This document shows, one piece after another, positions 1-64,000 of a DNA stretch of 64,000 nt. Below the pieces are notes generated by a model. That model worked only from the letters and a program-made list of their open reading frames with translations, was not told where the DNA came from and made no database searches. Source of the DNA: Escherichia phage phiWec187. The position numbers and the translations under genes were made by a program. The stretch is taken from the sequence record LC739536.1; one strand, written 5' to 3'. The stretch's first letter is position 1, and every line of letters starts with the position of its first letter.

Positions 1-17
1 ACCTCCACGGTGAACGT

Positions 18-296
18 ATGTCTGAAATTGAAATCAGAAAGATGGTTGACAACTTCAACGCAAATATTACTAACGTAAGTGGTAATCTTGGTCATATCAA
101 AAACACCGATAAATTTAAACCAGTTAAGGCTTGGGTTAATGAAGTCGATTGTTATATTGGTGACGAGTTTGTTGTTGAAGGAACACCACTCGTTAAAATT
201 CAATTCTATGATCCTGAACTGTATGAAGCAAGAAAGAACGGCGTTCTTAAAGGTTTAAGTATTGGTGCAGTAGGATGTAAAGTGAAGAAGGATTAA
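18..296 (+). CDS. hypothetical protein; reading frame stays open to the window edge, so may be the 3' part of a longer upstream head-morphogenesis gene
   Basis: ORF track; no stop codon in frame between position 3 and the ATG at 18; sits immediately upstream of the scaffold-like gene. Confidence 0.3.
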   Translation: MSEIEIRKMVDNFNANITNVSGNLGHIKNTDKFKPVKAWVNEVDCYIGDEFVVEGTPLVKIQFYDPELYEARKNGVLKGLSIGAVGCKVKKD

Positions 297-298
297 TT

Positions 299-1414
299 GT
301 GGCACATACATATCTAGCTGACGTAGACTTTTCGGGTAAAGCTACGGAAGATTCTTGCGGAGCACACATTGCTTACACCTTCGATTTTCAAGGTGGTGCT
401 GCTTCTGGCTTTAATACCCCTCTACTTTTTAAATCTGGTGACAACCCAGACATTAGCTTCACTAAGTTAGAAGCTCTAGAAAAAATGGGTGAAGACGTTA
501 CTGAATTACGTAAATCATATATGAACCAACTTATGGGATCATTATCTGATGCCGTTCGTGAAAAATACGAATCTGGTTGGGATTGGGTTTATGTAGTCGA
601 TGCCGATTTTGATAATGGCATTGTTATTTTCTGTTCTGACTATGGAATGTTCTCTACTGATTTTACTATTAACGGACTTCTTGTTGAAGTTGGTGATGTT
701 GCAAAACCAGTAGTACAAACAACGGACTATGAAGTAGTAGACGGTGATGTTTTAGTTTCCCTGGATTTCTTTGATAACTTGATTGATGATGCTCTAGGTG
801 ATTTAGTTAAGAGCGCAATTAAGTTTGATCACGTAAAAGATTATTTAGTAAAAGCTCACGAAGCTCGTACTAATAAAGACTCTGTGATTGCAGAGGATAA
901 TCCAGCAGATCTTGAATCTGCAAACACAACCGATATAAATAAAGGAGATACCCCTTTGGAAAATATTAACAAAGAAGAATTCCTGAAATCTGCTGAGGTG
1001 CAAGACCTTATTAAAGCACAGATTGCAGAAGCGGTAGAAAAAGCTGCTGCTGAAGCTCGTGCAGAGGCAGAAGCTAAAGCACAGGAAGAAATCAACAAAG
1101 CTAAGGCAGAAGCCGAAGAACTTCGTAAAGCAGAAATTGCTCGTATCGAAGAAGACTATACCAATGTAATTAAGTCTTATGGCTATGTTGAAGAAGACAA
1201 AGTTGAAGCACTTGTTAAATACCTAGTAGATAACAAAGAAATTGCTGAAACTGTTGTTACTGCATTTGAAAAAGCTCGCGAAGAAGTTGAAACAGTTAAG
1301 AAAGAATTTGGCAAAGAAGTAGGTGTTGATGTTGAAAACAAAGAACCTGTTGCTAAATCTGCTTCTGAACTGATTCGTCAAAAAGCTGCTGAACTTAAAA
1401 AAGCCCAGAAATAA
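299..1414 (+). CDS. scaffolding-like head assembly protein
   Basis: GTG start after AAGGA; very acidic, with an Ala/Glu/Lys-rich coiled-coil C-terminal half (AEAVEKAAAEARAEAEAKAQEE...); lies just upstream of decoration and capsid genes. Confidence 0.45.
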   Translation: MAHTYLADVDFSGKATEDSCGAHIAYTFDFQGGAASGFNTPLLFKSGDNPDISFTKLEALEKMGEDVTELRKSYMNQLMGSLSDAVREKYESGWDWVYVVDADFDNGIVIFCSDYGMFSTDFTINGLLVEVGDVAKPVVQTTDYEVVDGDVLVSLDFFDNLIDDALGDLVKSAIKFDHVKDYLVKAHEARTNKDSVIAEDNPADLESANTTDINKGDTPLENINKEEFLKSAEVQDLIKAQIAEAVEKAAAEARAEAEAKAQEEINKAKAEAEELRKAEIARIEEDYTNVIKSYGYVEEDKVEALVKYLVDNKEIAETVVTAFEKAREEVETVKKEFGKEVGVDVENKEPVAKSASELIRQKAAELKKAQK

Positions 1415-1432
1415 TCTAAGGAGATTTAATTA

Positions 1433-1825
1433 ATGGCAACTGGAATTTCTTTATCAAACTACCGCCAGGAATTTGGACACCTTGTTCTGGGTGGAGTATT
1501 TAGTTCTGACCTAGGTCACTGTGTTCGTGAAGTGAACCTGGTTAAAACTGCAACCATGAAAATTGGTTCTGTACTGAAAGCTGACAACACAGAAGCTGCT
1601 TCTGCTGGTGAAGCTGTTAAAGTTCTGCTGTGGACTGACGCACTGTTCGGGATCGATGATGTTGCAGTAGGTGACACTTTCACCGCAGTTGTTGGTGTAC
1701 GTGACCTGACTCTCAACCGTTATGCAGTTTACTACAAGAGTGGTGATCTGATTGATGACGCTGGCGTTGCAGCACTGGAAACTCACGATCTGAAACTGAC
1801 TGAAAAAGTTGTTTTCACTTCTTAA
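1433..1825 (+). CDS. head decoration protein (lambda gpD-like)
   Basis: 130 aa; YYKSGDL segment resembles the FYKSGTF segment of lambda gpD as I recall it; position immediately upstream of major capsid gene. Confidence 0.5.
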   Translation: MATGISLSNYRQEFGHLVLGGVFSSDLGHCVREVNLVKTATMKIGSVLKADNTEAASAGEAVKVLLWTDALFGIDDVAVGDTFTAVVGVRDLTLNRYAVYYKSGDLIDDAGVAALETHDLKLTEKVVFTS

Positions 1826-1846
1826 TTTTTAATAGGAGATTTATAC

Positions 1847-2848
1847 ATGCCAGCTATTATCTTAGATCAGGTTGTTGACTTTAGCCCAATGATTGAGCTA
1901 CAAGAAACTCCTGATACACTTATCGCAAGTCTGAACCTGTTTGATGTTCAGTATCATGCTACCACTGCTATCGAAATTGGCAGACAGAAAAATGCAGATG
2001 GTCTGATCCCAGCACGTGAACGTGGTGGTGAGCGTAACTTCCTGACTATGGACGCTCCAAGCGTTAAAGTCTTCCGTATTCCGTTCTTCCCTCTGGATAA
2101 GAACATTAAGGCACAGGATATTCAATCCTTCCGTAGCTTCGCTATGGGTGGCATCAATGATAACCTGCGTACCGAAGCGGAAGTTGTTAACCGCTATATG
2201 ACTCAAATCCTGCGTGATGTTGCAAAAACTAAAGAAAAAATCTTTGCAGAAGCAGTAATGGGTCGTGCATACAATGGTGTTGGTGGTGCAGCTAACTCTG
2301 CATACAACTGGTACACCGAATGGGGTGCTACCCAGAAATCAGTATCTGTAGATTTCGCTTCTACTACTGTTTCTCCGGCTGCTACCATTGAGCAAGAAGC
2401 TCGTGCATACATCATCGATCAGAAACAAGACGGTTCTACCGCTACTCGTATCGTTGCTCTGTGCTCTCGTGAGTTCTTTGCTTCTCTGGTTAACTCTCCG
2501 TTTGTTCGCCAGGCTTATCAATACTTCCAAGGTACTCCGAACCTTCTGCGTGACCGCCTAAGCGGTAATATGGACGTTCAGGTATTCGAATGGAATGGTG
2601 TAACCTACATCGAAGATATCCACGGTAACATCCCTGCTGGTGAAGCGTTTGTTCTGCCAATGGGTATCCCAGATATGTTCCAGGCGCACTATGCTCCAGC
2701 GGATACTCCAGAACTGGCTAACACTGTTGCTCGTGATCTGTATACCTTTATGGTATCTGAACACCGCACTGTACAGCTACAGTCTGAATTCTCCCTGCTG
2801 GCGGTTAACACCCGTCCAGAACTGGTAGTTAAACTGACTACTGCTTAA
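1847..2848 (+). CDS. major capsid protein (lambda gpE-like family)
   Basis: 333 aa, size and position after the decoration gene; strong RBS AGGAGA; followed by a strong terminator, typical of a highly expressed capsid gene. Confidence 0.6.
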   Translation: MPAIILDQVVDFSPMIELQETPDTLIASLNLFDVQYHATTAIEIGRQKNADGLIPARERGGERNFLTMDAPSVKVFRIPFFPLDKNIKAQDIQSFRSFAMGGINDNLRTEAEVVNRYMTQILRDVAKTKEKIFAEAVMGRAYNGVGGAANSAYNWYTEWGATQKSVSVDFASTTVSPAATIEQEARAYIIDQKQDGSTATRIVALCSREFFASLVNSPFVRQAYQYFQGTPNLLRDRLSGNMDVQVFEWNGVTYIEDIHGNIPAGEAFVLPMGIPDMFQAHYAPADTPELANTVARDLYTFMVSEHRTVQLQSEFSLLAVNTRPELVVKLTTA

Positions 2849-2866
2849 TCCTTAACGGGATTCTAA

Positions 2867-2898
2867 AAAGCCTGCCCCTTGCGGGTGGGCTTTTTTAT
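2867..2898 (+). terminator. rho-independent terminator after capsid gene
   Basis: GC-rich stem (gcctgcccc / gggtgggc) followed by ttttttat. Confidence 0.6.
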
Positions 2899-2915
2899 TA
2901 TGTGTCCCACTAACA

Positions 2916-3284
2916 ATGAGAGGAAACACGATTATGGGTAACGCTGTACTGAAAACATATTTTAGCTACCATGAAATGATTATGGATTTTGCTTCACTAT
3001 CTCCTGCATTAGATGCAGGTAAGACACTTAGTGTTGCTCCACCTATGTCATTCTATACTACAGATGGTAGAGTAGCCCTTGGCGGTAACTTTATTCACTT
3101 CTTAGTTCGTCTACGTGAAGAGACAGGAATTCAGGTTCATCCTTTCGGAAGTGAAGAACATCCTGGATACTATCTCGTTAGCTACGAAGAGTATGCACCA
3201 GTAGAATTAAAAACGCAAGATAAAATTGAAGTTAAAGCAGTAGACACACCAGCAAAGAAACGTGCACAGCGCACTAAAAAGTAA
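2916..3284 (+). CDS. hypothetical protein (head-tail joining region)
   Basis: ORF with RBS; position between capsid and sheath genes. Confidence 0.3.
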   Translation: MRGNTIMGNAVLKTYFSYHEMIMDFASLSPALDAGKTLSVAPPMSFYTTDGRVALGGNFIHFLVRLREETGIQVHPFGSEEHPGYYLVSYEEYAPVELKTQDKIEVKAVDTPAKKRAQRTKK

Positions 3285-3296
3285 TAGGAGGTTTAC

Positions 3297-3845
3297 ATGC
3301 TTATAGCTAGTGACCTTGTACCTATGATCCGCATATTGGTATTTAACCCTTCACAAGAAACACTTCCTGATGCAATGATTGAACAAATCATTCAAACGTG
3401 GATAGATGTGCTAGGGAATGATGATGCCAATAAATGTGCTGTACTGTGGAACAGTCTGATCTCTGTACTTGAATACTTGTGGAATACAGACGTACTAAAT
3501 CATAATACACAAACAGGTGGTGCTCTTTCTAGAAAAGAGAAAGTTGGCGAAGTACAGGTTGAAGTAACCTTTGGTACTGGACAGACAGAATACATTTCAC
3601 CTTGGGAAAATATCTATAAAGGATATCTTGATGGTGATATGATGATACCTGGTTGTACTTCTGGTAGAGGTGTAACGAGTAAAGTATTAGTTGGTGGTGT
3701 TGATGCTCGCGAAATTGATCGTGTCAACAGTGATCCTAATTCAGTAAATGGTTTAGGTGGTGTTGGTAGTGTAGATCGACATACGAGAAATATCAAATAT
3801 ACCAGAAACTATGGCCCCATTGGTTACTACAGAAGGGATAAATAA
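3297..3845 (+). CDS. hypothetical structural protein (head-tail joining region)
   Basis: ORF with RBS AGGAGG; gene order. Confidence 0.3.
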   Translation: MLIASDLVPMIRILVFNPSQETLPDAMIEQIIQTWIDVLGNDDANKCAVLWNSLISVLEYLWNTDVLNHNTQTGGALSRKEKVGEVQVEVTFGTGQTEYISPWENIYKGYLDGDMMIPGCTSGRGVTSKVLVGGVDAREIDRVNSDPNSVNGLGGVGSVDRHTRNIKYTRNYGPIGYYRRDK

Positions 3846-4333
3846 TGAAATGTGAGATCACACGTGGCGATGATATGTCGTTAGATGAATATTTTATTAA
3901 AATGCTGGCTCTAGATAATATAGAAATAGATGCTGGTTTTCTTACTGCTGTTCGCCATCCAGAATCAGATCTCACTATCCCTGCAATTGCTGCCATACAA
4001 CAGTTTGGTAATGAAACAAACAATACTCCTGCACGTCCGTTTTTAACGGACGGTGCAGTCCATGCCAGTAAAGAAATACCTAAGCATTTTGAAGAAGTGT
4101 TTAGAAATTATTTACTTCGTGGAAGGGGTTTAGCTGCCTTTGAACCTATTGCAAAAGTTTCACGAGAATCTATTGCTAAAGCGATTGCTCTGCAACGTTA
4201 TAGACCGCTATCTCCTGTGACTATTAAAATCCGTAGAGATAAAGGTAACTACTCTTCTCATATTCTTATTGATACTGGACACTTAATTAACAGTATCGAA
4301 TCAGAAATCAAGAAGGGTCGTTCTAAAAAATAA
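3845..4333 (+). CDS. hypothetical structural protein (head-tail joining region)
   Basis: start overlaps the upstream stop (ATGA); gene order. Confidence 0.3.
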   Translation: MKCEITRGDDMSLDEYFIKMLALDNIEIDAGFLTAVRHPESDLTIPAIAAIQQFGNETNNTPARPFLTDGAVHASKEIPKHFEEVFRNYLLRGRGLAAFEPIAKVSRESIAKAIALQRYRPLSPVTIKIRRDKGNYSSHILIDTGHLINSIESEIKKGRSKK

Positions 4334-4334
4334 C

Positions 4335-4363
4335 TTGCAATAAGTCTGTTTTTGATGTATACT
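4335..4363 (+). promoter_or_regulatory. sigma70-like promoter (TTGCAA, 17 nt spacer, TATACT)
   Basis: -35 ttgcaa at 4335-4340, 17-nt spacer, -10 tatact at 4358-4363, upstream of the RBS/ATG at 4378. Confidence 0.35.
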
Positions 4364-4377
4364 AAAAAGGAGATACA

Positions 4378-4794
4378 ATGCTATTAGACCAATTTACTCT
4401 CCTTGATCTTACAACGTATCAGGGTCGTAAAAGAACCTATGTTCAAGATCCTGATTCGCCAATTTCCAATATGGGTAATACAGTAGCATACGAAGACTTT
4501 ACAATAGAGGCTGCAAGTTTGCAACCAATATCAGGTAGAACACTTCAAGCACTGCCAGAAGGATACAGATCTAAGGCACAATATAGCTTCTGGACAAAAA
4601 CAGAAATCAGAGGCATTCAGCAAGGATCAGATCAATTATCTGACCAAATACTAATAGATGGACAATGGTTTTCCATTTATTCTTTGAAAGACTGGACAAG
4701 AACATCTTTCTTAATACACACACATTGTGTTGCTATTCTAGATGACCAGAATAACACCTATTCTTATTCTGAGGAGGGTGGTAATTTTGGCTAA
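4378..4794 (+). CDS. hypothetical structural protein
   Basis: RBS AAAGGAGA then ATG; gene order. Confidence 0.3.
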   Translation: MLLDQFTLLDLTTYQGRKRTYVQDPDSPISNMGNTVAYEDFTIEAASLQPISGRTLQALPEGYRSKAQYSFWTKTEIRGIQQGSDQLSDQILIDGQWFSIYSLKDWTRTSFLIHTHCVAILDDQNNTYSYSEEGGNFG

Positions 4795-5443
4795 TATCTA
4801 TGAACAAATTGAATTGTATGAAAATACGATATTATTAAATATCGCTAAGTTCTTACAAAGACTCGTGGGGCTTCCGGTTTATGTTATGGATAAGCCATTT
4901 GTTAAACCAACAACCCCATATCTGACATTACGTATTGTATCATCTGATGATTCAGGTGGTTGGTCACAAAAATATTCTTTTAGTGAAGATGCGTTTTCAT
5001 ATCTAATGGACAATAAGTATGAAATAGAACTTATGGCTTTTAGAGGAAGACCAATGACACTTTTAAGTTATGTTCTTGCGGCACTTCGTGGTGCAGATGA
5101 ATTAAAATACCAGTATCTTTATTCCAAAGGTATTAGCTTCTTGTCTGCAACAAATGTTGCACAGGCTAACACTGTTCTGGATGGAGATAAAACTGAACAA
5201 AGAGCGAGAATATTTCTTACATTCAATACTACGATGGTTATTGAGGATTTAGTAACTACCGAAATTGAAGCAATTAATATGAACATTCATTCGTTCAGAG
5301 ATGATTACGATGATCCTACTCCAATAGATCTTCCTTTGGATAAGATTTACATTGTTGCTCACAGAAGTAAAACCTATTACTTTACGACGACTGATGATGG
5401 ATCATTAATTAAGTATATCCCAACGGATAATTCATTGGAATAA
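4787..5443 (+). CDS. hypothetical structural protein; start re-assigned to TTG at 4787
   Basis: ORF track starts at 4742 inside the upstream gene; GAGGAGGG RBS 8 nt upstream of TTG 4787 gives a more plausible start with an 8-nt overlap. Confidence 0.3.
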   Translation: MANIYEQIELYENTILLNIAKFLQRLVGLPVYVMDKPFVKPTTPYLTLRIVSSDDSGGWSQKYSFSEDAFSYLMDNKYEIELMAFRGRPMTLLSYVLAALRGADELKYQYLYSKGISFLSATNVAQANTVLDGDKTEQRARIFLTFNTTMVIEDLVTTEIEAINMNIHSFRDDYDDPTPIDLPLDKIYIVAHRSKTYYFTTTDDGSLIKYIPTDNSLE

Positions 5444-5463
5444 AGTTTCTAACAGGAGCATAA

Positions 5464-6870
5464 ATGGCAACTTTTCGTGATAAGGTAGTTTCCGTAACCC
5501 TTACCTACGGTGCTACTTCAATTAGTGAAACACAGTTTGATATCCCTCTAATTCTTACAGGGCATAACGTTACTGGCAATCTTGTAGATTATTTCACTTC
5601 TTCAGACGCACTTCTGCAAGCAGGTTTTGGCACTGCCGATCCAGCTTATAAAATGGCAAAACTACTATTTGACGGTCTGTTCGCACCAGAACAAGTTATC
5701 GTCGGTAAGCGTGATGTTTCTAAAACGACTCTAACTCCAGTAGTTGAAGATAGTGCAACTTACGTTATCACTATTAAAGCAAATTCAAAAAGCAAGGACT
5801 TCAAGTTTGTTGCCGATGATACTGCAACTGCTCAAGAGATTGTTGTTGGTTTAACAGAAATGATCAACGCAGACGTAGTGTATAAAGAATTTTTCACTGT
5901 GTCAAACGATGGTAGTGTTATCACTGTAACCCCAGTTGCAGGTAAATACGCTACTATGGATAGTTCAGGATTCACAACTAACGTAGAATATGCAAATGAT
6001 ATCTTAGAAGATATTGCTAAAATTGCAGACTATGAAAACAGTTGGTTCTGGTTACTATCTGATTCTCACGCAGAACAAGATATTATCGATCTAGCAGGTT
6101 ATGTAGAAGAGCACGATAAAGTGTACTTCTTCTCTACCTCGCAACCAGGTGTTCTAACTAAAGAAGAAGATAACATTCTAGAACGCTTAGGTGATATGGG
6201 CTACAATAACACTTGTATGGCATTGTGGATGACTAACGCTGATACAGTGTTCCCAGAAGCTGCTGTAGTTGGTTCTATCTGCTCTGCAACACCAGGTACT
6301 ACTACCTTGCATGGTAAAACCCTTGTTGGTATCGAGATTGAAAAACTTGGTCAGACAGCAGAAAACTTTATCGTTCAACAGAATGGTAATATTTACCGTA
6401 AAGAACACGGTGTTCTGTTCTACCGTGATGGCTTCATGGTAAGTGGTTTCTATGTTGACTATGTGGTACACGCTCTGTGGTTCAAAGCTCGCGTAGAAGA
6501 ATCTCTGTTCGCTCTATTCAAACAGCAATCTATGCTTGGTAGTGGTGTTAGAGCAACTTCTGCTGGTCTTGCTTTGATTCGTCAGGCTGTTACTGCAAAC
6601 CCAATCCAAGTAGGTATTAACAATGGTTCTATTGCCAATGAGGTAGTAACTTCAGAGGAAACAGGACTTCTGGTAAGCCTTAAACCTACTATCTATATCC
6701 CATCTCGTGCAGATATGACTGATGCTCAAATCAATGCACGTTTGGTTGATGGTATGGTTATTGAATACGTATATGCTGGATTCTTCCACTATGTTAAAGT
6801 GCAGGTAAACGTTCTGACGAACCGCACTGCAAATAGCCAGAATTCCAATAGCTCTACTGTATCTTCATAA
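5464..6870 (+). CDS. tail sheath protein (contractile tail)
   Basis: 468 aa; position immediately upstream of tube, chaperone pair and tape measure; size typical of sheath proteins. Confidence 0.55.
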   Translation: MATFRDKVVSVTLTYGATSISETQFDIPLILTGHNVTGNLVDYFTSSDALLQAGFGTADPAYKMAKLLFDGLFAPEQVIVGKRDVSKTTLTPVVEDSATYVITIKANSKSKDFKFVADDTATAQEIVVGLTEMINADVVYKEFFTVSNDGSVITVTPVAGKYATMDSSGFTTNVEYANDILEDIAKIADYENSWFWLLSDSHAEQDIIDLAGYVEEHDKVYFFSTSQPGVLTKEEDNILERLGDMGYNNTCMALWMTNADTVFPEAAVVGSICSATPGTTTLHGKTLVGIEIEKLGQTAENFIVQQNGNIYRKEHGVLFYRDGFMVSGFYVDYVVHALWFKARVEESLFALFKQQSMLGSGVRATSAGLALIRQAVTANPIQVGINNGSIANEVVTSEETGLLVSLKPTIYIPSRADMTDAQINARLVDGMVIEYVYAGFFHYVKVQVNVLTNRTANSQNSNSSTVSS

Positions 6871-6877
6871 TTAAAAG

Positions 6878-6897
6878 CAGCGGGGGAAACCCCGCTT
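6878..6897 (+). terminator. hairpin (partial terminator or attenuator) between sheath and tube genes
   Basis: stem agcgggg / ccccgct with gaaa loop; weak T tract. Confidence 0.4.
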
Positions 6898-6928
6898 ATA
6901 TGAAAAGTAGTATAAAAGGAGATCCACT

Positions 6929-7408
6929 TTGGATAAAATGCTTACTGGCGTAATGGCCTATGATCCTTCTCAAGTAATCCTGTCTTTGGGTGGTTGGGAA
7001 CCTTGGGGTTTCGCCGCAGATACCAAAATTGTTATTAACAAAACTAACGATATCATCAACCCATATTCAGGTACTGATGGTGACGTTTCCTTGGCTCTTA
7101 GTCGTAACCGTTTAGGTACGCTAACAATGTCACTGCAACGTACTTCCCCAGCAAACGAAGTTCTTGCTGCTTATGCACAAACGATGTATTCTACTCGTCA
7201 AGTAGCATTTAGCGTATATCTAGAAGACCCTCGCGGATATTATATCAGCACAATTGGTTGGATTCAAAGCCAACCGGACGACACTATTGGTGAAACTATT
7301 CAAGAAAACCAATGGGTAATTGGTCTTAAAGATGCAAGCCTACTTCGTTCTACTGTAGGTGTTGGTGTTAACGCACTTAACTCTATTAGTGCTCTAACTA
7401 TTCAGTAA
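6929..7408 (+). CDS. tail tube protein
   Basis: 159 aa, directly downstream of sheath; followed by a terminator. Confidence 0.5.
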   Translation: MDKMLTGVMAYDPSQVILSLGGWEPWGFAADTKIVINKTNDIINPYSGTDGDVSLALSRNRLGTLTMSLQRTSPANEVLAAYAQTMYSTRQVAFSVYLEDPRGYYISTIGWIQSQPDDTIGETIQENQWVIGLKDASLLRSTVGVGVNALNSISALTIQ

Positions 7409-7411
7409 CAA

Positions 7412-7437
7412 AAAGGGCAGAAATGCCCTTTATTTTT
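7412..7437 (+). terminator. rho-independent terminator after tube gene
   Basis: stem agggca / tgccct then tatttttaaa. Confidence 0.55.
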
Positions 7438-7451
7438 AAAGAGAGGAAATA

Positions 7452-7934
7452 ATGGAACAACAAAAAGATAATACTATTGCAAAATTTGCTCGTCCAGAAG
7501 TAATGGTTGAAATTGATCTGGATGAAGGACGCAGTGTAAAATTTAGAGTTCTCAAGTGGAGTCCAACTAAAGTTTTTGAAAGGATTCCAGAACTAGGTAG
7601 TGTACTAGCTGTTCCTATGACAATGTATAATACTGCTCTTATGTCAGCAGACGAAGATCTAGAAGCTCGTATTGCTATGGCGCTGATCCAATTATTCAGT
7701 GGTCTGGAAGAAAAAAACTTAGCCGCATTCTTACGTAAAATTTTAGATGAAGTTTACACAGAAGCAGGTCACAGTGTTTCCGATAATTTTGATGAATTGT
7801 TTTTTGCTCACCCAGAATTAGTTGTTGACTTAGCTGCAAAAGTTCTTGAGGTGAACTATGCCCCTTTTTTCAAACGAGGTTTCGGAAAACTGTTGACCCA
7901 ATTTCAAGGAATAGAGACTCTAGCGAAGAGTTAA
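7452..7934 (+). CDS. tail assembly chaperone (upstream frame)
   Basis: 160 aa between tube and tape measure; contains a slippery heptamer near its 3' end. Confidence 0.5.
   Translation: MEQQKDNTIAKFARPEVMVEIDLDEGRSVKFRVLKWSPTKVFERIPELGSVLAVPMTMYNTALMSADEDLEARIAMALIQLFSGLEEKNLAAFLRKILDEVYTEAGHSVSDNFDELFFAHPELVVDLAAKVLEVNYAPFFKRGFGKLLTQFQGIETLAKS
7865..7871 (+). other. candidate programmed -1 ribosomal frameshift site T_TTT_TTC
   Basis: heptamer in X_XXY_YYZ register of the 7452 frame; the -1 frame is open from 7871 to the stop at 8209. Confidence 0.45.
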
Positions 7935-7981
7935 GTCCGGCAATTAAATCAGCAATTGAAATTGCCTCACAAACCCTTAGC

Positions 7982-8209
7982 TTGACATGGTATGAAGTAA
8001 TTCTTTGTAAGGTAATTAAGAATACCTCCGAAACCTTGTCCTCATTAGATAATTATGGTGTAGATTATCTACTTAAAATTTATGAATATTTAACATTTGA
8101 AGACTATGTACAAGATCTTCACGTTAAAGATGCGGATATTAAACGTGGTCAACAGAGAACAATAAGAGAACTGGATACGGCTATGAAAAAATTAATTCCA
8201 GATTCATAA
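7982..8209 (+). CDS. tail assembly chaperone -1 frame extension (probably expressed only as a frameshift fusion 7452..7870/7871..8209)
   Basis: frame is -1 relative to the 7452 ORF and open back to the slippery site; analogous to lambda G/GT. Confidence 0.4.
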   Translation: MTWYEVILCKVIKNTSETLSSLDNYGVDYLLKIYEYLTFEDYVQDLHVKDADIKRGQQRTIRELDTAMKKLIPDS

Positions 8210-8228
8210 GTAATACGGAGGATTACCC

Positions 8229-10208
8229 TTGTTAGAAATTAACACTTCCAAGATTAAGAATACAGTAACGTTTACTGTAGATAAAGACAGTTTAAAAAAT
8301 ACTAAAGACGCAATTAAAAACCTTAAAACTTTTACAGAATCTATTGAACCATCTTTAAATATGACTAAAATGCGTCGTCAATTTAAAAGTATGGAAGAGT
8401 ATGCTAAAAGAATAAGGCAGCAAATGTCAGGTCTTGGCGGCGGTAATCCTCCACCAATCCCACCAACCGGAGGTTCAAGCGGTGGTGGAAAAGGAGGAAG
8501 TGGTAGAGGTGGTTCTGGATCTTCTGGAGGACGTAAAACACCAGAGGAAAGAGCCGCAGAAGCCGCCGCTAAACGTGCAGCACTTGCTAATATGAAGCAA
8601 GACGATTTTAGTTTTAAAGCTATGCCTTTTACAAAAGCAGACAGCAGAATTCTAGAAAAATCTAAAAAGATTGTAGAAGAAACTGTTGAACTTTATCGTA
8701 AAGGTGTAATCACTAGCCAACAAATGAATAATACTTTGGCTAGACAGTTAGAAGAACTACGAAGATCTCATAAAGAGAAGAATGCACAACTTCTTGATGA
8801 AGAGAGAGCTAGACGCAGAATTGCCCGTCTGCAAGAAGCAGAAGATAAAAGAAGACAGCGTATCCGAGAAAGAGAAAGAAAGGATTTCGAACGTCAGCAA
8901 AGAAGAGAAAAAGAAGCAAGACAACGCGACAGACAACGTAAGCTATCTGGTGTAGGTAATGCTGCTATTGCTCTTAACCCTGCTATGTTTGGTGCTGCTC
9001 TTTTAGGTGCTGGTTTATATCAAGGTATAAGTAAAATTTCCGAAGGTATTACTGCATCGGCAGAGCGTGTTAATATGGTTAGTAGAGGTGGTCAGAACGT
9101 ACAGGTAAACCCTAACGCAATCTTAACAATGCGTACTTGGGGTGAAATGAACGGTGTAGACTCTGCTAGTATTATTAAAGCTATTGATAACCTTAAAGAC
9201 GTTCGTGAACGTTTAGGTAACACTGTACTCCACTCTGAATTTGATGAAAAATCAGGTAAATGGAAAGGTGGAGATAGTGGTATTAATGAAATCATGAACC
9301 AATTTGGTTGGACAAAAGAAGATGTTGCTAAATTCCAGAATAGACCTTTAGACTTTGTTCAAGCACTTGTTAATGAAGGTCAAAAAAGAGGAATGAACTC
9401 TGCGCAAATTGGTCGTCTGATGGAAAACCTTGGTGATGACTTAATGCACTACCAACGTATGTTTTTGGATAATGGTAAAGAGTTTATGGAAGTCCTGAGA
9501 ATGTTAAGTAATTCAGGTGCAACTCTTAACGACGAAAACATCCAAGCAGCACAAGATTTTGTTAAGCTAAGAGCACAAATTAATGCAGCAGGAGAAGGTT
9601 TTACCAATAACTTACTTGTAGGTTTTATGGATGGTTTAAAATCTGCACCAGATTTTGCAGAGAATATGAAAACTTTCCAAGAGGCTGCTCGTGGTCTTGG
9701 TGAAATGTCTGGTAGTATTGTAAGTAGCCTTGCAAAAATTGCAAAATATTTCCTTGATTTTTCAAATAAGGTTGGGCCAAAAAATAATACTAAAGAAGCT
9801 GTAAGAGATTATTATAATGGTACGCAGTATGGGTACGATGCACAGGTTGGTGGTAATCCTTGGGCTTATTGGCCTATTGGAAGAGATCAACATCTACCTG
9901 AAAATCAACCTTTAGGTAACTTTGATAGTAGTTTCTTAACTAGTGCCTTAAATCCAAGTGCTTCTAGTATTGGTTACAATAGACCTGATTTAACAGCATC
10001 TATGCTAACACCACGCCAAGGTGTTCCAGTACCGTTAAGTGTAGAGAATACAGTTGTTATCCCAGACAACGCATTCCAGATTAATGTTATTCCAGATGGT
10101 TATGGTTTTAGTAATTATCTAGATGCGACAATGAATACCAGTTTTAGTAACTTCTCACAAGGTTTAACTCTTCAGTTAAGCAGTGGACAATCTTCTACTG
10201 GTGGTTAA
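8229..10208 (+). CDS. tail tape measure protein
   Basis: 659 aa; Gly/Ser-rich linker, charged coiled-coil (RRRIARLQEAEDKRRQRIRERERK...), hydrophobic segment (AAIALNPAMFGAALLGAGLY); position after the chaperone pair. Confidence 0.7.
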   Translation: MLEINTSKIKNTVTFTVDKDSLKNTKDAIKNLKTFTESIEPSLNMTKMRRQFKSMEEYAKRIRQQMSGLGGGNPPPIPPTGGSSGGGKGGSGRGGSGSSGGRKTPEERAAEAAAKRAALANMKQDDFSFKAMPFTKADSRILEKSKKIVEETVELYRKGVITSQQMNNTLARQLEELRRSHKEKNAQLLDEERARRRIARLQEAEDKRRQRIRERERKDFERQQRREKEARQRDRQRKLSGVGNAAIALNPAMFGAALLGAGLYQGISKISEGITASAERVNMVSRGGQNVQVNPNAILTMRTWGEMNGVDSASIIKAIDNLKDVRERLGNTVLHSEFDEKSGKWKGGDSGINEIMNQFGWTKEDVAKFQNRPLDFVQALVNEGQKRGMNSAQIGRLMENLGDDLMHYQRMFLDNGKEFMEVLRMLSNSGATLNDENIQAAQDFVKLRAQINAAGEGFTNNLLVGFMDGLKSAPDFAENMKTFQEAARGLGEMSGSIVSSLAKIAKYFLDFSNKVGPKNNTKEAVRDYYNGTQYGYDAQVGGNPWAYWPIGRDQHLPENQPLGNFDSSFLTSALNPSASSIGYNRPDLTASMLTPRQGVPVPLSVENTVVIPDNAFQINVIPDGYGFSNYLDATMNTSFSNFSQGLTLQLSSGQSSTGG

Positions 10209-10214
10209 TGCATA

Positions 10215-10243
10215 AAGCCTCGCTTCGGCGGGGCTTTTTATTT
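10215..10243 (+). terminator. rho-independent terminator after tape measure gene
   Basis: stem aagcctcgc / gcggggctt with ttcg loop, then tttatttg. Confidence 0.6.
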
Positions 10244-10246
10244 GTC

Positions 10247-10276
10247 TTGACAAAGAGTTGTTTTTCGTGATAAAAT
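10247..10276 (+). promoter_or_regulatory. sigma70-like promoter with extended -10 (TTGACA ... TGaTAAAAT)
   Basis: ttgaca at 10247-10252; tg at 10268-10269 and taaaat at 10271-10276; immediately after a terminator and upstream of the 10324 gene. Confidence 0.4.
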
Positions 10277-10323
10277 GAGTGATAAGGGAGAATGTTTCTT
10301 ATCACATTAAGAGGTAAAATTAT

Positions 10324-11040
10324 ATGGCAGCAAACACTCCAGAACAACACGTTCAAGCGGTTTATAAAGCGGAACAAGAAATAAATTCTACAAAAAACAC
10401 AAATAACTCTGCCTCTACTGTGAAAGGGGAGAATGGTTTTTGTATTTTAGCAAGTGTTTACAATAGTGCAAGTGATCAATATATTCAAAACTACCAAGCT
10501 ATAGTTTTTGATGCTGTTCCAAATATCGGTGTAAAACGTCAAGCTGATGTTACGAGCTATCCTGTAGAAAATGGTGCTAATGTATCGGATCACGTTCAAG
10601 TTAAAAATAATACTTTCTCTTTATCAGGAATGATTACAGAGACACCTGTAAGATTGATGCGAGATATGCTATATAGTGCTGGTGTTAACGGTACTCGTAT
10701 CAGTCAAGCAATTACTTACTTAGATAAAATATTTGATCAAAGACAGCCTATCATTTTAATAACAGAACATAAGGTGTATGAGAATGTTATTTTGAAAGGC
10801 ATATCATATGAATATCAAACAGAGTATGCAATGCAATTTGACTTGGAATTTGAACAAGTAAGATTAGTTTCTTACGGAGAAACCAACGCTATTGCACTTA
10901 AGACTCAACCAAATAAAAACACAGGTGTTAAGAACAAAACAAACGCAACAGGTAGCAAACCAGATGCTGATTTGAACAAACGAGCAGGACAAGCAACAGG
11001 CACTGAACATTTGAGTAATGACAGTCCAGATGGTAAGTAA
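10324..11040 (+). CDS. hypothetical tail/baseplate protein
   Basis: gene order downstream of tape measure. Confidence 0.3.
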   Translation: MAANTPEQHVQAVYKAEQEINSTKNTNNSASTVKGENGFCILASVYNSASDQYIQNYQAIVFDAVPNIGVKRQADVTSYPVENGANVSDHVQVKNNTFSLSGMITETPVRLMRDMLYSAGVNGTRISQAITYLDKIFDQRQPIILITEHKVYENVILKGISYEYQTEYAMQFDLEFEQVRLVSYGETNAIALKTQPNKNTGVKNKTNATGSKPDADLNKRAGQATGTEHLSNDSPDGK

Positions 11041-11054
11041 TAAGGAGTAATATT

Positions 11055-11474
11055 TTGGCTATTTCATCTTATTCAAGAGTAAGTAGAAGCACTTCAAATA
11101 GCGGATATAACGCGGTATTTATTGATCAAAAGTTAGGTTATTCTTCTTGGTACTTACCTACAGAACAGTACCCAGATCAAACATATACAGTAACTCTCGA
11201 TGGAGTAGATTATGATATACGTTTGAGATGGAATACAAGAGATCAAGCGTGGCAAATGCAATTAGGATTATCAGGAGACAATCCTAGTGTAACTTTTAAA
11301 GTAACCAATGGTTTAGATCTTCTAGAACCATATAAGTATATAGAATCTGTGCCGGATGGTCAACTTTATTTGGTAGATACTGTTAAAATAAACGGTAGAC
11401 CTAATTACTATGACACAGGTGTAGATAAAAGATTTGCTTTGGTTTATATCGACGCTCTTCCATATCAAGCATGA
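11055..11474 (+). CDS. hypothetical tail/baseplate protein
   Basis: gene order. Confidence 0.3.
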   Translation: MAISSYSRVSRSTSNSGYNAVFIDQKLGYSSWYLPTEQYPDQTYTVTLDGVDYDIRLRWNTRDQAWQMQLGLSGDNPSVTFKVTNGLDLLEPYKYIESVPDGQLYLVDTVKINGRPNYYDTGVDKRFALVYIDALPYQA

Positions 11475-11490
11475 TAAAAGGAGTTTTTAA

Positions 11491-12501
11491 ATGGCAGAAG
11501 AAAGAAATTACACAAAAGCTCCTGCACCAAATCTAAACAGAGCATACAAACTGTTAATAGGTACAGCTACTAATACTAAAGAAAAAAGGACAAAAAATTC
11601 CTCTTTCAAATCTACAGTAGACTTAGATACTAAACTAGGGGATGCTAAAAAATCAACCCCTAATTTGTATGTTATTACGGAGCACCAAATATCTTTCACA
11701 ATAAGAAAAGATAATAATAAAGATCCTAATCAAGCCGAGATAACTATTTATAACCTAAGTGATGATACTGTTAATTATATTAACAAGGGTATTCGTAACA
11801 ACTTGGCTGTTGCTTTAGCGGTAGGTTATGAAGGTCAAGAGTTAATTATGATCTTTAAGGGAACGGTGCAATGGGTGAGTGATACCTTTAACAATACAGA
11901 CAGACGTACAGTGTTACATTGTCTGGATGGTGGTATTAACATCTCCGAAGCAAGGACAAGCAGAAGTTATCCGAAAGGTACAAAAGTAAGTAAGGTTGTT
12001 AAAGATTTAGTTAAAGATTTAGGTACTACAGAAGGTAATATTCACGTAGACACAGAGAAAACTTTATCATCTGCAACAGCTATGTGTGGGAACACATCAC
12101 ATTACTTAGAAAGTATCTGTAAAGGTATTGATCATAATGTGTCAATACAAGACGGATCTGTTTACGTAACACCAAGATCACAAATGTCTAGCGCAAGATG
12201 CGCATATATTAGTGCAGAAACAGGTTTAATTGGTAGTCCAGAACCTTTCCACAACGATATTAAACCGACACAAAAAGTAACTAAATCTTCTAAGAAAGCT
12301 AAAAAGCCTACAGATGGTGTTAAGTTCAGATGTGAGATGAACGGTGCTATCCTACCAGAAAAAACTGTTTGGCTCAAGAGCCATAACTACGATGGTGGTT
12401 TTAAGGTAGTATCTGTTGTTCATACAGGAGATAGGGAAGGTAAAGACTGGACAACTGAAGTAGAGTCTGTATCTGTATCTGCAATTATTAAGAAGGGCTA
12501 G
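11491..12501 (+). CDS. hypothetical tail/baseplate protein (possibly hub)
   Basis: 336 aa; gene order upstream of spike. Confidence 0.3.
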   Translation: MAEERNYTKAPAPNLNRAYKLLIGTATNTKEKRTKNSSFKSTVDLDTKLGDAKKSTPNLYVITEHQISFTIRKDNNKDPNQAEITIYNLSDDTVNYINKGIRNNLAVALAVGYEGQELIMIFKGTVQWVSDTFNNTDRRTVLHCLDGGINISEARTSRSYPKGTKVSKVVKDLVKDLGTTEGNIHVDTEKTLSSATAMCGNTSHYLESICKGIDHNVSIQDGSVYVTPRSQMSSARCAYISAETGLIGSPEPFHNDIKPTQKVTKSSKKAKKPTDGVKFRCEMNGAILPEKTVWLKSHNYDGGFKVVSVVHTGDREGKDWTTEVESVSVSAIIKKG

Positions 12502-12503
12502 AA

Positions 12504-13241
12504 ATGGATGCTTTAAATTTTGTAACAGCAATCCGTGGATTAATCAACGAGCAAGTTGCGGAAGTACATACATCTTTACCTGTAAGGGTAATTGGTGTAG
12601 ATTATGGATCTAAGACAGTAACTTTAGAATCTATCGTAAAAAATACCAGATCTACTGAAGATGAAATAGATTACCCAACATTCCACGATGTTCCTTTTAT
12701 GGTAAATGGTGGCGGTACAGGTAGAATTTCATTCCCAATCAAAGCAGGAGATATTGGTGTTGTTGTCTTTTCAGAAAGAGATCCGTCGAATGCTTTCCAG
12801 ACAGACGGAGATACAGCCAGCAGCGGAACATTAATTCAACCTTGTGGTTTGTATCCAGCCTGTTTTATTCCTAAGATAGCAACAGCTACAGATTCTTCAG
12901 AAGAAGTAGACTCTGAAAAAGTTGTTATCTCAAATAATAAGCAAACTTACGCTTCGTTTGATCCTAACGGTAATATATCTGTGTACAACACACAAGGTAT
13001 GAAAATAGATATGACACCAAACAGTATCGTCCTTACCGATGCAGGAGGGGGAAAACTTACACTGCAAGGTGGAACTATGACATATAAAGGTGGTACTGTA
13101 AATTTAAACGGTTTAACAATCACACCTGACGGTCGTATGACAGATAGTGGTGGCATTGGTTTACACACACATACACACCCTGTACGCGGTGTTGAAACTG
13201 GTGGTGGCACTGTTACTTCCGACAAACCAAATGGAGGTTAA
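12504..13241 (+). CDS. baseplate central spike protein (gpV-like) with His-rich apex
   Basis: 245 aa; C-terminal HTHTHP motif and Gly-rich tip resemble metal-binding spike apex domains; position in baseplate block. Confidence 0.45.
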   Translation: MDALNFVTAIRGLINEQVAEVHTSLPVRVIGVDYGSKTVTLESIVKNTRSTEDEIDYPTFHDVPFMVNGGGTGRISFPIKAGDIGVVVFSERDPSNAFQTDGDTASSGTLIQPCGLYPACFIPKIATATDSSEEVDSEKVVISNNKQTYASFDPNGNISVYNTQGMKIDMTPNSIVLTDAGGGKLTLQGGTMTYKGGTVNLNGLTITPDGRMTDSGGIGLHTHTHPVRGVETGGGTVTSDKPNGG

Positions 13242-13244
13242 CAG

Positions 13245-13880
13245 ATGGGAATACCATTTGATTTAAAACTTGATGGTTCTAACGATTTAGTAATGGTGGA
13301 TGGTGATTTAACACTAACCACAACTAAAAGTGAAATTGCAGCACAGACGCTTGGAATAACACTTAGAACTTTCCGTGGAGAATGGTTCCTCAACTCTAAT
13401 TTTGGGGTTCCATATCTGCAAGAGATTATTGGTGTTGCCAAGAAGAAAGAGATTGTTGATCGCATTTTCTTATCAACTATCGCAAGTAATGTTTATATAG
13501 ATAATATTAATTCCTACACATCCTCTTATGATAGAGATGATAGGTATTACTCAATGAACGTTACTGTTACAGTTGGTGAACAAGTTGTTAGTGCTCTATT
13601 CAGTACACAGCCGTCTGAAGAATATATCTATCCAGAAGCTGGTGACGATAATGCAGCAATCACTTGTGAAGCATTTGAAATTGTTGAATCTGCAAATAGA
13701 CTCTATCGCTTTATTAACATTGTTGGTCTTCCTAAAGATACTTATTCTACTTGGTGGAATGAGTGGTCTAACGAGGCATTGATTGAAAAATACCTTGTTA
13801 ACGAAGCCAATAAAGGTCTTGCAACCAATTACAACTATACTATAACAGCAACAATGGGAGCTACAAATAATAATGGCTGA
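13245..13880 (+). CDS. hypothetical baseplate protein
   Basis: gene order; translationally coupled to neighbours. Confidence 0.3.
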   Translation: MGIPFDLKLDGSNDLVMVDGDLTLTTTKSEIAAQTLGITLRTFRGEWFLNSNFGVPYLQEIIGVAKKKEIVDRIFLSTIASNVYIDNINSYTSSYDRDDRYYSMNVTVTVGEQVVSALFSTQPSEEYIYPEAGDDNAAITCEAFEIVESANRLYRFINIVGLPKDTYSTWWNEWSNEALIEKYLVNEANKGLATNYNYTITATMGATNNNG

Positions 13881-14346
13881 TTTAACTACAATCAAGGTGT
13901 CTGATCTACCTGTAACAACATCTGTTTCAGACACAGATTATTTTGTAACAGATCAATCAGGCATCACTAAGAAAACATCATTACGTGTTCTTCTTGCGGG
14001 TGCTGGTGTTACACGAAATCGTCTTTCTGCAAGGGGTACTGTTACAAACACCCTAGCTTTAGATATTAGCACGGCAGAGTATTTCTCTGCCACTTTATCT
14101 AGTCCAACTTGCAGTATTTCATTTAGTAATGTTCCAGTTACAACTAACATTGTTCAAAACTTTACGCTATCCCTACGTCAAGGCAGTGGAGCAAATAAAG
14201 TAACGTGGCCTCAATCTGTTAAATGGAGTTTTGGTCGCGCTCCTGTTTTGAGTTATAAACAGGGAGCTACAGATATTTTTGAATTTGTTAGTTATGATAA
14301 TGGAGCTACCTGGATAGGTAGTTTAGTGATGGCAGGAGTGATTTAA
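13873..14346 (+). CDS. hypothetical baseplate/tail protein
   Basis: 8-nt overlap with the upstream gene; gene order. Confidence 0.3.
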   Translation: MADLTTIKVSDLPVTTSVSDTDYFVTDQSGITKKTSLRVLLAGAGVTRNRLSARGTVTNTLALDISTAEYFSATLSSPTCSISFSNVPVTTNIVQNFTLSLRQGSGANKVTWPQSVKWSFGRAPVLSYKQGATDIFEFVSYDNGATWIGSLVMAGVI

Positions 14347-17222
14347 TGTCAAGAATTAAGCACAGAATTGACAATGTTTTTCAACTGATCGATGGACATA
14401 TTCAGTTCTTAGATCGTAATACAGGTTTAACTGTAGATCCTACAGTGCAACACTATGTATTAAACCCACAAAACGTTCTAGCTAATAACAGACACTTTAT
14501 AAACTGGACTGCTCAAGAAGGGCAACCAAACGGGGATGCTACAACAGAAGGTCAATCCGTGCTTATTCTTGGTTGCGCTTATGCATACCTAGCTTCCGGC
14601 GATACAAAGTATTTAGACTCTGCTAAAAAATATTGGCAAGCCTATATAGATTACTTCTTTGGTGGTCAACCTATCCCAGATCCGCCAGCAAAGTATCGCC
14701 CTAACTGGATTATTAACGGTAAAGAACCACGTCTTGCACATTATCCTCTTACAGATGATGGCTACCCTACACACGGAGGTTTTAAGGGTAGCTTAATGAC
14801 GTGGACTAACGGTAGAACAGTTATTCCTCATGGTGCTCCGCATTGGGGAGAATACCTTGACAAAGCATGGTTTGCTTTTAATGGTAATCTAGGATGGAAC
14901 TCTGTAAACGCTACAGTTTATGCTGTTAATGCAGATGGTACAACAGATTGGTCTAAGAAGGGAGATCAATGGGATGTTGATTGGATCATTGATCGTCTAG
15001 GACGTAAAGTTGATTGGGATGGAAATATCTTAGAAGAAGGTTTTCCAACATCTCAATACGGAACAGTTCAACTAAAAAATACTTCTGTAAATGGTACATA
15101 TAAATTTAACTATGCGACTTGTAACCCTGTTGAACACGGTGGTTATTTAATGGAGCGTAACACTATGTGGCATAACAGACCAGTTAACGTTCCGGTAGAA
15201 ATGGGCTTTCAGGATAATGCGTCAGATGCCGAAACTTGGTGGTGTGATGCTAATTACCTGATGTACCAAATTACAGGAGAAAGAAAATATTGGTTATGCT
15301 GGCAGTCTTCACTGTTAGTGTGTCAAGATTACTCAAACATTGATATGTTTGATAAATTCTTCCGTAAGTCTACATATGCAACTATTCCGTTTACAGATGG
15401 TATCTCTTACGATTATTCGTATCCATCTACAGCAATACCTAAATATTCAAGAGATACTTTAGGTTATATTGTTATTAGACAAGATGTTGCTGCTCAAACA
15501 ACATTAGAACAGCAATCCATTTGGTTTAAAGTTGATCAGAACTCTAAGTTACGAGTTCAGTTCCAAGGTGTAGATGACGCAGGACATGGTATCCTTTTCC
15601 GTCCAGAATTGAAGCTAAGTAATACCAAAGATGAAAATAACACAGTAACTTACCGTTGTGGCTTACCACTAGGTACAGCTAATATGACAAGCATGGATAT
15701 TCCATTATCCAGCTTTATGAGAAGTACCCCTCCAAATGGTGGAACATATATTATCGCAGATCCGCGAATTATTGTTGACTGGGGTGACAATACTGTGGTA
15801 CAATTTAAGTATGTAACAGGTATTACTGGAACTAATGATGACCAGATTGTTACTGCATCAATGGATACGGATGGTGGTGTCACTGTTGGTTTTTGGTTAA
15901 CCCCTACATCAAAAGCTAATGTTAAGTCTATCACATATAGAACATATGAAGATGACTTTAACATGACTATCACGGATGCTCAAGGTTGGAGATGGTGGGC
16001 TATGCTACCTAAAACGCAAGGAGCATGGAGTACGAAGACTTTATCAGCCTCTGATTTTAAGTTAAGTGCTTACCAGCCTAATCATCCAGAAACAGATCCT
16101 AAACCTTCAGCAATAAATCTTACTGCTGTAGATCAGGTAAATTTAGTTCTCGATACGGCTCCTGTCAATGGTTTAACAGGAACAATAGATTTCTATTGTA
16201 TTAACGATGTGCCTGAAAGATATTCGTCATCTTCTGGTGATGATTATACCATGTACTTCCGTATCACTGTACAGGCTTCAAGTCCTCATACTGCTAAGTT
16301 AGGTGATTGTACTATTATTGACTATAAGTTAAATAGTCTTAATTACACACCAGGAATAATTCCATTCTCTAATATCAGTGACCCAAACACTGCATTGTAT
16401 GATGGCTGGCGTGGTATTCCATACCCAGGATACCAATACCCTTCCTTATACTGTTTTGCAGGTAGAGATATTGATTGGACGCGTTTAAATAACAGTATCA
16501 ATTTCTTGTATGATTCTCAAATGTGGTTTTATAACACATTCGATCCTGTGATGCCTGGGCCTATGGCACAAGCGTATGTGTGGGATCGTTGGGATGCAAG
16601 AAAATACGGTGAACCAAATACGTTCACAATGAAACACTGGAATGAAAAAGCGTGGGATGGTTATGAAGCTCGTGCATTCTACTGTGCTTGTCATGCTGTA
16701 TACGAACTTGTACAAAGAGGAGAAACACCTCCTGAAAAACTAGTAACAGTTTGTAAAAATTGGATCAACTATCTTAAATGGTTCCAAGACAATAATGATG
16801 GAAGAACACCAACTATCTTTAACCCAGATGGTACAGTTCTTGCGCCTATAGATGACTTTACTAGTCATATGTCTGCACTGTTTATGGCGGGTTGTTCAAT
16901 CATGGGCTTGGCAGGTTATGATTCACAAATTCCAAACATTGGTATTGTAGCAGACAGATGTTTTGATCTGATTCAGCAAAACTATATTGTGCTTTCCCCT
17001 AACCATCCGATGAATGGTTCCTGGAGTGTTGCACCACGCCCAGATTCAGATAACGGAATGTTCTTTGGTTTCCATGCTGGAGAACTATTACGTGGTTTTG
17101 GTTTATATGCCTTGTATCGTAAACTAAACCCTCAAAACGCTTTACCAATTTTGGATAATAGTAACATACCAACACTAACTGTTCTAACTATGAATGATAT
17201 TAGTGTTGATGTAACCAAATAA
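14346..17222 (+). CDS. large virion structural protein, Trp/Tyr-rich (possible carbohydrate-interacting domain)
   Basis: 958 aa ORF in the baseplate/fibre region; aromatic-rich composition; no motif I can name with confidence. Confidence 0.3.
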   Translation: MSRIKHRIDNVFQLIDGHIQFLDRNTGLTVDPTVQHYVLNPQNVLANNRHFINWTAQEGQPNGDATTEGQSVLILGCAYAYLASGDTKYLDSAKKYWQAYIDYFFGGQPIPDPPAKYRPNWIINGKEPRLAHYPLTDDGYPTHGGFKGSLMTWTNGRTVIPHGAPHWGEYLDKAWFAFNGNLGWNSVNATVYAVNADGTTDWSKKGDQWDVDWIIDRLGRKVDWDGNILEEGFPTSQYGTVQLKNTSVNGTYKFNYATCNPVEHGGYLMERNTMWHNRPVNVPVEMGFQDNASDAETWWCDANYLMYQITGERKYWLCWQSSLLVCQDYSNIDMFDKFFRKSTYATIPFTDGISYDYSYPSTAIPKYSRDTLGYIVIRQDVAAQTTLEQQSIWFKVDQNSKLRVQFQGVDDAGHGILFRPELKLSNTKDENNTVTYRCGLPLGTANMTSMDIPLSSFMRSTPPNGGTYIIADPRIIVDWGDNTVVQFKYVTGITGTNDDQIVTASMDTDGGVTVGFWLTPTSKANVKSITYRTYEDDFNMTITDAQGWRWWAMLPKTQGAWSTKTLSASDFKLSAYQPNHPETDPKPSAINLTAVDQVNLVLDTAPVNGLTGTIDFYCINDVPERYSSSSGDDYTMYFRITVQASSPHTAKLGDCTIIDYKLNSLNYTPGIIPFSNISDPNTALYDGWRGIPYPGYQYPSLYCFAGRDIDWTRLNNSINFLYDSQMWFYNTFDPVMPGPMAQAYVWDRWDARKYGEPNTFTMKHWNEKAWDGYEARAFYCACHAVYELVQRGETPPEKLVTVCKNWINYLKWFQDNNDGRTPTIFNPDGTVLAPIDDFTSHMSALFMAGCSIMGLAGYDSQIPNIGIVADRCFDLIQQNYIVLSPNHPMNGSWSVAPRPDSDNGMFFGFHAGELLRGFGLYALYRKLNPQNALPILDNSNIPTLTVLTMNDISVDVTK

Positions 17223-17230
17223 GGAAAATA

Positions 17231-19306
17231 ATGAAACAGGCTATTTTTACTGTAACTCGAAATACGAGAGTAAATGCCAGTTCATTCAGCTATAAGACCG
17301 TCGATGGAACGGCGGTCGCTGGTAGAGATTATGTAGCTAAACAGGGAACAGTAACGTTCCCTTCTGATGCAGATTCTGCTACTGTAGTGGTTGATGTATA
17401 TGAACGCCCGGCAAACTCTTTAGATCTTTATTTTACTCTTGAGATTACTAGCATAAGTCAAAATAACATGATGATCAATGAAGAAATTCGTTGTGTTATT
17501 ACGACTAATCAATCGAATACAACCCCGCTAACTTGGCCTGTTGTGAAGTCTAGAATGTTTGATCCTAAGTTTTGGACAATAGATTCTCAAGCAACAGAAA
17601 GTTGTTCTATTATCTCTAATGGTGATTCTTTCACAGCAAGAATGGTTAATAGGACAGTGGCTGGTCTTGCTGGGATTATTTGGTCAACTTACGATAAATA
17701 TGATCACAAAGGATTAGGCTACCAAGAACATTCTGATTTAAGTAAAGAAAAACTTTGGTTTAAAATGGAACTTAGTCAAGGTGTTCCTGGATTAAAAGAA
17801 GAAAAATTAATGCCATCCTTAACAGTGACACTGAAGGATGAAACAGTTCATTATATATCTCTAAACTTTTATGCAGAAGAAGTTTCAGAGGACGGTAAAA
17901 CAGCAATAATCAAATTAGATTTCTCAAATTTAAAATCTGGGCCAGAAAATGATATTGTTGTTGACACTACACAGATAGATAACATGTTCTTCTCCTTGAT
18001 TTCCGCAAGGTATCAAGAAATTGAAGATGTTATACCAGTAGACAATATAGATCTTTCCTTTAAGTTTACCATACTAGAGCCTGATACTGGTTACAGTATG
18101 ATGAATATGGGTAATTTAAATGTTCCGGCGCACACCATAAGAATGTGTACATCTTATGATGATATGTATAACCTAACCCCAGAGCGAGTTATTTCTAACA
18201 CCTATAGATTAGGTTATAGAGATATGATTAACCATTATAATGGTATGTCACACTATTATCAATTTAGTTGGGATGCTGGATCTAATAAATGGGCTTTGAA
18301 CAGAACAGAATATTTAAACCCAGCAACAGAGGCCTGGTTTGATAATTTCCACGCTAATGCAAAAGCTATGGGCTACACAGTAATGAACTCCTTAAGTTTT
18401 GAAATTATGAGTACAGTGTGTCCTGTAGAATGGGTACAACATACTTGGAATGATGATCTGGCTGCTACAGGTTATGAGCCACCAAGTTATGTTTTATCTC
18501 CTTCAATTGATGAAGGGATGAATTATTTACAAGGTGTAATAAATAAGATAGCTTCTATATCCGCTGCTAATGATCTTCCGGTTATTATTCAGGTTGGTGA
18601 ACCGTGGTGGTGGTATAACACAGCTACCAATCTCCCGTGTATTTATGATTATGCAACCAAAGTTGCATTTAATAATGAAACTGGATTATATGCACAAGAT
18701 GTTGGTACAGTTAAGAATTATAAAACTGGTACACCATATGATGAATATTATGCATTCTTATCTAAAACATTAGGACTGCGTGTTGCTAAATTTGCAACAG
18801 ATACTAGATTAGCATATCCTGGAGCAAAAGTTACATTGTTACCATTTGTACCATCCATCTTAGGTAACGGTATGATGGAATTTGTTAACTTCCCTAAAGA
18901 TTATTATATCCCAGAAAACTTTGACTTTTATTGTTCAGAATGTTATGACTGGTTGTTGGAAGGTCAGATGGAAAGATCTTTCGATGCTATCACAATACCT
19001 AATGAACAATTAGGTTTTAGTTATGATAAGATACATTATCTTGCAGGGTTTGTTCCAGATGCAACTCTAGCACCATTATATGGCTTTGATCCTGAATCAG
19101 ACTACAGAACATATTTGTGGAAAATGATTATAGGTAATATTGTATTGAATGACCAGAGGTTTGTTGGTTTGTATCAATACATATGGGCTTATCCACAAAT
19201 TATGGCAGATTCATTAACTGTTCTTAATTCAAAATCCCAAGTTTTTTATATGGGTAACGTACCTCTGAATGTCTTTTTACAAGATACAGTATATGTTTCT
19301 TCTTAA
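17231..19306 (+). CDS. large virion structural protein
   Basis: 691 aa ORF; gene order. Confidence 0.3.
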   Translation: MKQAIFTVTRNTRVNASSFSYKTVDGTAVAGRDYVAKQGTVTFPSDADSATVVVDVYERPANSLDLYFTLEITSISQNNMMINEEIRCVITTNQSNTTPLTWPVVKSRMFDPKFWTIDSQATESCSIISNGDSFTARMVNRTVAGLAGIIWSTYDKYDHKGLGYQEHSDLSKEKLWFKMELSQGVPGLKEEKLMPSLTVTLKDETVHYISLNFYAEEVSEDGKTAIIKLDFSNLKSGPENDIVVDTTQIDNMFFSLISARYQEIEDVIPVDNIDLSFKFTILEPDTGYSMMNMGNLNVPAHTIRMCTSYDDMYNLTPERVISNTYRLGYRDMINHYNGMSHYYQFSWDAGSNKWALNRTEYLNPATEAWFDNFHANAKAMGYTVMNSLSFEIMSTVCPVEWVQHTWNDDLAATGYEPPSYVLSPSIDEGMNYLQGVINKIASISAANDLPVIIQVGEPWWWYNTATNLPCIYDYATKVAFNNETGLYAQDVGTVKNYKTGTPYDEYYAFLSKTLGLRVAKFATDTRLAYPGAKVTLLPFVPSILGNGMMEFVNFPKDYYIPENFDFYCSECYDWLLEGQMERSFDAITIPNEQLGFSYDKIHYLAGFVPDATLAPLYGFDPESDYRTYLWKMIIGNIVLNDQRFVGLYQYIWAYPQIMADSLTVLNSKSQVFYMGNVPLNVFLQDTVYVSS

Positions 19307-19317
19307 GGATCTCTAGT

Positions 19318-19563
19318 ATGAGAAAATTTTTAATAGGTATGTTTTGTACATATCCTGATAATAAAGTCAGTTCTACTAAAGTTTGGAATGCTATTGGTAT
19401 GATTGTTATGTCCAGTATGTTTATTTATTTGGGAATTGATAAAGAAATTCCTGAATGGATGGGCTGGGCTTTTGTTTTTATGATCACACCATCCAGACTG
19501 ATGAAGAATTTAATAGATTTACGTTGGGGCAGATCACCTGCCCCTGATAAGGAGGATAACTAA
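19318..19563 (+). CDS. small membrane protein
   Basis: 81 aa with two hydrophobic segments. Confidence 0.3.
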   Translation: MRKFLIGMFCTYPDNKVSSTKVWNAIGMIVMSSMFIYLGIDKEIPEWMGWAFVFMITPSRLMKNLIDLRWGRSPAPDKEDN

Positions 19564-21050
19564 TGGCAGATTATGGTTTAACAGATGCTGGTTTTGTCAT
19601 TCCAACGTTTGATGATATTTTAAATAATTATATGACAGCATTGAAAAACACTTTCGGTGCAGATACAGCTACATCTGAAGATACTGTCTTTGGTCAACTG
19701 TTTCGTATTATTGCATATACAGATTACACCCTTTGGGAAGGTATGCAAGGTGTTTACAATACCCAAACCTTAGATGGTGCAGAAGGTATTTATCTTGATG
19801 AAATTTTCTCTAAAAGGGGTTTTTATCGTAAAGCTGCTTCTGCTGGTAGTGGTTATGCTTATGTTAAATCTAACAATAAGGCAGCTTGGACTTATGAGCT
19901 AAGCACAGATGTTTATTTTAATGCCGATAACGATTTGACATATTATGTCAGTGCACCAACAATGTTGAATGCTAAGATTGGAGCATATACCATTTCTAAA
20001 GCAAACGCAACAGCTTCTGGTGAAACTTCTATTACTTTCTACATTCAAAGTGCTATTGACGGTGGTCTTAACAGTAAAACACTAAGTCCTAGCAATACAA
20101 ACTTTATTTTAGATCTCACGAATTTCATTAAAGCTAACGTATCAACAACAGATCGTGCTTTAGTATGGAATGATGCTAGTAATGTTTACATGGGTTATAA
20201 TCCAGAAGATAATGTTAACCCAATAGGTTTAGTAACACCAGTGAAATTTTACGCATCTATTGCAATAGGTACAAAATGGAGTGAAATTCCAGTTACGTGT
20301 TCAGACGTTGGTTATAATCCAGTAGGTACAGAAAGTATCACAGGTATTTCTTCAACGTTTACAGGCTTTTTAGATACAGGTAACTTCTATCCATTCTCTC
20401 CAGGTACAGATGTTGAAACAGATGCAGAATTCCGTTCTCGTTTCAATGATAATATGGATGAAGCTAATGCTGCTACTCGTGCTGCTATTGTTAAAGCTCT
20501 GCTACTGACAGATGGTGTGACAAAGGTTAAGATTTATGATAACCCTACATTACATGATCAGGAACATGCTCCAGCTATGACATTCCAGACTATTGTGTAT
20601 GGTGGTACAGCAGAAGAAGTTGCACAGGTTATTTATAATACTAAACCTATTAACACCTTAACCTATGGTACAACAGCAATTACTATCGTAACAGAAGATG
20701 GCGGTCAAGAAGTAATTCGTTTTTCTCCTGGTGACAATGCTGAATATTCACTTAAACTGATATATCAAACTGGCAATGGTAGTGTGTTAAGTACAACAGA
20801 AAGAGAAAATATTGTTTCTGCTCTTTCAAACCTACAGGCTTATTTTGAGTTAGGGTCAACAGTAACTAACGATCAGATAAAAGGTGTAATTTATTCTGCA
20901 CTTGCGTTCGGACGCTTGACTTCTCTCCGTGTTTATGTTAAACTTAATACTGAGGATGACAGTAAATATAATGAGGGAGATATCACTCCAGCGTACAATG
21001 TTGTACCATCCTTTGACCTTGATAATATTTCCTACGAGTACGGAGTCTAA
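19563..21050 (+). CDS. baseplate J-like protein
   Basis: 495 aa; N-terminal region typical of baseplate J family as I recall it; followed by a gpI-like gene. Confidence 0.45.
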   Translation: MADYGLTDAGFVIPTFDDILNNYMTALKNTFGADTATSEDTVFGQLFRIIAYTDYTLWEGMQGVYNTQTLDGAEGIYLDEIFSKRGFYRKAASAGSGYAYVKSNNKAAWTYELSTDVYFNADNDLTYYVSAPTMLNAKIGAYTISKANATASGETSITFYIQSAIDGGLNSKTLSPSNTNFILDLTNFIKANVSTTDRALVWNDASNVYMGYNPEDNVNPIGLVTPVKFYASIAIGTKWSEIPVTCSDVGYNPVGTESITGISSTFTGFLDTGNFYPFSPGTDVETDAEFRSRFNDNMDEANAATRAAIVKALLLTDGVTKVKIYDNPTLHDQEHAPAMTFQTIVYGGTAEEVAQVIYNTKPINTLTYGTTAITIVTEDGGQEVIRFSPGDNAEYSLKLIYQTGNGSVLSTTERENIVSALSNLQAYFELGSTVTNDQIKGVIYSALAFGRLTSLRVYVKLNTEDDSKYNEGDITPAYNVVPSFDLDNISYEYGV

Positions 21051-21052
21051 AA

Positions 21053-21682
21053 ATGGCAGTGAGTGTTGACCATGTGACAACGTGGGATAGTATCAATGAA
21101 GATGTTAAAGACCTACTGATTGAAGATTTTAAATCTTCTCCGAACATTGTCAAACTACTCTATATCATTTCTAGCGAAAAACAAAAGATAGATCAGGCAA
21201 TGATCTATCTTGCCAAACACCGCTTGATCTCTACTGCAACTGGTAAGTATTTAGATCTTATTGGTGAAGAGATGGGGATGGAAAGAAATGGTGCTACAGA
21301 TGAAGAGTATCGTACAATATTAAAAATCAGGGCTTATCGTGTTGCGTCTTCTGGTACGCGAGATGATATCATTGATATGTTCGCTCGTTTTACAGGAACA
21401 GAAAAAGAAACGATCAATACATACGTTGGATTAAATAAAACATTCGACGTATTCTTTTATAATTTGTGTCTACAATCCGATCAGGCAGTAGCACAGTTAC
21501 TTAACGTTTTCCCGATCCTAAGTAGTTATCGCTTAGGTGCGAAAGCGGGTTCAGCCTTTGGTTTCACTTCCTATTATGCCACAACTCCACCTCATGGCAT
21601 AGGTGGTTTAGGTTCTCTTTACACAGAGGCTGAAGGAGATGATACAGGGCGAATGACTATGCTGATAGCTCAAATAGAATAA
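21053..21682 (+). CDS. tail protein I-like baseplate protein
   Basis: 209 aa; position after the J-like gene; family assignment from recollection only. Confidence 0.4.
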   Translation: MAVSVDHVTTWDSINEDVKDLLIEDFKSSPNIVKLLYIISSEKQKIDQAMIYLAKHRLISTATGKYLDLIGEEMGMERNGATDEEYRTILKIRAYRVASSGTRDDIIDMFARFTGTEKETINTYVGLNKTFDVFFYNLCLQSDQAVAQLLNVFPILSSYRLGAKAGSAFGFTSYYATTPPHGIGGLGSLYTEAEGDDTGRMTMLIAQIE

Positions 21683-21695
21683 GGAGTTACCCTTA

Positions 21696-22676
21696 ATGGC
21701 AAAGCCACAATACTACCCTGACTGGGCGACACAAACAGTAACCCTCCCAGGAACGGGAAACACAAACAAGATTAGACCAAAAGAAACCATCCGTAATGTT
21801 GGTATGGACTTTGGTCAGATTATGACTTGTGAAGAAATGAACTGGATCTTAAACAATATTGGGTCTTGGATTCGCTATATGCAAGATGAATTCTTCCCAA
21901 CATTGCCTACTACATATCTTCCTATAGTCGGTACTAAAATTACAATGGCAGGTGATGCTACAGGTGAAGTTACATGGAATGGTAATGCTGCTGTAACATT
22001 ATCTATTCAAGTAGTAGATAACAGTCATAATCACTTATCAGCTAACATTACAGACGCAACATCGAACCAAGTTGTAGGAAATGTCCTTGTTAAGCGTGAT
22101 AATGGTGGTGCTATCTATGCAGGTGATATTTACACTTGTGGTACAGGTGCTACAGATCCTGCAACATTATTTTTTAGAAACTATAATGGACAAACAGTAG
22201 GCAATATGTCTTCTGAACCAGGTGCAGGTGGTCAACTCTATATTTATAGAATAAATCCATCTACTGGAGGAACATCTTGTGGAGTCCGTTTGTATGATGC
22301 AGGTTATGTTTTAATAGACAATCCTCGTTCTAATTCTGGTCAAGATACTGGCAATGGTAATGCTCTTGTAAGATTAGATTATCTTAACTCAAGACTAAAC
22401 TCATTGCAAAGTACACTGCAAAATAATATTAACAACGTTAATAGCAACTTGCAAGGCCAAATTAATAACATTAACAATAGAGTTTCTTCTGTTGTGTCTT
22501 CTATCCGTCTAGGTACACGTATTAAAGCTGGTGTATCTGAATCTCCTTTCTATGCTGGTCACGTGATCACAGGTTGGGGTTTTGGTGATAAGAAAGAACT
22601 TCGTGGTGCTTGGTATTGGTCTGCTCCGCTACAATATTACATTAATGGTAGGTGGATAACAGTAACCAACGTTTAG
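21696..22676 (+). CDS. tail fibre protein (short)
   Basis: 326 aa; Gly/Asn/Thr-rich with heptad-like segment (LQNNINNVNSNLQGQINNINNRVSS). Confidence 0.35.
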   Translation: MAKPQYYPDWATQTVTLPGTGNTNKIRPKETIRNVGMDFGQIMTCEEMNWILNNIGSWIRYMQDEFFPTLPTTYLPIVGTKITMAGDATGEVTWNGNAAVTLSIQVVDNSHNHLSANITDATSNQVVGNVLVKRDNGGAIYAGDIYTCGTGATDPATLFFRNYNGQTVGNMSSEPGAGGQLYIYRINPSTGGTSCGVRLYDAGYVLIDNPRSNSGQDTGNGNALVRLDYLNSRLNSLQSTLQNNINNVNSNLQGQINNINNRVSSVVSSIRLGTRIKAGVSESPFYAGHVITGWGFGDKKELRGAWYWSAPLQYYINGRWITVTNV

Positions 22677-22688
22677 TAAGGAGAACAC

Positions 22689-23240
22689 ATGAAAAAAGAT
22701 GTTATTTACACTGGCTTTGAACTATATCAACCAGAATTGACAGAAGAAAATGTCATCTATCTTTCAATAGGTGCTGGTTTTCTTAAAGATAAAGATGGTA
22801 ATGATTGGTACGAAATTCAGAAATATTTATCCAAAAATTACCCTGATGCCTATTTCTTAACTCTAGATCACAACAATGTAGTTGTTGCAGCTACGAAAGA
22901 TGTTTCTACATATTTTCCCGCTGGTCTTACTGTTCTTGTAACATACAATGTTCCAGATAAAATAGAAGAAGAAAGCAACCTAGGGTCGTGGAGATATGAC
23001 AATGGTAAGTTTATTTCTCATAATGGGTTTGCAATAGAAGATGCCAACCTTAAAATGGAAAAAGAATTAACTTGGGCCACAAATCAAATATCTGCAATTC
23101 AAGATTTAGAGGAATTACAAGGTTTATCTGAAGAACAAAAAGATTGGTTAGGAAAAGTTAAACTCTATCGTGCAACATTAATTCAAATTAACGTTGAAGA
23201 TGCACCTAATATAACTTGGCCTACAAGACCTAAGAAATAG
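22689..23240 (+). CDS. hypothetical protein (possible fibre assembly factor)
   Basis: gene order between fibre genes. Confidence 0.25.
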   Translation: MKKDVIYTGFELYQPELTEENVIYLSIGAGFLKDKDGNDWYEIQKYLSKNYPDAYFLTLDHNNVVVAATKDVSTYFPAGLTVLVTYNVPDKIEEESNLGSWRYDNGKFISHNGFAIEDANLKMEKELTWATNQISAIQDLEELQGLSEEQKDWLGKVKLYRATLIQINVEDAPNITWPTRPKK

Positions 23241-23249
23241 GGGCAATGT

Positions 23250-23591
23250 ATGGAGCTAACAGAAGTATGGGATATCGCTAAAGAGGCGATTATCCCTCTT
23301 ATTGGCGTAATCTGGGTGGTCTTCAAACAGAAGATAGATGATATGGCAAGTGATTTGGATAAAATGGAAGACAAATACCGCGAACTAGAAAAGAAGTTGG
23401 TGTTTGTTGAATCCACTTATGCTACCAAAGCAGAACTTGCTCAAATGCTTAACCAGATCAACTCTACATTAATGGCAAATAATACTGCCTTAGAACAGAA
23501 GATTGAAAAAATAATGGATTTAAAAAATGCTCCTGTTCAATTAATGCTAGAGGAGATTACAAAGCGCACACAAAGTAAGGACAAAAATTAA
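23250..23591 (+). CDS. hypothetical coiled-coil protein
   Basis: 113 aa; hydrophobic N-terminus then coiled-coil. Confidence 0.25.
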   Translation: MELTEVWDIAKEAIIPLIGVIWVVFKQKIDDMASDLDKMEDKYRELEKKLVFVESTYATKAELAQMLNQINSTLMANNTALEQKIEKIMDLKNAPVQLMLEEITKRTQSKDKN

Positions 23592-26005
23592 TGGCGAATT
23601 TTCCAACATATCCTGCTACGACACTAGAACAAGGTGTTGATCTGGTTATATTCTCGTCTAACCAGATGCATGATGTTATTAATGGGGATGCTACAGCAAC
23701 TGTAGAAACCGAAACAGGTTTAATACCTACACTGCGTAAAGCACTTGTTGATAACTTCTTCTTTAAGAGTCCTGTTGCTTGGTCAGCAGGATCAACTGAA
23801 ACTGTATTTAACCAGTTACGTTATTTTGAAAACGGTATCTTGAGTGGGTACTATTATGCCCCATCTGCCACTACTGCGAACCCTGTACCTATGCAGGGCA
23901 CACCTGTAGGGGACAGTAACTGGACTCTGTACGCTCTTAAAACTGAACAGTTAGCTTCAGATGTGTATCCTTGGTATTTTAAAGGTGCTACAGGATATGA
24001 AACAGAAATCAGTCCTCCTTATATCTTTGATAATGCTATTGTCACCATTAACGGTGTAATTCAGATTCAAGGTGAAGCATTTACTATCAAAGATAGTAAA
24101 ATTATTCTGGCAGAACCATTAGGTTTAGATCCGTCTACTGGTCTACCTAACAAATTGTTTGCTTTTATTGGTAAAACAACAGCTTCTACTTCTTACGTAG
24201 AGAAAAACCTTTTGTCATCTACTACTGGTGCAGCAATGGTTGGTCTTCCATCTGGAGGCAACCTGTTACAAGCTCAATACTTTGTAACGCCTGAGCAGTT
24301 TGGTGCAATTGGTGATGGAGTTACCGATGATACTCAAGCAATTTTAAAAACTATCACTTTCGCTAACACGAATAACATTCAAGTACGTGCAGATAAGAAT
24401 TATAGATTCACAAGCTCAATTGCTATGTCTGGTATTCGTTGGTATGGTGGTACATTCACTGGTAACGGTGGAACAATGATTTCTACTGTGTCCTGTTGGA
24501 TGGAAAACGTTCGCTTTGAAAAATGTTATGTTAAGATGTTAGGTGGTGATTGCCGATTCTATCGTAATATCTTCTCCAACGCAACATCTACAGCAGCATT
24601 CTTAATGCAAGCAATGACAAGTGAAGGTACGTTGGACTTCAGTTACAACGAAATGTATGGTTGTAAATATGCGATCCTGCAACAAGGTACTGGAGAAGTA
24701 ATGACCTACGGGCGTTACTCTAACAACTATATTCACGATATCAAAGGTGATGCTATTGAACTTAACGTAGTTCAAAAACACTACACTGAAGGTTTGATTA
24801 TCGAGAATAACCACATTGCTAACGTAGATGCTTCTGGACAAGGTGCAAACTGGGGTATTGGTATTGGTGTAGCAGGTAGTGGCCCATATGGTGTTGATGT
24901 TCCTGATTCACAATATGTACGTAATTTCAGTATCGTTGGGAATAGGGTTTACAATTGCCGTCAATGTTTACACGTTGAAATGGGTAAAAACTTCACAATA
25001 CGTGATAATGAAGTTTATCCTAACACAGCAGTTTCAACAGGTACAGGTTTAACTACTTGTGGTGTTGCATTATACGGATGCCAAGATTTTGAAGTTGATG
25101 GTTTAACTGGTTATCTGCTCAATGATCCGTCTGTTTCAACACGTATGGTCTTTATTGACTGGGGTGTTAACAGTGGAAGATATGCGGGGCCACCAATTAA
25201 CTTTACAATTAAGAATTTGGATATTCCAGAATCTTCAATTGAGATTGCAACATCTGGATCAGATGCCTGGGAAAACTCTACAATTGTTAGTAATATCAAT
25301 TGTAATATTTTTAAATGGCGTGGGCTACCATCTAGCTCTACCTTTAATAATATTCGTTGCCGTAGTATTGACTTTATTGGTCAACACGGAAGCGGAGAAG
25401 GAAGTGGTGGCGGTTTCTATACTCGCAGCCAATTCACGTATATGAAGTGGGTAGGATGTACAGCACTTAGCGGAGATGAAACAACAGTTTCTTTTGCTAA
25501 AATCTACACTGATCGTTGCGATCAGGTTGGAAATAACTTTGGTGTTCCAACTGCTGTTGATGGTACAGGTCATCGTGGGCCAGTTTTAACTACTATTTCT
25601 GAACAATATTTTACAGCTTATGATGAATTCCCAGGTGGGCGTGAATTCCCTACTGGAACAGTTATTCATTGTGCAAGCGGTAAAAAACATGTTGTTACAG
25701 TAGGTGGTGCTTTCTTTAGTGACAACGAGAAAATAAAAGCAACTGTTACAGGTCAAACCTATCTACAGTCTAATGCTTTAAACTGGGCTAGTAATGGCTA
25801 CGCTAAAGCAGCAGGTACTAAGATTGTTATTCCAGGTGCAGGTGCAAATGGCGGCGATCTTGTGACAACTATAGCACGTGCTACATATGTGACAAATAGT
25901 TTGTACACAATAGATATTGCAGATCCAATTGTAACACCTACAGCAGAGAATACACAAATTAAAGCTCTGAATCCTGTTACTTTTGTTACTGTCAATAATG
26001 CTTAA
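23591..26005 (+). CDS. tailspike with pectate-lyase-type right-handed beta-helix (putative polysaccharide depolymerase)
   Basis: 804 aa; TPEQFGAIGDGVTDDTQAI matches the pectate-lyase superfamily signature; repeated G/N/V/I-rich beta-helix-like segments. Confidence 0.65.
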   Translation: MANFPTYPATTLEQGVDLVIFSSNQMHDVINGDATATVETETGLIPTLRKALVDNFFFKSPVAWSAGSTETVFNQLRYFENGILSGYYYAPSATTANPVPMQGTPVGDSNWTLYALKTEQLASDVYPWYFKGATGYETEISPPYIFDNAIVTINGVIQIQGEAFTIKDSKIILAEPLGLDPSTGLPNKLFAFIGKTTASTSYVEKNLLSSTTGAAMVGLPSGGNLLQAQYFVTPEQFGAIGDGVTDDTQAILKTITFANTNNIQVRADKNYRFTSSIAMSGIRWYGGTFTGNGGTMISTVSCWMENVRFEKCYVKMLGGDCRFYRNIFSNATSTAAFLMQAMTSEGTLDFSYNEMYGCKYAILQQGTGEVMTYGRYSNNYIHDIKGDAIELNVVQKHYTEGLIIENNHIANVDASGQGANWGIGIGVAGSGPYGVDVPDSQYVRNFSIVGNRVYNCRQCLHVEMGKNFTIRDNEVYPNTAVSTGTGLTTCGVALYGCQDFEVDGLTGYLLNDPSVSTRMVFIDWGVNSGRYAGPPINFTIKNLDIPESSIEIATSGSDAWENSTIVSNINCNIFKWRGLPSSSTFNNIRCRSIDFIGQHGSGEGSGGGFYTRSQFTYMKWVGCTALSGDETTVSFAKIYTDRCDQVGNNFGVPTAVDGTGHRGPVLTTISEQYFTAYDEFPGGREFPTGTVIHCASGKKHVVTVGGAFFSDNEKIKATVTGQTYLQSNALNWASNGYAKAAGTKIVIPGAGANGGDLVTTIARATYVTNSLYTIDIADPIVTPTAENTQIKALNPVTFVTVNNA

Positions 26006-26008
26006 TTA

Positions 26009-26031
26009 AAAAGGGGCGAAAGCCCCTTTAT
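26009..26031 (+). terminator. terminator hairpin after tailspike gene
   Basis: stem aaggggc / gcccctt with gaaa loop; A/T-rich flank. Confidence 0.5.
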
Positions 26032-26046
26032 AAAAGGAGTAGTAAA

Positions 26047-28008
26047 GTGATTTTAACACGTCCAAATAGTGCCATTGCAGACATGGTAGAGTCTCGCTAT
26101 AGAAAGCGTAGAAGTTTTGCAAGTGGTTTTACCTTAAGAGATGCTCGTGAAGCATTGCTCTTTGAAACTGACGGTAACTACTATCAGTGGAAAGGTTCTC
26201 TACCTAAAGTTGTACCTGCTAACTCTACTCCTACATCTACTGGAGGGATTTCAGATACAGCTTGGAAAAATGTGGGTAATGCAGATGACATTGCTCAAAT
26301 AGAATCAGAATTAGATGCTATTGAAGCTGAAATTGAAGATCTTAGAGAATCCATTCCAGAGGCTGGTAAATCAGCTTACCAGATTGCCGTAGACAATGGT
26401 TTCCAAGGTACTGAGACAGAGTGGTTGGCTTCTTTAAAAGGTGATCCAGGTGCTCCATTAAAGCTACTAGGGACGCTATCTAATACCAACCAATTACCTA
26501 CAACTGGAAACAATGCAGGGGATGCATGGATTGTAGGCGAGAATATGTATGCTTGGGATGGTACTGCTTGGAGAAAAGTAAACTCACAGGGGCCAGAAGG
26601 TAAATCTGCTTATGAAGTATGGCTTGCAGCAGGAAACGAAGGTACAGAACTAGATTATCTTGCCGCAATTAAAGGTGATAAAGGGGAGCCTGGCCCAGAG
26701 GGGCCACAAGGTGTGCCAGGTAATAATGCTAATGGTTTTGATTACCAAGGCGCAGCTAATTCCGTTTCAGATCTTCCTTCTGCATCTCCTGGAAACACAT
26801 CTCAAGCATGGAGTATTGGTACATATCTATACGTGTCAAACGGTGTAGAATGGATCAATATGGGCGCTATAGTGGGGCCAAAAGGAGATAAAGGCGACAA
26901 AGGAGATAAGGGTAACACTGGTGATTCAGCTTATCAAGTCTGGTTAAATGCTGGTAACGTTGGTACTATTGACGAATATATTGCCTCTCTGAAAGGAGAA
27001 AAAGGTGATAAGGGAGACAAGGGTGATCAAGGTGAACAGGGTATACAAGGCTTGACGGGGCCAACTGGTGCAGGGTTGACCATTATTGACATTCTGACTA
27101 GCACTTCTGAACTACCACAAACTGGAGAAGATGGCGATGGTTATCTGATCAATAATGAACTTTGGGTCTGGTTGCAAGGAGCCACAGAGTGGACAAATGT
27201 TGGTCGTTTAGCTGGTACTCCAATCACTGCAAAAGGACACGTTGCGTCTGCAAGTGCACTTCCTCCTACAGCCAATTACGGTGATGCTTATCTGACGGAA
27301 GATACAGGTCATCTTTACATTTACACCTATGATGAACAAACTCAAACTGCTGAATATGTAGATATGGGTAGTTTGAAAGGTGATAAGGGTGAAAAAGGTG
27401 ACGCTGGTACTAACGGTACAGACGGTGCAACTTGGATTGTTAAAACAACAGATCCAATCTCTAGTGATGGTAAACAAGGTGATTATGCCTTTAATATCTC
27501 CACTGGCGAGGTGTTCTTAAAAACATCTGCAACTATCTGGACTTCTCAAGGTACACTACCTAGTATCACAGATGCACCTAGTGATGGTAAGACTTATGCT
27601 CGTAAAGATGGAGCATGGGAAGAACTCACTAATTCTGTAGATGGTCAAGATATAGTTCCAACAAAAGTAACAACTAATTTTATAGAGGTTACAGCATATA
27701 CTAACAATTCTGTTACAGGGGACTGGACACCTCCAGGAACACATAACATGAATGTGTTGAATCTTACTGGTAACTCTACTATAAAAGCATGGCCTGGTGT
27801 CGAAGATAGCACAAAACCTAAACCATTCTCTGCAATAGTTTATCTTATCCAAGATGCCACTGGAGGTCGTACTGTTACTTTAGATCCATCTTACAAAGTA
27901 ATTGGTTCCAGTGATATTAATACAGATCCTAACGGAGTAACAATACTACAACTAACATATTGTGGTGTTGGCGATTACGTGGATGCTATTGTTGCTAAAC
28001 GCACATAA
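26047..28008 (+). CDS. tail fibre with collagen-like Gly-X-Y repeats
   Basis: GTG start after AAGGAG; GDKGEPGPEGPQGVPG, GPKGDKGDKGDKGNTGD, GEKGDKGDKGDQGEQGIQGLTGPTGAG. Confidence 0.6.
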   Translation: MILTRPNSAIADMVESRYRKRRSFASGFTLRDAREALLFETDGNYYQWKGSLPKVVPANSTPTSTGGISDTAWKNVGNADDIAQIESELDAIEAEIEDLRESIPEAGKSAYQIAVDNGFQGTETEWLASLKGDPGAPLKLLGTLSNTNQLPTTGNNAGDAWIVGENMYAWDGTAWRKVNSQGPEGKSAYEVWLAAGNEGTELDYLAAIKGDKGEPGPEGPQGVPGNNANGFDYQGAANSVSDLPSASPGNTSQAWSIGTYLYVSNGVEWINMGAIVGPKGDKGDKGDKGNTGDSAYQVWLNAGNVGTIDEYIASLKGEKGDKGDKGDQGEQGIQGLTGPTGAGLTIIDILTSTSELPQTGEDGDGYLINNELWVWLQGATEWTNVGRLAGTPITAKGHVASASALPPTANYGDAYLTEDTGHLYIYTYDEQTQTAEYVDMGSLKGDKGEKGDAGTNGTDGATWIVKTTDPISSDGKQGDYAFNISTGEVFLKTSATIWTSQGTLPSITDAPSDGKTYARKDGAWEELTNSVDGQDIVPTKVTTNFIEVTAYTNNSVTGDWTPPGTHNMNVLNLTGNSTIKAWPGVEDSTKPKPFSAIVYLIQDATGGRTVTLDPSYKVIGSSDINTDPNGVTILQLTYCGVGDYVDAIVAKRT

Positions 28009-28010
28009 TC

Positions 28011-28036
28011 AAAGCCCCTTCTGGGGCTTATTATTT
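28011..28036 (+). terminator. terminator hairpin after collagen-like fibre gene
   Basis: stem aagcccc / ggggctt then tattattt. Confidence 0.5.
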
Positions 28037-28047
28037 AAGGAGATTAA

Positions 28048-30867
28048 ATGTATCCTATTCCTTTATTTATGTCAACAACATCAGCTTCAGTAGTAACAGC
28101 TACATCTATAACTACTTCCTCTATTGGTATTGCAATAGTTGGTGGTAAAAAACAACTGACATACACAGTTACACCGGAAGATGGTGCATTATTTGATATA
28201 GCTTTTTCATCTTCAGATAATACCAAAATGGTTATAGATAATAGTGGTATGATGGAGTTTGTTGCCGAAGGTGGTTTTGATGCAATAATGACAGCTAAAA
28301 ATAATTTAGGTGCTGTCTTAACTGATCAATCTGGTGGTTATGCTTCAGAATTAAGTGTGTACACTGAAAGTCTATCGGCTATGGATGTAGGCACTACTCA
28401 ACAGTTGGTTGCTACAATCAGTCCAGAAGGTGCTAAAGACCTTCCAGATATGGTAATTACATACACCACAACAGATCCAGAAGTAGCTACTGTAAGCCCT
28501 ACAGGGTTAATAACTGCTCTTAAAGATGGCGGTTGCCGTATAGGTTGTACTGCAACGTATCAAGGAACAGTTGTGGCCTCTGATAGGTCTTATTTAGGTG
28601 TTAATGCTATTCCTGTTATTTCTAATGTAACAGCCGTGGCAAACAGTTATGGAGACGTTCGTGTTGCTTGGGATGTAACTGATCCGCTAGACGGTGATAC
28701 TTATACTGTAGAAGTATTAGATTTAAGTAATAATAGTGTTCAGTGGACTACAACAACCACGAATACTTACGCTTACTTTGATATCTCTGACTCTATTCCT
28801 CTTTATGGGTTTGCTCCAACATACCTTAAAATTAGCGTTAAGAGCACCAAAGCAGCAGCCGTTATCTTTAATAACTCAATAGCTACAGATGATTCGTTCA
28901 TTAAAGAAGTTATTGTCTTTGCTGGACAAGATAACGTAAATGCACACTTTACAGAACTATCTGGTGCAAATAAAGCAGCAATGAGTAGCACAACAGCCCG
29001 TAATGCATATGCCACGCAACGTGGTTTAGCAAATGCTGAAGTTCTTCCGTTAAATACAGCTTCTGGATCATCAGCAGCAGATAAATATGCAGATGATAAA
29101 GCCGGAACAGGAACACCAGACAACTACTGGTATGATCTGGATAACACAGCAGATGGGCCATGCTTAACTAACTTTATCACTAAAGTCACACCTTATGCAA
29201 GTAAGGTTAAAGCCATTATTTGGGGACAAGGTGAAAATGATGCTGTATCAGCATCTTCGACTGTTGCAGGTAGGTACAGTAACACTACACGTTACCATGA
29301 TGCTACGATAGCCATCTTTGATAAGATGCGTACAATAGTTCCTGCTTCTCAAGCAAAAATTGTTTGGCAGATCCTAGGACGTTCTTATTTATATGGTGTA
29401 GAAGTTAATGGTGTGGATTGGCAGAAGTACAGAAATGTACAAAGAACCATCTCTACAGCACGTGATGATGTTATCATTGGTTCTTGGGTAGATGGTGCTG
29501 AACGTTACAGTGGTTATGTTTATGAAGAAGGTATTGATGGTCGTATCCATTATATTTCTTCTGTATACCAAACAGCAGCTACAAAACTTGCTAAATCAGC
29601 AGCAGACGGTACAGACTTAACATCAACGTCACCTGTTTGGGTTGATATGGCTGTTCCAACTGGAGCAACAGCTACTTCCCAATCTAATCAAGATACAATT
29701 TTAGCATGGGATGCTCAAGGCTATAGTAAACACTACTTCCGTAATATTAACGTCTTAACCGCATCTGTATTAACTGAACAAACGCTTAATACGAACAGTT
29801 ATACGTTTACCTATGCAGATCAAGTAGCACAATATGGCTTTGCAGCAGGAACTACTATATTTGATGTTGCATATTATGACGAAGCAAATGATGTGTTATC
29901 TCCTTTAGTACGTTTTAATGTTAACGTTACAGCAGGAACCGTAGAAGATAAACCTGTAGTGATGGATTATGATTTAACACAAGAAACTCTTCCATCAGAT
30001 GTTAAGGTTAATGGTGGGAACTCTTTTGCTCGTACTTCTGGAGATACACTTGTAGCCACTAACACCTTGGTTGCTCCGTTGGAGTATATTGGTACTACCC
30101 CTGTAGGTAGACGTGTAACAGCTAACACAGCTACACAAATTTTTGTCAACAACGCCTTAACAAGTGCAAGCCCGTGGGTAAAGACCAACTTAACTGTTGC
30201 AGCTTCATCTGATAACTCTCCGGTTGGAACTACTGCTAATGTATTCAAATTAACTCCGACTACAACCTCTGGTAGTCATATCTTAACTGCAACATATACT
30301 AACGCGTACAACATATCTGCCGGACGTAACTGGTCTGCCTCTGTTTTCTTGAAAGCGAACGGGATTACTAAGGCCAAACTAAGATTAAAAGCAGGAACTG
30401 AAGTTAATGAGGGTACTTTTGATTTAGCAGCAGGTACATTCACAGGAAGTGAAGCTAATATTATATCTATGGGCAACGGTTGGTATCGTGCTATTCTGCA
30501 TAAAACAGGGATAGCCAAACAGTCCTCCATAAGTTTTGAAATAATTGCCTTGGATGCAACTGGTGCGGAGATTTTCGCTGGAGATGGTACTAGTAACCTT
30601 GCAGTTTGGTTGCCACAGCTTGAAGGTGCTTCTACAGGAGAAACATCAAAAGCTGGATCGCCTTATGTCTGCACATATCCTGGAAATTTAGGAGGAGTAT
30701 CCTTCACTATACCAAGGAACGGACATACTGGTGTGGATGTTTACTATTCCAACGGAGACGTTGTTCGTGACGTATTCTCTGGTACGGCATCTACTTGGAC
30801 AATAAACTACTCCAGCTTGTACGATTGGGGATCAGTCTTTATTACAGGTTTGAAATATTACGACTAA
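28048..30867 (+). CDS. tail fibre with Ig-like N-terminal region and putative SGNH/sialate-O-acetylesterase-like domain
   Basis: 939 aa; FAGQDNVNAH and IWGQGENDA resemble the GQSNM and WxQGE blocks of SASA-type esterases; last gene of the + strand module. Confidence 0.45.
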   Translation: MYPIPLFMSTTSASVVTATSITTSSIGIAIVGGKKQLTYTVTPEDGALFDIAFSSSDNTKMVIDNSGMMEFVAEGGFDAIMTAKNNLGAVLTDQSGGYASELSVYTESLSAMDVGTTQQLVATISPEGAKDLPDMVITYTTTDPEVATVSPTGLITALKDGGCRIGCTATYQGTVVASDRSYLGVNAIPVISNVTAVANSYGDVRVAWDVTDPLDGDTYTVEVLDLSNNSVQWTTTTTNTYAYFDISDSIPLYGFAPTYLKISVKSTKAAAVIFNNSIATDDSFIKEVIVFAGQDNVNAHFTELSGANKAAMSSTTARNAYATQRGLANAEVLPLNTASGSSAADKYADDKAGTGTPDNYWYDLDNTADGPCLTNFITKVTPYASKVKAIIWGQGENDAVSASSTVAGRYSNTTRYHDATIAIFDKMRTIVPASQAKIVWQILGRSYLYGVEVNGVDWQKYRNVQRTISTARDDVIIGSWVDGAERYSGYVYEEGIDGRIHYISSVYQTAATKLAKSAADGTDLTSTSPVWVDMAVPTGATATSQSNQDTILAWDAQGYSKHYFRNINVLTASVLTEQTLNTNSYTFTYADQVAQYGFAAGTTIFDVAYYDEANDVLSPLVRFNVNVTAGTVEDKPVVMDYDLTQETLPSDVKVNGGNSFARTSGDTLVATNTLVAPLEYIGTTPVGRRVTANTATQIFVNNALTSASPWVKTNLTVAASSDNSPVGTTANVFKLTPTTTSGSHILTATYTNAYNISAGRNWSASVFLKANGITKAKLRLKAGTEVNEGTFDLAAGTFTGSEANIISMGNGWYRAILHKTGIAKQSSISFEIIALDATGAEIFAGDGTSNLAVWLPQLEGASTGETSKAGSPYVCTYPGNLGGVSFTIPRNGHTGVDVYYSNGDVVRDVFSGTASTWTINYSSLYDWGSVFITGLKYYD

Positions 30868-30899
30868 TAAAAAAGGAGCCATTAGGCTCCTTTTCTTTT
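30868..30899. terminator. bidirectional rho-independent terminator between convergent modules
   Basis: aaaaaa, stem ggagcc / ggctcc with atta loop, ttttctttt; A-run and T-run on both sides. Confidence 0.6.
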
Positions 30900-30902
30900 A
30901 TC

Positions 30903-31334
30903 TTAATCAGTGAAAATTACGCTCACATCTTCTTTAGAGAAGAGTTTATGATCTTCACCTTTTGTCTCAAGAGTTTCATACAGGTTAAGAAGTTCTGAAA
31001 CATCTTTCTCTACCAGTTTCTTCAATGTTGCAATTTTCTGTTTGCGATTCTTAATACGTTCAGCTACAACCTTACGTTGGTATCCGGCAGTACGATAACC
31101 TGAGAAAGTTACACCAGTAAGACTTGCAGTTACAGGATCGTAGTGACGTTCAATCTGAAATTTATTAAAAGGTACAGCGTCATCACGAATAATCTTACCG
31201 CCATTACTTACTTGACGAAGACCAGTAACTTGCTCAAGTCGTGCCATAGAAATCTTTGGAGACAGACCAGAATCCAGGTTCATACCGTTGTTAATCAGTG
31301 CTTTCAGGGTGATTTTGCTGTTCAGTGTACTCAT
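30903..31334 (-). CDS. hypothetical protein co-transcribed with the DNA methyltransferase
   Basis: 143 aa; start overlaps the 3' end of the methyltransferase gene by 44 nt; no family I can recognise. Confidence 0.35.
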   Translation of the reverse strand: MSTLNSKITLKALINNGMNLDSGLSPKISMARLEQVTGLRQVSNGGKIIRDDAVPFNKFQIERHYDPVTASLTGVTFSGYRTAGYQRKVVAERIKNRKQKIATLKKLVEKDVSELLNLYETLETKGEDHKLFSKEDVSVIFTD

Positions 31335-32022
31335 TTAGTCGTTCCTCCGCTTGCTTAAAAATATTTACATCGGCTTCACAGCCTAAGTATTCTCTACCTG
31401 TTAAAAGTGCCGCAACTTGTGTTGTTGCACTTCCAGAGAAGAAGTCTAAGACTACATCTCCTTCGTTGGTGTGTATATTAATAAGGTCACAAAACAAAGT
31501 CAAGTGTTTTTGTGTTGGATGAAAACGATCTGCTCCTTGATAGATAGGATACTCGAACACACCCTTATGGTAGGAAGCATTGAAGGTTGGCTTCGAACCT
31601 TTAACACAAACAATAGCCATCTCTTTAGCGTTACTAAGGTAGTTAACACCACTGTTGATGGGTACAGGGTTTGTTTTAATCCATTCAATAGTACGGAACA
31701 TACGAAAACCAAGCGGTTCAAGGATTTCACGTAGCTCCTGGATCTTCCAGATATCATACCAAACTATACAAGTACCACCTTTTCTAAGCACCCTGTAGGC
31801 TTCTTTGAATACTTCTTTAAAGTAAGGAATATCTACAACATCCCAATCACCAAAGTTGTAAGATACACGGAATCTATCCGTATCTTTTCCAGTCGGCTCT
31901 CCAGATTGAAAATTTGTGTCACGAGAAATAGCATATGGTGGGTCAGTAAGAATCAAATCTACACTATTGCTTTCGAGGGTTTGCAGGTAGTTTAACGCGG
32001 TGTTGTTTACAAATTCGCTCAT
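31291..32022 (-). CDS. DNA methyltransferase, beta class (N6-adenine or N4-cytosine)
   Basis: N-terminal DPPY catalytic motif (LILTDPPYAI) and C-terminal AdoMet motif (VLDFFSGSATT); motif order IV then I defines beta class. Confidence 0.7.
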   Translation of the reverse strand: MSEFVNNTALNYLQTLESNSVDLILTDPPYAISRDTNFQSGEPTGKDTDRFRVSYNFGDWDVVDIPYFKEVFKEAYRVLRKGGTCIVWYDIWKIQELREILEPLGFRMFRTIEWIKTNPVPINSGVNYLSNAKEMAIVCVKGSKPTFNASYHKGVFEYPIYQGADRFHPTQKHLTLFCDLINIHTNEGDVVLDFFSGSATTQVAALLTGREYLGCEADVNIFKQAEERLNEYTEQQNHPESTD

Positions 32023-32040
32023 TATATCTCCTTCAAAGAA

Positions 32041-32060
32041 AAGGAGCCGTTAGGCTCCTT
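32041..32060 (-). terminator. rho-independent terminator after SSB gene
   Basis: stem aaggagcc / ggctcctt with gtta loop; minus-strand T tract ttttctttg; same stem as the 30868 hairpin. Confidence 0.5.
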
Positions 32061-32082
32061 ATATTTACACAATATTTAACTA

Positions 32083-33030
32083 TTAGAAACAGTGCAGGAA
32101 GTTTCGACCATACTGCAAACCAATAGGAGCAAATGGGATATCATCATCGAAATCTTGAACAACAGGTTCTGGCTCTTTCGGTGCTGGCTCTTTCTTCTCT
32201 ACTTTTTTAGTTTCTTTCTTAACTTCTTGTACCGGGGTAGACATTCCACGGATAGCAGCAGCTACTTTATCAGACAAAGCAAGAACTTCACGAGCAGCTT
32301 CAATAATCTCTTCTGCCGTTACAGTCTTACCTGTATGATCACGACAAGCGTTAAGAATTGCGTGTCCAACTGAAGCACCAAGATCATAGTCAGTCACATC
32401 AACGCCACGATCTTTAGCAATTTCTGCTTTCAGAGTAACAGTTGCAGATTGTACCACACCAGCCAAGTCGAAAGCATCACCTTTCACACCAGCACGTAGA
32501 AGCTCCAGAGCGCCGTTCACAGCGTGTCCTGTTTCAATCCCCACGGTATCACGTTTTTTGTAGTTAGGCTTGTTACCGTCATTATTAGATGGCTTATTTC
32601 CACCTTTTGAAGAGGATTGCGCTTGCTGAACACCTTCTGTTGAAAGAATAGTGATTTTACCTTTAGAGGAATTGTAGTATGTTTTGCCATTCCATTCAGA
32701 AGGTTTAACATCCATAGTTAGTTCTACACCTTTTTCGATAGTAACCCACTTGTCACCATCTTTAACTTGCAGGTTTTCATGTTCTGGATGCAGTTTAACT
32801 TCACCTAGGCTAACCCAAACACCTTTATCATCAGCACTAGCACCTTTCTCTTTAATAAGCAGAGATGCTTTGTGAGTTGATTCAATTTTCTTATCTGGCT
32901 GACCTGCAACCTTAATATAAGAGACTTTCATTTCATCAAACTTATCCAGTTTGACATATTCAACGATACCTTCAGCCCAGAATGCTTCTTTTTTAGTACG
33001 ACGGTCGATTTCAGAATTAATTACTGGCAT
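32083..33030 (-). CDS. ssb: single-stranded DNA-binding protein
   Basis: 315 aa; Gly/Asn/Lys-rich linker and acidic DFDDDIPF motif, the hallmark tail of bacterial-type SSB, here followed by 15 more residues. Confidence 0.6.
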   Translation of the reverse strand: MPVINSEIDRRTKKEAFWAEGIVEYVKLDKFDEMKVSYIKVAGQPDKKIESTHKASLLIKEKGASADDKGVWVSLGEVKLHPEHENLQVKDGDKWVTIEKGVELTMDVKPSEWNGKTYYNSSKGKITILSTEGVQQAQSSSKGGNKPSNNDGNKPNYKKRDTVGIETGHAVNGALELLRAGVKGDAFDLAGVVQSATVTLKAEIAKDRGVDVTDYDLGASVGHAILNACRDHTGKTVTAEEIIEAAREVLALSDKVAAAIRGMSTPVQEVKKETKKVEKKEPAPKEPEPVVQDFDDDIPFAPIGLQYGRNFLHCF

Positions 33031-33046
33031 AAATTCTCCTCTATAA

Positions 33047-33445
33047 TTACATTACTTTAACACAAAACTCTCGTAAAAGAGTAGCGTCAGTTTCTTCCAA
33101 CAGGTATTTACCAAGACCAATACCAAATCCTATTTCACCACTTTCGAAATGGAGGATTTGTATCTTTTCTCCACCAAGGTTAATTACTTTTGCTTTTCCA
33201 GGATTATCCAAAACATCTCGTATTGTATCCTGTAGTAGCATTAGTTCACGTTTTGTGATAGTGGTTTCAGATATCTCTTTGTTTTCTACTCTCACTGTTA
33301 AACGGTTGTATCCACCAAAGAGACATAGTATTTGAATAAAAAAGGTATTATCTTGAGGTTCAACATCTTTTTTAGTTAACTCAAGACGATTAGTTTCTCT
33401 ACTATAGAACGTCTCGACTAAGATTTTAGAACGATTATCTGTCAT
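33047..33445 (-). CDS. hypothetical protein
   Basis: 132 aa ORF. Confidence 0.3.
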   Translation of the reverse strand: MTDNRSKILVETFYSRETNRLELTKKDVEPQDNTFFIQILCLFGGYNRLTVRVENKEISETTITKRELMLLQDTIRDVLDNPGKAKVINLGGEKIQILHFESGEIGFGIGLGKYLLEETDATLLREFCVKVM

Positions 33446-33488
33446 TCAAGTCCTCATAATAACACATAATTATAATGTTTGTCAACAC

Positions 33489-34082
33489 TTAAATTTTAAA
33501 TTCTTCACTGTTAAATGAATCCAGTGTACGTACTTCTGGTTCTTTGGGAATGAAAACGTCTTTTACAAAGCGGAACATAGGGAAACGTTCTGCCATTTTA
33601 CGGACGTGTGCTTCTTTACCTGTGTATCGGTGATTAATAGTACAAATATTAGTTTTCAGTGCAAATTCAAAATCTGGATGATATACATAATTTTGACCAT
33701 CCCAGTAACACAAGCAAATAGCTACATCAAAGTTCCATACGATTTCACTGCGTACACCTTCTTCCATAATCATAAAGTTAAACTTAAGATCTTTATAGTA
33801 TGCTTCAAATACCCATTTCAAATGCGGTAGTTCGGCATAAGTGTGTTCTGTTTGCTTAGTAAGTTGTTTAACATTACGTGCACCAACACCCAACATCAAA
33901 AATTTCTCTACTAATACGATTGTATTGTGGTTAGGCATACGCAAGTAAATATCAATATCTTGCGCAGGTTTCTCTAATCGCCAATCACGTACAGCGCCGC
34001 CAGCTACAATTGCAAACGGATCTACCAGTTGGCACATACGTAATACTTCTAAAGCTCGTACTTTTTGATCTTCAATATTCAT
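33489..34082 (-). CDS. minimal nucleotidyltransferase with tRNA CCA-adding/poly(A) polymerase-type head motif
   Basis: 197 aa; VAGGAVRDWRLEKPAQDIDIY matches the GGxVRD...DxD head motif of class II tRNA nucleotidyltransferases; too short to carry the body domain. Confidence 0.45.
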   Translation of the reverse strand: MNIEDQKVRALEVLRMCQLVDPFAIVAGGAVRDWRLEKPAQDIDIYLRMPNHNTIVLVEKFLMLGVGARNVKQLTKQTEHTYAELPHLKWVFEAYYKDLKFNFMIMEEGVRSEIVWNFDVAICLCYWDGQNYVYHPDFEFALKTNICTINHRYTGKEAHVRKMAERFPMFRFVKDVFIPKEPEVRTLDSFNSEEFKI

Positions 34083-34219
34083 ATTTTCTCCTATCTCTTA
34101 TGGTCTTTGCGTTATTCTAGATGTTCAAACATCTAATTATGAAATGGTTTAAAAGTGCGGAACAACCTTGGCAATTACAGATTGTTCCACATAAAAACTC
34201 CTTTAAAATCAAAGATTTG

Positions 34220-37200
34220 TCAATGACAACTAGCCCATGAGTTACCAACATCGTAACCAGCAGTGAGAGGTACATTAAGATTGTAATACTCACCAGCTTT
34301 ATTAACAGCGATAGATGCTAATTCTCCAGCACGACTGTAGGCTGTAAACCAACCACCTTTCGGAGATTCATGTACGTTAGCCCAAATCTTGCCAGTACGT
34401 TTCTCTTCCTCTTCTTTCCAGGTATTAACTTTATCCAAACATTCTTTATCAATTTTCTTTTGTTCTTCTGGATCATCAACTTGAGTCCAACCTAAAGATT
34501 CTTTAGAGAACCATTTAAAATGCACCAGATCACGAGTTACTTCAAGCTGTGCTTCATCGTGATATGCAATCATTTGTTGAACGAATGACTTATTTTTCCA
34601 GTCATCAACAAAAAAGTCAACAGCTAATCCTTCTTCTTCGATAAGATCGTCGTAGATAACCATTGCTCTTTTTGCACAAATAACACCACCACTCTGGAAC
34701 AGAGAGTTAAGTATTGCGTGTGCAGATCGTGTAGGTACTTTTCTACCATCAATACCGAGAATGTATTTCTTACCTGTTTTAACCCAAAAATCATGCAGAC
34801 GTTCTTTAAGAAGCGCAAGAGGTTTTGCAGCTTCCCAGAAAGCATCGTATACAAGCTGTCCTGTATACATATCACTACCTATAGTTTTTGCTACTTTTGC
34901 AGCTTGAGCGCCGTACGTGCAGTTACCTGTCAACGTGATAAAACCATTCTGACGCATAACAAAAGATTCATTCTTGGTTGAGATACAGAATACATCTGTT
35001 ACTCGTGAAAAAGCTCTTGTCAACCTCTGTCCTGAAATAGTTTGTCCGTTATTGATTGCCAACGTTAACATGCCATCTTTTTGAACAGAACCATACGCAA
35101 TATTACCTGTCATATTGATAGCCAAAGAAACAGCGTCGCTAATCTTACCTTTCTTTTGACGGATAACAAGACTGCCGTTTGGACGCTTATGACCATCTGC
35201 CATCCAGAATGCCTCTAAGAATGCTTCCAACACAGCTTGACCTTGATTAGCAATTAATGTAGACCAGTCCACTTCGTGCTTATTTTGACCCACTTCAACG
35301 CCACATTTAGTCAAAAATTCCCTAAACTGACTCTTATTAGGACGTAATGAATGCATCGTTCCAGATACATACTCGTCAAATGTGAAGATATCTCCCACAG
35401 CCTCACGTGCTTCTTCTAAGAATTTTTTCTCATCTTGATCTACCGTGACTGTAATACCCATTACTTTATTTCTGGCTTTGCCAGACCACTTATAGTAGCC
35501 ATCCGAAAGAAGCCAGCCTAAGAAACGACCTTCTTCCACTGTTAGAGTAGACACCACACCAGATCGCCCTGCTGCAATTATGTTTGACTCCGAGTTTAAA
35601 TCCTCTGTAGATCTACGCTCCACTTGCATATACTTAACATTGTTACCATCTGATCGCATAGTTTTTCTCTGTGCGTTAATCCACATATGATCGTTAGTAA
35701 CTTCTACTTTGAACCACTTGTTACCGAGAGAGACAACTTCTGCATCGTTATAGTCCCACAGCTTAAGAATAGGGGTATATTCGTAAAGAGCGGTGTGAGT
35801 ATTATAAGATAAAACTTCATCCCCTACAAAAAGATCTTTACGTTTCTTCCAACCCGTTCTTGTTAACACTTCCGTATTATCTACAGGTACACAACCGTAT
35901 TTAACGCTCTTAGCAGGACCACGTTCAAACTTACGTCCAATAATATCAGTAATATGTTTTGCCATCATAGTATGCACATCGTTTGGTTTTTCTAACAGAA
36001 GTGCATTACAGTAAGCATGATCAGGATTATCATATCTCCACGTATAATGCGACTCAATCTTCGCCTCTAATGAATCAAAGTCATAACCAATCTGGAAGTA
36101 TTTAGGAACCTCTACACCAAATAAGTTACGCATTTCATATCCGTACAGAGATGTTACACGTGGGATATTTGCTACTAACCTATGTTTCATACGAGATGTA
36201 GCTGCATCACACGTTGCAGCAGGAGTTGGTATACGACCATCAGCCCTTACTGCTGCCAGATAACCTTTATCGTAATCCTCTTCTTCTTCCCAATCAGCAC
36301 CACCCCCTAGAATAGAGTTCCTACGGTGTTTATACGTAAGATACTGCACAACCTGCGTAGCATAAGGAAACTTTTCACCTAGTGCTTCCAAGTTAGGACA
36401 AATATCTTTCTCTTGCCCTTTTGTAAAGGAAGGGTTAGTAAGCACTTTAACACCACGACCTTTAGCTTTAGCAATACGATCTCTTAGTTTCCATTCCAAA
36501 GTTTCTGGTGTGCACTCCAGATGATCACATCTGTCCTGGCAGAAATTAGATGCTAATGTTTGATCAACATAGTCACGAATGGCTTTCTCCATTTGTGCTT
36601 CATCTTTCTTAATCTTAGTGCCAGATTTAAGAGTGATATCTTTATCTTTATATTCAGATGGACTCCAACCTAAACCAACTAACCAATTTTTAATATGTGT
36701 TGTGTCGTCTAAAGTAGCAGGTACTGTAGGATCACAAATAGGTTCTTCTGCTGGAATAGGTAGTTTAAACTCTTTACCTAATGCAAATAACCACCAACCA
36801 TCTTCTTTTTGTACAAGTTCACCAGAATGTTTCTCTGCAAACTTTATCATGTTACTTGAAGGTTCACCATTCTTTTTAAACTGTAGTTTAGGTGGAATGA
36901 ATGATTTCAAATAACCTTTAGTAGCAGGTTTAGGAGGTAGCACAGGTTCTGCCTCTAAACGACATGCTTCCATTCGAGCATCCAGATCACGAATATTATC
37001 TTCTGCTTGTTTCATGTTGAAAGCAAAGCCACGGTGCTCTTGACGTGTAATAATATCAGCTACACGTTGTTCTAAGTTAAATGGTTCAGACCACTTATTA
37101 TAATCACCCCACTCTTCCATCAAATAACGGAACACTGCGGTGTTAGCTTTGTTATCGTAAATACAGTAATACAGCATATCTGCTGCAAATGTTCTAAATC

Positions 37201-37768
37201 TTTCAGTTTCAGGGATGTTTTTTCTGAAATCAATTTTAACATCCCCTCCAGCTTTCTTAGATAACTCTGCCAGACTATGACCACCGAAGCGATCAGGGTT
37301 TAGTGTCTTACTTAAGATCATAGTATCACAAATTTCAATGTTACTATTACCCCAAGTATTGTACTTAATACTGTAGTTGAGTTTAAAAAATAATTTAATT
37401 GCCAGTAAGTCGAAGTTAATGATGTTGTGTCCAACTACTTTGGTAATTTTATAGTTTGAATTACCTTTAAATTTACCTGTTCCGTTTACAAAATCAGGAA
37501 AATCTTTAAGAGGGAAATGGGTATATTCTAAATGCTCATATTCCTCCAGTCGGTATTCATACTTTCCGTCAGTCTCAACATACGGACGACCATCGAAAAG
37601 ATATTTATCACCATCATGGAAAGCAATAATCTCTCCAGTATCATGACTTTCGCACACAATACAGTGCATTGCAAAACTATCTTTTAAACGATATGGACTT
37701 GCCAAGTAATCTACACTTTCGTCATTAAGCAAGTTGTTACTTTCAATGTCGAAAGTAAAAGCTCCCAT
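34220..37768 (-). CDS. family A (T7-like) DNA polymerase with 3'-5' exonuclease domain, interrupted by an intein
   Basis: Exo I FDIESNN; motif A DFDSLEAKI; motif B RGPAKSVKYG split by the intein and resuming CTYGAQAAK; motif C AYHDEAQLEV. Confidence 0.85.
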   Translation of the reverse strand: MGAFTFDIESNNLLNDESVDYLASPYRLKDSFAMHCIVCESHDTGEIIAFHDGDKYLFDGRPYVETDGKYEYRLEEYEHLEYTHFPLKDFPDFVNGTGKFKGNSNYKITKVVGHNIINFDLLAIKLFFKLNYSIKYNTWGNSNIEICDTMILSKTLNPDRFGGHSLAELSKKAGGDVKIDFRKNIPETERFRTFAADMLYYCIYDNKANTAVFRYLMEEWGDYNKWSEPFNLEQRVADIITRQEHRGFAFNMKQAEDNIRDLDARMEACRLEAEPVLPPKPATKGYLKSFIPPKLQFKKNGEPSSNMIKFAEKHSGELVQKEDGWWLFALGKEFKLPIPAEEPICDPTVPATLDDTTHIKNWLVGLGWSPSEYKDKDITLKSGTKIKKDEAQMEKAIRDYVDQTLASNFCQDRCDHLECTPETLEWKLRDRIAKAKGRGVKVLTNPSFTKGQEKDICPNLEALGEKFPYATQVVQYLTYKHRRNSILGGGADWEEEEDYDKGYLAAVRADGRIPTPAATCDAATSRMKHRLVANIPRVTSLYGYEMRNLFGVEVPKYFQIGYDFDSLEAKIESHYTWRYDNPDHAYCNALLLEKPNDVHTMMAKHITDIIGRKFERGPAKSVKYGCVPVDNTEVLTRTGWKKRKDLFVGDEVLSYNTHTALYEYTPILKLWDYNDAEVVSLGNKWFKVEVTNDHMWINAQRKTMRSDGNNVKYMQVERRSTEDLNSESNIIAAGRSGVVSTLTVEEGRFLGWLLSDGYYKWSGKARNKVMGITVTVDQDEKKFLEEAREAVGDIFTFDEYVSGTMHSLRPNKSQFREFLTKCGVEVGQNKHEVDWSTLIANQGQAVLEAFLEAFWMADGHKRPNGSLVIRQKKGKISDAVSLAINMTGNIAYGSVQKDGMLTLAINNGQTISGQRLTRAFSRVTDVFCISTKNESFVMRQNGFITLTGNCTYGAQAAKVAKTIGSDMYTGQLVYDAFWEAAKPLALLKERLHDFWVKTGKKYILGIDGRKVPTRSAHAILNSLFQSGGVICAKRAMVIYDDLIEEEGLAVDFFVDDWKNKSFVQQMIAYHDEAQLEVTRDLVHFKWFSKESLGWTQVDDPEEQKKIDKECLDKVNTWKEEEEKRTGKIWANVHESPKGGWFTAYSRAGELASIAVNKAGEYYNLNVPLTAGYDVGNSWASCH
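34922..35893 (-). mobile_element. intein (324 aa) with LAGLIDADG homing endonuclease, inserted in polymerase motif B
   Basis: starts at Cys626 (CVPVDNTEVL), ends at Asn949 (FITLTGN) followed by Cys+1; LAGLIDADG-like FLGWLLSDGY and LEAFWMADGH; boundary codons checked on the nucleotide sequence. Confidence 0.75.
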
Positions 37769-37861
37769 TCTCCCTCCTTAAAATATTTCTAAAGTCTTAA
37801 TTTGTTAATACTGTACCATAAATTAATTGTTTTGTAAAGGGGCTTTCGCCCCTTCTTGTTA

Positions 37862-38254
37862 TTAATTGTCAGCACTTAGTTGTACTTTAATAAGGCAATT
37901 AGGGACACCATTGGTATTTCTCAAGCCTACACGGTCAATTTTAACTGTCCCTGTTAAGCCACTAAAAGTGGAAACAATGTTATTAATGTTTTCATCCTTA
38001 CTAGCGATATCAAGAACAACTTTATCACTAACATTTTTCAGCATACGATCTACAAGCTCTCCCACAAAACCACCGGTAGTTTGAATGAGAAGGTATAGGC
38101 AACCATCCTCAAACCACAAATGTTCACCATAAGCATAACCGTATGGTTCTAACTCCGATCCATCTTGAAATTTAAACTTAGCAACAGTTTTCGTATAATC
38201 ATACCCTAACGCAGAAGGGGATACCCCATAGAGGATATTTTCGTTGTCTTTCAT
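37862..38254 (-). CDS. hypothetical protein; start re-assigned to ATG at 38254
   Basis: ORF track start at 38383 lies inside the primase-helicase gene; internal ATG at 38252-38254 is preceded by AAGGAGA and lies just past the primase-helicase stop. Confidence 0.35.
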   Translation of the reverse strand: MKDNENILYGVSPSALGYDYTKTVAKFKFQDGSELEPYGYAYGEHLWFEDGCLYLLIQTTGGFVGELVDRMLKNVSDKVVLDIASKDENINNIVSTFSGLTGTVKIDRVGLRNTNGVPNCLIKVQLSADN

Positions 38255-38264
38255 ATTTCTCTCC

Positions 38265-40037
38265 TTAATAAAAACCATCAGGAATATTCTCTGGGTTACT
38301 TGTGTATTGATCGTAATCGTGAAGTGTAGCTGTTTTAATCTCATAGAAGAAACTACCTGCTGCACCAGTCTCTGAGAACTCACGGTTCTTTAGAATGTAG
38401 CAATATGTGCGGTTACGTTCCATAGGATCTTCAGCTTGTTTATCACGCTCCAGCGCAATTGTGATACCAGCACCTTTAGCAAGGAAGCTACTACCCATTG
38501 CATCATCTTCTACAATATGTTCATTACTATTGTTAGAAGACTTTTTAACGTGTGAAATTACAACAATGGTAATTGCGTACTCTTTCATAATGCGTTTGAG
38601 CCACGTCGCAAGTTCCTCTTGTTGTGACACGTCCATACCAGAAAGCAAGTCAGAATAAGGGTCGATAACAAGAATGGTTACTCCGAAATAAATAATCATT
38701 TCCAGAACCTTCTCTTTAATCACATCTACGTTAGCCCCACGATCATCACAAACATAGAAACGTGGTGTTCCATCTTCTCGTTCGTAAAAATCACGAATCT
38801 TTTCTTCATTATCTTTTAAAATCTTTTCCTTCTCTTCTTTTGTTTTACGGTGAAGAGGGATGTGCAAGAATGAAGACAGTAAGTTACGAGAATACTTCTT
38901 ATACGTTGCCTCCAAAGATAAAATACCAAGAGTATGTTCTGGGTGTGCAAGAATAATGTGCTTCGTAATCTCGTTAACCAACAGTGTTTTACCGATACTT
39001 GTTTTTGCAAGTATAACAGTAATTTCTTCTTCTACCAAGCCTCCACCTAACATATTAGAAGCAACACGCATGAATGGAGGAAGGGTGATCATTTTAGCTT
39101 CCAGGCATTCCAAGGCTGCTTCATACAGTACGTTAGAAGCATAAACACCAGCAGGTGTGTACAGTTTAGCTTTGAAAAAGCGATCAAGAAAGTGATCAAT
39201 TTTTCCTTCTACTAGTGCCTGGTTAGGATCTTTAACATCCGTTAGTTCCATCACGTAAACTTTATTACGTGGTAAGATTTTAACACATTTCTCAACTGCT
39301 GCACGTCCAGCTTCATCATTATCCATACACAGAACAATCTTTTTAAATTGATCTAAGAATTTATAACGATGTTGAAGCTGCTTATGCAGAGATGTTTCGC
39401 CACAAGTGCCAGATACTACAGCAGGAACAGGATATTTACCGCCCTTGTTATAATCTTTTAGCATCTGTGTTGCAGCCAGCATATCGTGTTCACCACCAAC
39501 GATTAGAATAGTACCGCTGTGGTTACGATATTTAAACTCACCAAAAAGATCACAATCCTTTCCTGTTTCACCGATAGGATGCGAAAAATCTTTTGGATCA
39601 ATACGTTGTTTATACCCAGCAATATTGTAATCTTTAGTTGTAGGGTATAGTGTTGAAATTACTTCGCCAGTAGCTTCATCGTACATATAGCGTACACCGA
39701 AAGGTTTAGAGATATCTTCACGAATACCGCGATAACCTTTTGGATTAGTTCCAGTGCTGGCTTTTAGTTTATCATGTACTTCTGGATTAAACTCACTACC
39801 CAAGATATCCTCCTCTTCAATTTCTTCGCCGTGTGCATTTAACCATTTTTGATCAGGGATAGTAAAGCCACAAGAAAAACAATGTGCTCCTCGATGGTCT
39901 TCATCGGCATCTAAGCCATATACCATCAAATTGTTTTGTGATCGATCACGCCCTCCTTTCATACAACGAGGACACCCAGTATGTCCTTCTTGACTTAAAT
40001 CAATGTTATACCCATATTTATTTACAACATAAGACAC
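38265..40037 (-). CDS. bifunctional DNA primase-helicase (T7 gp4-like)
   Basis: 590 aa; N-terminal zinc-binding Cys motifs (CPRC ... CFSCG), central primase region, C-terminal DnaB-like helicase with P-loop (AKTSIGKT) and Walker B-like VIDPYSDL. Confidence 0.8.
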   Translation of the reverse strand: MSYVVNKYGYNIDLSQEGHTGCPRCMKGGRDRSQNNLMVYGLDADEDHRGAHCFSCGFTIPDQKWLNAHGEEIEEEDILGSEFNPEVHDKLKASTGTNPKGYRGIREDISKPFGVRYMYDEATGEVISTLYPTTKDYNIAGYKQRIDPKDFSHPIGETGKDCDLFGEFKYRNHSGTILIVGGEHDMLAATQMLKDYNKGGKYPVPAVVSGTCGETSLHKQLQHRYKFLDQFKKIVLCMDNDEAGRAAVEKCVKILPRNKVYVMELTDVKDPNQALVEGKIDHFLDRFFKAKLYTPAGVYASNVLYEAALECLEAKMITLPPFMRVASNMLGGGLVEEEITVILAKTSIGKTLLVNEITKHIILAHPEHTLGILSLEATYKKYSRNLLSSFLHIPLHRKTKEEKEKILKDNEEKIRDFYEREDGTPRFYVCDDRGANVDVIKEKVLEMIIYFGVTILVIDPYSDLLSGMDVSQQEELATWLKRIMKEYAITIVVISHVKKSSNNSNEHIVEDDAMGSSFLAKGAGITIALERDKQAEDPMERNRTYCYILKNREFSETGAAGSFFYEIKTATLHDYDQYTSNPENIPDGFY

Positions 40038-40049
40038 ATGATTCTCCTA

Positions 40050-40319
40050 CTAAAATGATTCGTTTGTCTCCATAATATATTGCATTTCCAAATCTTCCAT
40101 ATGTTTCTTAAATTGGTAAACAATTTCCGATGGGGAAATATCTATATCAAAAAGTTCTTTTGTACCAGAATAAAACCTAATACCGTCAACAATAAGGCCA
40201 CCATAATAATCCCAATCACTTTCTCGTGAGAAAGGATTAGGTTCTTCATAATAGTAATCTACTTCAACAATAATAGGTTCTTTATTATCTTGTTTATACT
40301 CAAAATCAAAAGTGTTCAT
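40050..40319 (-). CDS. hypothetical protein
   Basis: 89 aa acidic ORF. Confidence 0.25.
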   Translation of the reverse strand: MNTFDFEYKQDNKEPIIVEVDYYYEEPNPFSRESDWDYYGGLIVDGIRFYSGTKELFDIDISPSEIVYQFKKHMEDLEMQYIMETNESF

Positions 40320-41263
40320 TATAAATCCTCGATAAGCAGTCTGCGGGTTTCATTTAAATCATCAATATTGTAGTTATCTCTTACATACTTAGCAAGAGCC
40401 AATCCTTTCTCAATACAAACATCAGGAGATTCGATTAAGTATTCTACAATATCTTTCCACTCTTTAACTGAATCAGCAAAGAAGATTAGATCTTTAAATT
40501 CTTCAGTATAATAGTTCTCTCGTGGTGAACAAACGAGTGGCAAACCTTTAGCACCAGCTTCAAGAATTTTTAAATTACTTTTGGCATTATTAAAATGATT
40601 ATTTACTAACGGAGCTATGGAGATTTGATGACCATCGTATGCTTCCATATAACACTCATAAGGACGAATACCTTCATAAACACAATCTGGTTGAATATCT
40701 TCTTTAATTTGCAACCATTGAGCACTACTTAACTCTTCGTGATCTCTACGAAATCCACATAAAGTTAAATCTTTACCAAAAGCAGGAAGAATTGCTAAAT
40801 CATGTTTATGGGTTTCACTTCCCGCCCAAACCAGTGGGCTTTTAGAATAACGATCTTTAGTAAGAACAAACTGCCCTTCATCAAAAGGTAGTCCGTTAGG
40901 CACAATATGTACATTATCATTGTATTGGCTTAATTCGACCTTTAATGCTGGAGTTGTTGTAGTTACAAGATCGCTTCTTTCAAGGAACCATTTTAGGTCA
41001 TCTCGGATTTGATTTTCAAATAATCCTTCCAGCATATGCCCTTCAGGAATAATTAAAGAATCATCCAGATCCATTACCAATTTAAACCCAAGTTGTTTAA
41101 GAGCCAGGAAACCTGGCTTTCCACGTGTTGGTACTCCATTGAACACAAAAATATTATGCTTAGGATTAATGGTCAGTTTGCGTTTATATGGCAAAATGAT
41201 TCTATGAAAATCACATACACTATACTTTTCATTTCCGCGTGTGTCAAGAATAATATTAGGCAT
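40319..41263 (-). CDS. glycosyltransferase, GT-B-like (paralog 1)
   Basis: 314 aa; C-terminal KILEAGAKGLPLVCSP resembles the GT1/GT4 nucleotide-sugar-binding region; paralogous to 41275..42249. Confidence 0.45.
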   Translation of the reverse strand: MPNIILDTRGNEKYSVCDFHRIILPYKRKLTINPKHNIFVFNGVPTRGKPGFLALKQLGFKLVMDLDDSLIIPEGHMLEGLFENQIRDDLKWFLERSDLVTTTTPALKVELSQYNDNVHIVPNGLPFDEGQFVLTKDRYSKSPLVWAGSETHKHDLAILPAFGKDLTLCGFRRDHEELSSAQWLQIKEDIQPDCVYEGIRPYECYMEAYDGHQISIAPLVNNHFNNAKSNLKILEAGAKGLPLVCSPRENYYTEEFKDLIFFADSVKEWKDIVEYLIESPDVCIEKGLALAKYVRDNYNIDDLNETRRLLIEDL

Positions 41264-41274
41264 ATAACTCCTTG

Positions 41275-42249
41275 TTAAAGACTTTCAATAACTTGACGAC
41301 GCAGTTCATTGGCATCTGCAAGATTATAATTAAGACGAACGTGTTCTGCAAGCATCATACCACGATCTTCTGTGTATCTAGGGTTCCTCATTAGCTTGAC
41401 AACTTCATAATGCCAAGATGCTTTAGAGTCTGCATAGATAACAGCCTTTGCATCTACCGGATTGAAGTACGGCAGCACAGGAGAACAGATAATAGGAAGA
41501 CCCTTTGCACCTGCTTCCAAAATCTTCAAATTGCTTTTACAGTTGTTGAAGTCATTATCTACCAGAGGAGCAATTGCAATACTGTGACCGTCATACACAG
41601 ACATATACTCACCTAAATTTTTAATAGCTGGTTTATACTGTGCATTTGGAATTTTACGTTTTACTTTAACCCACTCCGCAGTAGTTAGATACTGACTATT
41701 ATTTCCAACAGGTGCAGAAGGATACACTTCATACCCTGCAATTGTCAATAGCGTATCATCAAATGTATTAGCTACAAGAGATAAATCAGGTTCATGGCTT
41801 GCTCCTCCCGCCCAAATAATAGGCGTGTCAGAATAACGGTCTTTTGTCAAAGTAAATTGACCTTCGTCGTAAGGTAGTGCGTTTCTAATAACGACAACAT
41901 TACGATTTAAATGACGAATTTTGTAAGCTAGGTATTCTGTTGTTACAGTAACCACATCTGCTAACTTAATCATCTCTACAATAGTCTTTGAGTGATTAGT
42001 AAATACGCCAGCCATATAATGTTCAGGATTAAGCGAATAAAAATCATCTAAATCAACAATAATCTTAACACCTTGTGCCTTCAGGCGTTTAACCTCGTCT
42101 GATCCACGAGAATACACTCTATTAAAAACTAAAACGTCTTTCTTAGGTTTAAACGTATTTCCAGCAAATGGCATTACAATACGATGGTAATCACAACCAC
42201 TGCCTAACTTATTATCACACTTAAGTACAGGAGTATTAGGATTTACCAT
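41275..42249 (-). CDS. glycosyltransferase, GT-B-like (paralog 2); start re-assigned to ATG at 42249
   Basis: shares CDYHRI and IAIAPLVDNDFNNCKSNLKILEAGAKGLPIICSP blocks with paralog 1; AGGAGG RBS 9 nt upstream of ATG 42249. Confidence 0.45.
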   Translation of the reverse strand: MVNPNTPVLKCDNKLGSGCDYHRIVMPFAGNTFKPKKDVLVFNRVYSRGSDEVKRLKAQGVKIIVDLDDFYSLNPEHYMAGVFTNHSKTIVEMIKLADVVTVTTEYLAYKIRHLNRNVVVIRNALPYDEGQFTLTKDRYSDTPIIWAGGASHEPDLSLVANTFDDTLLTIAGYEVYPSAPVGNNSQYLTTAEWVKVKRKIPNAQYKPAIKNLGEYMSVYDGHSIAIAPLVDNDFNNCKSNLKILEAGAKGLPIICSPVLPYFNPVDAKAVIYADSKASWHYEVVKLMRNPRYTEDRGMMLAEHVRLNYNLADANELRRQVIESL

Positions 42250-42922
42250 ATTTTTGAGCCTCCTCATAAGAGATAAAAGTTTTACCATTGCGAAGATCCT
42301 CCAGTGATTGTTTATATTGTTCCCAGTTTACACCAATCCCCTGTTCTTTCTCTTCTTTTGACAGATTTGCAAAAGGTAAAGGATTGTCTCCAAACACATC
42401 GTCAGGATGGATAAACGCCATAATTCGAATAGGACATGGTACGCCGTGAATACCTCGGTTCAAACCTGCAAGTGGAACGCGCTGAATCCACTCTGCATCT
42501 TCATATCCATAACCGTGGGTGTATGAGCGGAAATAGCCAGCTTTCTCAATAACTGCACGGGAATACATACCAAACTGGCACATGCCTAGCTCCCAAATAA
42601 CTACTTCTCCTTCAATACCTTTTACTTTATCTTTAAAGTATTCAGGCATACCAAAGAAATCCCAACCATTTTCCTTCGCCTGTTTTACAAAATATGTTTC
42701 CCAACCTGGAACAACAGGATAACAATCATCATCAAAAATAAACCAGTAGTCATACCCTTCATCATAAAACTTTTTCATCAGTTCATTACGGGCATATGCA
42801 ACACCTTTTCGTTCACGATCATACTGTACAACAAAAGTAGCATTAGGATCAGTTACAAGATAATCTTTAAGAGGACGCTTACCTACAGTAATAACACCAA
42901 CACCAATTTTTGTATTTTCCAA
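42236..42922 (-). CDS. glycosyltransferase family 2-like (GT-A fold)
   Basis: 228 aa; DxD-type acidic motif FIFDDDCY and downstream YGYEDAEWIQR resembling the GT2 ED...R block. Confidence 0.5.
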   Translation of the reverse strand: MENTKIGVGVITVGKRPLKDYLVTDPNATFVVQYDRERKGVAYARNELMKKFYDEGYDYWFIFDDDCYPVVPGWETYFVKQAKENGWDFFGMPEYFKDKVKGIEGEVVIWELGMCQFGMYSRAVIEKAGYFRSYTHGYGYEDAEWIQRVPLAGLNRGIHGVPCPIRIMAFIHPDDVFGDNPLPFANLSKEEKEQGIGVNWEQYKQSLEDLRNGKTFISYEEAQKYGKS

Positions 42923-42931
42923 AATAACTCC

Positions 42932-43495
42932 TTAAATAATTTTATTCATGTCTTGACAATGTAAAAGGTGTGAAACAGCTTTTCTAGGATCATCATTACC
43001 TAAACGGTATGTGTGAAATAAATATAACCCACGTAGTAAACCTAGCCTTTTATTGTTAGCGTGCAATGCTTTAGAGAAAATTATATCAAACTGTATTGAT
43101 CTTTCCTCAAAAGGAATTTCATTCCACAGACTCTTACGAAAGAGAAGAAAGAATCCTGCTAAGATAGCATCTGTAGGTACTTCCTCTATTGAGTTTCCCC
43201 ATTCTAGATGTGCTCTTTTTGCAATCTCAATGTGGTGTAATATATTCGGATCTTCACTTCTTTCATTATTAAATAATTGATATGTTGATCCCAATCTGTT
43301 ACAAGATGCACCAAGAACATCAAAATCAGGATTTGAACGGACAATTGATTCCAGCCAAGCAGGTTGTTCTGGAAGAAGAAACATTGTATCAATGTCTCTT
43401 AGGCAAATCCAACTATCTTCTGGTAAGACACTTATTGTGTCATTGATACCTTTTCCAATATCTCCAGAAAGATAGGGAGTTATGTGAAATATCAT
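42932..43495 (-). CDS. putative glycosyltransferase (GT-A-like, DxD motif)
   Basis: 187 aa; CLRDIDTMF acidic motif; adjacent to three glycosyltransferase genes. Confidence 0.3.
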   Translation of the reverse strand: MIFHITPYLSGDIGKGINDTISVLPEDSWICLRDIDTMFLLPEQPAWLESIVRSNPDFDVLGASCNRLGSTYQLFNNERSEDPNILHHIEIAKRAHLEWGNSIEEVPTDAILAGFFLLFRKSLWNEIPFEERSIQFDIIFSKALHANNKRLGLLRGLYLFHTYRLGNDDPRKAVSHLLHCQDMNKII

Positions 43496-43552
43496 ACTCC
43501 CTCCGTATTATTACTTTAGCATTTTTAGACTAAAAAGTCCAAATGGTTTTAC

Positions 43553-43747
43553 CTATTGATTACGTTTTGCGAGTTCCATTTGGATAGCTAAACTGTGATC
43601 TCGTGCTTCCATATACTCTTTATATGTTTCATTAAGATGATCACGACAAACATCACGCAGTTTAATCAGTTTATCTGTAGGGATACCACTAAGATCATCC
43701 CAAGATTTTACAACTTCACCAGTATCATTGATCCCAATGGTTTTCAT
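43553..43747 (-). CDS. hypothetical small protein
   Basis: 64 aa ORF. Confidence 0.25.
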   Translation of the reverse strand: MKTIGINDTGEVVKSWDDLSGIPTDKLIKLRDVCRDHLNETYKEYMEARDHSLAIQMELAKRNQ

Positions 43748-44003
43748 CTACAACCTCCTTAATTGCTACAGCACAGTTTTTGCAGATACACTGCCCTTTA
43801 CCTTTAGAAATCTGGATGTAAGGTTCATTTTCATTTTCGCCCTTACGTGAGTCATATATTACAGAATTGAAGCACACAACGCAAATATTTTTTAAGATTG
43901 TATACTTATCAACTTTCTTTTTTGTTTTAAAGTTAACTTCAATAACATCAGCCATCAGTGTAACACTCCCAGTATGTTGCTTTGTGACATAACCATAGAA
44001 CAT
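43725..44003 (-). CDS. hypothetical small Cys-rich protein (possible zinc ribbon)
   Basis: 92 aa with CVVC ... CICKNC. Confidence 0.25.
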   Translation of the reverse strand: MFYGYVTKQHTGSVTLMADVIEVNFKTKKKVDKYTILKNICVVCFNSVIYDSRKGENENEPYIQISKGKGQCICKNCAVAIKEVVDENHWDQ

Positions 44004-44233
44004 TCAACATTATCGTGACTACGTGAAAAACGTTCCCAAACATCTTCATCGACTCGTAAAGCTATACAAGGATAGACGTTATCATTGATCATTTCAATTG
44101 AATAAACATCCACATTGTCTTCGTCTTCGATGAACATCATTGCAAACTGTTCTAAATGTTTCCTAATGTAATGTACATCCTCTTCTGTAAGACCAATAAC
44201 AAGATAACTTGCAACGATAACGCCATCTTTCAT
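43955..44233 (-). CDS. hypothetical small protein
   Basis: 92 aa ORF. Confidence 0.25.
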   Translation of the reverse strand: MKDGVIVASYLVIGLTEEDVHYIRKHLEQFAMMFIEDEDNVDVYSIEMINDNVYPCIALRVDEDVWERFSRSHDNVECSMVMSQSNILGVLH

Positions 44234-44243
44234 CTATATCTCC

Positions 44244-44753
44244 TTAGCGATAGAATTGATGTTCTTTGTAGCGGTACACTAGAACCATATCTTTTTCCCA
44301 GTGTGCTCTTATTGTAGATTTTTTAAAGTATAATGCTCCTTTTGTAATATCTAATGCAATTCGTAATTCTGGAAAATGCGTATCGAGATAAAGTAGACGT
44401 TCTGCTATAGCCTTAGCTTCCTTCCACTTATCACGTTCCATAACGTTGAATGTCTTTGTGTAAGAGAATTGTCCTTTTTGAAACAAAACTTCTTTTATAG
44501 TATCAGGGAAATATGAATCTCTAGCCCTATTCAATACTACATTACCAACAGCAGACATACCGCGCTTTCCTTGATTACGACTTTCTGCATAGATTGCACA
44601 AGCTAATAGATTTTCTTTACTATCACGCTTTGTACACTTGTGAACTACTTTAGCAGTTTTTACGTTTGCAGCTTCGGCTTGCGCCACAACAGGTGTAAAT
44701 GTAAAAGCAGTTAAGGATAGTAACGCAATTGCGACAAAGGTTTTTATTGACAA
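44244..44753 (-). CDS. secreted cell-wall hydrolase (SleB/Hydrolase_2-like), candidate endolysin
   Basis: 169 aa; N-terminal signal peptide with AQA-EA cleavage-like site; LACAIYAESRNQGKRGMSAVGNVVLNR resembles cell-wall hydrolase family 2. Confidence 0.5.
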   Translation of the reverse strand: MSIKTFVAIALLSLTAFTFTPVVAQAEAANVKTAKVVHKCTKRDSKENLLACAIYAESRNQGKRGMSAVGNVVLNRARDSYFPDTIKEVLFQKGQFSYTKTFNVMERDKWKEAKAIAERLLYLDTHFPELRIALDITKGALYFKKSTIRAHWEKDMVLVYRYKEHQFYR

Positions 44754-44846
44754 ACTTGCCTCCTATTTTGTTAAACGAACTTTTATTGTAACACAGAAGA
44801 GGCTGTTTTGCAAGTGGAGGGGGGATTATCCCCCTCTTACACTCTG

Positions 44847-45449
44847 TTAGATATTGTAAACCTTCGTATGAGTTACTACACCATCTTCTACAAAATCAAT
44901 ACGTTCTTGATCCGTAACTAGTGCAGACAACACTTTAAATTTAATTTTTACACGTTCAAAAGCTGGTTGACCATCTTTAAGATAATTATGTTCGGTTGTC
45001 ACTGTCTTGTTTACAAAATCAACTTTCGCTTTACCGTTTTCGCGTAGGTGGAATGTTTTTCCTGCTTTGTACACAATTTCAACATTACCTTCGAGAATAA
45101 TTCCTTCAAAAAGTTCACCCTCTTCTTCATTTTCTTCACTTTTGAACAGACGACGAAACTCTTCCATATCAAGATAAACAACATCTTCAGAATAACTATC
45201 AGTAAGGTATGTCTTACCATCCATTAACCCGAAATATTGCCAGATCGCAGAATAAACATCACTAGTTGATCCAAGGGTTTCTCTGAGTTTAGTTCCACGG
45301 ATTACTTCATAAACTTCAAAATTGAAACCAGACTGCAAAGCATCAAACAGTACATCACTAACTTCTACAGCATAATCTTGATTGTTGTCAACATCCACAA
45401 GAAAATTGCCGCTACGAATAAGTTTTTGACCTTCTAAAGTAATACCCAT
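44847..45449 (-). CDS. hypothetical protein
   Basis: 200 aa acidic ORF downstream of TerD. Confidence 0.3.
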   Translation of the reverse strand: MGITLEGQKLIRSGNFLVDVDNNQDYAVEVSDVLFDALQSGFNFEVYEVIRGTKLRETLGSTSDVYSAIWQYFGLMDGKTYLTDSYSEDVVYLDMEEFRRLFKSEENEEEGELFEGIILEGNVEIVYKAGKTFHLRENGKAKVDFVNKTVTTEHNYLKDGQPAFERVKIKFKVLSALVTDQERIDFVEDGVVTHTKVYNI

Positions 45450-45476
45450 TGTTTTCTCCTCTTTTATTTAAAATAT

Positions 45477-45492
45477 GCGCCCCGAAGGGCGC
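45477..45492 (-). terminator. terminator hairpin after TerD gene
   Basis: stem gcgccc / gggcgc with cgaa loop; minus-strand atatttt follows. Confidence 0.4.
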
Positions 45493-45501
45493 TATGATTT
45501 A

Positions 45502-46098
45502 TTACTCGAACCAATCGTCGCCAGCGCCAAACGCTTTAACTACATCGTAAATGTCAAGCCCAGCTTTACCCACACCATACGCTTTCAGTTTCCATTCGCT
45601 ATCTTCTCGCACCAGGGAGGCAACGTGGCAAATGGTGTTACCTGCAAGTTCTGGAGCCAAGAAGTCAAAGTCCAGCAGTTCAACATTACGTTCATCATCG
45701 AAGATTTTAAGGAAACCTTCGGTAGCGTGACCAAGGCGTTTCTTACCCGTTTCGTCATCAATAGTAATTACGAATGCAATTTCCTGTGCTTCAGCAGAGA
45801 TATTATCCAGTGTAACATCAATCTGCTCCATCTGTCCTACACCATCACGAACATCTTCACCTGCAAAAGTAGAACGTTCAGGATCAAATTTCTGCGCGTA
45901 GCACACCAGGTGACGAGGAGACAACAGTTCCGGCAGACCAGATGCATTGTGTCGGCAAATCAGAGCACTAACATCCAGATCCAGTTTTTCGTTAGATTTC
46001 CAAGAGAATTCCAGACGAATGCGTTTCAGTGCTGGTGCAATCTTTTTCAGAGAAACTTTTTCGCTAGAACCTTTTTTCAGGGAAATTTTCTGAGTCAT
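45502..46098 (-). CDS. terD: TerD-family stress protein
   Basis: 198 aa; ISLKKGSSEKVSLKK, LDLDVSALIC, EIAFVITIDD, SEWKLKAYGVGKAGL align with E. coli TerD blocks as I recall them. Confidence 0.8.
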   Translation of the reverse strand: MTQKISLKKGSSEKVSLKKIAPALKRIRLEFSWKSNEKLDLDVSALICRHNASGLPELLSPRHLVCYAQKFDPERSTFAGEDVRDGVGQMEQIDVTLDNISAEAQEIAFVITIDDETGKKRLGHATEGFLKIFDDERNVELLDFDFLAPELAGNTICHVASLVREDSEWKLKAYGVGKAGLDIYDVVKAFGAGDDWFE

Positions 46099-46170
46099 AA
46101 TTTATTATCTCCTTTGTTGTTAATTTACGTTGTCTATTTTACTAATCTTTTCTACAAAGTCAAGCGTTTT

Positions 46171-46965
46171 TTACGCTTTTGCTCCAAATTTTTTAACCCA
46201 CTCACCAAACTCTTCGGATAGCAGTTTATCGTAAAGTTCTTCGTCAGACAAGGACAAATCTGCAATACCGATAAAATCAACATTATCGTATTCTTTTGCC
46301 AAGTCTTTCAGGAATTTAAAGTTTGCATTACCTACACCAACCATAAACCAGTAAACAGGCGTATTGCGGTGTTTGTTCAGTAAGCTACGTACTGCTGAAG
46401 TATCCATGTTCTCCCCGTCAGTTTGGAAGAAAATCATTGCAGGAGTACGATCAACTTGTGCATCAGTATCTACAACCTGTTCTACAACAGTACGTGTTAC
46501 TTCTACAAGTTCTTTTTTACCAGTTAGTTTAGCAAGGAAACCTTTAGCCGGAACTTCTTCATACTCAACGACTTCGCGTGTAATATTTTTCATAGGTACA
46601 CTACCGAAGTATGTATCATAGATCTCTTGCATTACTGGAGCATAAGCAGTACCACCGTTGATGCAAACATTAGACATGCAAGAGCCGACATAATCATCAT
46701 ACACATCAGCCGTTGCAGGAGGCAGTTCAAAAGAAGAACTATTGAAAGCCCACATGTCAATCTGTGCATTATCATCAAACTTCATACCAAACGGCAGTAG
46801 CTTACCTACAAAATCACTGACAGTGCCATCACGATATAGCTCACACATACTACCCGAAATATCTAAGGCGCTACCGACACGAAGAACAACATCGTTAATC
46901 TTTTTCTTACGCAGAGATACAGTAAGAGTCTCTTGACGTTTTTTAAGACTGATTTTATTGGACAT
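46171..46965 (-). CDS. von Willebrand factor A domain protein (TerY-like)
   Basis: 264 aa; MIDAS-like DISGSM motif after a TerD-like ISLKK N-terminus; adjacent to terD. Confidence 0.55.
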   Translation of the reverse strand: MSNKISLKKRQETLTVSLRKKKINDVVLRVGSALDISGSMCELYRDGTVSDFVGKLLPFGMKFDDNAQIDMWAFNSSSFELPPATADVYDDYVGSCMSNVCINGGTAYAPVMQEIYDTYFGSVPMKNITREVVEYEEVPAKGFLAKLTGKKELVEVTRTVVEQVVDTDAQVDRTPAMIFFQTDGENMDTSAVRSLLNKHRNTPVYWFMVGVGNANFKFLKDLAKEYDNVDFIGIADLSLSDEELYDKLLSEEFGEWVKKFGAKA

Positions 46966-46966
46966 A

Positions 46967-47236
46967 TTATTTCTCCTTTTTGACTGTAATGTTAGTAACT
47001 TCTAAATCCACTTCTACCACTTCTATATCATATAAAATACAGTTAAGTTGACCTCTTTGTGAACCGTTCAGACACATTGCTTGGTTTGTATTAACCTTAA
47101 TAAACACTAAGTTTCTGAACGTATCTAAACCAGCATCTTGATAGGCAAAATAATATACAAATGTATCACCTGCGTCAAGTTCTCCAAAACATTTAGGTTC
47201 ATATGATTCGTCGTCTTTGATATTAAATTTAAGCAC
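46967..47236 (-). CDS. hypothetical protein
   Basis: 89 aa ORF. Confidence 0.25.
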   Translation of the reverse strand: MLKFNIKDDESYEPKCFGELDAGDTFVYYFAYQDAGLDTFRNLVFIKVNTNQAMCLNGSQRGQLNCILYDIEVVEVDLEVTNITVKKEK

Positions 47237-47792
47237 TATCTTCTCCTTTACCTACTTTCAAGCCTAAATAGAAAGCCTCTCTAGTGATTTTTTGCAACTC
47301 GTTTAAAGAGATAGTTACAACTAAATCATCTTCAATTTCTAGCTTTGAGTCTTCTTCTGTCTCAATGCAAGTATTATGCACTTTGTGGTAAGGATTGTCA
47401 ACACGTTTAAATTTATTATTTTCAGTGCTGAAGAAGCAATCTGGATCTTCTTCCACATCACCCCAACCCTGGTTAGGATCTTCTTCAGATCTTTCTGTTG
47501 GGATCTCACCTGTAAAGTGCTCTTCTAATACCAGAGCAATCCCATCTCCAGGATCGGAAGAGAACATCAAATTACAAACTTCTTCCCAAGGCATAGACCA
47601 CTTAAATCTTTTACGATTGCCATGTTTATCTTCTTCGTTAGAGAAAACACTACCATAGCTATCATAATTCCCATACATCTCTTCGACAACCTTACCACCT
47701 TTCAAAAGAAATAGGTAGCAAGGAGAGCCATCGAAAGAGGTAGAAAGAGCAGCATTACCAGACTCTTTGCACAAGAAACTAAAACACCCCAT
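47229..47792 (-). CDS. hypothetical acidic protein
   Basis: 187 aa ORF within the Ter-like cluster. Confidence 0.3.
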   Translation of the reverse strand: MGCFSFLCKESGNAALSTSFDGSPCYLFLLKGGKVVEEMYGNYDSYGSVFSNEEDKHGNRKRFKWSMPWEEVCNLMFSSDPGDGIALVLEEHFTGEIPTERSEEDPNQGWGDVEEDPDCFFSTENNKFKRVDNPYHKVHNTCIETEEDSKLEIEDDLVVTISLNELQKITREAFYLGLKVGKGEDSA

Positions 47793-47992
47793 TATACACC
47801 AGCCTTAAGATCAATTAAAGCCAAAGTTGTTTCAGAGTGTGTTTGCTCGTCTACAGGTGCAGTCATATGATAATACAAAAAATCTTCGGCATCATACCAA
47901 TCTGATTCTTGACCTTGTTTCCAACCATCAATGAAAGCATCTTCCATAATGGTTTGCAATTCTTCACGAGTTAAGTGAATATCTTTACTCAT
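47792..47992 (-). CDS. hypothetical small protein
   Basis: 66 aa ORF. Confidence 0.25.
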   Translation of the reverse strand: MSKDIHLTREELQTIMEDAFIDGWKQGQESDWYDAEDFLYYHMTAPVDEQTHSETTLALIDLKAGV

Positions 47993-48225
47993 TACACATT
48001 CTCCTCTTTTACCAAGTCCATCGTTGAACTATCAAAACCATCTTTAGAAGAATAGGTATAGACAGAACGTAGTTCTCGCAGGACAGTGAATACATTAGGA
48101 TCATCTAACCAAGCATCCTGGAGGAGAACATAACGATCTTCATTGTCATACTGAACAGCAATCATAGAACCAGACAGTTTGTAAATTTTAATATTCATAA
48201 TATATTTCTCCTTAAAGTAGACCAC
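47992..48225 (-). CDS. hypothetical small protein
   Basis: 77 aa ORF. Confidence 0.25.
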   Translation of the reverse strand: MVYFKEKYIMNIKIYKLSGSMIAVQYDNEDRYVLLQDAWLDDPNVFTVLRELRSVYTYSSKDGFDSSTMDLVKEENV

Positions 48226-49315
48226 GTTTAACAGTTTGAATCATACCATCTTCAAGAGATTGCACTTCTTGAATGTAATCAATACGCGCAGCACGGGCTT
48301 CAGTGTTGATTCGGTTAGTTTCTTCCAACATTTTAACTAAGTTTTCTTGATCGCGACGTAATGTTTCAATATCCAATACTTGACGATTAGCAAGTTGTGT
48401 AGCTTCAATTTGGTTTTGTGCAGCCAGATCACTACCCATTGCAATAGCAGCATTAAATTCATTCAGCACATTGTTCTGTGTATCGGCTGCTTTCTTCTGG
48501 CGTAGACTTTCAATATACATAGAAAAGTTTGCAGAGTAAGCAGGGATAACATTATTCACAATATTACGGGCTGATCGCATCAAACTTGCAGATACTTTCT
48601 GCATACTTTGTACACGTGGCCCCATCTGAACACACAGTAAACGCAAGGCTTTCAGGTCTGCAATACGAATTTCAAGCAGATCCATAGTATCACGAGTACG
48701 TTGACGCTCTTCTACTTCATTTTCAGGTAGTGTATTAAGGCGAACTTCTTCTTTTTCATAAGTAGCTGTTAGAAGCTCTATATCCCTGTTTAAGCTAAGA
48801 GCATATTTTGCAATAGCCTCTTCTAAACGTTGCAGATATCGTAAAGAATCTTCTTCTTTTTTCAAGTCTGTTTGTAGTGTCTTTACCAAACCTTCAATAC
48901 GATTATTGATGGTGTCAAATTCACCAAACAAATCTTCTTTCATACCTAATACTTTCTTAACCAGTTTACCTAAGCCTTTAGATTGTTTAATAGAGTTAGG
49001 ATCAAGTTGCTTTGCTTGCTTAATAAGTGCAGTTAAACGTTCACTCATTTCATCCCCCTGAGATGAACGCTGGTGTTTAAGCACTTCAGCATTAAGGTTA
49101 CGAAGAGTAAGTCCTGCATCAGCACCAACTTGTTCAATCTCTTCACGAGACATTGGAGGCAGCATTTGTACAGGTCGTGCAACAGCAGGGGCATATACAG
49201 GGCTTGCATCCATAGCACTTGGAGCAAACAAAGACTTACTTTTTTCTGTTGTTGCCGTGAATACACTCATTTCAGACGGTTTGCTTTTTACGGCACTGAT
49301 AAAAGGACTGGACAT
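48212..49315 (-). CDS. TelA-like toxic anion resistance family protein
   Basis: 367 aa, largely coiled-coil, with size and architecture of TelA/KlaA; context with TerD and TerC; no single diagnostic motif. Confidence 0.45.
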   Translation of the reverse strand: MSSPFISAVKSKPSEMSVFTATTEKSKSLFAPSAMDASPVYAPAVARPVQMLPPMSREEIEQVGADAGLTLRNLNAEVLKHQRSSQGDEMSERLTALIKQAKQLDPNSIKQSKGLGKLVKKVLGMKEDLFGEFDTINNRIEGLVKTLQTDLKKEEDSLRYLQRLEEAIAKYALSLNRDIELLTATYEKEEVRLNTLPENEVEERQRTRDTMDLLEIRIADLKALRLLCVQMGPRVQSMQKVSASLMRSARNIVNNVIPAYSANFSMYIESLRQKKAADTQNNVLNEFNAAIAMGSDLAAQNQIEATQLANRQVLDIETLRRDQENLVKMLEETNRINTEARAARIDYIQEVQSLEDGMIQTVKRGLL

Positions 49316-49383
49316 TCAATTTCCTCCGTATTCTTTAGTAGATGGTGATACCTCTGTACCACCATCATAACACAAATTAAGTA

Positions 49384-50235
49384 TTAAACAAACATATCTA
49401 AATAATTTGTAGTAATAAATGCTCCATCTGCTTCCAGATTAACATAACCAGTAGCATTAGTGGTTAAGAAATCCAGATCGAAGGACTCTTTAACACCCCG
49501 TACCTCAACACGAGAGATATCGAATACAGGTAGTGTAACAGCCTCTTCGTGCAATACCGTACCTTTGTAGGTTGCCTTAATGATAAACTTGATATTACCC
49601 GTTCCAGCATCATACAAAACACTTTCAAACCCTTTGAGAGTATACTTATCACCAGAAGTGAAGTGCAAAGTTGCTTTGTTTACAGTACGTTTTTTACGAG
49701 GAGTTCCTTTCACACGTTTATGATCACTACGTTTTTTGTATTTAGGAATGAATACAAACGATACATTGTGAAGAAAGGTATCAACATCAAGGATTTTAAT
49801 ATCCTCTGTTGCAGCAAATTTTGAAGTTGTTGCATCAAAATGCTTTTCCCGGCGATCATACATAAAGATATCAAACCGATCTTCTAAATCAAACAAATTA
49901 TGTATTTTAATTTCAGAATGCTTGCGCATTGCAGCAACCTTGAACTCTTCAAAACGTGGGTGTTCTACAAGTTCTTCAAGTTTTACACCAAAGACAGTAT
50001 ATTGCTTCGGAGTTTTTTCTGGTGTTGGCATTACAGAAGCATAATCACCGATTGCGCTCTTAAAGCAAAATTGTTCTTGACCTGTATTTTTACCAACGAA
50101 TTTACAGTATTCGTCATCGTGCATACTTTCCTGGGTAGTACCAACAAACTCAAAACCATCTTTATTCTTCTCAAGAATTTCTTGATTAAAGATCCAACCT
50201 TCCAGGCGATATACTTTACCAACTTCTAGTTTCAT
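49384..50235 (-). CDS. hypothetical protein
   Basis: 283 aa ORF between TelA-like and lipoprotein genes. Confidence 0.3.
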   Translation of the reverse strand: MKLEVGKVYRLEGWIFNQEILEKNKDGFEFVGTTQESMHDDEYCKFVGKNTGQEQFCFKSAIGDYASVMPTPEKTPKQYTVFGVKLEELVEHPRFEEFKVAAMRKHSEIKIHNLFDLEDRFDIFMYDRREKHFDATTSKFAATEDIKILDVDTFLHNVSFVFIPKYKKRSDHKRVKGTPRKKRTVNKATLHFTSGDKYTLKGFESVLYDAGTGNIKFIIKATYKGTVLHEEAVTLPVFDISRVEVRGVKESFDLDFLTTNATGYVNLEADGAFITTNYLDMFV

Positions 50236-50270
50236 CTGTTTCTCCTTCTTATTTAATCTGTATTAAATTA

Positions 50271-50861
50271 TTAACGACGACGTGAGCTACTAAAACTACG
50301 TTTCGACGAAGAATAACTTTTCGAAGACTTACTATAAGAGCTAACAGGACTTGAGTAAGACTTACCAGCAGAGTAATCACTATTCACTTTTGTTGTTGAT
50401 GGGCGTGAATACGTTTGTACACTTTGCTGCTTAATTGTGTTTTGTTTAGTGGTTGTATATGTATTTCCTTGTTTATCATAAAAACTATGCTTTTGTGTTG
50501 TATATGCTTTACTATTAGTTGTAGGAGCAGCGTTGTTATTGATAATTGTTGTATTGCTACCGCCATCTCTATAACCACCACCGCCACTATTACCACTCAA
50601 CATATGACCAAGAAGCATACCTGTAGCGAACTCACCTACGCCAGAAGAACCACTGCCGCCTCCTTGAACAACAACTGTTGAAGGTTGTGCAGGTGCTGCT
50701 TGAACAACTTGAGGTGCAGGCTGATTTACATATTGTTCATCTACCATCTGATTTGGTGTTTGTTGGTAACGTTGGTTTTGTACATTTTCAGAATCATCAC
50801 AACCTACCAGCAATGCACTACCTAATACAACTGCAACAATAAAAGATTTAATGTTTTTCAT
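50271..50861 (-). CDS. lipoprotein with Gly-rich and Ser/Tyr-rich low-complexity regions; start re-assigned to ATG at 50861
   Basis: signal peptide with lipobox LLVGC; GAGAGG-type RBS upstream of the second ATG; C-terminal SYSSPVSSYSKSSKSYSSSKRSFSSSRRR. Confidence 0.45.
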   Translation of the reverse strand: MKNIKSFIVAVVLGSALLVGCDDSENVQNQRYQQTPNQMVDEQYVNQPAPQVVQAAPAQPSTVVVQGGGSGSSGVGEFATGMLLGHMLSGNSGGGGYRDGGSNTTIINNNAAPTTNSKAYTTQKHSFYDKQGNTYTTTKQNTIKQQSVQTYSRPSTTKVNSDYSAGKSYSSPVSSYSKSSKSYSSSKRSFSSSRRR

Positions 50862-51093
50862 TTGTAACCCTCTCATTTAAAGTCTCAACACAATTTTTAA
50901 AATCTCTAGAGAAACAATACATCTGTTCTCCGTTCCTGTTGATAGTAATTGTATGGTTATCAATATATGTTGTCAAGATAAAAATCAAACAAAACAACCC
51001 TAGAGCAAAACAAATATTTTCAAACAGAATCCAAAGAACACGTAAAACCACCATCAGATCACCTCAATAAAGCCCCCGAAGGGGCTTAATGAA

Positions 51094-52071
51094 TTAAGCA
51101 ACAGCCTGGTCTTCTTTTTCAGGGAAGATTAAACTTGCAATAACACCCAGCCCAAGAGTACCTAACACAATATACATACTGATCGTCGGATCAATGTGTG
51201 CTGGTAGGAAACTCACTTTTGCGTGCAGAGTTTCTGCAAACGGATGATACATCAGTTTTACACCCACAAATACCAGGACTACGATAACTGCTTTCTCCAG
51301 ATGAACCAAATACTTCAGTGCAACACTAAGAACAAAGAACAGAGCACGTAAACCTAAGATAGCACAGAGCATCGAAGAGAACACCAGCAGAGGTTCTTGT
51401 GTCACTGCAATCACTGCTGGAACAGAGTCTACTGCAAAGATTACGTCAACCATTTCCATTACAAACACACAAACCAGAGCCGGAGTTGCTACACGAACAC
51501 CATTTTTGATTGTGAAGAACTTCTCACCATCCATCTGATCAGATACAGGGAACAGCTTACGAACAATGCGAGTAGCCCAGTGTTTAGAGTAATCAACTTC
51601 TGCATCATTATCTCCAGCGAATACCATTTTAGCCGCACAGAAAAGGATGACCGCACCGAAGAAGATATTAACATACCAGCCCAAACTCAACAAGTAAGTG
51701 CCTACTGCTACAAACACACCTCGGAAGACAATCGCACCTGCAATACCCCAAAGTAGAATCTTGTGCTGCAAGTGTGTGCTTTTAATACCAAAACTTGCGA
51801 ATACTGCCACAAATACTACTAAGTTATCTACAGAAAGAGATTTCTCCAACACATACCCACTTAAGAACAAGCTCGCAAAATCAGCACCGTGTTGGAAGTA
51901 TACAAAACCATAGTAGGCTAATGATACCCCAATCCAGAAAATTGACCAGCCAATTGCAGATTTAAATGAAATTTCTTTGTTTTCTCTGTGTCCAAAGAAA
52001 TCAATACAAATCGACAAGACTAAAATACCCACTAAAACAACCACATCAATAATTGGGAAACCCAGTTGCAT
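51094..52071 (-). CDS. terC: TerC-family integral membrane protein
   Basis: 325 aa polytopic membrane protein; YVLEKSLSVDNLVVFVAVF matches the conserved TerC block. Confidence 0.75.
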   Translation of the reverse strand: MQLGFPIIDVVVLVGILVLSICIDFFGHRENKEISFKSAIGWSIFWIGVSLAYYGFVYFQHGADFASLFLSGYVLEKSLSVDNLVVFVAVFASFGIKSTHLQHKILLWGIAGAIVFRGVFVAVGTYLLSLGWYVNIFFGAVILFCAAKMVFAGDNDAEVDYSKHWATRIVRKLFPVSDQMDGEKFFTIKNGVRVATPALVCVFVMEMVDVIFAVDSVPAVIAVTQEPLLVFSSMLCAILGLRALFFVLSVALKYLVHLEKAVIVVLVFVGVKLMYHPFAETLHAKVSFLPAHIDPTISMYIVLGTLGLGVIASLIFPEKEDQAVA

Positions 52072-52148
52072 TCTTTTCTCCTCTTTAATGCGGAGGACAA
52101 TCCTCCGCTCTATGTCTTATACTATAAACTGTTTTTAAAGAAAGTCAA

Positions 52149-52397
52149 CTAGTTCAGTTCTGTAATTTTAAGTTTATCTTCTTTGTTAATGATAGGGAAA
52201 GCTACAGCATCACCTACATCATCAATAAAGCAAATAGCAAGACCACCTTCCACTTTGCTAACCTGACCATTAAAGGCATGATACGGGGCAGGAACTTCAT
52301 CTCCATCTTCAATGAGAATAGCCTCGTAAACCTTGCCGATAGTACAATCACGGGTGTTTATAAATTTTTCAAGCACTTCAACATTTACTTTACGCAT
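52149..52397 (-). CDS. hypothetical small protein
   Basis: 82 aa ORF. Confidence 0.25.
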   Translation of the reverse strand: MRKVNVEVLEKFINTRDCTIGKVYEAILIEDGDEVPAPYHAFNGQVSKVEGGLAICFIDDVGDAVAFPIINKEDKLKITELN

Positions 52398-52411
52398 ATA
52401 AAGATCCTCTC

Positions 52412-52618
52412 TTATTTGTTAGATTGAAAGATACCACGGAGTACCGCAAGAATGAACGTCACACAGACTACACTCCAAAACGTTACAGGAACATGATGCC
52501 AGTCTAAGCCGATAATGTCAATCATATAATTGTATGCTAAAAGCAGTAGCCAACTAGGGATTAACACAATCAAGAACACAACAATAAAACAACCTAATAC
52601 TGCTAAAACACCTGCCAT
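52412..52618 (-). CDS. small membrane protein
   Basis: 68 aa, two hydrophobic helices. Confidence 0.3.
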   Translation of the reverse strand: MAGVLAVLGCFIVVFLIVLIPSWLLLLAYNYMIDIIGLDWHHVPVTFWSVVCVTFILAVLRGIFQSNK

Positions 52619-52627
52619 ACTTTCTCC

Positions 52628-53344
52628 TTATTTCAGTTTGTAAACAATTACATTTAAACCTTTGTTTACTAGAGTTTCTTCGATCATAAGTTTTACAATA
52701 TTCCAAGAACCTCCAGCCAAACCACAACCAAGCATTGGTAAACCTACAATTTTACCGCCTGAAGATACAACATCGTCTCCCATACTATCTAGCGCATTGT
52801 AGATAGCTTCATAATTCAGGTCACGCTTACCTTCCTCACGACGACTATAACCATATTGTCCATATAAATTATAAATTGTCAAATTGTTTTCTGTATATTT
52901 GGTAAACGTACCTAATTTTTTATAATCACCACGTTTAGTGGCACAATCTGCTTTAAACGCACCAGGCCACTTGCTTTTAATTTTTGGTGCAATACCACTA
53001 CCCATAGTGCAAAAACAGTTACAGCAGTGTGCTATAGCGTCTATATCGCCTCTCTCGGCTGCTGCTAAAAGATCACCGTATACCTCAATGATACCTGCTG
53101 GATAACTTGTTACAATTTCATCTTCCCAGTACATTTTCTCTACACCACCGATCAGTGCAAAGTTTTGTGTAATGCGATCATCAATATAGTTAAGCCCTGA
53201 AACATACACAGCGTATTCATCCTGTGCTGTAATACCTTGCACACGAATTCTTAAGACACCATCTTTATCTGTTGCTACACGCCCAAAATCTTTTTCTGTA
53301 ATATTGGTGATAGGATCTCCGAAAGTCATTACTTTATTAGACAT
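52628..53344 (-). CDS. macro-domain protein (ADP-ribose binding/processing); start re-assigned to ATG at 53344
   Basis: IAHCCNCFCTMGSGIAPKI and C-terminal LGCGLAGG resemble macro-domain blocks; ORF track start lies inside the upstream gene. Confidence 0.5.
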   Translation of the reverse strand: MSNKVMTFGDPITNITEKDFGRVATDKDGVLRIRVQGITAQDEYAVYVSGLNYIDDRITQNFALIGGVEKMYWEDEIVTSYPAGIIEVYGDLLAAAERGDIDAIAHCCNCFCTMGSGIAPKIKSKWPGAFKADCATKRGDYKKLGTFTKYTENNLTIYNLYGQYGYSRREEGKRDLNYEAIYNALDSMGDDVVSSGGKIVGLPMLGCGLAGGSWNIVKLMIEETLVNKGLNVIVYKLK

Positions 53345-54194
53345 AATAATCCCCTTTAACATTAGATTTGTTGATAATGTTGCTTTCAAAAAATTGACGT
53401 AGGAAATCAAAGTTCTCTTTGTATTTTTCAATGTTATTGTAACCTTCTGCAAGGCAACCAAAGAACAGTTGTTCTACATAATACAAAGGAAGTTGTGAAA
53501 GTGCAATTTTAAAATCAACTTCGCTTTGACTCATTAGATACTTAATAGGACGAACCAAACATTTAGCATCAGTTTCTTGCTTAATCATTTTAATAAAAGC
53601 TGCCAGATTATTGATATAGTTGAAGTTAAGTGCAGCTTCGGTATTGGCTTCTGTACCTTCATACTTTGCAAAGTACAGGAAAAACGTATCGTTTTCAACA
53701 CCTTCTTTGTCTAAAATTTCAATAAGTTTTTCTTCGTGTGTTCCTGTAATATTAACATCATCAATGAAAATCAGAGTTTTATTACCCCAGAAATCACGAT
53801 TGATAGAGAAAGTGTCACCATCGATCAAAGCCTTACGATCTTCTTTGCTAAGAAATCCATAATCATTGATATAACTCACTTTACGATGAACGATATCCCA
53901 CTCCACTGCTTTACCTCCTTTGATAGAGATTAGGTAGTTGAGGTGATCTACAAAATGCTCAGATAACACTGTAGCTGCATTTTTCACATAATTATATGGA
54001 GATGGAATAACAACAAAACTTTCATTTACTAGTCGTTCTTCATATTTAGAAAAGAAACTTTCAGCTAGAATGCGTCCCATTCTTTTTGCTGCCTGGTTAC
54101 TGCCAAACTTTAGTTTGGAATAATCTGCAATGTTAAATTTTGCTTCCTTCAGGTTAGTAAAAGTATTAGCAAAATGTTGAATTTGATTACGCAT
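53337..54194 (-). CDS. phosphoribosyltransferase-domain protein (type I PRTase fold)
   Basis: 285 aa; TLIFIDDVNITGTHEE matches the PRPP-binding motif (hydrophobic x4, DD, xxTG) of type I PRTases. Confidence 0.55.
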   Translation of the reverse strand: MRNQIQHFANTFTNLKEAKFNIADYSKLKFGSNQAAKRMGRILAESFFSKYEERLVNESFVVIPSPYNYVKNAATVLSEHFVDHLNYLISIKGGKAVEWDIVHRKVSYINDYGFLSKEDRKALIDGDTFSINRDFWGNKTLIFIDDVNITGTHEEKLIEILDKEGVENDTFFLYFAKYEGTEANTEAALNFNYINNLAAFIKMIKQETDAKCLVRPIKYLMSQSEVDFKIALSQLPLYYVEQLFFGCLAEGYNNIEKYKENFDFLRQFFESNIINKSNVKGDYYV

Positions 54195-54843
54195 TAATAA
54201 GTTCCTCTTTTTTAAGTTTAGCCAACAAGTCTTCTGGATTAATAATATGACAGAACTTCATCCCTATGTCAACAGCTTTTCCATCATAAATCAAACTATC
54301 TCCAACGTGTAAAATCTCCTCTGGTGCGAGATCAAACGTTACCATTTCATCAAAAGAGAGTTTAAAAAACCTAGGATCTGGTTTACACAAGCAAAACTCA
54401 TCAGAAAAATGCATAAAGTCAAATGGTAATTTTGTTAAGCCAGAATATACAGCTAAGAAACTACCTGGTACAAAATTAGTATTGCTCTTAATACTCAAAG
54501 AATAGGTTGAACTTAGCTCTTCCAACTTCTTGCAAAGTTCAGGGTTCAATATTGGAGGATGTTTTATAAACATTGCTAAACAGTCTCTTTTTAACCCATC
54601 CACTTTATCAAGATCAATGTTCAAACGAGTAGAAAGTGTTTCCCAAGCATTCCTAGACGTTCCACAAATGCCTTTTTCTGCTTTTAAATCCAGGAGAGTT
54701 TTTACCTCTTTATATACGGTAGCTGCTTCTGCCTCAGAACAAGAGGCATACTCGGCAATAACCTTGTTGCGTTCTTCTGCATACAAAGGATTAGCAGTAA
54801 TAAGAGTATTCCATACATCAAAAGAAATATGCTTAACAGTCAT
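54187..54843 (-). CDS. HAD-superfamily hydrolase/phosphatase; start re-assigned to ATG at 54843
   Basis: motif I FDVWNTL (DxYGT-type variant) and motif IV VGDSLIYDG; GGAGG RBS 7 nt upstream of ATG 54843. Confidence 0.55.
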   Translation of the reverse strand: MTVKHISFDVWNTLITANPLYAEERNKVIAEYASCSEAEAATVYKEVKTLLDLKAEKGICGTSRNAWETLSTRLNIDLDKVDGLKRDCLAMFIKHPPILNPELCKKLEELSSTYSLSIKSNTNFVPGSFLAVYSGLTKLPFDFMHFSDEFCLCKPDPRFFKLSFDEMVTFDLAPEEILHVGDSLIYDGKAVDIGMKFCHIINPEDLLAKLKKEELINA

Positions 54844-55012
54844 TTTTAATCCTCCGTCCAAAAGAATATCATCTGCTTAATTTTATTGATCTCTTGATGT
54901 AGTAACTTTCCAGCATGTGATTGATCTTTAATATTGACAGCAAGAATTTCAAGCTCCGTTAGTTTTTCCTGTATAGCTTTATATTCATCATCTGTAAGCA
55001 TTTTCTTCCCCT

Positions 55013-55216
55013 TTAGAATGGTAATCTTTGTATGTCACTTATCCCCACACCAAGAAGTCTAGCAATATCCTTATCTAAAAGCAACTCTTTTTGTTCTAAA
55101 ATGTTAATCAGATCCCCTAATACTTCTTTAATGTCACGATCATTTTTAACAACGTGACCACCTGCTGTATCAACTTTATCTTTAAAAACAAAGTAATGAT
55201 CCATAATACCCTCCAT
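55013..55216 (-). CDS. hypothetical small protein
   Basis: 67 aa ORF. Confidence 0.25.
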   Translation of the reverse strand: MEGIMDHYFVFKDKVDTAGGHVVKNDRDIKEVLGDLINILEQKELLLDKDIARLLGVGISDIQRLPF

Positions 55217-55250
55217 ATAAATAAAGGAGGCTTTCGCCTCCTTTTATCAC

Positions 55251-56411
55251 TTAGTAAGAACGACCACCAAACACATACTCTGTGTAGTTTTTACGTTCTT
55301 TGTTTTTAATAACAACTTCAATGTTGTTGCCTTTATCATCGGTGAACACAAAGTGATAACCGTCACCACCCATTGTACGGATGTGTTTTTCATCATACGT
55401 CAGCAAGATACGGTCTACACCCCAGTAGTAGTCACCTTCTTCGTCTTTATCTTCTACGGTAACGACTCCTTCCATTTCAGGAAGATGCTCTTCTCCTGAC
55501 TTATGATCTACAGCTACAACATAACGATTACCGCTAAACAAACCTTGTGCTGTCATACCGTCAATATCTGTATCTGACGAAACATCTCCTGTACGATCTA
55601 CACCGTTAACTTTCAGAAGTTTAACTTCTTTTGCAGCATAGCGGTGTTCAGTAATACTGATACCCATTAATGCAAGTGCATCAGAGAATTTGTCATTAGG
55701 GTAACGGTTAAGTTCTTCTACTAATGACTGAACAATATCAAAGTTCAAGTCCACGGAAAGATTATAAAGCGTTTCAAAATCTGGTAAAAAGGCTTTGTTC
55801 TCCAGATTTTTAGCCAGATAGTCATCCATAGTAGCTTTAGGTAGTTTCTTATAGCTAAAGCTGTAGAAAATACGGCTAGGACGATTACGCAAAAATTCTG
55901 ATACATAACCATCGTTTTTAGTCAATACAAACAGCTTGTCGTAGCCACCTACACCATCCAGCAGGGTAAGCAAGCCATCCTGTGCATCTTTTTCAGCATA
56001 CAGTTTATCAAATTCATCGATCATAATCATCACAGGTTGTGTGATTTTAGACATAAAATTGATAAAGCCTTCGCCATTAAAAGCACTACCGATAGAAATA
56101 GTAGGAATACCCATTTCACGAAGAGCAGAAGACAGCATTTTAGCTTGCAAAGTTTTACCGCTACCCTTCGTACCCTCAAGGAGAACACCTGTGTTTTTAC
56201 CTTTGCGGCTAAGGAACGTCTTGATAATACGTTCTGATTTATCATCAGTATCACCGTATGTTACTGAAGGGACTTCCATATCGTTTTTAGGATACAGGAA
56301 GAACTCACCACTTTGAGTAACACCTACACCAAAAGTTCCTGCTGGAATTTCTTCAATATCTGTACCAGACTTCTGACGCAGGAAGATTTGATTGCCGAAT
56401 ACTGTAAACAT
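55251..56411 (-). CDS. AAA-type ATPase of unknown function
   Basis: 386 aa; Walker A GTKGSGKT and Walker B VMIMIDEFD; GAGGAG RBS. Confidence 0.55.
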   Translation of the reverse strand: MFTVFGNQIFLRQKSGTDIEEIPAGTFGVGVTQSGEFFLYPKNDMEVPSVTYGDTDDKSERIIKTFLSRKGKNTGVLLEGTKGSGKTLQAKMLSSALREMGIPTISIGSAFNGEGFINFMSKITQPVMIMIDEFDKLYAEKDAQDGLLTLLDGVGGYDKLFVLTKNDGYVSEFLRNRPSRIFYSFSYKKLPKATMDDYLAKNLENKAFLPDFETLYNLSVDLNFDIVQSLVEELNRYPNDKFSDALALMGISITEHRYAAKEVKLLKVNGVDRTGDVSSDTDIDGMTAQGLFSGNRYVVAVDHKSGEEHLPEMEGVVTVEDKDEEGDYYWGVDRILLTYDEKHIRTMGGDGYHFVFTDDKGNNIEVVIKNKERKNYTEYVFGGRSY

Positions 56412-56431
56412 AGTTTTCTCCTCTATTTAAT

Positions 56432-56902
56432 TTAGTCAGATTCCCAAATGTTGTCTTTCTTAATCCACATTCGTTGATTATCTGAACCTCTATAACGTTT
56501 CGTTGTTGGTTGATTCATATCATACTTACCATCTATCACTATGTCAACCAGTTTTTTAATTTTTTCTGGAATTTCCTCAAAAAGATATCCTGTATATAAG
56601 ACAATATCTTTTTTGTTTCCAAAACAATCTCTTACCTTCTCAAGAACATACTCTACAGTGTCAATGTTCTCTTTGTCAAGAGGTTCACCACCTAAAACTG
56701 TTAATCCTTTAATGAAAGGTCGAGATAAATCTTTCAAGATAAGATCTAATGTTTCAGTAGTGAACTCTTGTCCGTGGTTATACGACCAGGCTTTCTGGTT
56801 AAAGCAGCCACGGCAACCGTGGCTACAACCGCTCACCCACAAAGAGCATCTTACACCGTCACCGTTGAGCATGTCAACAGGTTCATATCCGGCGTAATTC
56901 AA
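56432..56902 (-). CDS. nrdG: anaerobic ribonucleotide reductase activating protein (radical SAM)
   Basis: 156 aa; CSHGCRGC radical-SAM cluster motif; start overlaps the nrdD stop. Confidence 0.8.
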   Translation of the reverse strand: MNYAGYEPVDMLNGDGVRCSLWVSGCSHGCRGCFNQKAWSYNHGQEFTTETLDLILKDLSRPFIKGLTVLGGEPLDKENIDTVEYVLEKVRDCFGNKKDIVLYTGYLFEEIPEKIKKLVDIVIDGKYDMNQPTTKRYRGSDNQRMWIKKDNIWESD

Positions 56903-57840
56903 AAATGTTTCTCCCTTTCTAGTACCTCTTGCATTTTACCTTTATTATAGGGGCGAGAGTTAGGGGCAGAAAGGTATCCTGACACTCTTCTGATCACAGA
57001 TATGGATTCTTCTTCATGATTGCCACAACTTGGACACTCGAAGCCTTTAGCCGTTGCTTTAAATTCACCATGAAAACCACATTTGAAACACTGATCTACA
57101 GGTTGGTTCACACCAAAATAAGGAATTTTGTTGTAGGCATAATCTACAAGAGTTTCCAGTGCTTGCAAGTTATTTTTAAGGTTTGGTGTTTCTACATAAC
57201 CTATGTTCCCACCATTACTGATTTGTGCAAAACCTTCCTCATAATCCCACTTTTGGAACGGGGTAGTGTGCATCCATACAGGTTGATGGAAAGAGTTTGT
57301 CAAGTAGTCACGATCAATAGAACCAGGATAGCGATCATTTAATGCTTTGGCAAATTTATAGCACAAGGATTCTGCTGGTGTTCCATACAAACTAAAAGCT
57401 AAACCAGAACGTTCTTTAAATGTGCCACAGATATCCTTCATATATTGAAGGATGTTTTTACCCATTGCTTTTGTATTGGTGTTACCTGGGTATAAAATCT
57501 CCATAGCTTCTGCTAAACCTACATAACCGATACTAATAGAGGCATAACCACCTTCGAATAGTTTACCAATCTCTTCATTAGCTTCTAGTCGAGCTAAAGC
57601 CCCTTCCATAAACAATGTAGGGTTTTGAGATGCTTTGGTATGTCTAATACGGTTAACACGTAGCATATGTGCCTTATACGCCATCTCCATATGTTGTTCC
57701 AACAGTTCAGTAAATAAGATGCCCTTTTCACGGGACTCTGCTGCAATGATAGGTAAGTTTAAAGAAACCACGCCTAAGTTGAAACGACCATCATATTTTT
57801 CACCTTGCTCTGTTGCGTAGTATGACAAGAAACTTCTACA
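56899..57840 (-). CDS. nrdD: anaerobic ribonucleoside-triphosphate reductase, exon 2
   Basis: CRSFLSYY...DGRFNLGVVSLNLP aligns with my recollection of E. coli NrdD; C-terminal CPSCG zinc site and RVSGYL glycyl-radical motif; proposed exon start at the Cys codon 57838-57840. Confidence 0.75.
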   Translation of the reverse strand, partial: CRSFLSYYATEQGEKYDGRFNLGVVSLNLPIIAAESREKGILFTELLEQHMEMAYKAHMLRVNRIRHTKASQNPTLFMEGALARLEANEEIGKLFEGGYASISIGYVGLAEAMEILYPGNTNTKAMGKNILQYMKDICGTFKERSGLAFSLYGTPAESLCYKFAKALNDRYPGSIDRDYLTNSFHQPVWMHTTPFQKWDYEEGFAQISNGGNIGYVETPNLKNNLQALETLVDYAYNKIPYFGVNQPVDQCFKCGFHGEFKATAKGFECPSCGNHEEESISVIRRVSGYLSAPNSRPYNKGKMQEVLEREKHF

Positions 57841-58609
57841 CATTATGTTCAAAGTGGCTCGCAAGGCCACTCCCGCACCATTACGTGCTGCTGCATGTCA
57901 CCATGCAGATCAGACTATATCTTCATGCTTAAAGCATGTCTACCATTTGGGGTGTCATAGGCTTACACCCTACGCTGCTACATTCATCACAGCTAGTCGT
58001 TAGGCATTTCGTAACAGAACTCATAATCATAATTATTTGGTGCTCCTCGCTTTAAGATTGCAGATATTCTTTTTCTGTCCAACCCTAAAGCGTCAGCACA
58101 ACATCTCAGACTTTTAAAGTAAAAAACTTCACCGGTAGCCTTATGAGTAGCTTTTACACTGTGACACCTTGTGTAGAAAGCATAACAGTTATTATCGTAA
58201 CCCTCTTGCGTGTTGTCTGGACAAGATCCCCACTCAAGATTGTATACACTATTGTCTTTCCTATTGTCACCTTTATGCTTCACATAAGGTAAATTGTCTG
58301 GATTGGGTAAAAACGCTTCAGCTACAAGTCTGTGCACCCGAAAGCAAACAGTTTTCTTGTTTTTACGTATTCTGACAAGTTGGTATCCTGTGTTTATTTC
58401 TTCCCACGAGCGAAGGATTCTTTCATCCTTATACCTGGTACAATAAACATTTCCAAGCTCGTCAATTTCATACCCTTCAAAATCACGAATTTGTTTTCTC
58501 ATATCAGTACCCCCTTCTTCTGTGTTGGGAGTTCTGTTACGTTTAGCACGGGATTGTCTCGTTGAGAGTTCCCCCGTTTAGGCAGATTTTACATGAGCAG
58601 TTATAGTTT
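57841..58609 (-). mobile_element. group-I-intron-like intervening sequence in nrdD carrying an HNH homing endonuclease ORF
   Basis: nrdD frame broken between ...VTSMG and CRSFL...; exon 1 ends in U (GGT) and the intervening sequence ends in G, as in group I introns; no RBS or ATG precedes exon 2. Confidence 0.55.
57993..58502 (-). CDS. HNH homing endonuclease (intron-encoded)
   Basis: 169 aa; ELGNVYC...GYQLVRIR...VHRLVAEAFLPNP...NLEW resembles the HNH_3/NUMOD pattern of phage homing endonucleases. Confidence 0.7.
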   Translation of the reverse strand: MRKQIRDFEGYEIDELGNVYCTRYKDERILRSWEEINTGYQLVRIRKNKKTVCFRVHRLVAEAFLPNPDNLPYVKHKGDNRKDNSVYNLEWGSCPDNTQEGYDNNCYAFYTRCHSVKATHKATGEVFYFKSLRCCADALGLDRKRISAILKRGAPNNYDYEFCYEMPND

Positions 58610-59467
58610 ACCCATGCTTGTGACGCGACCATCTGAAGATCCTGTAACTTCTTTGTTTAAAGGTACAGAGATAAAATCAGGATAAATGCGTTCAGCACAA
58701 CACTCCATTGCCAGTTGCTTCAAATCATAGTTTGGATCGCCAGCTTTCATGTTAACACCATCTTCCAAGAAGAAGATAACTTTAGGAAACACAGGAGTTA
58801 CCCTATCTTTTCCTAATCCTTGTTTGTGCACCATTAGGTAGTTTTTAGTGATCATTCTACCAAAAGCAGAGGTATCCAAGCCTAAACTAATTGTTATAAA
58901 AGGTGACTGACCATTTACACTCATTAGGGTGTTCACCTGGTAGATTAAAGTTTGCATTGCATCATAAACCTGTTTATCTACCATACGCATAGCAATATCA
59001 TAATCGCCAACATCGGCGTATATTTTATTAAAACTTGCTTTAACGTATTGACTAAGCCCAGTATCAATATGTGCACAAGTTTGTCCACCATATTGGCTAG
59101 AAGCTACTGCTTGAATAATTTGAGTTAGGACAGTAGTTGCTACACCGATAGATTTTGGTTTTTCAATATGTGCATTACCAATACGGAAACCGTTCTCAAG
59201 CATATCTTGGTAATTTACCAGGCAACAATTAGTTAGAGGTGAGAGTAAATAATCTAAATCGTGAATGTGACCATACCCACTTTTATGCCATTCTGCCAGA
59301 TCTTCCGGTAAAATATGGGTCATTGCCATGTGCTTGCTTAGGATACCTGCTAGTAAGTCTCGGTGAGTATTAACAATCATTGCAGGTTTGTTTGCATTTT
59401 CACGAGTAAATTCTTCGGATGTTTGTTCGAGGAATCCGATTACATCCTCATATAGTTTTTGGGTCAT
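58610..59467 (-). CDS. nrdD: anaerobic ribonucleoside-triphosphate reductase, exon 1
   Basis: N-terminal 286 aa of NrdD; track ORF runs two codons further to a stop inside the proposed intron. Confidence 0.75.
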
Positions 59468-59486
59468 TAATCCTCCGTGGAAAATA

Positions 59487-59509
59487 AAAGCCAGCTTAAT
59501 GCTGGCTTT
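59487..59509 (-). terminator. terminator hairpin upstream of nrdD
   Basis: stem aaagccagc / gctggcttt with ttaat loop; minus-strand ttttattttcc follows. Confidence 0.45.
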
Positions 59510-59556
59510 AGGGTGGATCTTTATTTTAAATCTTTTTCGTAAGATTGTCCTTGATC

Positions 59557-60507
59557 TTAGTCAAGGTTTTTGGTAATACGTGTACAACCGTCAGAAGTCA
59601 AACCGTCAACTTGAGTTTCCCAAGTACCATGAATATTTCGGAACAATGTTGTTACACCTTTTGGTTCATTAATAATGATTGCCATAACAAGTTTAGGATC
59701 GATAACAGACATAATCTTTTCCTCAATACCCTCTGTAATAACATTATTGCGCACAATATTAATTGCATCTTCTTGTACAGTAAGAACACTTACGTTCTTA
59801 AGAGTATATACCTGCTGTGTAGTGTAAATAATACGAACATAACTTACAGAACGAGTAGGCACAGGTTTACGCGGTCGGCGAAAACGTGGTTTTGGTGAAG
59901 ATTCAGTCTTACTTTCATTTTTTGAATAATACTCCTCAAACAGTTTAGTAAATGTTTTTACATCAACTACAAACCGATCTTTCCTATATGGAGAATTCTT
60001 ATGTGCACCATTAATACCACTGTTTTCATCGAAGAAAGTAATGTTTTCTTCAGTTGAATACATTAGATAATGCTCTGCATTTTTCCAATGTGGTTGTGGA
60101 CAACGAGGATTACAAACGGAAAGCAAATAATTAATATTTTCTTCCGTGGCCTCAGTATCCAGGAAACACGTATTATGCACAGTCAGTTGTACTTTTTCAG
60201 CCATATCCTTTTCTTTATCCTCATTGGTAAGATATTCAATACGAAGAATTTCCAGAAAATTTTCAGGTGTTACTTCCATAAATGTATATTCAGGATGAAG
60301 TTCCATATATTCAAATCCACAACCATCTAATTGCTGTAGAAAGTTAGGGTAGAAGAACAAATCATTAACACTGTGAATCAGATCATTGATTTCTGCTTCA
60401 GTTGTGTAACCAAAACTTTTGTGAATTGCCTCGTTAAGAATATGCAGGATACCCATCTCTTCTGCTGCTTTTTTAACTTCCAGTTTATTAGCGTAAAATG
60501 CAATCAT
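59557..60507 (-). CDS. hypothetical protein
   Basis: 316 aa ORF. Confidence 0.3.
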   Translation of the reverse strand: MIAFYANKLEVKKAAEEMGILHILNEAIHKSFGYTTEAEINDLIHSVNDLFFYPNFLQQLDGCGFEYMELHPEYTFMEVTPENFLEILRIEYLTNEDKEKDMAEKVQLTVHNTCFLDTEATEENINYLLSVCNPRCPQPHWKNAEHYLMYSTEENITFFDENSGINGAHKNSPYRKDRFVVDVKTFTKLFEEYYSKNESKTESSPKPRFRRPRKPVPTRSVSYVRIIYTTQQVYTLKNVSVLTVQEDAINIVRNNVITEGIEEKIMSVIDPKLVMAIIINEPKGVTTLFRNIHGTWETQVDGLTSDGCTRITKNLD

Positions 60508-60524
60508 TATGTTCTCCTTCTAAA

Positions 60525-60959
60525 TTAGTTTAAAATTTCTTTTGCAATGGTAGAAGCAAGTTTTCCATCATATTGATTCGGATACTCTGCTTTAAGGTGT
60601 TTCATCATATCTGGCATTTTCTTGCCTGTCAAGGCAAATTCTTCGGCAATAGCTCGAAGATCATCTTCAGATAGCATTTCTGGTAAATATTTCTCCAGAG
60701 TGGTGATATCACGCATAGCTCTCTCACATTTGCTAAGGGAAGCATTAACTTTCTTAAGCGAGTCTAGTTCCTCTTTAGCGTGTGCAATACCAATCTTAAC
60801 AATGTTAATCATAATATCGTCTTCTGATTTGTTTAGATTTGCCTTTTGAGTACGAGCAAGGTCAAACTCACCAATAATATTAGTTAACAAAGCAAAAGCA
60901 CCCTTATCGGTTGTACGTGCTAAGATACGATCTGCTTTCATTTGTGTCACAATAGACAT
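60525..60959 (-). CDS. GatB/YqeY-domain-like protein
   Basis: 144 aa helical protein; size and composition resemble YqeY-type domains; weak call. Confidence 0.35.
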   Translation of the reverse strand: MSIVTQMKADRILARTTDKGAFALLTNIIGEFDLARTQKANLNKSEDDIMINIVKIGIAHAKEELDSLKKVNASLSKCERAMRDITTLEKYLPEMLSEDDLRAIAEEFALTGKKMPDMMKHLKAEYPNQYDGKLASTIAKEILN

Positions 60960-60971
60960 TCTATTCTCCTC

Positions 60972-61544
60972 TTATTTGCTAATGCTTTGAGTCTTGTTTA
61001 TAACACGGTTTATTGCCAGTGAAGCCCTAGGCTCCGCAATACCTGTTGCATAGATATAAGGATGACCTCTTGGAGACTCCCTCATACCGAATGAACCTAA
61101 TTCTAAACCATATTCATCCTCTACGTCAACCCCAATATTAGTGGGTACTAAATATGTTTTAACTCCATAATAAGTAGAGAAGAAACAGCGCATAGCGTTA
61201 GCATACTCTTCAATTGTAGCATCAGGGTAGAACTCAATCAACTCCAATTTCAAGAAAATATTAAAATGGGTATCATCTAAATTTTCTTCTGTACGGTAAC
61301 ATGGCGTTAGTGCCATATACGGATTACCTGCTGCAAATTCAAAACCATCCTTCTCCATTTGCAGGAAAGATTGTTCTGCACTAGCTACATAGTATTTACC
61401 GTTAGGATGCCCTAATGGGCGATCCTCTTTATTTTCTGGTAGTGTGTACGCTAGTATATCAGCATCCACGAGATATGGAACTTCTAACATTTGTGCAAAT
61501 CGACCATAGTAATCAATAGCTTGAGCTATTACTGCAACATTCAT
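60972..61544 (-). CDS. class II aminoacyl-tRNA synthetase-like catalytic core protein (minimal)
   Basis: 190 aa; PCYRTEENLDDTHFNIFLKLELIEF resembles class II motif 2 (FRNE...H..EFT..E); GSFGMRE a possible motif 3; weak call. Confidence 0.3.
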   Translation of the reverse strand: MNVAVIAQAIDYYGRFAQMLEVPYLVDADILAYTLPENKEDRPLGHPNGKYYVASAEQSFLQMEKDGFEFAAGNPYMALTPCYRTEENLDDTHFNIFLKLELIEFYPDATIEEYANAMRCFFSTYYGVKTYLVPTNIGVDVEDEYGLELGSFGMRESPRGHPYIYATGIAEPRASLAINRVINKTQSISK

Positions 61545-61792
61545 GATCGACCTCCATTGCGGAATGCACGTTTAGTAATGTTTGACATAGTGATCAAATC
61601 TTGAAGCGTCATATCAGGAAAATGCTGTTCAAGAACACCTTCAACAGCGCCTACAATATCTGATAACTCAATAAGTTGCATCAGCTTGCAGTCTTGATCA
61701 ATAGCATCTTGAAGTTCATAAAGCTCTTCTTGAATCTTAGCAACAGAACCATATTCCTCTTTGCTAATCTCCTTCAAATGATACCCTGCCAC
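61541..61792 (-). CDS. MazG-like nucleotide pyrophosphohydrolase-like small protein
   Basis: 83 aa all-helical; EELYELQDAI ... ELSDIVGAVEGVLEQH resembles the MazG/HisE Glu-rich metal-binding pattern; weak call. Confidence 0.3.
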   Translation of the reverse strand: MAGYHLKEISKEEYGSVAKIQEELYELQDAIDQDCKLMQLIELSDIVGAVEGVLEQHFPDMTLQDLITMSNITKRAFRNGGRS

Positions 61793-61802
61793 TTTAACCC
61801 CC

Positions 61803-64000
61803 TTAGTTTACCAGTTTATTTATGTCTGGTAAAAGATTTATTTCACCTAAGAAATCACCTTCACCTTCCTCTAGCCAACTCTCATATGCTTGTGCATGAT
61901 TATAGTTACCATCAAAAGAATCTGCAACAAATTTTTCTACAGTTTTTCGAGATGTGTCAGCGCCAAATACACCAAGTTTAATACCATTGATAGGTAAAGT
62001 GGTGCTTGTGGGTACTTTCTCTGTTGCAACACGGTTGATATCTATAATCTCCTGTACGGTTGTGTTCCATTGTAAGCATTTAACACAACGGGTGTGCGCT
62101 ACATACAGTAGGTTTCGCTCTGCCTCTTCTAGTCCTACCCATTCACCAGTCTTTTTATCATAATTGGAAGGAAAATCATTAGCAACAATAACCTGATCCC
62201 ACTCCAAACCTTTAGATTTGTGTGCTGTAGTCAATGTGACTTTTGCTGTAGGAGAATTTCTATGCGTTCTAAGTGTATGTGCTATAGTGTTTGCCTTACC
62301 AGAAACTACAATGTTTAACAAACGTTTAGCATCTGGATCAGCCTCTGCACACTCAACAAATTCATCCCAGTCTGCATAAGGTAATACAGTTTCATGTTTT
62401 ACTTTCTCAATATCTCCTCTCCGAAGAGCATTAACACTATCTACCATAGAGATAAAATCCCTGGTATCTACGTTAATAATAATTTCTTCCCCGTCTGCAA
62501 TACGATCCATTGCCTCCATAAGCAAGGTTAAATTCTTGCGAAAGATGATAGTGTAAGGTTTTGTATAGTCTACAACATCTGATTTGTAGCTACCTACTAC
62601 AGTATCAAAGCCTTTACCAACCAAAGGATGACGCAAAGGTTCTTTATCGCTTAAAATCATATTGGCAATGTTTGCCACTTTGGGGCCAAAACGGAAGCAA
62701 GCAGTTAATGGAAGTTCTGCCCCATACTTAGCTGTTTCAATCATCATATTAGAGCTACCTCTAAATTGATAAATGCAGTTGTGGCTAAGAATTTCATTGC
62801 CAAAGAAGTTAGCAGTATCCTCTACTTCAATATCATAATAGATACCCTCACTATCTACAATGTCCACAATCTCTTCTGCCGTTACAGTATCACCATCTTT
62901 TACCAACACAGACATGCCTTTAAACAAACCCGCTGCCGGAATTAAGTTATATTTGGCACTGTTCACAGAGGACATGCATTCTTTTAAAGATGCAAACGGA
63001 ACTATTTCAAGGATCTTTTGTGCAAAACTCAATGCTTCACGATAAGAATTGAAATATTTACGTACACGGTAACGACCTTCCAATTTAGCAGCACTTACGC
63101 TTACACCTGCTTTAATCAGTGAAGAATAGATCGGCATTTCACTTTCTGTCCACTCAAAACTAACTTGTGTTCCTTTACAACCTTGTGCTCGCAAAGTCAC
63201 TGTTAGCATTTTTCTTTCATCTACTGCACAATTGATGCTGTGCCAGTGTGGATAAGCAAAATGATAATCTTTATCCTCTAAAAGTTTAAAACCATTTTGT
63301 CCGAATTGTTCAAAGATGTTATTGATCTTTTCTTGATTAATGCCGCGTGAACTTGCTTCAAATACACAAGTAGGCATGCCATATTGTAAACTGTAAGCCA
63401 TTTCTTTTTCCATAGCAGCTTCACGGTTTTCAACAATATCCAACACCCATAATTTCTGTGCTTTTTCAGAACGTGTACGTTGCCCCAGTTTAGAAAAACC
63501 TTCTTTATCATCGAATTTGTTAGTGATCCCTACTCGGAAACCTAAATCTTTCCTCCACATTAGGTATACCACCATCTGATCATCTTTCAGAACATAGGAT
63601 GAAGCCCAAATACGATGGTTATGTGTCATATCTAAAGTTTTACCTGTGGCAGTAATAATATTCCTACCTTTTGTACGTGTAGATAAAGTCTTATTTGTTA
63701 CTTTTCTAAATGTAATTTTACCATTAGAATAAGACTCTACCTTATCACCGATTTGTAGGTCTTTCATTGTAACCTGACCATTCTCGGTATTAAGTACCGT
63801 GTTTTCCGACACACATTGGAATTCATCGCCCACTACCACAATTTGTTTTGCAGATTTAGCATTTCGCAGAATAGACAAGAATGCAGGGTTAACATCCTGG
63901 AATTCATCACCAAAAATAATGTCATAACCAAGATCAGCACCTGATAATTCAAACAATTTTACATAGGTGTCATGCGTCATCAAAGTATCTGTGTTAGGAT
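61803..64000 (-). CDS. UvrD/Rep-like superfamily 1 helicase interrupted by an intein (5' end outside the window)
   Basis: motif II GDEFQD; motif III VGDEFQ split by the intein and resuming CIYQFRGSS; frame open past the TTG at 63983 to the window edge. Confidence 0.75.
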   Translation of the reverse strand, partial: PNTDTLMTHDTYVKLFELSGADLGYDIIFGDEFQDVNPAFLSILRNAKSAKQIVVVGDEFQCVSENTVLNTENGQVTMKDLQIGDKVESYSNGKITFRKVTNKTLSTRTKGRNIITATGKTLDMTHNHRIWASSYVLKDDQMVVYLMWRKDLGFRVGITNKFDDKEGFSKLGQRTRSEKAQKLWVLDIVENREAAMEKEMAYSLQYGMPTCVFEASSRGINQEKINNIFEQFGQNGFKLLEDKDYHFAYPHWHSINCAVDERKMLTVTLRAQGCKGTQVSFEWTESEMPIYSSLIKAGVSVSAAKLEGRYRVRKYFNSYREALSFAQKILEIVPFASLKECMSSVNSAKYNLIPAAGLFKGMSVLVKDGDTVTAEEIVDIVDSEGIYYDIEVEDTANFFGNEILSHNCIYQFRGSSNMMIETAKYGAELPLTACFRFGPKVANIANMILSDKEPLRHPLVGKGFDTVVGSYKSDVVDYTKPYTIIFRKNLTLLMEAMDRIADGEEIIINVDTRDFISMVDSVNALRRGDIEKVKHETVLPYADWDEFVECAEADPDAKRLLNIVVSGKANTIAHTLRTHRNSPTAKVTLTTAHKSKGLEWDQVIVANDFPSNYDKKTGEWVGLEEAERNLLYVAHTRCVKCLQWNTTVQEIIDINRVATEKVPTSTTLPINGIKLGVFGADTSRKTVEKFVADSFDGNYNHAQAYESWLEEGEGDFLGEINLLPDINKLVN
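62778..63815 (-). mobile_element. intein (346 aa) inserted in helicase motif III
   Basis: starts CVSENTVL, ends FFGNEILSHN followed by Cys+1; canonical terminal His-Asn; boundary codons checked on the nucleotide sequence. Confidence 0.7.

Follow-up and report, generated by a model that had tools for sequence, protein, structure and literature searches.

Introduction

Class 1 inteins begin with Cys, Ser, or Thr for an N–S/O acyl shift and usually have Asp at position F:4 and a penultimate His at G:6; PI-SceI, PI-PfuI, PI-TkoII, and the VMA inteins have both the Asp and the His. Class 3 inteins were originally defined by the lack of a nucleophile at position 1, a definition relaxed in 2011, and most have no Cys1 and carry Ser or Thr at +1. 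Inteins with the Trp–Cys–Thr (WCT) triplet and Cys1 or Ser1 are said to take the class 3 route, as Tori and Perler reportedly concluded in 2011.

Cys at F:4 combined with Thr at G:5 has been described as class 3–specific (PMC2807308, PMC7891396), and by 2010 three inteins were known to combine WCT with Ser1 or Cys1 (PMC2807308). Class 1 inteins, gp41-1 among them, can have Trp at B:12 as well, and the class 3 AceL NrdHF intein has no penultimate His (PMC7891396). The Cys lies 21 residues from the Asn in MP-Be DnaB (C320/N341), Msm DnaB-1 (C118/N139), and Mle DnaB (C124/N145), and Mch DnaB1 (C124, T143, and H144) has the same spacing (PMC2807308, PMC5222942, PMC7664689). Cys at +1 has been reported among class 3 inteins solely for Bvi IcmO (PMC5222942). 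Catera gp206, which has Cys1 as well as WCT, is counted as class 3 (PMC3196547). The Bethlehem gp51 intein was shown by experiment to splice efficiently with a penultimate Gly and more slowly after a Gly-to-His change, and Kelley et al. (2016) grouped it with the class 1 inteins without penultimate His (PMC5050341). A paper of 2024 still maintained that inteins had not been reported from coliphages (PMC11162368).

Here we describe an unannotated and newly recognized example of this known kind of element in the DNA polymerase of a coliphage. In the records compared, polymerases carrying it are annotated "DNA polymerase I" or similar, or the record is unannotated. Our main reading, to which we assign a probability of roughly 0.88, is that an active and recently mobile intein splits the O helix of the polymerase, excises itself, and homes into empty alleles.

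Results

An in-frame insert interrupts motif B of the polymerase

The window, by which we mean the whole 64,000-nucleotide stretch analyzed (Escherichia phage phiWec187, LC739536.1), comes from a phi92-like Justusliebigvirus. Only one family A DNA polymerase gene is visible in the phage (34220–37768), and the exteins of its precursor are 98.3% identical to the intein-less Justusliebigvirus polymerases. The gene is organized as follows.

34220–37768, minus strand: gene for the intein-bearing precursor of the family A DNA polymerase, an uninterrupted open reading frame of 1182 aa (858 aa once spliced)
35894–37768, minus strand: N-extein, 625 aa, with the exonuclease domain, motif A, and the N-terminal half of motif B; its last residues are ...RGPAKSVKYG
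34922–35893, minus strand: intein, 324 aa from Cys1 to Asn324, a Hint splicing domain with an inserted LAGLIDADG endonuclease domain, exactly missing in the PHB05 and alia alleles
34220–34921, minus strand: C-extein, 233 aa and stop, first residue Cys+1 (34919–34921), beginning CTYGAQAAK...

The preliminary description had placed a 324-aa insert, running from Cys to Asn and followed by Cys+1, at 34922–35893, and alignment with the intein-less PHB05 allele bore this out to the base: the PHB05 and alia polymerases are without exactly these 324 codons (972 nt, in frame). The insert lies between ...RGPAKSVKYG and CTYGAQAAK..., with junction codons for Cys1 at 35891–35893 (reverse complement TGT), Gly323 at 34925–34927, Asn324 at 34922–34924 (reverse complement AAC), and Cys+1 at 34919–34921 (reverse complement TGC); the precursor residues at the N-terminal splice point are G625 and C626.

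The same description had located the insertion in motif B, and alignment of the in-silico spliced protein with T7 DNA polymerase (E 1.2e-19) confirmed this position. The alignment crosses the junction, which falls between the residues that correspond to T7 Gly527 and Phe528 within the K522...Y526...Y530 motif B of the O helix, in T7 residue numbers that we converted from PDB chain numbering. RGPAKSVKYG|CTYG pairs with T7 RDNAKTFIYGFLYG and fits the O-helix motif B pattern of family A enzymes, R-x-x-x-K-x-x-x-[FY]-G-x-x-Y-G. The Pfam DNA_pol_A model scored 48.2 bits on the protein spliced in silico, with a match running over the junction, versus 28.4 bits on the precursor (cutoff 34.3). The junction peptide expected from a spliced polymerase is SVKYGCTYGAQAAK.

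The insert is a genuine LAGLIDADG intein

Curated Pfam models stayed below threshold on the insert (Hint, 12.8 bits; LAGLIDADG_3, 18.6 bits against a cutoff of 22.5), an NCBIfam search gave no relevant match, and a single-sequence search of the PDB returned the PI-PkoII endonuclease domain as its sole match (E 0.0013). Since the curated libraries did not recognize the intein, we turned to alignments of the family, to profile searches, and to structure prediction. The AlphaFold2 model of the intein was of high confidence (pLDDT 92.3, pTM 0.90), and its best 15 Foldseek matches, at probability 1.00, were intein homing endonucleases only, the first being 7qsu (E 7.5e-16). Matches to PI-SceI, PI-PfuI, PI-TkoII, and the Tli and Pho VMA inteins had E values of 7.5e-16 to 5e-10 and TM scores of 0.57 to 0.69; these inteins share with ours a Hint domain and a nested two-motif LAGLIDADG domain but differ in host and target gene and are only 9–16% identical to it. 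The first mini-intein structural match was the class 3 AceL NrdHF intein, and the family profile matched solved inteins over their N-terminal Hint part (Spl DnaX, 1.6e-4; AceL NrdHF, 5e-3).

Splicing blocks A, B, F, and G, whose absence the preliminary description had named as evidence against an intein, were all found.

35849–35893, minus strand: splicing block A, CVPVDNTEVLTRTGW, with Cys1 at 35891–35893 (Cys1 in 212/212 family copies)
35678–35710, minus strand: splicing block B, KVEVTNDHMWI, with Thr66 (B:7), His69 (B:10), and Trp71 (B:12)
34955–35005, minus strand: splicing block F, RVTDVFCISTKNESFVM, with Cys303 (34985–34987) at the class 3 F:4 position, 21 residues ahead of Asn324
34922–34945, minus strand: splicing block G, GFITLTGN, with Thr322 (G:5), Gly323 (G:6, replacing His), and Asn324 (G:7)

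The set of splice-junction residues is thus complete and conserved in the family, comprising Cys1, Thr66 and His69 of the block B T-x-x-H, Asn324, and Cys+1. The block B Thr, His, and Trp were invariant in a nine-sequence alignment and were kept in 208, 212, and 175, respectively, of the 212 family copies. The block F Cys was kept in 209 of these copies, and block G had Thr in 182, Gly in 207, and Asn in 211. At +1, the 212 clade copies had Ser (120), Thr (65), or Cys (27). Across homologues of 24–71% identity, the catalytic residues were invariant.

Both of the LAGLIDADG-like motifs that had been noticed in the sequence alone were recovered, each with its Asp–Gly pair intact.

35492–35527, minus strand: LAGLIDADG motif 1, RFLGWLLSDGYY, intein residues 123–134 with Asp131, aligned to the PI-PkoII endonuclease domain
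35186–35233, minus strand: LAGLIDADG motif 2, VLEAFLEAFWMADGHK, intein residues 221–236 with Asp233, its A-D-G invariant in the family alignment

The PI-PkoII alignment covers both motifs, both helices carry the catalytic acidic residue in an alpha-beta-beta-alpha-beta-beta-alpha fold, and the I-DmoI fold matches the intein model (Foldseek E about 5e-6, TMt about 0.65).

The same insert occurs in 11 phage records at 99.4–99.7% amino-acid identity, and homologues at the same site are 71%, 55%, and 35% identical to it, showing that the insert is no chance pattern. A group I intron and a free-standing endonuclease gene were considered as well, and both were ruled out by the continuous frame and the presence of the Hint parts. 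Free-standing relatives in Vibrio phages have lost Cys1, the block B Thr and His, the block F Cys, and the Gly–Asn end, and have kept the LAGLIDADG motifs.

The penultimate Gly is the rule in a large clade

The penultimate His, which is common but not obligatory in inteins, is missing, and Gly323 takes its place. The preliminary description had called this junction unusual. That holds against the general intein consensus but not within the intein's own clade, where, as counted above, nearly all copies have Gly. Hhalign, with an alignment that runs end to end (99.9%, E 3.4e-31), places the Bethlehem gp51 intein in this clade. Like ours, it begins with Cys1, contains a LAGLIDADG domain, carries a block F Cys 21 residues ahead of Asn, and closes with L-T-G-N. 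It differs in its host protein (RDF/metallophosphoesterase) and site, in having Val at B:12 and Ser at +1, and in overall sequence (roughly 20% identity). The clade comprises at least 6,000 clusters at 50% identity (E<=1e-30) in phage polymerases, methylases, portals, terminases, and lysins, and we found no name for it. The penultimate Gly is no defect; across this large clade, Bethlehem gp51 included, it is the rule.

The missing His and the subthreshold curated models could be taken as signs of a decayed intein or of a domain insertion that is never removed, leaving the polymerase inactive or working with the insert in place. We consider this very improbable, because thousands of relatives retain each of the catalytic positions and because splicing is known for a clade member that has the same C terminus (PMC5050341). 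In addition, the insert falls within the O helix and disrupts it between the counterparts of T7 Y526 and Y530, and the allele has spread recently among viable, cultured phages. E. coli was the isolation host of ukendt, nepoznato, nieznany, and AV126, all phages with the same allele, and their polymerase must accordingly be functional. From these features we infer that the intein splices.

Cys303 instead of Cys1 may initiate splicing

Trp71, Cys303, and Thr322 form the WCT triplet that accompanies class 3 inteins, which was absent from the preliminary description. Its spacing (Trp at block B His+2, Cys 21 residues from Asn, and Thr at Cys+19) is the same as in MP-Be, the Mch, Mle, and Msm DnaB inteins, and Catera gp206. 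We had considered Asp300 (in TDVFC) as the F:4 residue of a standard class 1 block F and rejected it since this Asp is not conserved: the position is Lys in P0006/7 and Gly or Val in actinophage members. The Cys three residues further on does not vary and stands at precisely the class 3 distance from Asn. Set against the class 1 pattern, our intein has the nucleophile at position 1, with Cys at F:4 and Gly at G:6; unlike most class 3 inteins, it combines a Cys1 that is invariant in its clade with Gly instead of His at G:6 and Cys at +1.

By analogy with class 3 inteins such as Catera gp206, we lean toward Cys303 of block F as the obligatory nucleophile. Catera gp206 has Cys1, a T-x-x-H-x-W block B, an F:4 Cys 21 residues ahead of Asn, and Thr at G:5, as ours does, although it is a distant relative (hhalign 93.7%, E 1.9e-7, with the C-terminal part outside the alignment). 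On this route, Cys303 would attack the Gly(−1)–Cys1 bond and hand the N-extein to Cys+1, and Asn324 would cyclize without the help of a penultimate His. Three observations speak against it: the conservation of Cys1 and Thr B:7 (212/212 and 208/212) is what one would expect of a class 1 mechanism, Bethlehem gp51 from the same clade is treated as class 1, and the +1 residue here is Cys.

The same observations leave room for an ordinary class 1 intein, a tenable reading to which we give somewhat less than even odds. Cys1 would then form the linear thioester to be attacked by Cys+1, Cys303 would stand in for the block F Asp in positioning or hydrogen bonding, and Gly323 would only tune the rate of Asn cyclization. 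The grouping of Bethlehem gp51, with the same VWC...LTGN C-terminal architecture, among class 1 inteins (PMC5050341) and the occurrence of Trp B:12 in class 1 gp41-1 (PMC7891396) agree with such a route. It is harder to reconcile with the description of Cys F:4 plus Thr G:5 as class 3–specific (PMC2807308, PMC7891396), with the listing of Catera gp206, which has both Cys1 and WCT, as class 3 (PMC3196547), and with the block F Cys itself: its conservation matches that of Cys1 (209/212), and non-splicing relatives have lost it along with the rest of the splice residues. An unlikely third possibility is that both cysteines are required, in a splicing mode apart from the three recognized classes, either as a thioester relay from Cys1 to Cys303 to +1 or as a Cys1–Cys303 disulfide that would gate splicing by redox state.

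The intein lies in a mosaic tract shared with Phapecoctavirus

Comparison of alleles revealed a short foreign tract around the intein, which also covers an empty alternative intein site.

34910–36110, minus strand: minimal imported (co-converted) ukendt-like tract, with its true ends within 34902–34910 and 36110–36121
36041–36046, minus strand: empty alternative intein site 'a' (ESHY|TWRY), 50 codons upstream and within the imported tract

The tract (about 1.2 kb) consists of the intein, 217–228 nt of the upstream N-extein, and 12–20 nt of the downstream C-extein. All informative sites from 36110 to 35897 (53/53) and from 34921 to 34910 (6/6) matched Phapecoctavirus ukendt, whereas the flanking sites matched PHB05. 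Within the tract, ukendt differs by a single base, at 35016 inside the 972-nt intein; outside it, the two polymerase genes are 55–87% identical in 60-nt windows. The same mosaic was present in MG065639. In ukendt itself, a longer tract on the same site is foreign relative to ESCO5, and the tract described here is nested within it. The empty PHB05-type target reads CCTGCTAAATCTGTTAAGTATGGT|ATTACTTATGGTGCTCAAGC, with the insertion point at GGT|ATT. Since empty alleles have Ile at +1 and the window has Cys, the intein imported its own Cys+1 codon. The tract fits the footprint of fresh homing with co-conversion from a ukendt-like Phapecoctavirus into a Justusliebigvirus.

Ordinary homologous recombination between co-infecting phages, without homing initiated by an endonuclease that may even be inactive, could also have produced a mosaic tract. 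Phages of this subfamily are mosaic, and other mobile nuclease genes adjoin the polymerase, such as the HNH gene in PHB05. We nevertheless regard such an origin as quite unlikely, since the tract is tight around the intein (with only 12–20 nt on one side), both LAGLIDADG Asp–Gly pairs are intact, the intein is shared at 99.7% identity by genera that otherwise differ in their polymerase genes to the extent given above, and the donor has a similar foreign tract centered on the same site. Homing by a putatively active endonuclease is the more probable origin.

A related intein occupies site 'a' in sister phages

At site 'a', just past motif A, the phages phi92, PaulScherrer (Bas60), and ESCO5 carry a different but homologous intein of 245 aa (ESHY|CVPMD...ITITGN|CWRY), which is annotated in MZ501100 and PQ821640. 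It resides in the same polymerase gene of sister phages and shares with ours the CVP.D start, the ITITGN|C end, the WCT triplet, and about 32% identity. It differs in its site (ESHY|CWRY) and length and in having the second LAGLIDADG motif only, so its endonuclease is probably defective. The +1 residue of site 'a' is Thr in the window and Cys in site-a-occupied or empty PHB05-type alleles. In none of the records compared did one gene carry both inteins.

Discussion

The polymerase described here is translated as a 1182-aa precursor. Its O helix (motif B), part of the fingers, is divided by a Hint domain that houses the endonuclease. Excision of the intein would join ...KSVKYG to CTYGAQAAK... 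and yield an 858-aa polymerase. During co-infection, the endonuclease would cut intein-less alleles at ...AAGTATGGT|ATTACTTAT..., and repair would copy the intein with short flanks into the cut genome. In the recent event proposed here, a ukendt-like Phapecoctavirus allele would have entered a Justusliebigvirus genome in this manner, with the Cys+1 codon replacing that for Ile.

On this reading, the locus is a clean natural case of intein homing across phage genera, with sequences available for donor, recipient, and empty alleles alike, breakpoints placed to within about 10 nt, and a +1 nucleophile codon that the intein had to bring along. The element is also an E. coli–tractable member of a large clade in which catalytic signatures of classes 1 and 3 occur side by side, and the identity of its starting cysteine bears on thousands of related inteins. 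Finally, the two related inteins, with sites 50 codons apart in one gene, offer a natural system for the study of interference between neighboring inteins.

An intein interrupts motif B of the DNA polymerase

The insert in the family A DNA polymerase gene was delimited by direct reading of the DNA, which gave a size of 972 nt (324 aa) and the following features.

Polymerase gene and splice-junction codons in the window
34220-37768, minus strand: uninterrupted DNA polymerase ORF including the insert, 1182 aa
35891-35893, minus strand: Cys1 codon (direct DNA reading)
34925-34927, minus strand: Gly323 codon (direct DNA reading)
34922-34924, minus strand: Asn324 codon (direct DNA reading)
34919-34921, minus strand: Cys+1 codon (direct DNA reading)

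The codons and the flanks (RGPAKSVKYG and CTYGAQAAK) agreed exactly with the preliminary description of a 324-aa insert that starts with Cys and ends with Asn followed by Cys+1, and the two LAGLIDADG-like motifs that it reported were located at intein residues 123-134 and 221-236, each with an Asp-Gly pair. With the insert in place, the match to the Pfam DNA_pol_A model scored 28.4 bits, under the cutoff, and ended at the intein; when the insert was removed in silico, the match scored 48.2 bits and spanned the junction. The spliced sequence also aligned continuously with T7 DNA polymerase (AKSVKYGCTYGA opposite AKTFIYGFLYGA), confirming the earlier proposal that the intein interrupts motif B. 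This alignment across the junction places the insertion in the O helix, between what we take to be the equivalents of T7 Gly527 and Phe528. Given what is known of motif B, an unspliced 36-kDa insert at this position would inactivate the polymerase.

Since the intein fell below threshold or was unmatched in the curated Pfam and NCBIfam models, we used its relatives for identification. Homologues with 71%, 55%, and 35-36% identity (P0001, P0002, P0003, and P0008) occupied the same motif B position, and others sit at motif B positions close by, in different family A polymerases, and in proteins of mycobacteriophages and Gordonia phages. A nine-sequence alignment (24-71% identity) revealed invariant residues in the N-terminal part (Cys1, Leu10, Thr11, Gly14, and Gly24), in block B (Thr66, His69, and Trp71), in the second LAGLIDADG motif (Ala-Asp-Gly), at Gln246, Gly263, and Val301, and toward the C terminus (Cys303, Thr322, Gly323, and Asn324). 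In solved inteins, the family profile matched the Hint region at the N terminus (Spl DnaX, 1.6e-4; BIL domain, 2.6e-4; AceL NrdHF, 5e-3), and the single intein sequence matched the PI-PkoII endonuclease domain over both LAGLIDADG motifs. An AlphaFold2 model generated from a 22-sequence alignment had a pLDDT of 92.3 and a pTM of 0.90, and its best 15 Foldseek matches in the PDB were all intein homing endonucleases. They included TliVMA (7qsu, E 7.5e-16), PI-SceI, PI-PfuI, PhoVMA, and PI-TkoII; behind these 15 came I-DmoI, which matched the endonuclease domain, and the class 3 AceL NrdHF intein was the first mini-intein. Together, its sequence, its fold, and its effect on the host domain identify the insert as an intein.

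Two variants were seen among more distant relatives. The polymerase of Pseudomonas phage KIL4 contains a 331-aa homologue (L005 2501-3493; 32% identity) four residues earlier in motif B (GK-T/C-NYA, slash marking the junction), and its CDS is annotated as two joined pieces, so the intein may have been treated as an intron. Six actinobacterial or metagenomic relatives (P0029, P0030, P0032, P0034, P0038, and P0041) lack Cys1, start with V/M-D-E-x-T-E-I-L-T, and end with F-T-G-T/P/A instead of T-G-N, mostly keeping the block F W-C; their sequences suggest descendants of this intein clade that are free-standing or in decay.

Polymerase alleles among related phages

A tblastn search of phage genomes with the polymerase identified the window as belonging to a phi92-like phage of the genus Justusliebigvirus (subfamily Stephanstirmvirinae) and revealed three allele types among close relatives. 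PHB05, alia, ECGD1, and many others are without the intein, exactly 324 codons being absent and the exteins 98.3% identical. The same intein was found in 11 records: seven from Phapecoctavirus phages (ukendt, nepoznato, nieznany, and AV126) and four unverified Justusliebigvirus records labelled "Campylobacter phage", whose polymerases are 99.3% identical overall to that of the window. Finally, phi92, PaulScherrer, SD2, ESCO5, ZCKP1, and others carry a different, 245-aa intein, which MZ501100 and PQ821640 already annotate as such. In the allele alignment, its site (site a; ESHY/CWRY) lies 50 codons upstream of the 324-aa intein (site b). The two inteins are ~32% identical and share a CVP.D start and an IT.TGN/C end.

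The four unverified records are the closest relatives of the window (MG065639, MG065645, MG065656, and MG065689; unannotated, and named Campylobacter phage A150, A145, C3, and A110a). Their host label looks doubtful because both sequence and taxonomy line indicate Justusliebigvirus, an E. coli phage genus. The 245-aa intein has only one LAGLIDADG motif (L001 4729-5463; site at window 36041-36046), and the "intein" mat_peptide of MZ501100 (L001 4732-5466) appears to be one codon off, beginning at Val2 and stopping at Cys+1. A 198-aa HNH endonuclease gene lies between the polymerase and nucleotidyltransferase genes in PHB05 (L002 5608-6204) and alia, whereas the corresponding intergenic spacer of the window is just 137 bp long (34083-34219). 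Beside the polymerase there is therefore a second mobile nuclease gene whose presence varies between these phages.

A putative cross-genus homing footprint

Sliding-window DNA identity and informative-site analysis both revealed a mosaic gene. In 60-nt windows, the polymerase backbone was 97-100% PHB05-like and 55-87% ukendt-like, and the pattern flipped to ukendt-like between 36110-36121 and 34902-34910, where ukendt was matched at 53/53 informative sites upstream of the intein and 6/6 downstream. The imported tract thus comprises the intein, 217-228 nt of N-extein, and 12-20 nt of C-extein. Within the 972-nt intein, only one base differs from ukendt: at 35016 the window has G (Arg293) and ukendt A (Lys). 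A150 shares the A at 35016 and has two further differences from the window, at 35014 and 35516. MG065639 has the same mosaic, indicating that it and the window derive from one event.

Empty alleles in both genera read AAG TAT GGT / ATT ACT TAT GGT, with Ile at +1, and filled alleles read AAA TAC GGT / intein / TGC ACG TAC GGC. The intein therefore had to import its own Cys+1 codon, which arrived inside the 12-20-nt downstream tract. The mosaic fits transfer from a ukendt-like donor into Justusliebigvirus, and, judged from these alignments, the imported tract is a putative cross-genus homing footprint that is fresh and exceptionally clean. Compared with its genus-mate ESCO5, ukendt itself is divergent over a longer tract that surrounds this site, reaching ~400 nt upstream and ~50 nt downstream. 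The ukendt allele is thus also an import, or combines two co-conversion tracts, from an earlier donor; the window's tract is nested within the ukendt one. This ~470-nt tract is 62-90% identical, against 97-100% elsewhere, and is centred on the two intein sites.

The upstream imported tract crosses site a and changes its +1 residue from Cys to Thr, so acquisition of the site-b intein would remove any intein at site a or prevent it from re-entering. No record with both inteins was found among the polymerase records compared. Such exclusion fits published work on neighbouring inteins that interfere with each other (PMC10643990).

Splicing residues and the probable splicing route

Trp71, Cys303, and Thr322 form the Trp/Cys/Thr (WCT) triplet of class 3 inteins, which the preliminary description had not mentioned. 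Block B reads T-x-x-H-x-W, Cys303 lies 21 residues before the terminal Asn, and the Thr is at Cys+19. Equal spacing is found in the inteins MP-Be DnaB (C320, T339, N341), Msm DnaB-1 (C118, N139), Mch DnaB1 (H65, W67, C124, T143), and Mle DnaB (H65, W67, C124, N145) (PMC2807308, PMC7664689, PMC5222942). Catera gp206, which has been cited as a class 3 intein (PMC3196547), shares both the WCT spacing and the Cys start. In the class 3 route, the block F Cys is the first to attack the N-terminal junction, and Cys at F:4 with Thr at G:5 has been described as class-specific (PMC2807308, PMC7891396). Free-standing relatives adjoining Vibrio phage polymerase genes have kept both LAGLIDADG motifs and lost all splice residues (Cys1, the block F Cys, and Gly-Asn, with Gly/Gln replacing the block B Thr/His); this joint loss fits a place for the block F Cys in the splicing apparatus.

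These comparisons suggest, with a probability of roughly 55%, that Cys303 is required as in class 3 inteins. A serious minority prospect is a plain class 1 route via Cys1, because Cys1 is absolutely conserved, Thr at B:7 is conserved, and +1 is Cys, all of which speak against a pure class 3 assignment. There is also a small chance that splicing depends on both cysteines.

Among 1.84 billion representative proteins, the family profile had 28,435 matches at E<=1e-3, 17,721 at E<=1e-10, and 6,037 at E<=1e-30. Residues were counted in 212 complete copies among the best matches, which were picked by profile similarity and thus represent the core of the clade.

Residues at splicing positions in 212 complete copies from the core of the clade
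Position 1: Cys, 212/212
B:7: Thr, 208/212
B:10: His, 212/212
B:12: Trp, 175/212
Block F, 21 residues before the terminal Asn: Cys, 209/212
G:5: Thr, 182/212
G:6: Gly, 207/212
G:7: Asn, 211/212
+1: Ser, 120/212; Thr, 65/212; Cys, 27/212

The C-terminal junction had been called unusual for its penultimate Gly in place of His. The Gly is indeed present, but nearly all clade copies have it, and the intein of Bethlehem gp51, which ends in VWCLRVPNGRFFIEDGGKIHLTGN/S and matches the family profile end to end (hhalign 99.9%, E 3.4e-31), splices efficiently with Gly and more slowly when carrying Gly316His (Kelley et al., PMC5050341), which answers the concern. By this analogy, the penultimate Gly would be no lesion.

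Two group I introns without ORFs (Rfam RF00028, 85 and 61 bits; L006 1161-1421 and 1745-1965) split the family A polymerase gene of Vibrio phage VnaP (ON212104). By sequence reading, the first lies after K-G-I-T-Y-G and before I-M-Y-G, the same inter-codon motif B position as the window's intein. Directly downstream of the gene is one of the free-standing ORFs (L006 2474-3544; also L008 2483-3550), 28-30% identical to the intein over its full length. This arrangement may represent an intein-derived endonuclease working with an ORF-less intron ("collaborative homing").

Relation to known inteins

It is well established that phage replication proteins can carry LAGLIDADG inteins, and in BASEL phage Bas60 this gene already has a related intein annotated (PMC8594841). 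Cys1-containing WCT inteins have been described previously, as have inteins whose penultimate residue is Gly. For the motif B intein, the polymerase records compared contained no intein annotation and our literature search found no paper describing it; a 2024 paper stated that no coliphage inteins had been reported so far (PMC11162368). The value of this intein lies in its exceptionally clean putative cross-genus homing footprint and in the E. coli-tractable entry point that it offers for studying how the inteins of a very large clade work.

Follow-up and report, generated by a model that had tools for sequence, protein, structure and literature searches.

In the T-even, RB69/DLP3 and MT-TET-GT systems (T4 alpha/beta-glucosyltransferases, 5hoC arabinosyltransferases and TET-associated glycosyltransferases), as in the four-gene cassette described here, phage glycosyltransferases are expressed alongside DNA-metabolism genes, and serial transferases and a phage-encoded supply of NDP-sugars are possible (PMC13326640; bioRxiv 2023.12.21.572611). 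Known routes to hydroxymethyl and 5-hydroxy pyrimidines require a ThyA homologue (PMC13326640). Unlike these systems, the cassette occurs in a phage in which no ThyA-family hydroxymethylase, 5hoC synthase or TET/JBP dioxygenase was found; its products gave no significant AGT, BGT or TAGT match, and near-identical phages show the behavior expected of unmodified DNA. A second point of comparison is offered by the mycobacteriophage cluster F cassettes (Che8 gp108-110 and Pacc40 gp98-gp100), which, like the present one, comprise several soluble glycosyltransferases that are dispensable and lie outside the structural module (Freeman et al. 2023, as described in papers citing it). Che8 gp110 was reported to be essential for capsid glycosylation (PMC12363180). 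The present cassette differs from these in having two GT-B enzymes and no methyltransferase, in being embedded in a replication operon and in belonging to a phage of a Gram-negative host. The capsid and fibril glycosylation machinery of giant viruses and chloroviruses (PBCV-1 A064R, mimivirus R655/R699) resembles it at the fold level only (7-8% identity); host domain and virion architecture differ, and there is no evidence of a common descent of the cassettes.

The window, a stretch of 64,000 nucleotides of Escherichia phage phiWec187 (LC739536.1), is from a phi92-like myovirus (Justusliebigvirus). The RefSeq annotation already lists four glycosyltransferases, and the literature refers to the cassette as a "putative dTDP glycosylation machinery". 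Four minus-strand ORFs were confirmed between 40319 and 43495, encoding two GT-A-fold and two paralogous GT-B-type glycosyltransferases. The original prediction of four tightly packed, operon-like genes for two paralogous GT-B-like proteins, one GT2-like protein and one DxD-containing GT-A-like protein agrees with the ORFs and with the profile, structure and alignment results. Its placement of the cassette downstream of the primase-helicase was wrong in the sense of transcription: the glycosyltransferase genes lie at higher plus-strand coordinates but, like their neighbors, on the minus strand, and are therefore upstream of both the primase-helicase and the DNA polymerase.

Table 1. Features of the glycosyltransferase cassette and of the genes that follow it (coordinates in the window).
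Feature	Coordinates	Strand	Description
GT1	42932-43495	(-)	187 aa; minimal GT-A-fold glycosyltransferase, DxD motif D34xD36
GT2	42236-42922	(-)	228 aa, TTG start; GT-A / GT2-like, FDDD and YGxED motifs
GT3	41275-42288	(-)	337 aa; GT-B-type; 5' end overlaps GT2 3' end
GT4	40319-41263	(-)	314 aa; GT-B-type
89-aa acidic protein	40050-40319	(-)	between cassette and primase-helicase; conserved; match to phrog_4240
Primase-helicase	38265-40037	(-)	Toprim_2 1e-10, DnaB_C 7e-16 (Pfam); next gene downstream, same direction
DNA polymerase	34220-37768	(-)	transcriptionally downstream of cassette

Gaps and overlaps within the cassette were at most 14 nt, or 53 nt under one reading, and no terminator-like sites were seen inside it. 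GT1 is preceded by a GGAGG Shine-Dalgarno site, and its stop leads into GT2 across a 9-nt gap (TAA-GGAG-N7-TTG). Two Shine-Dalgarno/ATG options, at 42288 and 42249, are available for the start of GT3; the overlap with GT2 is 53 nt, or 14 nt if the ATG at 42249 is used. GT3 and GT4 are separated by 11 nt, the GT4 stop overlaps the start of the 89-aa ORF at TAATG, and a further 12-nt gap leads to the primase-helicase, whose GTG start has an AGGAG site ahead of it. The 89-aa protein (net charge -14) matched phrog_4240 at 8.4e-35, and a gene of 85-89 aa was present at the matching position in the relatives L005, L006, L019 and FKP3.

All four glycosyltransferases are without a hydrophobic segment (maximum 19-residue Kyte-Doolittle mean ≤1.21). 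Structures were predicted for GT1 and GT2. GT1 showed a GT-A fold with a DxD motif; it matched no Pfam family at E≤1 and no NCBIfam family, which places it outside the curated families, and its only PHROG matches were to families 14179 and 26101. GT2 has a single Rossmann-like α/β/α nucleotide-sugar-binding domain, in which F63-D64-D65-D66 and Y138-G139-x-E141-D142 did not vary among 14 homologues with identities as low as 35%; the DxD and the downstream acidic residues have a putative catalytic role. No match of GT2 to PF00535 (Glycos_transf_2) was obtained at E≤1, and both of its Pfam matches were below threshold (TAGT, 23.3 bits against 27.5; Glyco_transf_7C, 13.3 bits against 23). The TAGT match (6.8e-5) covered residues 16-75 only, that is, the generic nucleotide-binding/DxD region, and there was a weak match to phrog_842, annotated as "beta-glucosyl-HMC-alpha-glucosyltransferase". 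In the fold search against BFVD, TAGT-domain proteins ranked 37 and 48, with TM-scores (query-length normalised) of 0.40-0.47 compared with 0.74 for the top match. The structural neighbors of GT1 and GT2 included many polysaccharide-building enzymes (K4CP, TarP/TarS, RmlT and GlfT2).

GT3 and GT4 are 41% identical over their full length and matched phrog_7162 at 3.7e-149 and 4.4e-145, respectively. When compared with bacterial GT4-type GT-B enzymes, GT4 passed PF13524 (Glyco_trans_1_2; 26.9 bits, gathering score 25) and showed a weak Glyco_transf_4 N-domain match at residues 85-125, and the family profile gave weak matches to TreT, MshA-like and other GT4 structures; both proteins, however, are short for GT-B enzymes (314-337 aa), and GT3 alone stayed below the Pfam thresholds (Glyco_trans_1_4 and Glyco_trans_1_2, 14.7-18.1 bits). 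Invariant residues of GT4 were R21, D67, D68, N123, H152, D155, K228, S229, K232 and E235. The last of these is the second glutamate of an EX7E-like region, in which the position of the first glutamate is replaced and unconserved. The family is nearly restricted to phage contigs of ~135-155 kb. Among divergent relatives, the single GT-B gene of L005 was 46% identical to GT3 and 40% to GT4, and that of FKP3 64% and 39%; GT3 is the ancestral copy of the pair and GT4 its lineage-specific duplicate.

The cassette was kept in ~140 Justusliebig- and Phapecoctavirus genomes. Phage Eryne, the nearest complete genome, was 99.4% identical across it and phage Pau(la) 98.7%, and phages whose isolation hosts ranged from rough K-12 to a variety of smooth or encapsulated strains all carried it unchanged. 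Its position upstream of the primase-helicase and PolA was retained in L005, L006 and L019, down to 43-46% identity. In phage 92CQ, a single deletion removed GT1 together with the whole Ter/PRTase/HAD region, and the "alia" variants have one GT-B gene instead of two. Phi92 and most other members of the genus have an annotated, complete rmlB-A-D-C set, noted by Olsen 2020, elsewhere in the genome, outside the cassette, and RmlD and RmlC of Eryne passed the NCBIfam equivalog cut-offs. L005 carries an NDP-hexose 4,6-dehydratase gene inside the cassette, between GT1 and GT2. Loss of rml and loss of the glycosyltransferases were not strictly coupled: Eryne and cardinal retain the cassette despite damaged rml regions.

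Remote homologues were located in phage glycan-building clusters with 4,6-dehydratases, aminotransferases and sugar O-methyltransferase-type domains, the gene-neighborhood evidence coming from a small number of metagenomic contigs. One GT1 homologue, in L007, is situated between the terminase and the portal/capsid genes, accompanied by GT2, Polysacc_deac and two Methyltransf_24 genes; another, in L013, is the first gene of an 8-kb cluster that also has GT-D-like, TOD1_MUCI70, DegT, GDP-mannose-dehydratase-like and Methyltransf_24 genes; and in a 36-kb phage, a pair of GT2 and GT-B homologues stands directly upstream of terS-terL-portal-protease-capsid. Cellulophaga phage phi18:1 gp41 has a GT1-family domain; its gene is placed between portal/head-morphogenesis and protease/major capsid genes and adjoins a Methyltransf_24 gene. 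GT2 was homologous to Pacc40 gp98 (hhalign 99.2%, E 1e-19), a relation that extended to 341 mycobacteriophage records by tblastn; homology at ~26-30% identity among GT-A or GT-B enzymes leaves the acceptor unfixed. Pacc40 gp98 passes PF00535 (27.0 against 23.3) and occupies the Che8 gp108/109 locus, where one small ORF (gp99) precedes gp100, which is 85% identical to Che8 gp110. Che8 gp108 has the Methyltransf_24/TylF domain type that accompanies the GT1 homologues; no homology of Che8 gp108, gp109 or gp110 to any of the four glycosyltransferases was detectable.

We propose, as the leading though tentative reading, that the cassette is a dispensable module for the assembly of a glycan on an acceptor other than DNA, the likeliest being a virion protein. 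Four soluble cytoplasmic enzymes, two of them metal-dependent GT-A enzymes and two GT-B paralogues, are encoded by a conserved, dispensable accessory operon that is co-transcribed with replication genes, and would build a short glycan of up to ~4 sugars step by step. The analysis shows the folds and motifs, the layout of the operon, how the cassette is conserved and naturally lost, the genes that surround its homologues and the lack of a recognisable base-activating enzyme; the donors, the order of action and, above all, the acceptor are what we infer. Nucleotide sugars, 6-deoxyhexoses among them, would serve as donors, for which the genus has the full dTDP-L-rhamnose pathway (RmlABCD), and, on the model of the mycobacteriophage and giant-virus cassettes, one virion protein or several would be the acceptor. 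Early synthesis of the enzymes could leave the machinery and the sugar pool ready once structural proteins appear. The location in the replication rather than the structural module, the lack of a sugar methyltransferase alongside, the missing homology to Che8 gp108, gp109 and gp110 and the loose coupling of rml loss to glycosyltransferase loss count against a virion acceptor. The accessible literature yielded neither glycoprotein nor glycoproteomic data on virions of phi92-like or phAPEC8-like phages.

The enzymes might instead remodel the host envelope during infection, acting on undecaprenyl- or core-linked intermediates (O-antigen, ECA, NGR glycan, LPS core or capsule) and thereby blocking superinfection or keeping progeny from adsorbing to debris. 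Such a role would suit phages that need surface glycans (ECA/NGR, LPS core) for entry, as the phi92-like phages do, and it is consistent with the polysaccharide-building structural neighbors of GT1 and GT2; L-rhamnose is a common O-antigen sugar, and cytoplasmic O-antigen glycosyltransferases likewise have no transmembrane segments. However, no flippase, polymerase, Gtr-type or other membrane component was found alongside the cassette, seroconversion systems are typical of temperate and not of virulent phages, the cassette does not change with the smoothness or encapsulation of the isolation host, and its remote homologues occur in head modules of unrelated phages with very different hosts. 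We regard envelope remodeling as unlikely. A small molecule or a host protein as acceptor appears distinctly unlikely; the target would be a predicted nucleoside-like product of the Ter/PRTase/HAD set or a host takeover or counter-defence factor. A conserved cluster of TerD, vWA-TerF, TelA, TerC, Macro, PRTase_3 and HAD genes stands ~2 kb upstream of the cassette and shares its strand; L006 and L019 show the same synteny, and 92CQ lost this entire region along with GT1. In addition, a Burkholderia dolosa GT-B homologue adjoins an intimin/invasin-type protein, a hint of protein glycosylation. Against this, there is a terminator-like hairpin (45492-45477) between the Ter genes and the unit containing the cassette, remote homologues of all three glycosyltransferase families occur without Ter genes, the combination of four transferases with a deoxysugar pathway is more suggestive of an oligosaccharide than of one modified small molecule, and no target can be named.

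The original prediction left the substrate open but put first the decoration of DNA bases, in which the four enzymes would act on a modified base post-replicatively or at the fork and so evade nucleases in the T-even, RB69/DLP3 or MT-TET-GT style. The conserved, co-oriented placement directly ahead of the primase-helicase and DNA polymerase, the weak TAGT and phrog_842 matches of GT2 and the TAGT-domain proteins among the BFVD fold matches speak for it, as do a C5-cytosine methyltransferase of Eryne (PF00145, 2e-43), with which an MT-TET-GT route would begin, and the speculation of Olsen 2020 on rhamnosylation of hydroxymethylated nucleotides. A base-activating enzyme, however, was not found. 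The statement that the window holds no base hydroxymethylase was consistent with the Eryne annotation, and the search of the rest of the genome for base-modifying enzymes, run on Eryne, yielded the C5-cytosine methyltransferase and neither a ThyA-family hydroxymethylase nor a 5hoC synthase; the only thymidylate synthase of Eryne is ThyX-type (Pfam Thy1, TIGR02170). No Tet_JBP domain was matched among 30 Eryne proteins scanned, which comprised those of nucleotide metabolism, the five that pharokka had called "DNA methyltransferase", and proteins without annotation, these mostly of ≥150 aa. None of the four cassette proteins matched an AGT or BGT family, and the TAGT match is partial and sub-threshold. 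Bas60-62, which are phi92-like and near-identical, were described as "exceptionally susceptible" to RM systems (six, of types I, II and III), whereas hypermodified T-evens are resistant, which argues for unprotected DNA. Plating of Pau(la) was cut by 7 logs by BREX, and this phage was absent from the 13 phages sensitive to BrxU, a modification-dependent nuclease that cuts 5mC, 5hmC and glc-5hmC DNA. The remote homologues also cluster with sugar-modifying and head genes, with no DNA-modification enzyme in the Pfam listings of those neighborhoods. No nucleoside analysis of near-identical phages was found in the literature. Taken together, these findings make DNA-base decoration very unlikely, and the virion proteins or host polymers that had been named as alternatives fit the comparative evidence better. 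A variant to which we give still less credence is that the cassette and RmlABCD install a rhamnose-containing glycan sparsely on DNA with no need of a ThyA-type hydroxymethylase: motif sites of the C5-methyltransferase might be modified after oxidation by an unrecognised enzyme, or the base or backbone might be modified directly, and sparseness would mean that EcoRI, EcoRV, type I/III systems and BREX are still effective against the phage, while BrxU does not detect the modification. If true, this would be a new DNA-modification chemistry with a dTDP-sugar donor.

Phi92-like and phAPEC8-like myoviruses are broad-host-range coliphages that have been isolated repeatedly for therapy and biocontrol. 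If the cassette does build a virion glycan, as mycobacteriophage Che8 does, antibody recognition, pharmacokinetics and possibly adsorption would be affected, and the finding would bear on whether virion glycosylation is confined to actinobacteriophages and giant viruses or occurs broadly in the tailed phages. Adjacency to replication genes is a poor predictor of DNA modification: a cassette can stay in place there through deep divergence even though homologues in other genomes occupy head modules, a point of importance when "DNA hypermodification" loci are called automatically. Finally, GT1 defines a sizeable GT-A family without a curated profile, with ~1200 representative clusters (1220 representatives at E≤1e-3).

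The four proteins of the cassette (GT1 to GT4) were all matched by PHROG glycosyltransferase families, with E values of 1e-79 to 1e-149. In Pfam, GT4 exceeded the Glyco_trans_1_2 threshold (26.9 vs 25), GT3 produced sub-threshold matches only, GT2 gave a partial, sub-threshold match to TAGT and nothing else of note, and GT1 had no match; NCBIfam matched none of the four. PDB sequence and profile searches with GT1, GT2, and the GT-B family returned chance hits (a designed TIM barrel, conglutin, and MtrB) and weak TreT matches. Because these searches were uninformative, fold comparison was used: homologues were collected and aligned, and structures were predicted for GT1 (pLDDT 91) and GT2 (pLDDT 88). 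The predicted folds of both proteins are clearly GT-A, and the residues invariant in the homologue alignments (D34xD36 in GT1; D64-D66 and E141-D142 in GT2) fit metal-dependent GT-A catalysis. GT3 and GT4 are paralogues sharing 41% identity, and hydrophobic segments were found in none of the four proteins. The original prediction of two GT-B-like paralogues, a GT2-like protein, and a DxD-containing GT-A-like protein is borne out by the PHROG matches, the GT1 and GT2 models with their invariant residues, and the identity between GT3 and GT4.

The glycosyltransferase genes had been described as lying downstream of the primase-helicase. The gene order reverses this: all are on the minus strand, and a conserved 89-aa ORF, the primase-helicase, and the DNA polymerase follow the GT genes in the direction of transcription, so the cassette is transcriptionally upstream. 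The predicted operon-like packing of the four genes agrees with the tight junctions seen in the sequence. A GGAGG precedes the GT1 start, and GT1 and GT2 are joined by TAA-GGAG-N7-TTG. The overlap of GT2 with GT3 is 53 nt, shrinking to 14 nt if GT3 begins at the ATG at 42249 instead; a Shine-Dalgarno sequence accompanies each of the two possible starts. GT3 and GT4 are 11 nt apart, the end of GT4 overlaps the start of the 89-aa ORF in a TAATG, and 12 nt separate this ORF from the primase-helicase. A sequence scan showed no terminator-like sites within the cassette, the nearest upstream hairpin of this kind on the same strand being at 45492-45477, and a scan for promoter-like sites gave 32 vs 27.8 expected, no excess over chance.

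Coordinates of the cassette and of neighbouring features in the window
Feature	Coordinates	Strand	Remarks
Dam-like N6-adenine methyltransferase	31291-32022	-	
Family A DNA polymerase	34220-37768	-	1182 aa; after the primase-helicase, same direction
Primase-helicase	38265-40037	-	Toprim_2 and DnaB_C; follows the 89-aa ORF
Conserved 89-aa ORF	40050-40319	-	next gene after GT4, same direction
GT4	40319-41263	-	314 aa
GT3	41275-42288	-	337 aa
GT2	42236-42922	-	228 aa
GT1	42932-43495	-	187 aa
SleB-type cell-wall hydrolase	44244-44753	-	four genes upstream of GT1
200-aa protein	44847-45449	-	first gene past the hairpin
Ter-type gene set, whole	45502-54861	-	
TerD	45502-46098	-	Ter-type set
vWA-TerF	46171-46965	-	Ter-type set
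TelA	48212-49315	-	Ter-type set
TerC	51094-52071	-	Ter-type set
Macro	52628-53461	-	Ter-type set
PRTase_3	53337-54194	-	Ter-type set
HAD	54187-54861	-	Ter-type set

Fifty-five phage records from the phi92 group (Justusliebigvirus, a genus of the subfamily Stephanstirmvirinae) matched the region 40000-43600 at 98-99.4% identity, the closest being Escherichia phage Eryne (PQ529420.1). The annotation of the cassette genes is already known, as are printed remarks on their possible role: phi92 gp163-166 are the four genes and carry the RefSeq label 'glycosyltransferase', and the two larger ones are labelled 'putative disaccharide synthase' in the BASEL phage EmilieFrey (Bas61). The cassette was classed with the phage auxiliary glycosylation cassettes, and no paper found in the literature demonstrated its function. 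Four records (MG065639, MG065645, MG065656, and MG065689) carry the name 'Campylobacter phage' and give C. jejuni as host; over the cassette they are 98.3% identical to coliphage phi92-likes, and they are probably mislabelled or contaminant genomes.

All four genes are present in about 140 Justusliebigvirus and Phapecoctavirus records, with 65-78% protein identity between the cassettes of the two genera. In the divergent metagenomic relatives L006 and L019 the position is kept, between a Ter-like gene set and primase-helicase/PolA. In the 135-kb relative L005 the genes run GT1, NDP-hexose 4,6-dehydratase, GT2, and then a single GT3-like gene, which indicates that GT4 arose by a lineage-specific duplication. 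The cassette as a whole is dispensable, and several relatives show it eroding. In two assemblies of 'Justusliebigvirus alia', one hybrid gene stands in place of GT3 and GT4; it shares 67% and 72% identity with the two paralogues, a pattern that recombination between them would explain. In phage 92CQ, GT1 is missing along with about 17 kb upstream of it, and Klebsiella phage FKP3 is left with GT1 and a frameshifted GT3-like gene alone, and with rmlC and rmlD as its sole rml genes. The natural cassette-variant records are L020 (OZ035770.1), L021 (PV682554.1), and L011 (PP895363.1). No sign of recent horizontal acquisition was seen, the four genes having a GC content (0.34-0.39) in line with that of the window (0.379).

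RmlB, RmlA, RmlD, and RmlC are encoded by members of the genus outside the window; phi92 and most relatives have all four annotated, and Eryne RmlC and RmlD exceed equivalog cut-offs. Olsen et al. 2020 (PMC7552041) noted the Rml pathway and speculated on rhamnosylation of hydroxymethylated nucleotides, and the phrase 'putative dTDP glycosylation machinery' appears in Maffei et al. 2021 (PMC8594841). In Eryne (14322-17026), a 557-bp deletion joins rmlB to the 3' half of rmlA and creates a 436-aa chimera, rmlB, rmlA, rmlD, and rmlC being intact in other phi92-likes, and phage cardinal is missing about 60% of the rml region and keeps all four GT genes. The coexistence of a damaged rml region and an intact cassette in these two phages indicates that the phage Rml pathway is not indispensable. 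E. coli makes its own dTDP-sugars, which is the probable reason that the phage pathway can be lost. When co-loss of rml and GT genes was taken as a test of coupling, FKP3 fitted, both being reduced, and Eryne and cardinal did not.

Examination of remote homologues revealed a recurrent company of glycan-related genes. The GT1 family comprises 1220 representative clusters, in which the domain stands alone or forms the C-terminus of proteins of about 400 aa. In Cellulophaga phage phi18:1 it occurs in gp41, adjoining a Methyltransf_24 gene, with portal and head-morphogenesis genes on one side and protease and major capsid genes on the other. In L007 a GT1 homologue lies between terminase and portal/capsid genes with a GT2, a polysaccharide deacetylase, and two Methyltransf_24 genes, and in L013 it is the first gene of an 8-kb cluster of transferase-like genes, a DegT aminotransferase, a GDP-mannose-dehydratase-like enzyme, and Methyltransf_24. 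A 36-kb phage carries a GT-B homologue paired with a GT2 homologue (hhalign 98.2% for the latter) immediately upstream of terS-terL-portal-protease-capsid, and the neighbours in L017 are a GT2, a second GT-B, an epimerase, a radical SAM enzyme, and DegT. On a Burkholderia dolosa contig (JAIMDN010000082.1, 3025-8440), a 411-aa homologue of the GT-B pair (35% identity) lies beside an intimin/invasin-type surface protein and a 571-aa protein, a neighbourhood that hints at adhesin glycosylation.

Beyond its own subfamily, a tblastn search with GT2 detected phage relatives only in 341 mycobacteriophage records and a few Mycolicibacterium and Gordonia phage records. GT2 aligned with Pacc40 gp98 at 99.2% probability. 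This protein sits at the locus of Che8 gp108/109; a small ORF, gp99, lies between it and gp100, which is 85% identical to Che8 gp110, a protein reported by citing papers as essential for capsid glycosylation in Che8 (PMC12363180). In Che8 gp108 a GT2 domain is joined to a Methyltransf_24/TylF domain, the domain type also found beside GT1 homologues. Comparisons of GT1, GT2, and the GT-B profile with Che8 gp108, gp109, and gp110 were all negative, so the mycobacteriophage link runs solely via the Pacc40 gp98-type protein. A no-glycoprotein report on ten phages (PMC12894461), none identified as phi92-like, was not counted.

Decoration of DNA bases had been the suggested lead, together with the remark that the window held no base hydroxymethylase. 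The remark extends to the rest of the genome as represented by Eryne, in which the sole thymidylate synthase is of the ThyX type. Routes to 5-modified pyrimidines are described as requiring a ThyA-family hydroxymethylase or a 5-hydroxy-dCMP synthase (PMC13326640), an alternative being a cytosine methyltransferase with a TET-type dioxygenase (bioRxiv 2023.12.21.572611). A C5-cytosine methyltransferase (PF00145, 2e-43) is encoded in the genus beyond the window, in Eryne at 4258-5247, about 60 kb from the cassette; no Tet_JBP domain was present among 30 Eryne proteins scanned, and no TET/JBP dioxygenase was found near the methyltransferase or in unannotated Eryne proteins (mostly of at least 150 aa). 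No cassette protein matched the AGT or BGT families in Pfam, the sub-threshold TAGT match of GT2 covered residues 16-75 only, and TAGT proteins ranked 37 and 48 among viral fold matches. The cassette transferases show no specific kinship to DNA glycosylases, which argues against DNA as the acceptor. When faced with six RM systems of types I, II, and III, Bas60-62 are reported to be 'exceptionally susceptible', hypermodified T-evens being resistant (PMC8594841). BREX reduces phage Pau by 7 logs. In the same study 13 phages were sensitive to BrxU, an enzyme that degrades 5mC, 5hmC, and glc-5hmC DNA, and Pau is not one of them (PMC8565348). Pau was equated with Paula, 98.7% identical to the window over the cassette, solely through the BME3 paper, which links Escherichia phage Paula to the BREX/BrxU study. 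The DNA of these near-identical phages behaves as unmodified, again arguing against a DNA acceptor; sparse or motif-limited modification would be compatible with the same behaviour. The hydroxymethylase remark stands, and the DNA lead is weakened by the failure to find a base-activating enzyme in the Eryne proteins scanned, the lack of AGT/BGT matches, and the RM, BREX, and BrxU phenotypes, leaving DNA glycosylation very unlikely.

We tentatively considered the cassette to be a glycan-assembly module for a non-DNA acceptor, most likely a virion protein. This reading draws on soluble transferases in a conserved, dispensable operon, a deoxysugar pathway in the genome (with a 4,6-dehydratase inside the cassette of L005), the company kept by the homologues, the lack of a recognisable DNA-activating enzyme, and the unprotected-DNA phenotypes; several of the phage glycan-building clusters with homologues lie in head modules. 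The transferases could instead remodel host-envelope glycans, which seems unlikely, or, with slightly lower probability still, glycosylate a small molecule or host protein, with a possible tie to the neighbouring Ter/PRTase/HAD genes. The analysis is of value mainly for shifting the hypothesis away from DNA and towards virion or other acceptors, in a group of phages with therapeutic use.

The surrounding genes provided further observations. A complete Ter-type gene set lies, in a virulent phage, just upstream of the unit holding the cassette, with the same synteny in L006 and L019. The SleB-type hydrolase (Pfam Hydrolase_2, 6.5e-20) has a hydrophobic N-terminus, shares its position with L006, L019, and FKP3, and is distant from where Eryne has its annotated endolysin and spanin genes. 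The 200-aa protein gave a faint, sub-threshold Cupin_3 match (17.4 bits), the only cupin-like signal seen; if a double-stranded beta-helix enzyme, it could be a sugar-nucleotide enzyme or an oxygenase. The Dam-like N6-adenine methyltransferase is, like the C5-cytosine enzyme, encoded by the genus. Several 'DNA methyltransferase' labels assigned to Eryne by pharokka are wrong, one being an XkdF-type protease domain and another a NADAR domain. The DNA polymerase is longer than the 859-aa proteins of Eryne and EmilieFrey owing to a 324-aa insertion (residues 626-949, ~34922-35893) between flanks that are 98-99% identical. The insertion starts with Cys, ends in ...TGN followed by Cys, and is an intein-like element.

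Follow-up and report, generated by a model that had tools for sequence, protein, structure and literature searches.

A gene on the minus strand at positions 44244..44753 of the analysed stretch of 64,000 nucleotides from Escherichia phage phiWec187 (LC739536.1; the whole stretch is hereafter referred to as the window) encodes a SleB-like (Hydrolase_2) cell-wall hydrolase of 169 aa that is predicted to be exported, identified by its open reading frame and by its matches in Pfam and PHROG. The protein is a homologue of gp170 of phage phi92 and we suggest, with about even confidence, that gp170 is a Sec-exported, holin-independent accessory murein hydrolase that assists lysis and is not the sole endolysin of the phage. 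An earlier note, made from the letters of the window, had put the protein forward as an endolysin candidate. The muralytic domain behind this candidacy is upheld by the present analysis, whereas the inference that the protein is the endolysin of the phage is weakened: it rested on the protein being the only hydrolase in view, and genomes essentially identical to the window also carry a T4-type lysozyme and a spanin pair at loci that the window does not include.

Judging from sequence identity, the source of the window is a phi92-like E. coli myophage (Stephanstirmvirinae, Justusliebigvirus). A 2-kb stretch at the gene matches the corresponding region of Antha and VivaForever, both Escherichia phages, with 100% identity and that of muut, alia, inny and others with 99-99.9%, and outside this local region the genome of Antha differs from the window by indels. 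The protein encoded in the window and Phi92_gp170 share 99.4% identity and differ at a single position, where the start codon is read as Leu. The gene is the already known Phi92_gp170, annotations of which exist in dozens of genomes, and the significance of the finding for this window alone is therefore very little. It was reportedly published along with phage phi92 in 2012. A signal peptide on the SleB-like family has also already been reported, for its rV5/CB7 relatives. A gp170-like protein at 60% identity or more was found in 131 records and SleB-like homologues were detected by tblastn in 1147 phage records; in the phi92 record, gp170 is given as 56% similar to PVP-SE1 gp243. RefSeq and Pharokka-type pipelines name the homologues of gp170 'endolysin', and a number of submitters chose 'putative cell wall hydrolase' or 'SleB'. 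In the curated records of BASEL they stand as 'hypothetical protein', and the endolysin is assigned there to the homologues of another phi92 protein, gp061, for which the name in RefSeq is 'baseplate hub subunit and tail lysozyme'.

A Sec-type signal peptide was recognised by inspection and a simple heuristic at codons 1-26 (MSIKTFVAIALLSLTAFTFTPVVAQA; 44676..44753, minus strand). The N-terminus reads MSIK-TFVAIALLSLTAFTFTPVVAQA-EA, with the cleavage point before EA, and n-, h- and c-regions are present: MSIK constitutes the n-region, FVAIALLSLTAFTF the h-region, and TPVVAQA precedes the EA that follows the predicted cut (read further into the mature protein, MSIK, TFVAIALLSLTAFTF and TPVVAQA, then EAANVK). 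The segment has one basic residue, a hydrophobic core of 14 residues, Pro at -6, Ala at -3 and -1 and an acidic residue at +1, and the same inspection and heuristic predict a signal peptidase I site after Ala26 (AQA followed by EA). On inspection, the N-terminus was found to contain no twin-arginine motif, no lipobox Cys and no cysteine before residue 40, and the protein is therefore neither a Tat substrate nor a lipoprotein. Removal of the signal from the 19.5-kDa precursor would leave a predicted mature periplasmic enzyme of residues 27-169 (143 aa, 16.8 kDa, pI 9.7; 44247..44675, minus strand).

A word-indexed protein search gave only 19 close homologues, and the statements made here on the family as a whole are based on an exhaustive comparison with 1.8 billion cluster representatives, in which 6144 clusters matched at E<=1e-3; 164 short representatives taken from these constitute the family sample. 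Signal-peptide-like N-termini were observed in 138 of these 164 short homologues, a possible lipobox in 11, another hydrophobic anchor in nine and none of these in the remaining six. Among 16 homologues with 60-98% identity, every one retains small residues at -3 and -1 despite indels in the c-region (VVAQA, VYA, GVAHSA, IMVHA, ALA, GYSEA and VVEA being the variants), a conservation that is as expected from selection for a signal peptidase I site. The signals of T5 'sleb' (MKAAWLLVAALTFSFSSQA followed by S, with the cut motif SQA before the S) and of rV5 'SleB' (...LSLPVVA followed by A) are equally classical. Secretory export, which had earlier been proposed for the one protein of the window, appears to be a trait of the whole family and is well supported in silico by these N-termini.

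The sole Pfam domain of the protein is Hydrolase_2 (PF07486, 'cell wall hydrolase'), which was matched with 72.1 bits (E=6.5e-20; gathering score 27) in an alignment spanning positions 2-100 of the 100 of the profile and residues 61-168 of the protein. A match to PHROG 938, named 'endolysin' and placed in the category 'lysis', was obtained with E=1.5e-20. Sequence matches in the PDB are confined to the SleB structures 4F55 and 4FET, which align over the helix bearing the catalytic Glu from residue 48 of the gp170 homologue onwards. Glu57 (codon GAA, 44583..44585, minus strand), in the context 'IYAESRNQ', aligns with the Glu of SleB 'YGESRGE' and is invariant in 71 diverse homologues, as are Arg76 and His165; a catalytic role for Glu57 would follow by analogy from the published work on SleB. 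An AlphaFold2 model, for which the 71 diverse homologues served as input, has a mean pLDDT of 92.4, and the SleB catalytic domains 4F55 and 4FET were the only significant matches of Foldseek against the PDB (probability 1.00, target-normalised TM 0.73-0.77).

The gp170 homologue thus shares with the catalytic domain of Bacillus SleB (4F55, 4FET) the fold and an aligned catalytic Glu motif at 23% identity. By sequence, it does not qualify as an orthologue of SleB proper: its score with the NCBIfam equivalog TIGR02869 is 51.9 bits, where the cut-off is 236.5, and it lacks the N-terminal peptidoglycan-binding domain of SleB, residues 27-47 being a short linker. Two invariant cysteines, Cys40 within the linker and Cys52, could form a periplasmic disulfide. 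Bacillus SleB is a germination-specific lytic transglycosylase and, from the literature on that enzyme, the chemistry of the gp170 homologue is likely to be that of a lytic transglycosylase as well; the muramic-delta-lactam specificity of SleB cannot apply to it because the host has no spore cortex.

The start codon is TTG at 44753-44751, the sole start that takes in the hydrophobic N-terminus, with the Shine-Dalgarno sequence AGGAGG 5 nt 5' of it (44759..44764, minus strand). Inside the 93-nt gap 5' of the gene lies a sigma-70-like promoter candidate, proposed from its match to the consensus only (TTGCAA, 17 nt and TACAAT, with a TG extension; 44785..44813, minus strand), and between this candidate and the upstream gene there is a GC-rich hairpin, GAGGGGG-ATAAT-CCCCCCTC, without a T-run (44817..44836, minus strand), which is kept across genera. 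The hairpin, the -35 hexamer, the TG-extended -10, the Shine-Dalgarno sequence and the TTG are all kept in a relative from Phapecoctavirus, the protein of which is about 75% identical. The SleB gene of rV5 starts with GTG, and the recurrence of a non-ATG start among the SleB-like genes would fit a selection for low output. An assignment of early expression on the basis of the promoter candidate was considered and rejected, as equally good consensus promoters are found in the tail module of the window, so that the type of promoter does not date expression, and as the regional count of sigma-70-like sites around the gene is not above that of shuffled sequence.

Pfam scans of the 70 ORFs of at least 64 aa in the window, the tail and baseplate proteins included, revealed no second muralytic family. 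The three downstream ORFs (43955-44233, 43725-44003 and 43553-43747) and the upstream ORF at 44847-45449 lack hydrophobic segments and gave no informative match in Pfam. Farther upstream are TerD-, vWA/TerF-, TelA- and TerC-like genes and farther downstream four glycosyltransferases, a primase-helicase and a DNA polymerase, all on the minus strand, while the tail and baseplate module occupies the plus strand at about 1-30.9 kb of the window. With its neighbours soluble and the spanins outside the window, the gene does not belong to a lysis cassette; its conserved N-terminal signal peptide separates the product from the canonical holin-dependent endolysins, which carry no export signal; and a non-structural block on the strand opposite to the tail genes is not where a virion-associated lysin would be encoded. 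The earlier note had described a SleB-like hydrolase with a Sec-type signal peptide, no adjacent holin and no other recognisable peptidoglycan hydrolase in view; these descriptions hold, the last one for the window and not for the genome, and the minus strand is added here. The observations on the ORF, the domain, the signal and the neighbourhood cannot be chance.

The genome of Antha, one of those essentially identical to the window, was read as a whole, and 144 proteins encoded outside the window that are 'hypothetical' or small were scanned. The product of 135570-136070, a protein of 166 aa annotated as 'hypothetical', matches Pfam Phage_lysozyme and is the homologue of Phi92_gp061. Its alignment of 161 residues with the T4 lysozyme gpe shows 52% identity (E=3e-61); the catalytic Glu, Asp and Thr are found where T4 has E11, D20 and T26, and the protein has neither a signal sequence nor a hydrophobic N-terminus. 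The tail-lysozyme label given to gp061 by RefSeq is probably a transfer error, because gp061 is closer in sequence to T4 gpe (50-53%) than to the gp5 tail-lysozyme domains (40-44%) and because its locus, between dTDP-sugar genes and phoH, is far from the tail genes. At E<=1e-60, gp061 was found in 132 phage records, including phi92, muut, alia, Antha, VivaForever, Nernie and Eryne, and about 131-132 phage records contain both hydrolases; with counts of 132 for gp061 and 131 for the SleB-like protein, the enzymes therefore travel together throughout the subfamily. Both gp170 and the T4 gpe/Phi92_gp061 type are small, basic, single-domain proteins, encoded singly and away from the holin and spanin genes, whereas gp061 differs in having no signal sequence, in its GH24 fold and in its location outside the window. 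An i-spanin (143 aa, with an N-terminal TMD) and an overlapping o-spanin (lipobox LMMTGC) adjoin the large terminase gene of Antha, about 48 kb from the SleB-like gene in Antha coordinates. The gp061 homologue, the i-spanin and the o-spanin are all absent from the window.

A hydropathy scan of the scanned Antha proteins and of the ORFs of the window did not recognise a holin, and no candidate matched a PHROG lysis family. The small two-TMD proteins considered as holins, at 29792-30229, 30244-30417, 4651-4863, 11041-11208 and 33425-33691 of Antha and at 52412-52618 of the window, were rejected, having no lysis PHROG match, and none of them adjoins either of the hydrolases or the spanins. Others have likewise reported for the rV5-like phages that the holin was not recognised. 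The lysis genes of the phi92-like phages are scattered in a T4-like manner, and a complete canonical lysis route presumably exists in these phages, its holin being one that the scan did not recognise. The search for holin or spanin genes elsewhere in the genome, which the earlier note had proposed, yielded the spanin pair and no recognisable holin in Antha; of the canonical holin-endolysin cassette that was to speak against its proposal, the endolysin gp061 is present and no cassette was found.

In the proposed role as an accessory hydrolase, translation would start at the TTG behind the strong Shine-Dalgarno site, and the precursor would be exported by SecYEG and cut after Ala26 by signal peptidase I to give a basic, soluble periplasmic enzyme of 16.8 kDa. 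The mature enzyme, with a SleB/CwlJ fold and Glu57, is expected from the example of Bacillus SleB to cleave the MurNAc-GlcNAc bond in the manner of a lytic transglycosylase. As peptidoglycan would be reached without a holin, gp170 could act before or alongside the main lysis pathway, which would comprise the cytoplasmic T4-type lysozyme (the gp061 homologue), a holin and the i-/o-spanin pair, all encoded outside the window. An accessory role for gp170 is suggested because of this holin-free access to murein together with the presumed presence of the canonical route, and gp170 would serve to weaken the sacculus or to help clear it. Premature lysis would presumably be limited by low output, to which the conserved non-ATG start may contribute, and/or by low activity on the wall of the energised cell, although the latter restraint is speculation. 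Against the accessory role, a freely soluble periplasmic muramidase should endanger the infected cell and no restraint is evident; the non-structural neighbourhood and the early-region homologue in T5 also fit a non-lytic role at least as well.

In each lineage checked, the accepted endolysin is a protein other than the SleB-like enzyme. The T5-like phages have lysozyme and holin genes together with a 'cell wall hydrolase SleB' in the early region, where the 'sleb' of T5 lies 3' of an annotated early promoter. For PVP-SE1, gp146 is the endolysin that has been characterised. In rV5, gp89 has been described as 'an obvious lysin' of the Phage_lysozyme family, and SleB is ORF2, directly upstream of rIIA. 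For Phapecoctavirus, 'two lytic proteins' have been reported, with Phage_lysozyme and Hydrolase_2 domains; in PaP1, the purified endolysin g072 is active on peptidoglycan and the 'cell wall hydrolase' g029, a distant homologue with an N-terminal TMD and no obvious cleavage site, is a separate protein. Like Phi92_gp170, the SleB-like genes of T5 and rV5 lie apart from the canonical endolysin gene of their own phage. The SleB-like protein of Pectobacterium phage CB7 has been reported to have a signal peptide and homologues throughout the Vequintavirinae, and to be toxic when expressed in E. coli (given by its authors as data not shown). In Certrevirus, a two-TMD holin-like gene is reported to overlap the SleB-like gene, whereas the gene of the window has no such neighbour downstream. 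The phage homologues PVP-SE1 gp243, rV5 ORF2, CB7_83, CR3_087 of a Cronobacter phage and T5 'sleb' are likewise single-domain Hydrolase_2 proteins of about 150-175 aa with a signal peptide. Links to lysis are seen among these relatives in the holin-like overlap of Certrevirus, the toxicity of the CB7 protein and the abutment of the rV5 gene on rIIA. A literature search found no biochemical or genetic study of the SleB-like enzymes from phages of Gram-negative hosts.

Export of a phage lysin by a cleavable signal peptide has a precedent in Lys44 of the Oenococcus phage fOg44, which is said to be the sole endolysin of that phage of a Gram-positive host. The gp170 homologue resembles Lys44 in its predicted cleavable signal and in access to the wall without a holin, and is unlike it in the Gram-negative host, in the presence of a second, cytoplasmic lysozyme and in the catalytic domain.

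The main rival of the accessory role, a possible though rather doubtful one, is that gp170 is a non-lytic periplasmic remodelling enzyme that acts at early or middle times to trim or loosen peptidoglycan or to release muropeptides, with no measurable contribution to lysis; cell enlargement, altered envelope physiology and exclusion of other phages are among the benefits possible in that case. The location of the gene among Ter-like stress genes, glycosyltransferases and replication genes, with a conserved sigma-70-like promoter candidate, is consistent with such an enzyme, and so are the early-region homologue of T5 with its annotated early promoter, that of rV5 next to rIIA and the separate canonical endolysin of every lineage examined. 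For a distant homologue, gp151 of PAK_P3, an auxiliary metabolic role in wall degradation during infection has been proposed by the authors, which would explain an accumulation of cell-wall precursors; the log2 fold change of its transcript in one supplementary comparison of that study is 0.62 and not significant. Sigma-70-like promoters occur, however, in the tail module too, so that the time of expression is not given, and both the holin-like gene beside the Certrevirus homologue and the toxic effect of the CB7 protein point to lysis. It is unlikely that gp170 is the principal endolysin, with the T4-like lysozyme serving elsewhere, for example in association with the tail. This assignment agrees with the 'endolysin' of RefSeq and several submitters for gp170, with the tail lysozyme of RefSeq for gp061 and with the 'lysis' category of PHROG 938, but the supporting labels are automatic transfers and not experiments; the curated BASEL records name gp061 as the endolysin and gp170 homologues as hypothetical, and gp061 is a free-standing protein of 166 aa, nearer to T4 gpe than to the gp5 domains and encoded far from the tail genes.

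SAR domains, such as those of P1 Lyz and of R21 from phage 21, are Gly/Ala-rich and uncleaved. The SAR endolysins share with the gp170 homologue the Sec delivery, the N-terminal hydrophobic segment and the lack of need for a large-hole holin, and gp170 could in principle be one of them, inactive on its uncleaved tether until a pinholin depolarises the membrane and then released. The uncharged N-terminal stretch of 22 residues, 45% of them Ala, Ser or Thr, would suit a SAR domain, signal-peptide predictors commonly flag such domains, and the distant homologue in PaP1 has its TMD without an obvious cleavage site. We nevertheless consider a SAR endolysin quite improbable: Gly is absent from the segment, which carries several residues of Phe, Leu, Ile and Val, the Pro at -6 and the Ala-x-Ala pattern are kept through indels, the T5 and rV5 homologues have shorter h- and c-regions of 18 residues with clear sites, and no pinholin-like gene is adjacent. 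P1 Lyz and R21 also have another catalytic fold. Participation in DNA ejection as a virion-associated lysin is very unlikely, because virions are built in the cytoplasm and the Sec signal takes the protein away from there. The one point in favour of this role is that no other hydrolase is seen in a window that also holds the tail module; against it, the gene belongs to a non-structural block and the tail genes are on the other strand, and the proteomics paper on rV5 does not name SleB in its main text as a protein of the virion. The ejection-associated wall remodelling that had been offered as an alternative to lysis in the earlier note is hence not sustained.

Beyond gp170, it is tentatively suggested that the exported SleB-type hydrolases may represent a class of enzymes distinct in function, kept beside the true endolysin by large virulent phages of Gram-negative hosts, namely the T5-like, rV5-like, phi92/phAPEC8-like and PaP1/KPP10-like lineages. 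Public annotation disagrees on which of the two genes encodes the endolysin, with RefSeq on one side and the curated BASEL records on the other, and those who mine genomes for lysins should know of both enzymes. At least four lineages of virulent phages that are unrelated to one another encode an exported SleB-like enzyme alongside a canonical endolysin, and this recurrence suggests a conserved accessory function. If such a class exists, delivery through the Sec pathway during the latent period would remodel or pre-weaken the sacculus or release muropeptides, and would constitute a step of infection without a described counterpart in the holin-endolysin-spanin model.

The annotation of the lysis enzymes is contradictory across the genus. 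The orthologue of T4 lysozyme, which is the equivalent of Phi92_gp061 and lies outside the window, is located at 135570-136070 in the close relative Antha (PP925826.1) and shares 52% identity with gpe. The Antha, VivaForever and Nernie records list this protein as a 'hypothetical protein', RefSeq names it 'baseplate hub subunit and tail lysozyme', and the BASEL records call it 'endolysin'; the 'endolysin' label of RefSeq is placed on the SleB-like hydrolase gene (44244-44753, minus strand). Homologues of gp061 are also present in four GenBank records, MG065639, MG065645, MG065656 and MG065689, which are described as 'Campylobacter phage' with C. jejuni as the host and match the 43500-45500 region of the window with 99.4% identity. 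These records probably carry a wrong organism or host label, or reflect contamination of the samples.

In the SleB-like protein, Cys40 and Cys52, which precede the catalytic Glu by 17 and 5 residues, respectively, are invariant within the close subfamily, where they occur in the pattern H-K/T-C ... L-A-C-x-x-Y-x-E. The wider family carries another conserved pair of cysteines, in C-L-A-x-N-I-Y and T-x-C-x-V-V-Y-Q. Cys40 and Cys52 could possibly form a disulfide in the periplasm. A 113-residue protein with an N-terminal transmembrane domain and a coiled coil, encoded within the tail-fibre cluster (23250-23591, plus strand), is annotated as 'lipoprotein' (PHROG 15210) and weakly matches a PHROG of Rz-like spanins (E=5e-4).

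Directly upstream of the hydrolase gene, tellurite-resistance-like genes are clustered at 45502-52071 on the minus strand, and include those for TerD (45502-46098), a vWA/TerF-like protein (46171-46965), a TelA-like protein (48212-49315) and the membrane protein TerC (51094-52071). The TerD and vWA/TerF genes are likewise found upstream of the SleB-like gene in Phapecoctavirus. The same block encodes a second exported protein, a predicted lipoprotein of 201 residues (50271-50876, minus strand), with a signal ending in LLVGC and a long, low-complexity tail rich in Ser, Gly and Tyr; a signal peptide is annotated in its phi92 counterpart, gp180.

The DNA polymerase I gene appears to carry variable insertions of the intein or intron type among near-identical phages. 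Its open reading frame encodes 1182 residues in the window (34220-37768, minus strand), whereas it spans 3315 nt (1104 residues) in phi92; Antha has a gene of 2580 nt (859 residues) and a small additional open reading frame. Among the nucleotide-metabolism genes at 52628-63983 (minus strand), Intein_splicing, Hint, HNH and I-HmuI-like endonuclease domains co-occur with matches to NRDD (anaerobic ribonucleotide reductase) on two separate open reading frames, which together suggest that nrdD is split, or interrupted by an intein or intron.

Four glycosyltransferase-like genes occur in succession at 40319-43495 (minus strand), and one protein of the scanned batch weakly matched PF20691 (E=6.8e-5), a family of TET-associated glycosyltransferases. 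A dTDP-sugar pathway is encoded in another part of the genome, and in combination these genes hint at glycosylation of DNA or protein in the phage. Inside the tail module (10205-10276, plus strand), a near-consensus sigma-70 promoter (TTGACA ... TGATAAAAT) comes directly after a terminator, a hairpin with its T-run, indicating that host-type promoters in phiWec187 are not limited to the early genes.
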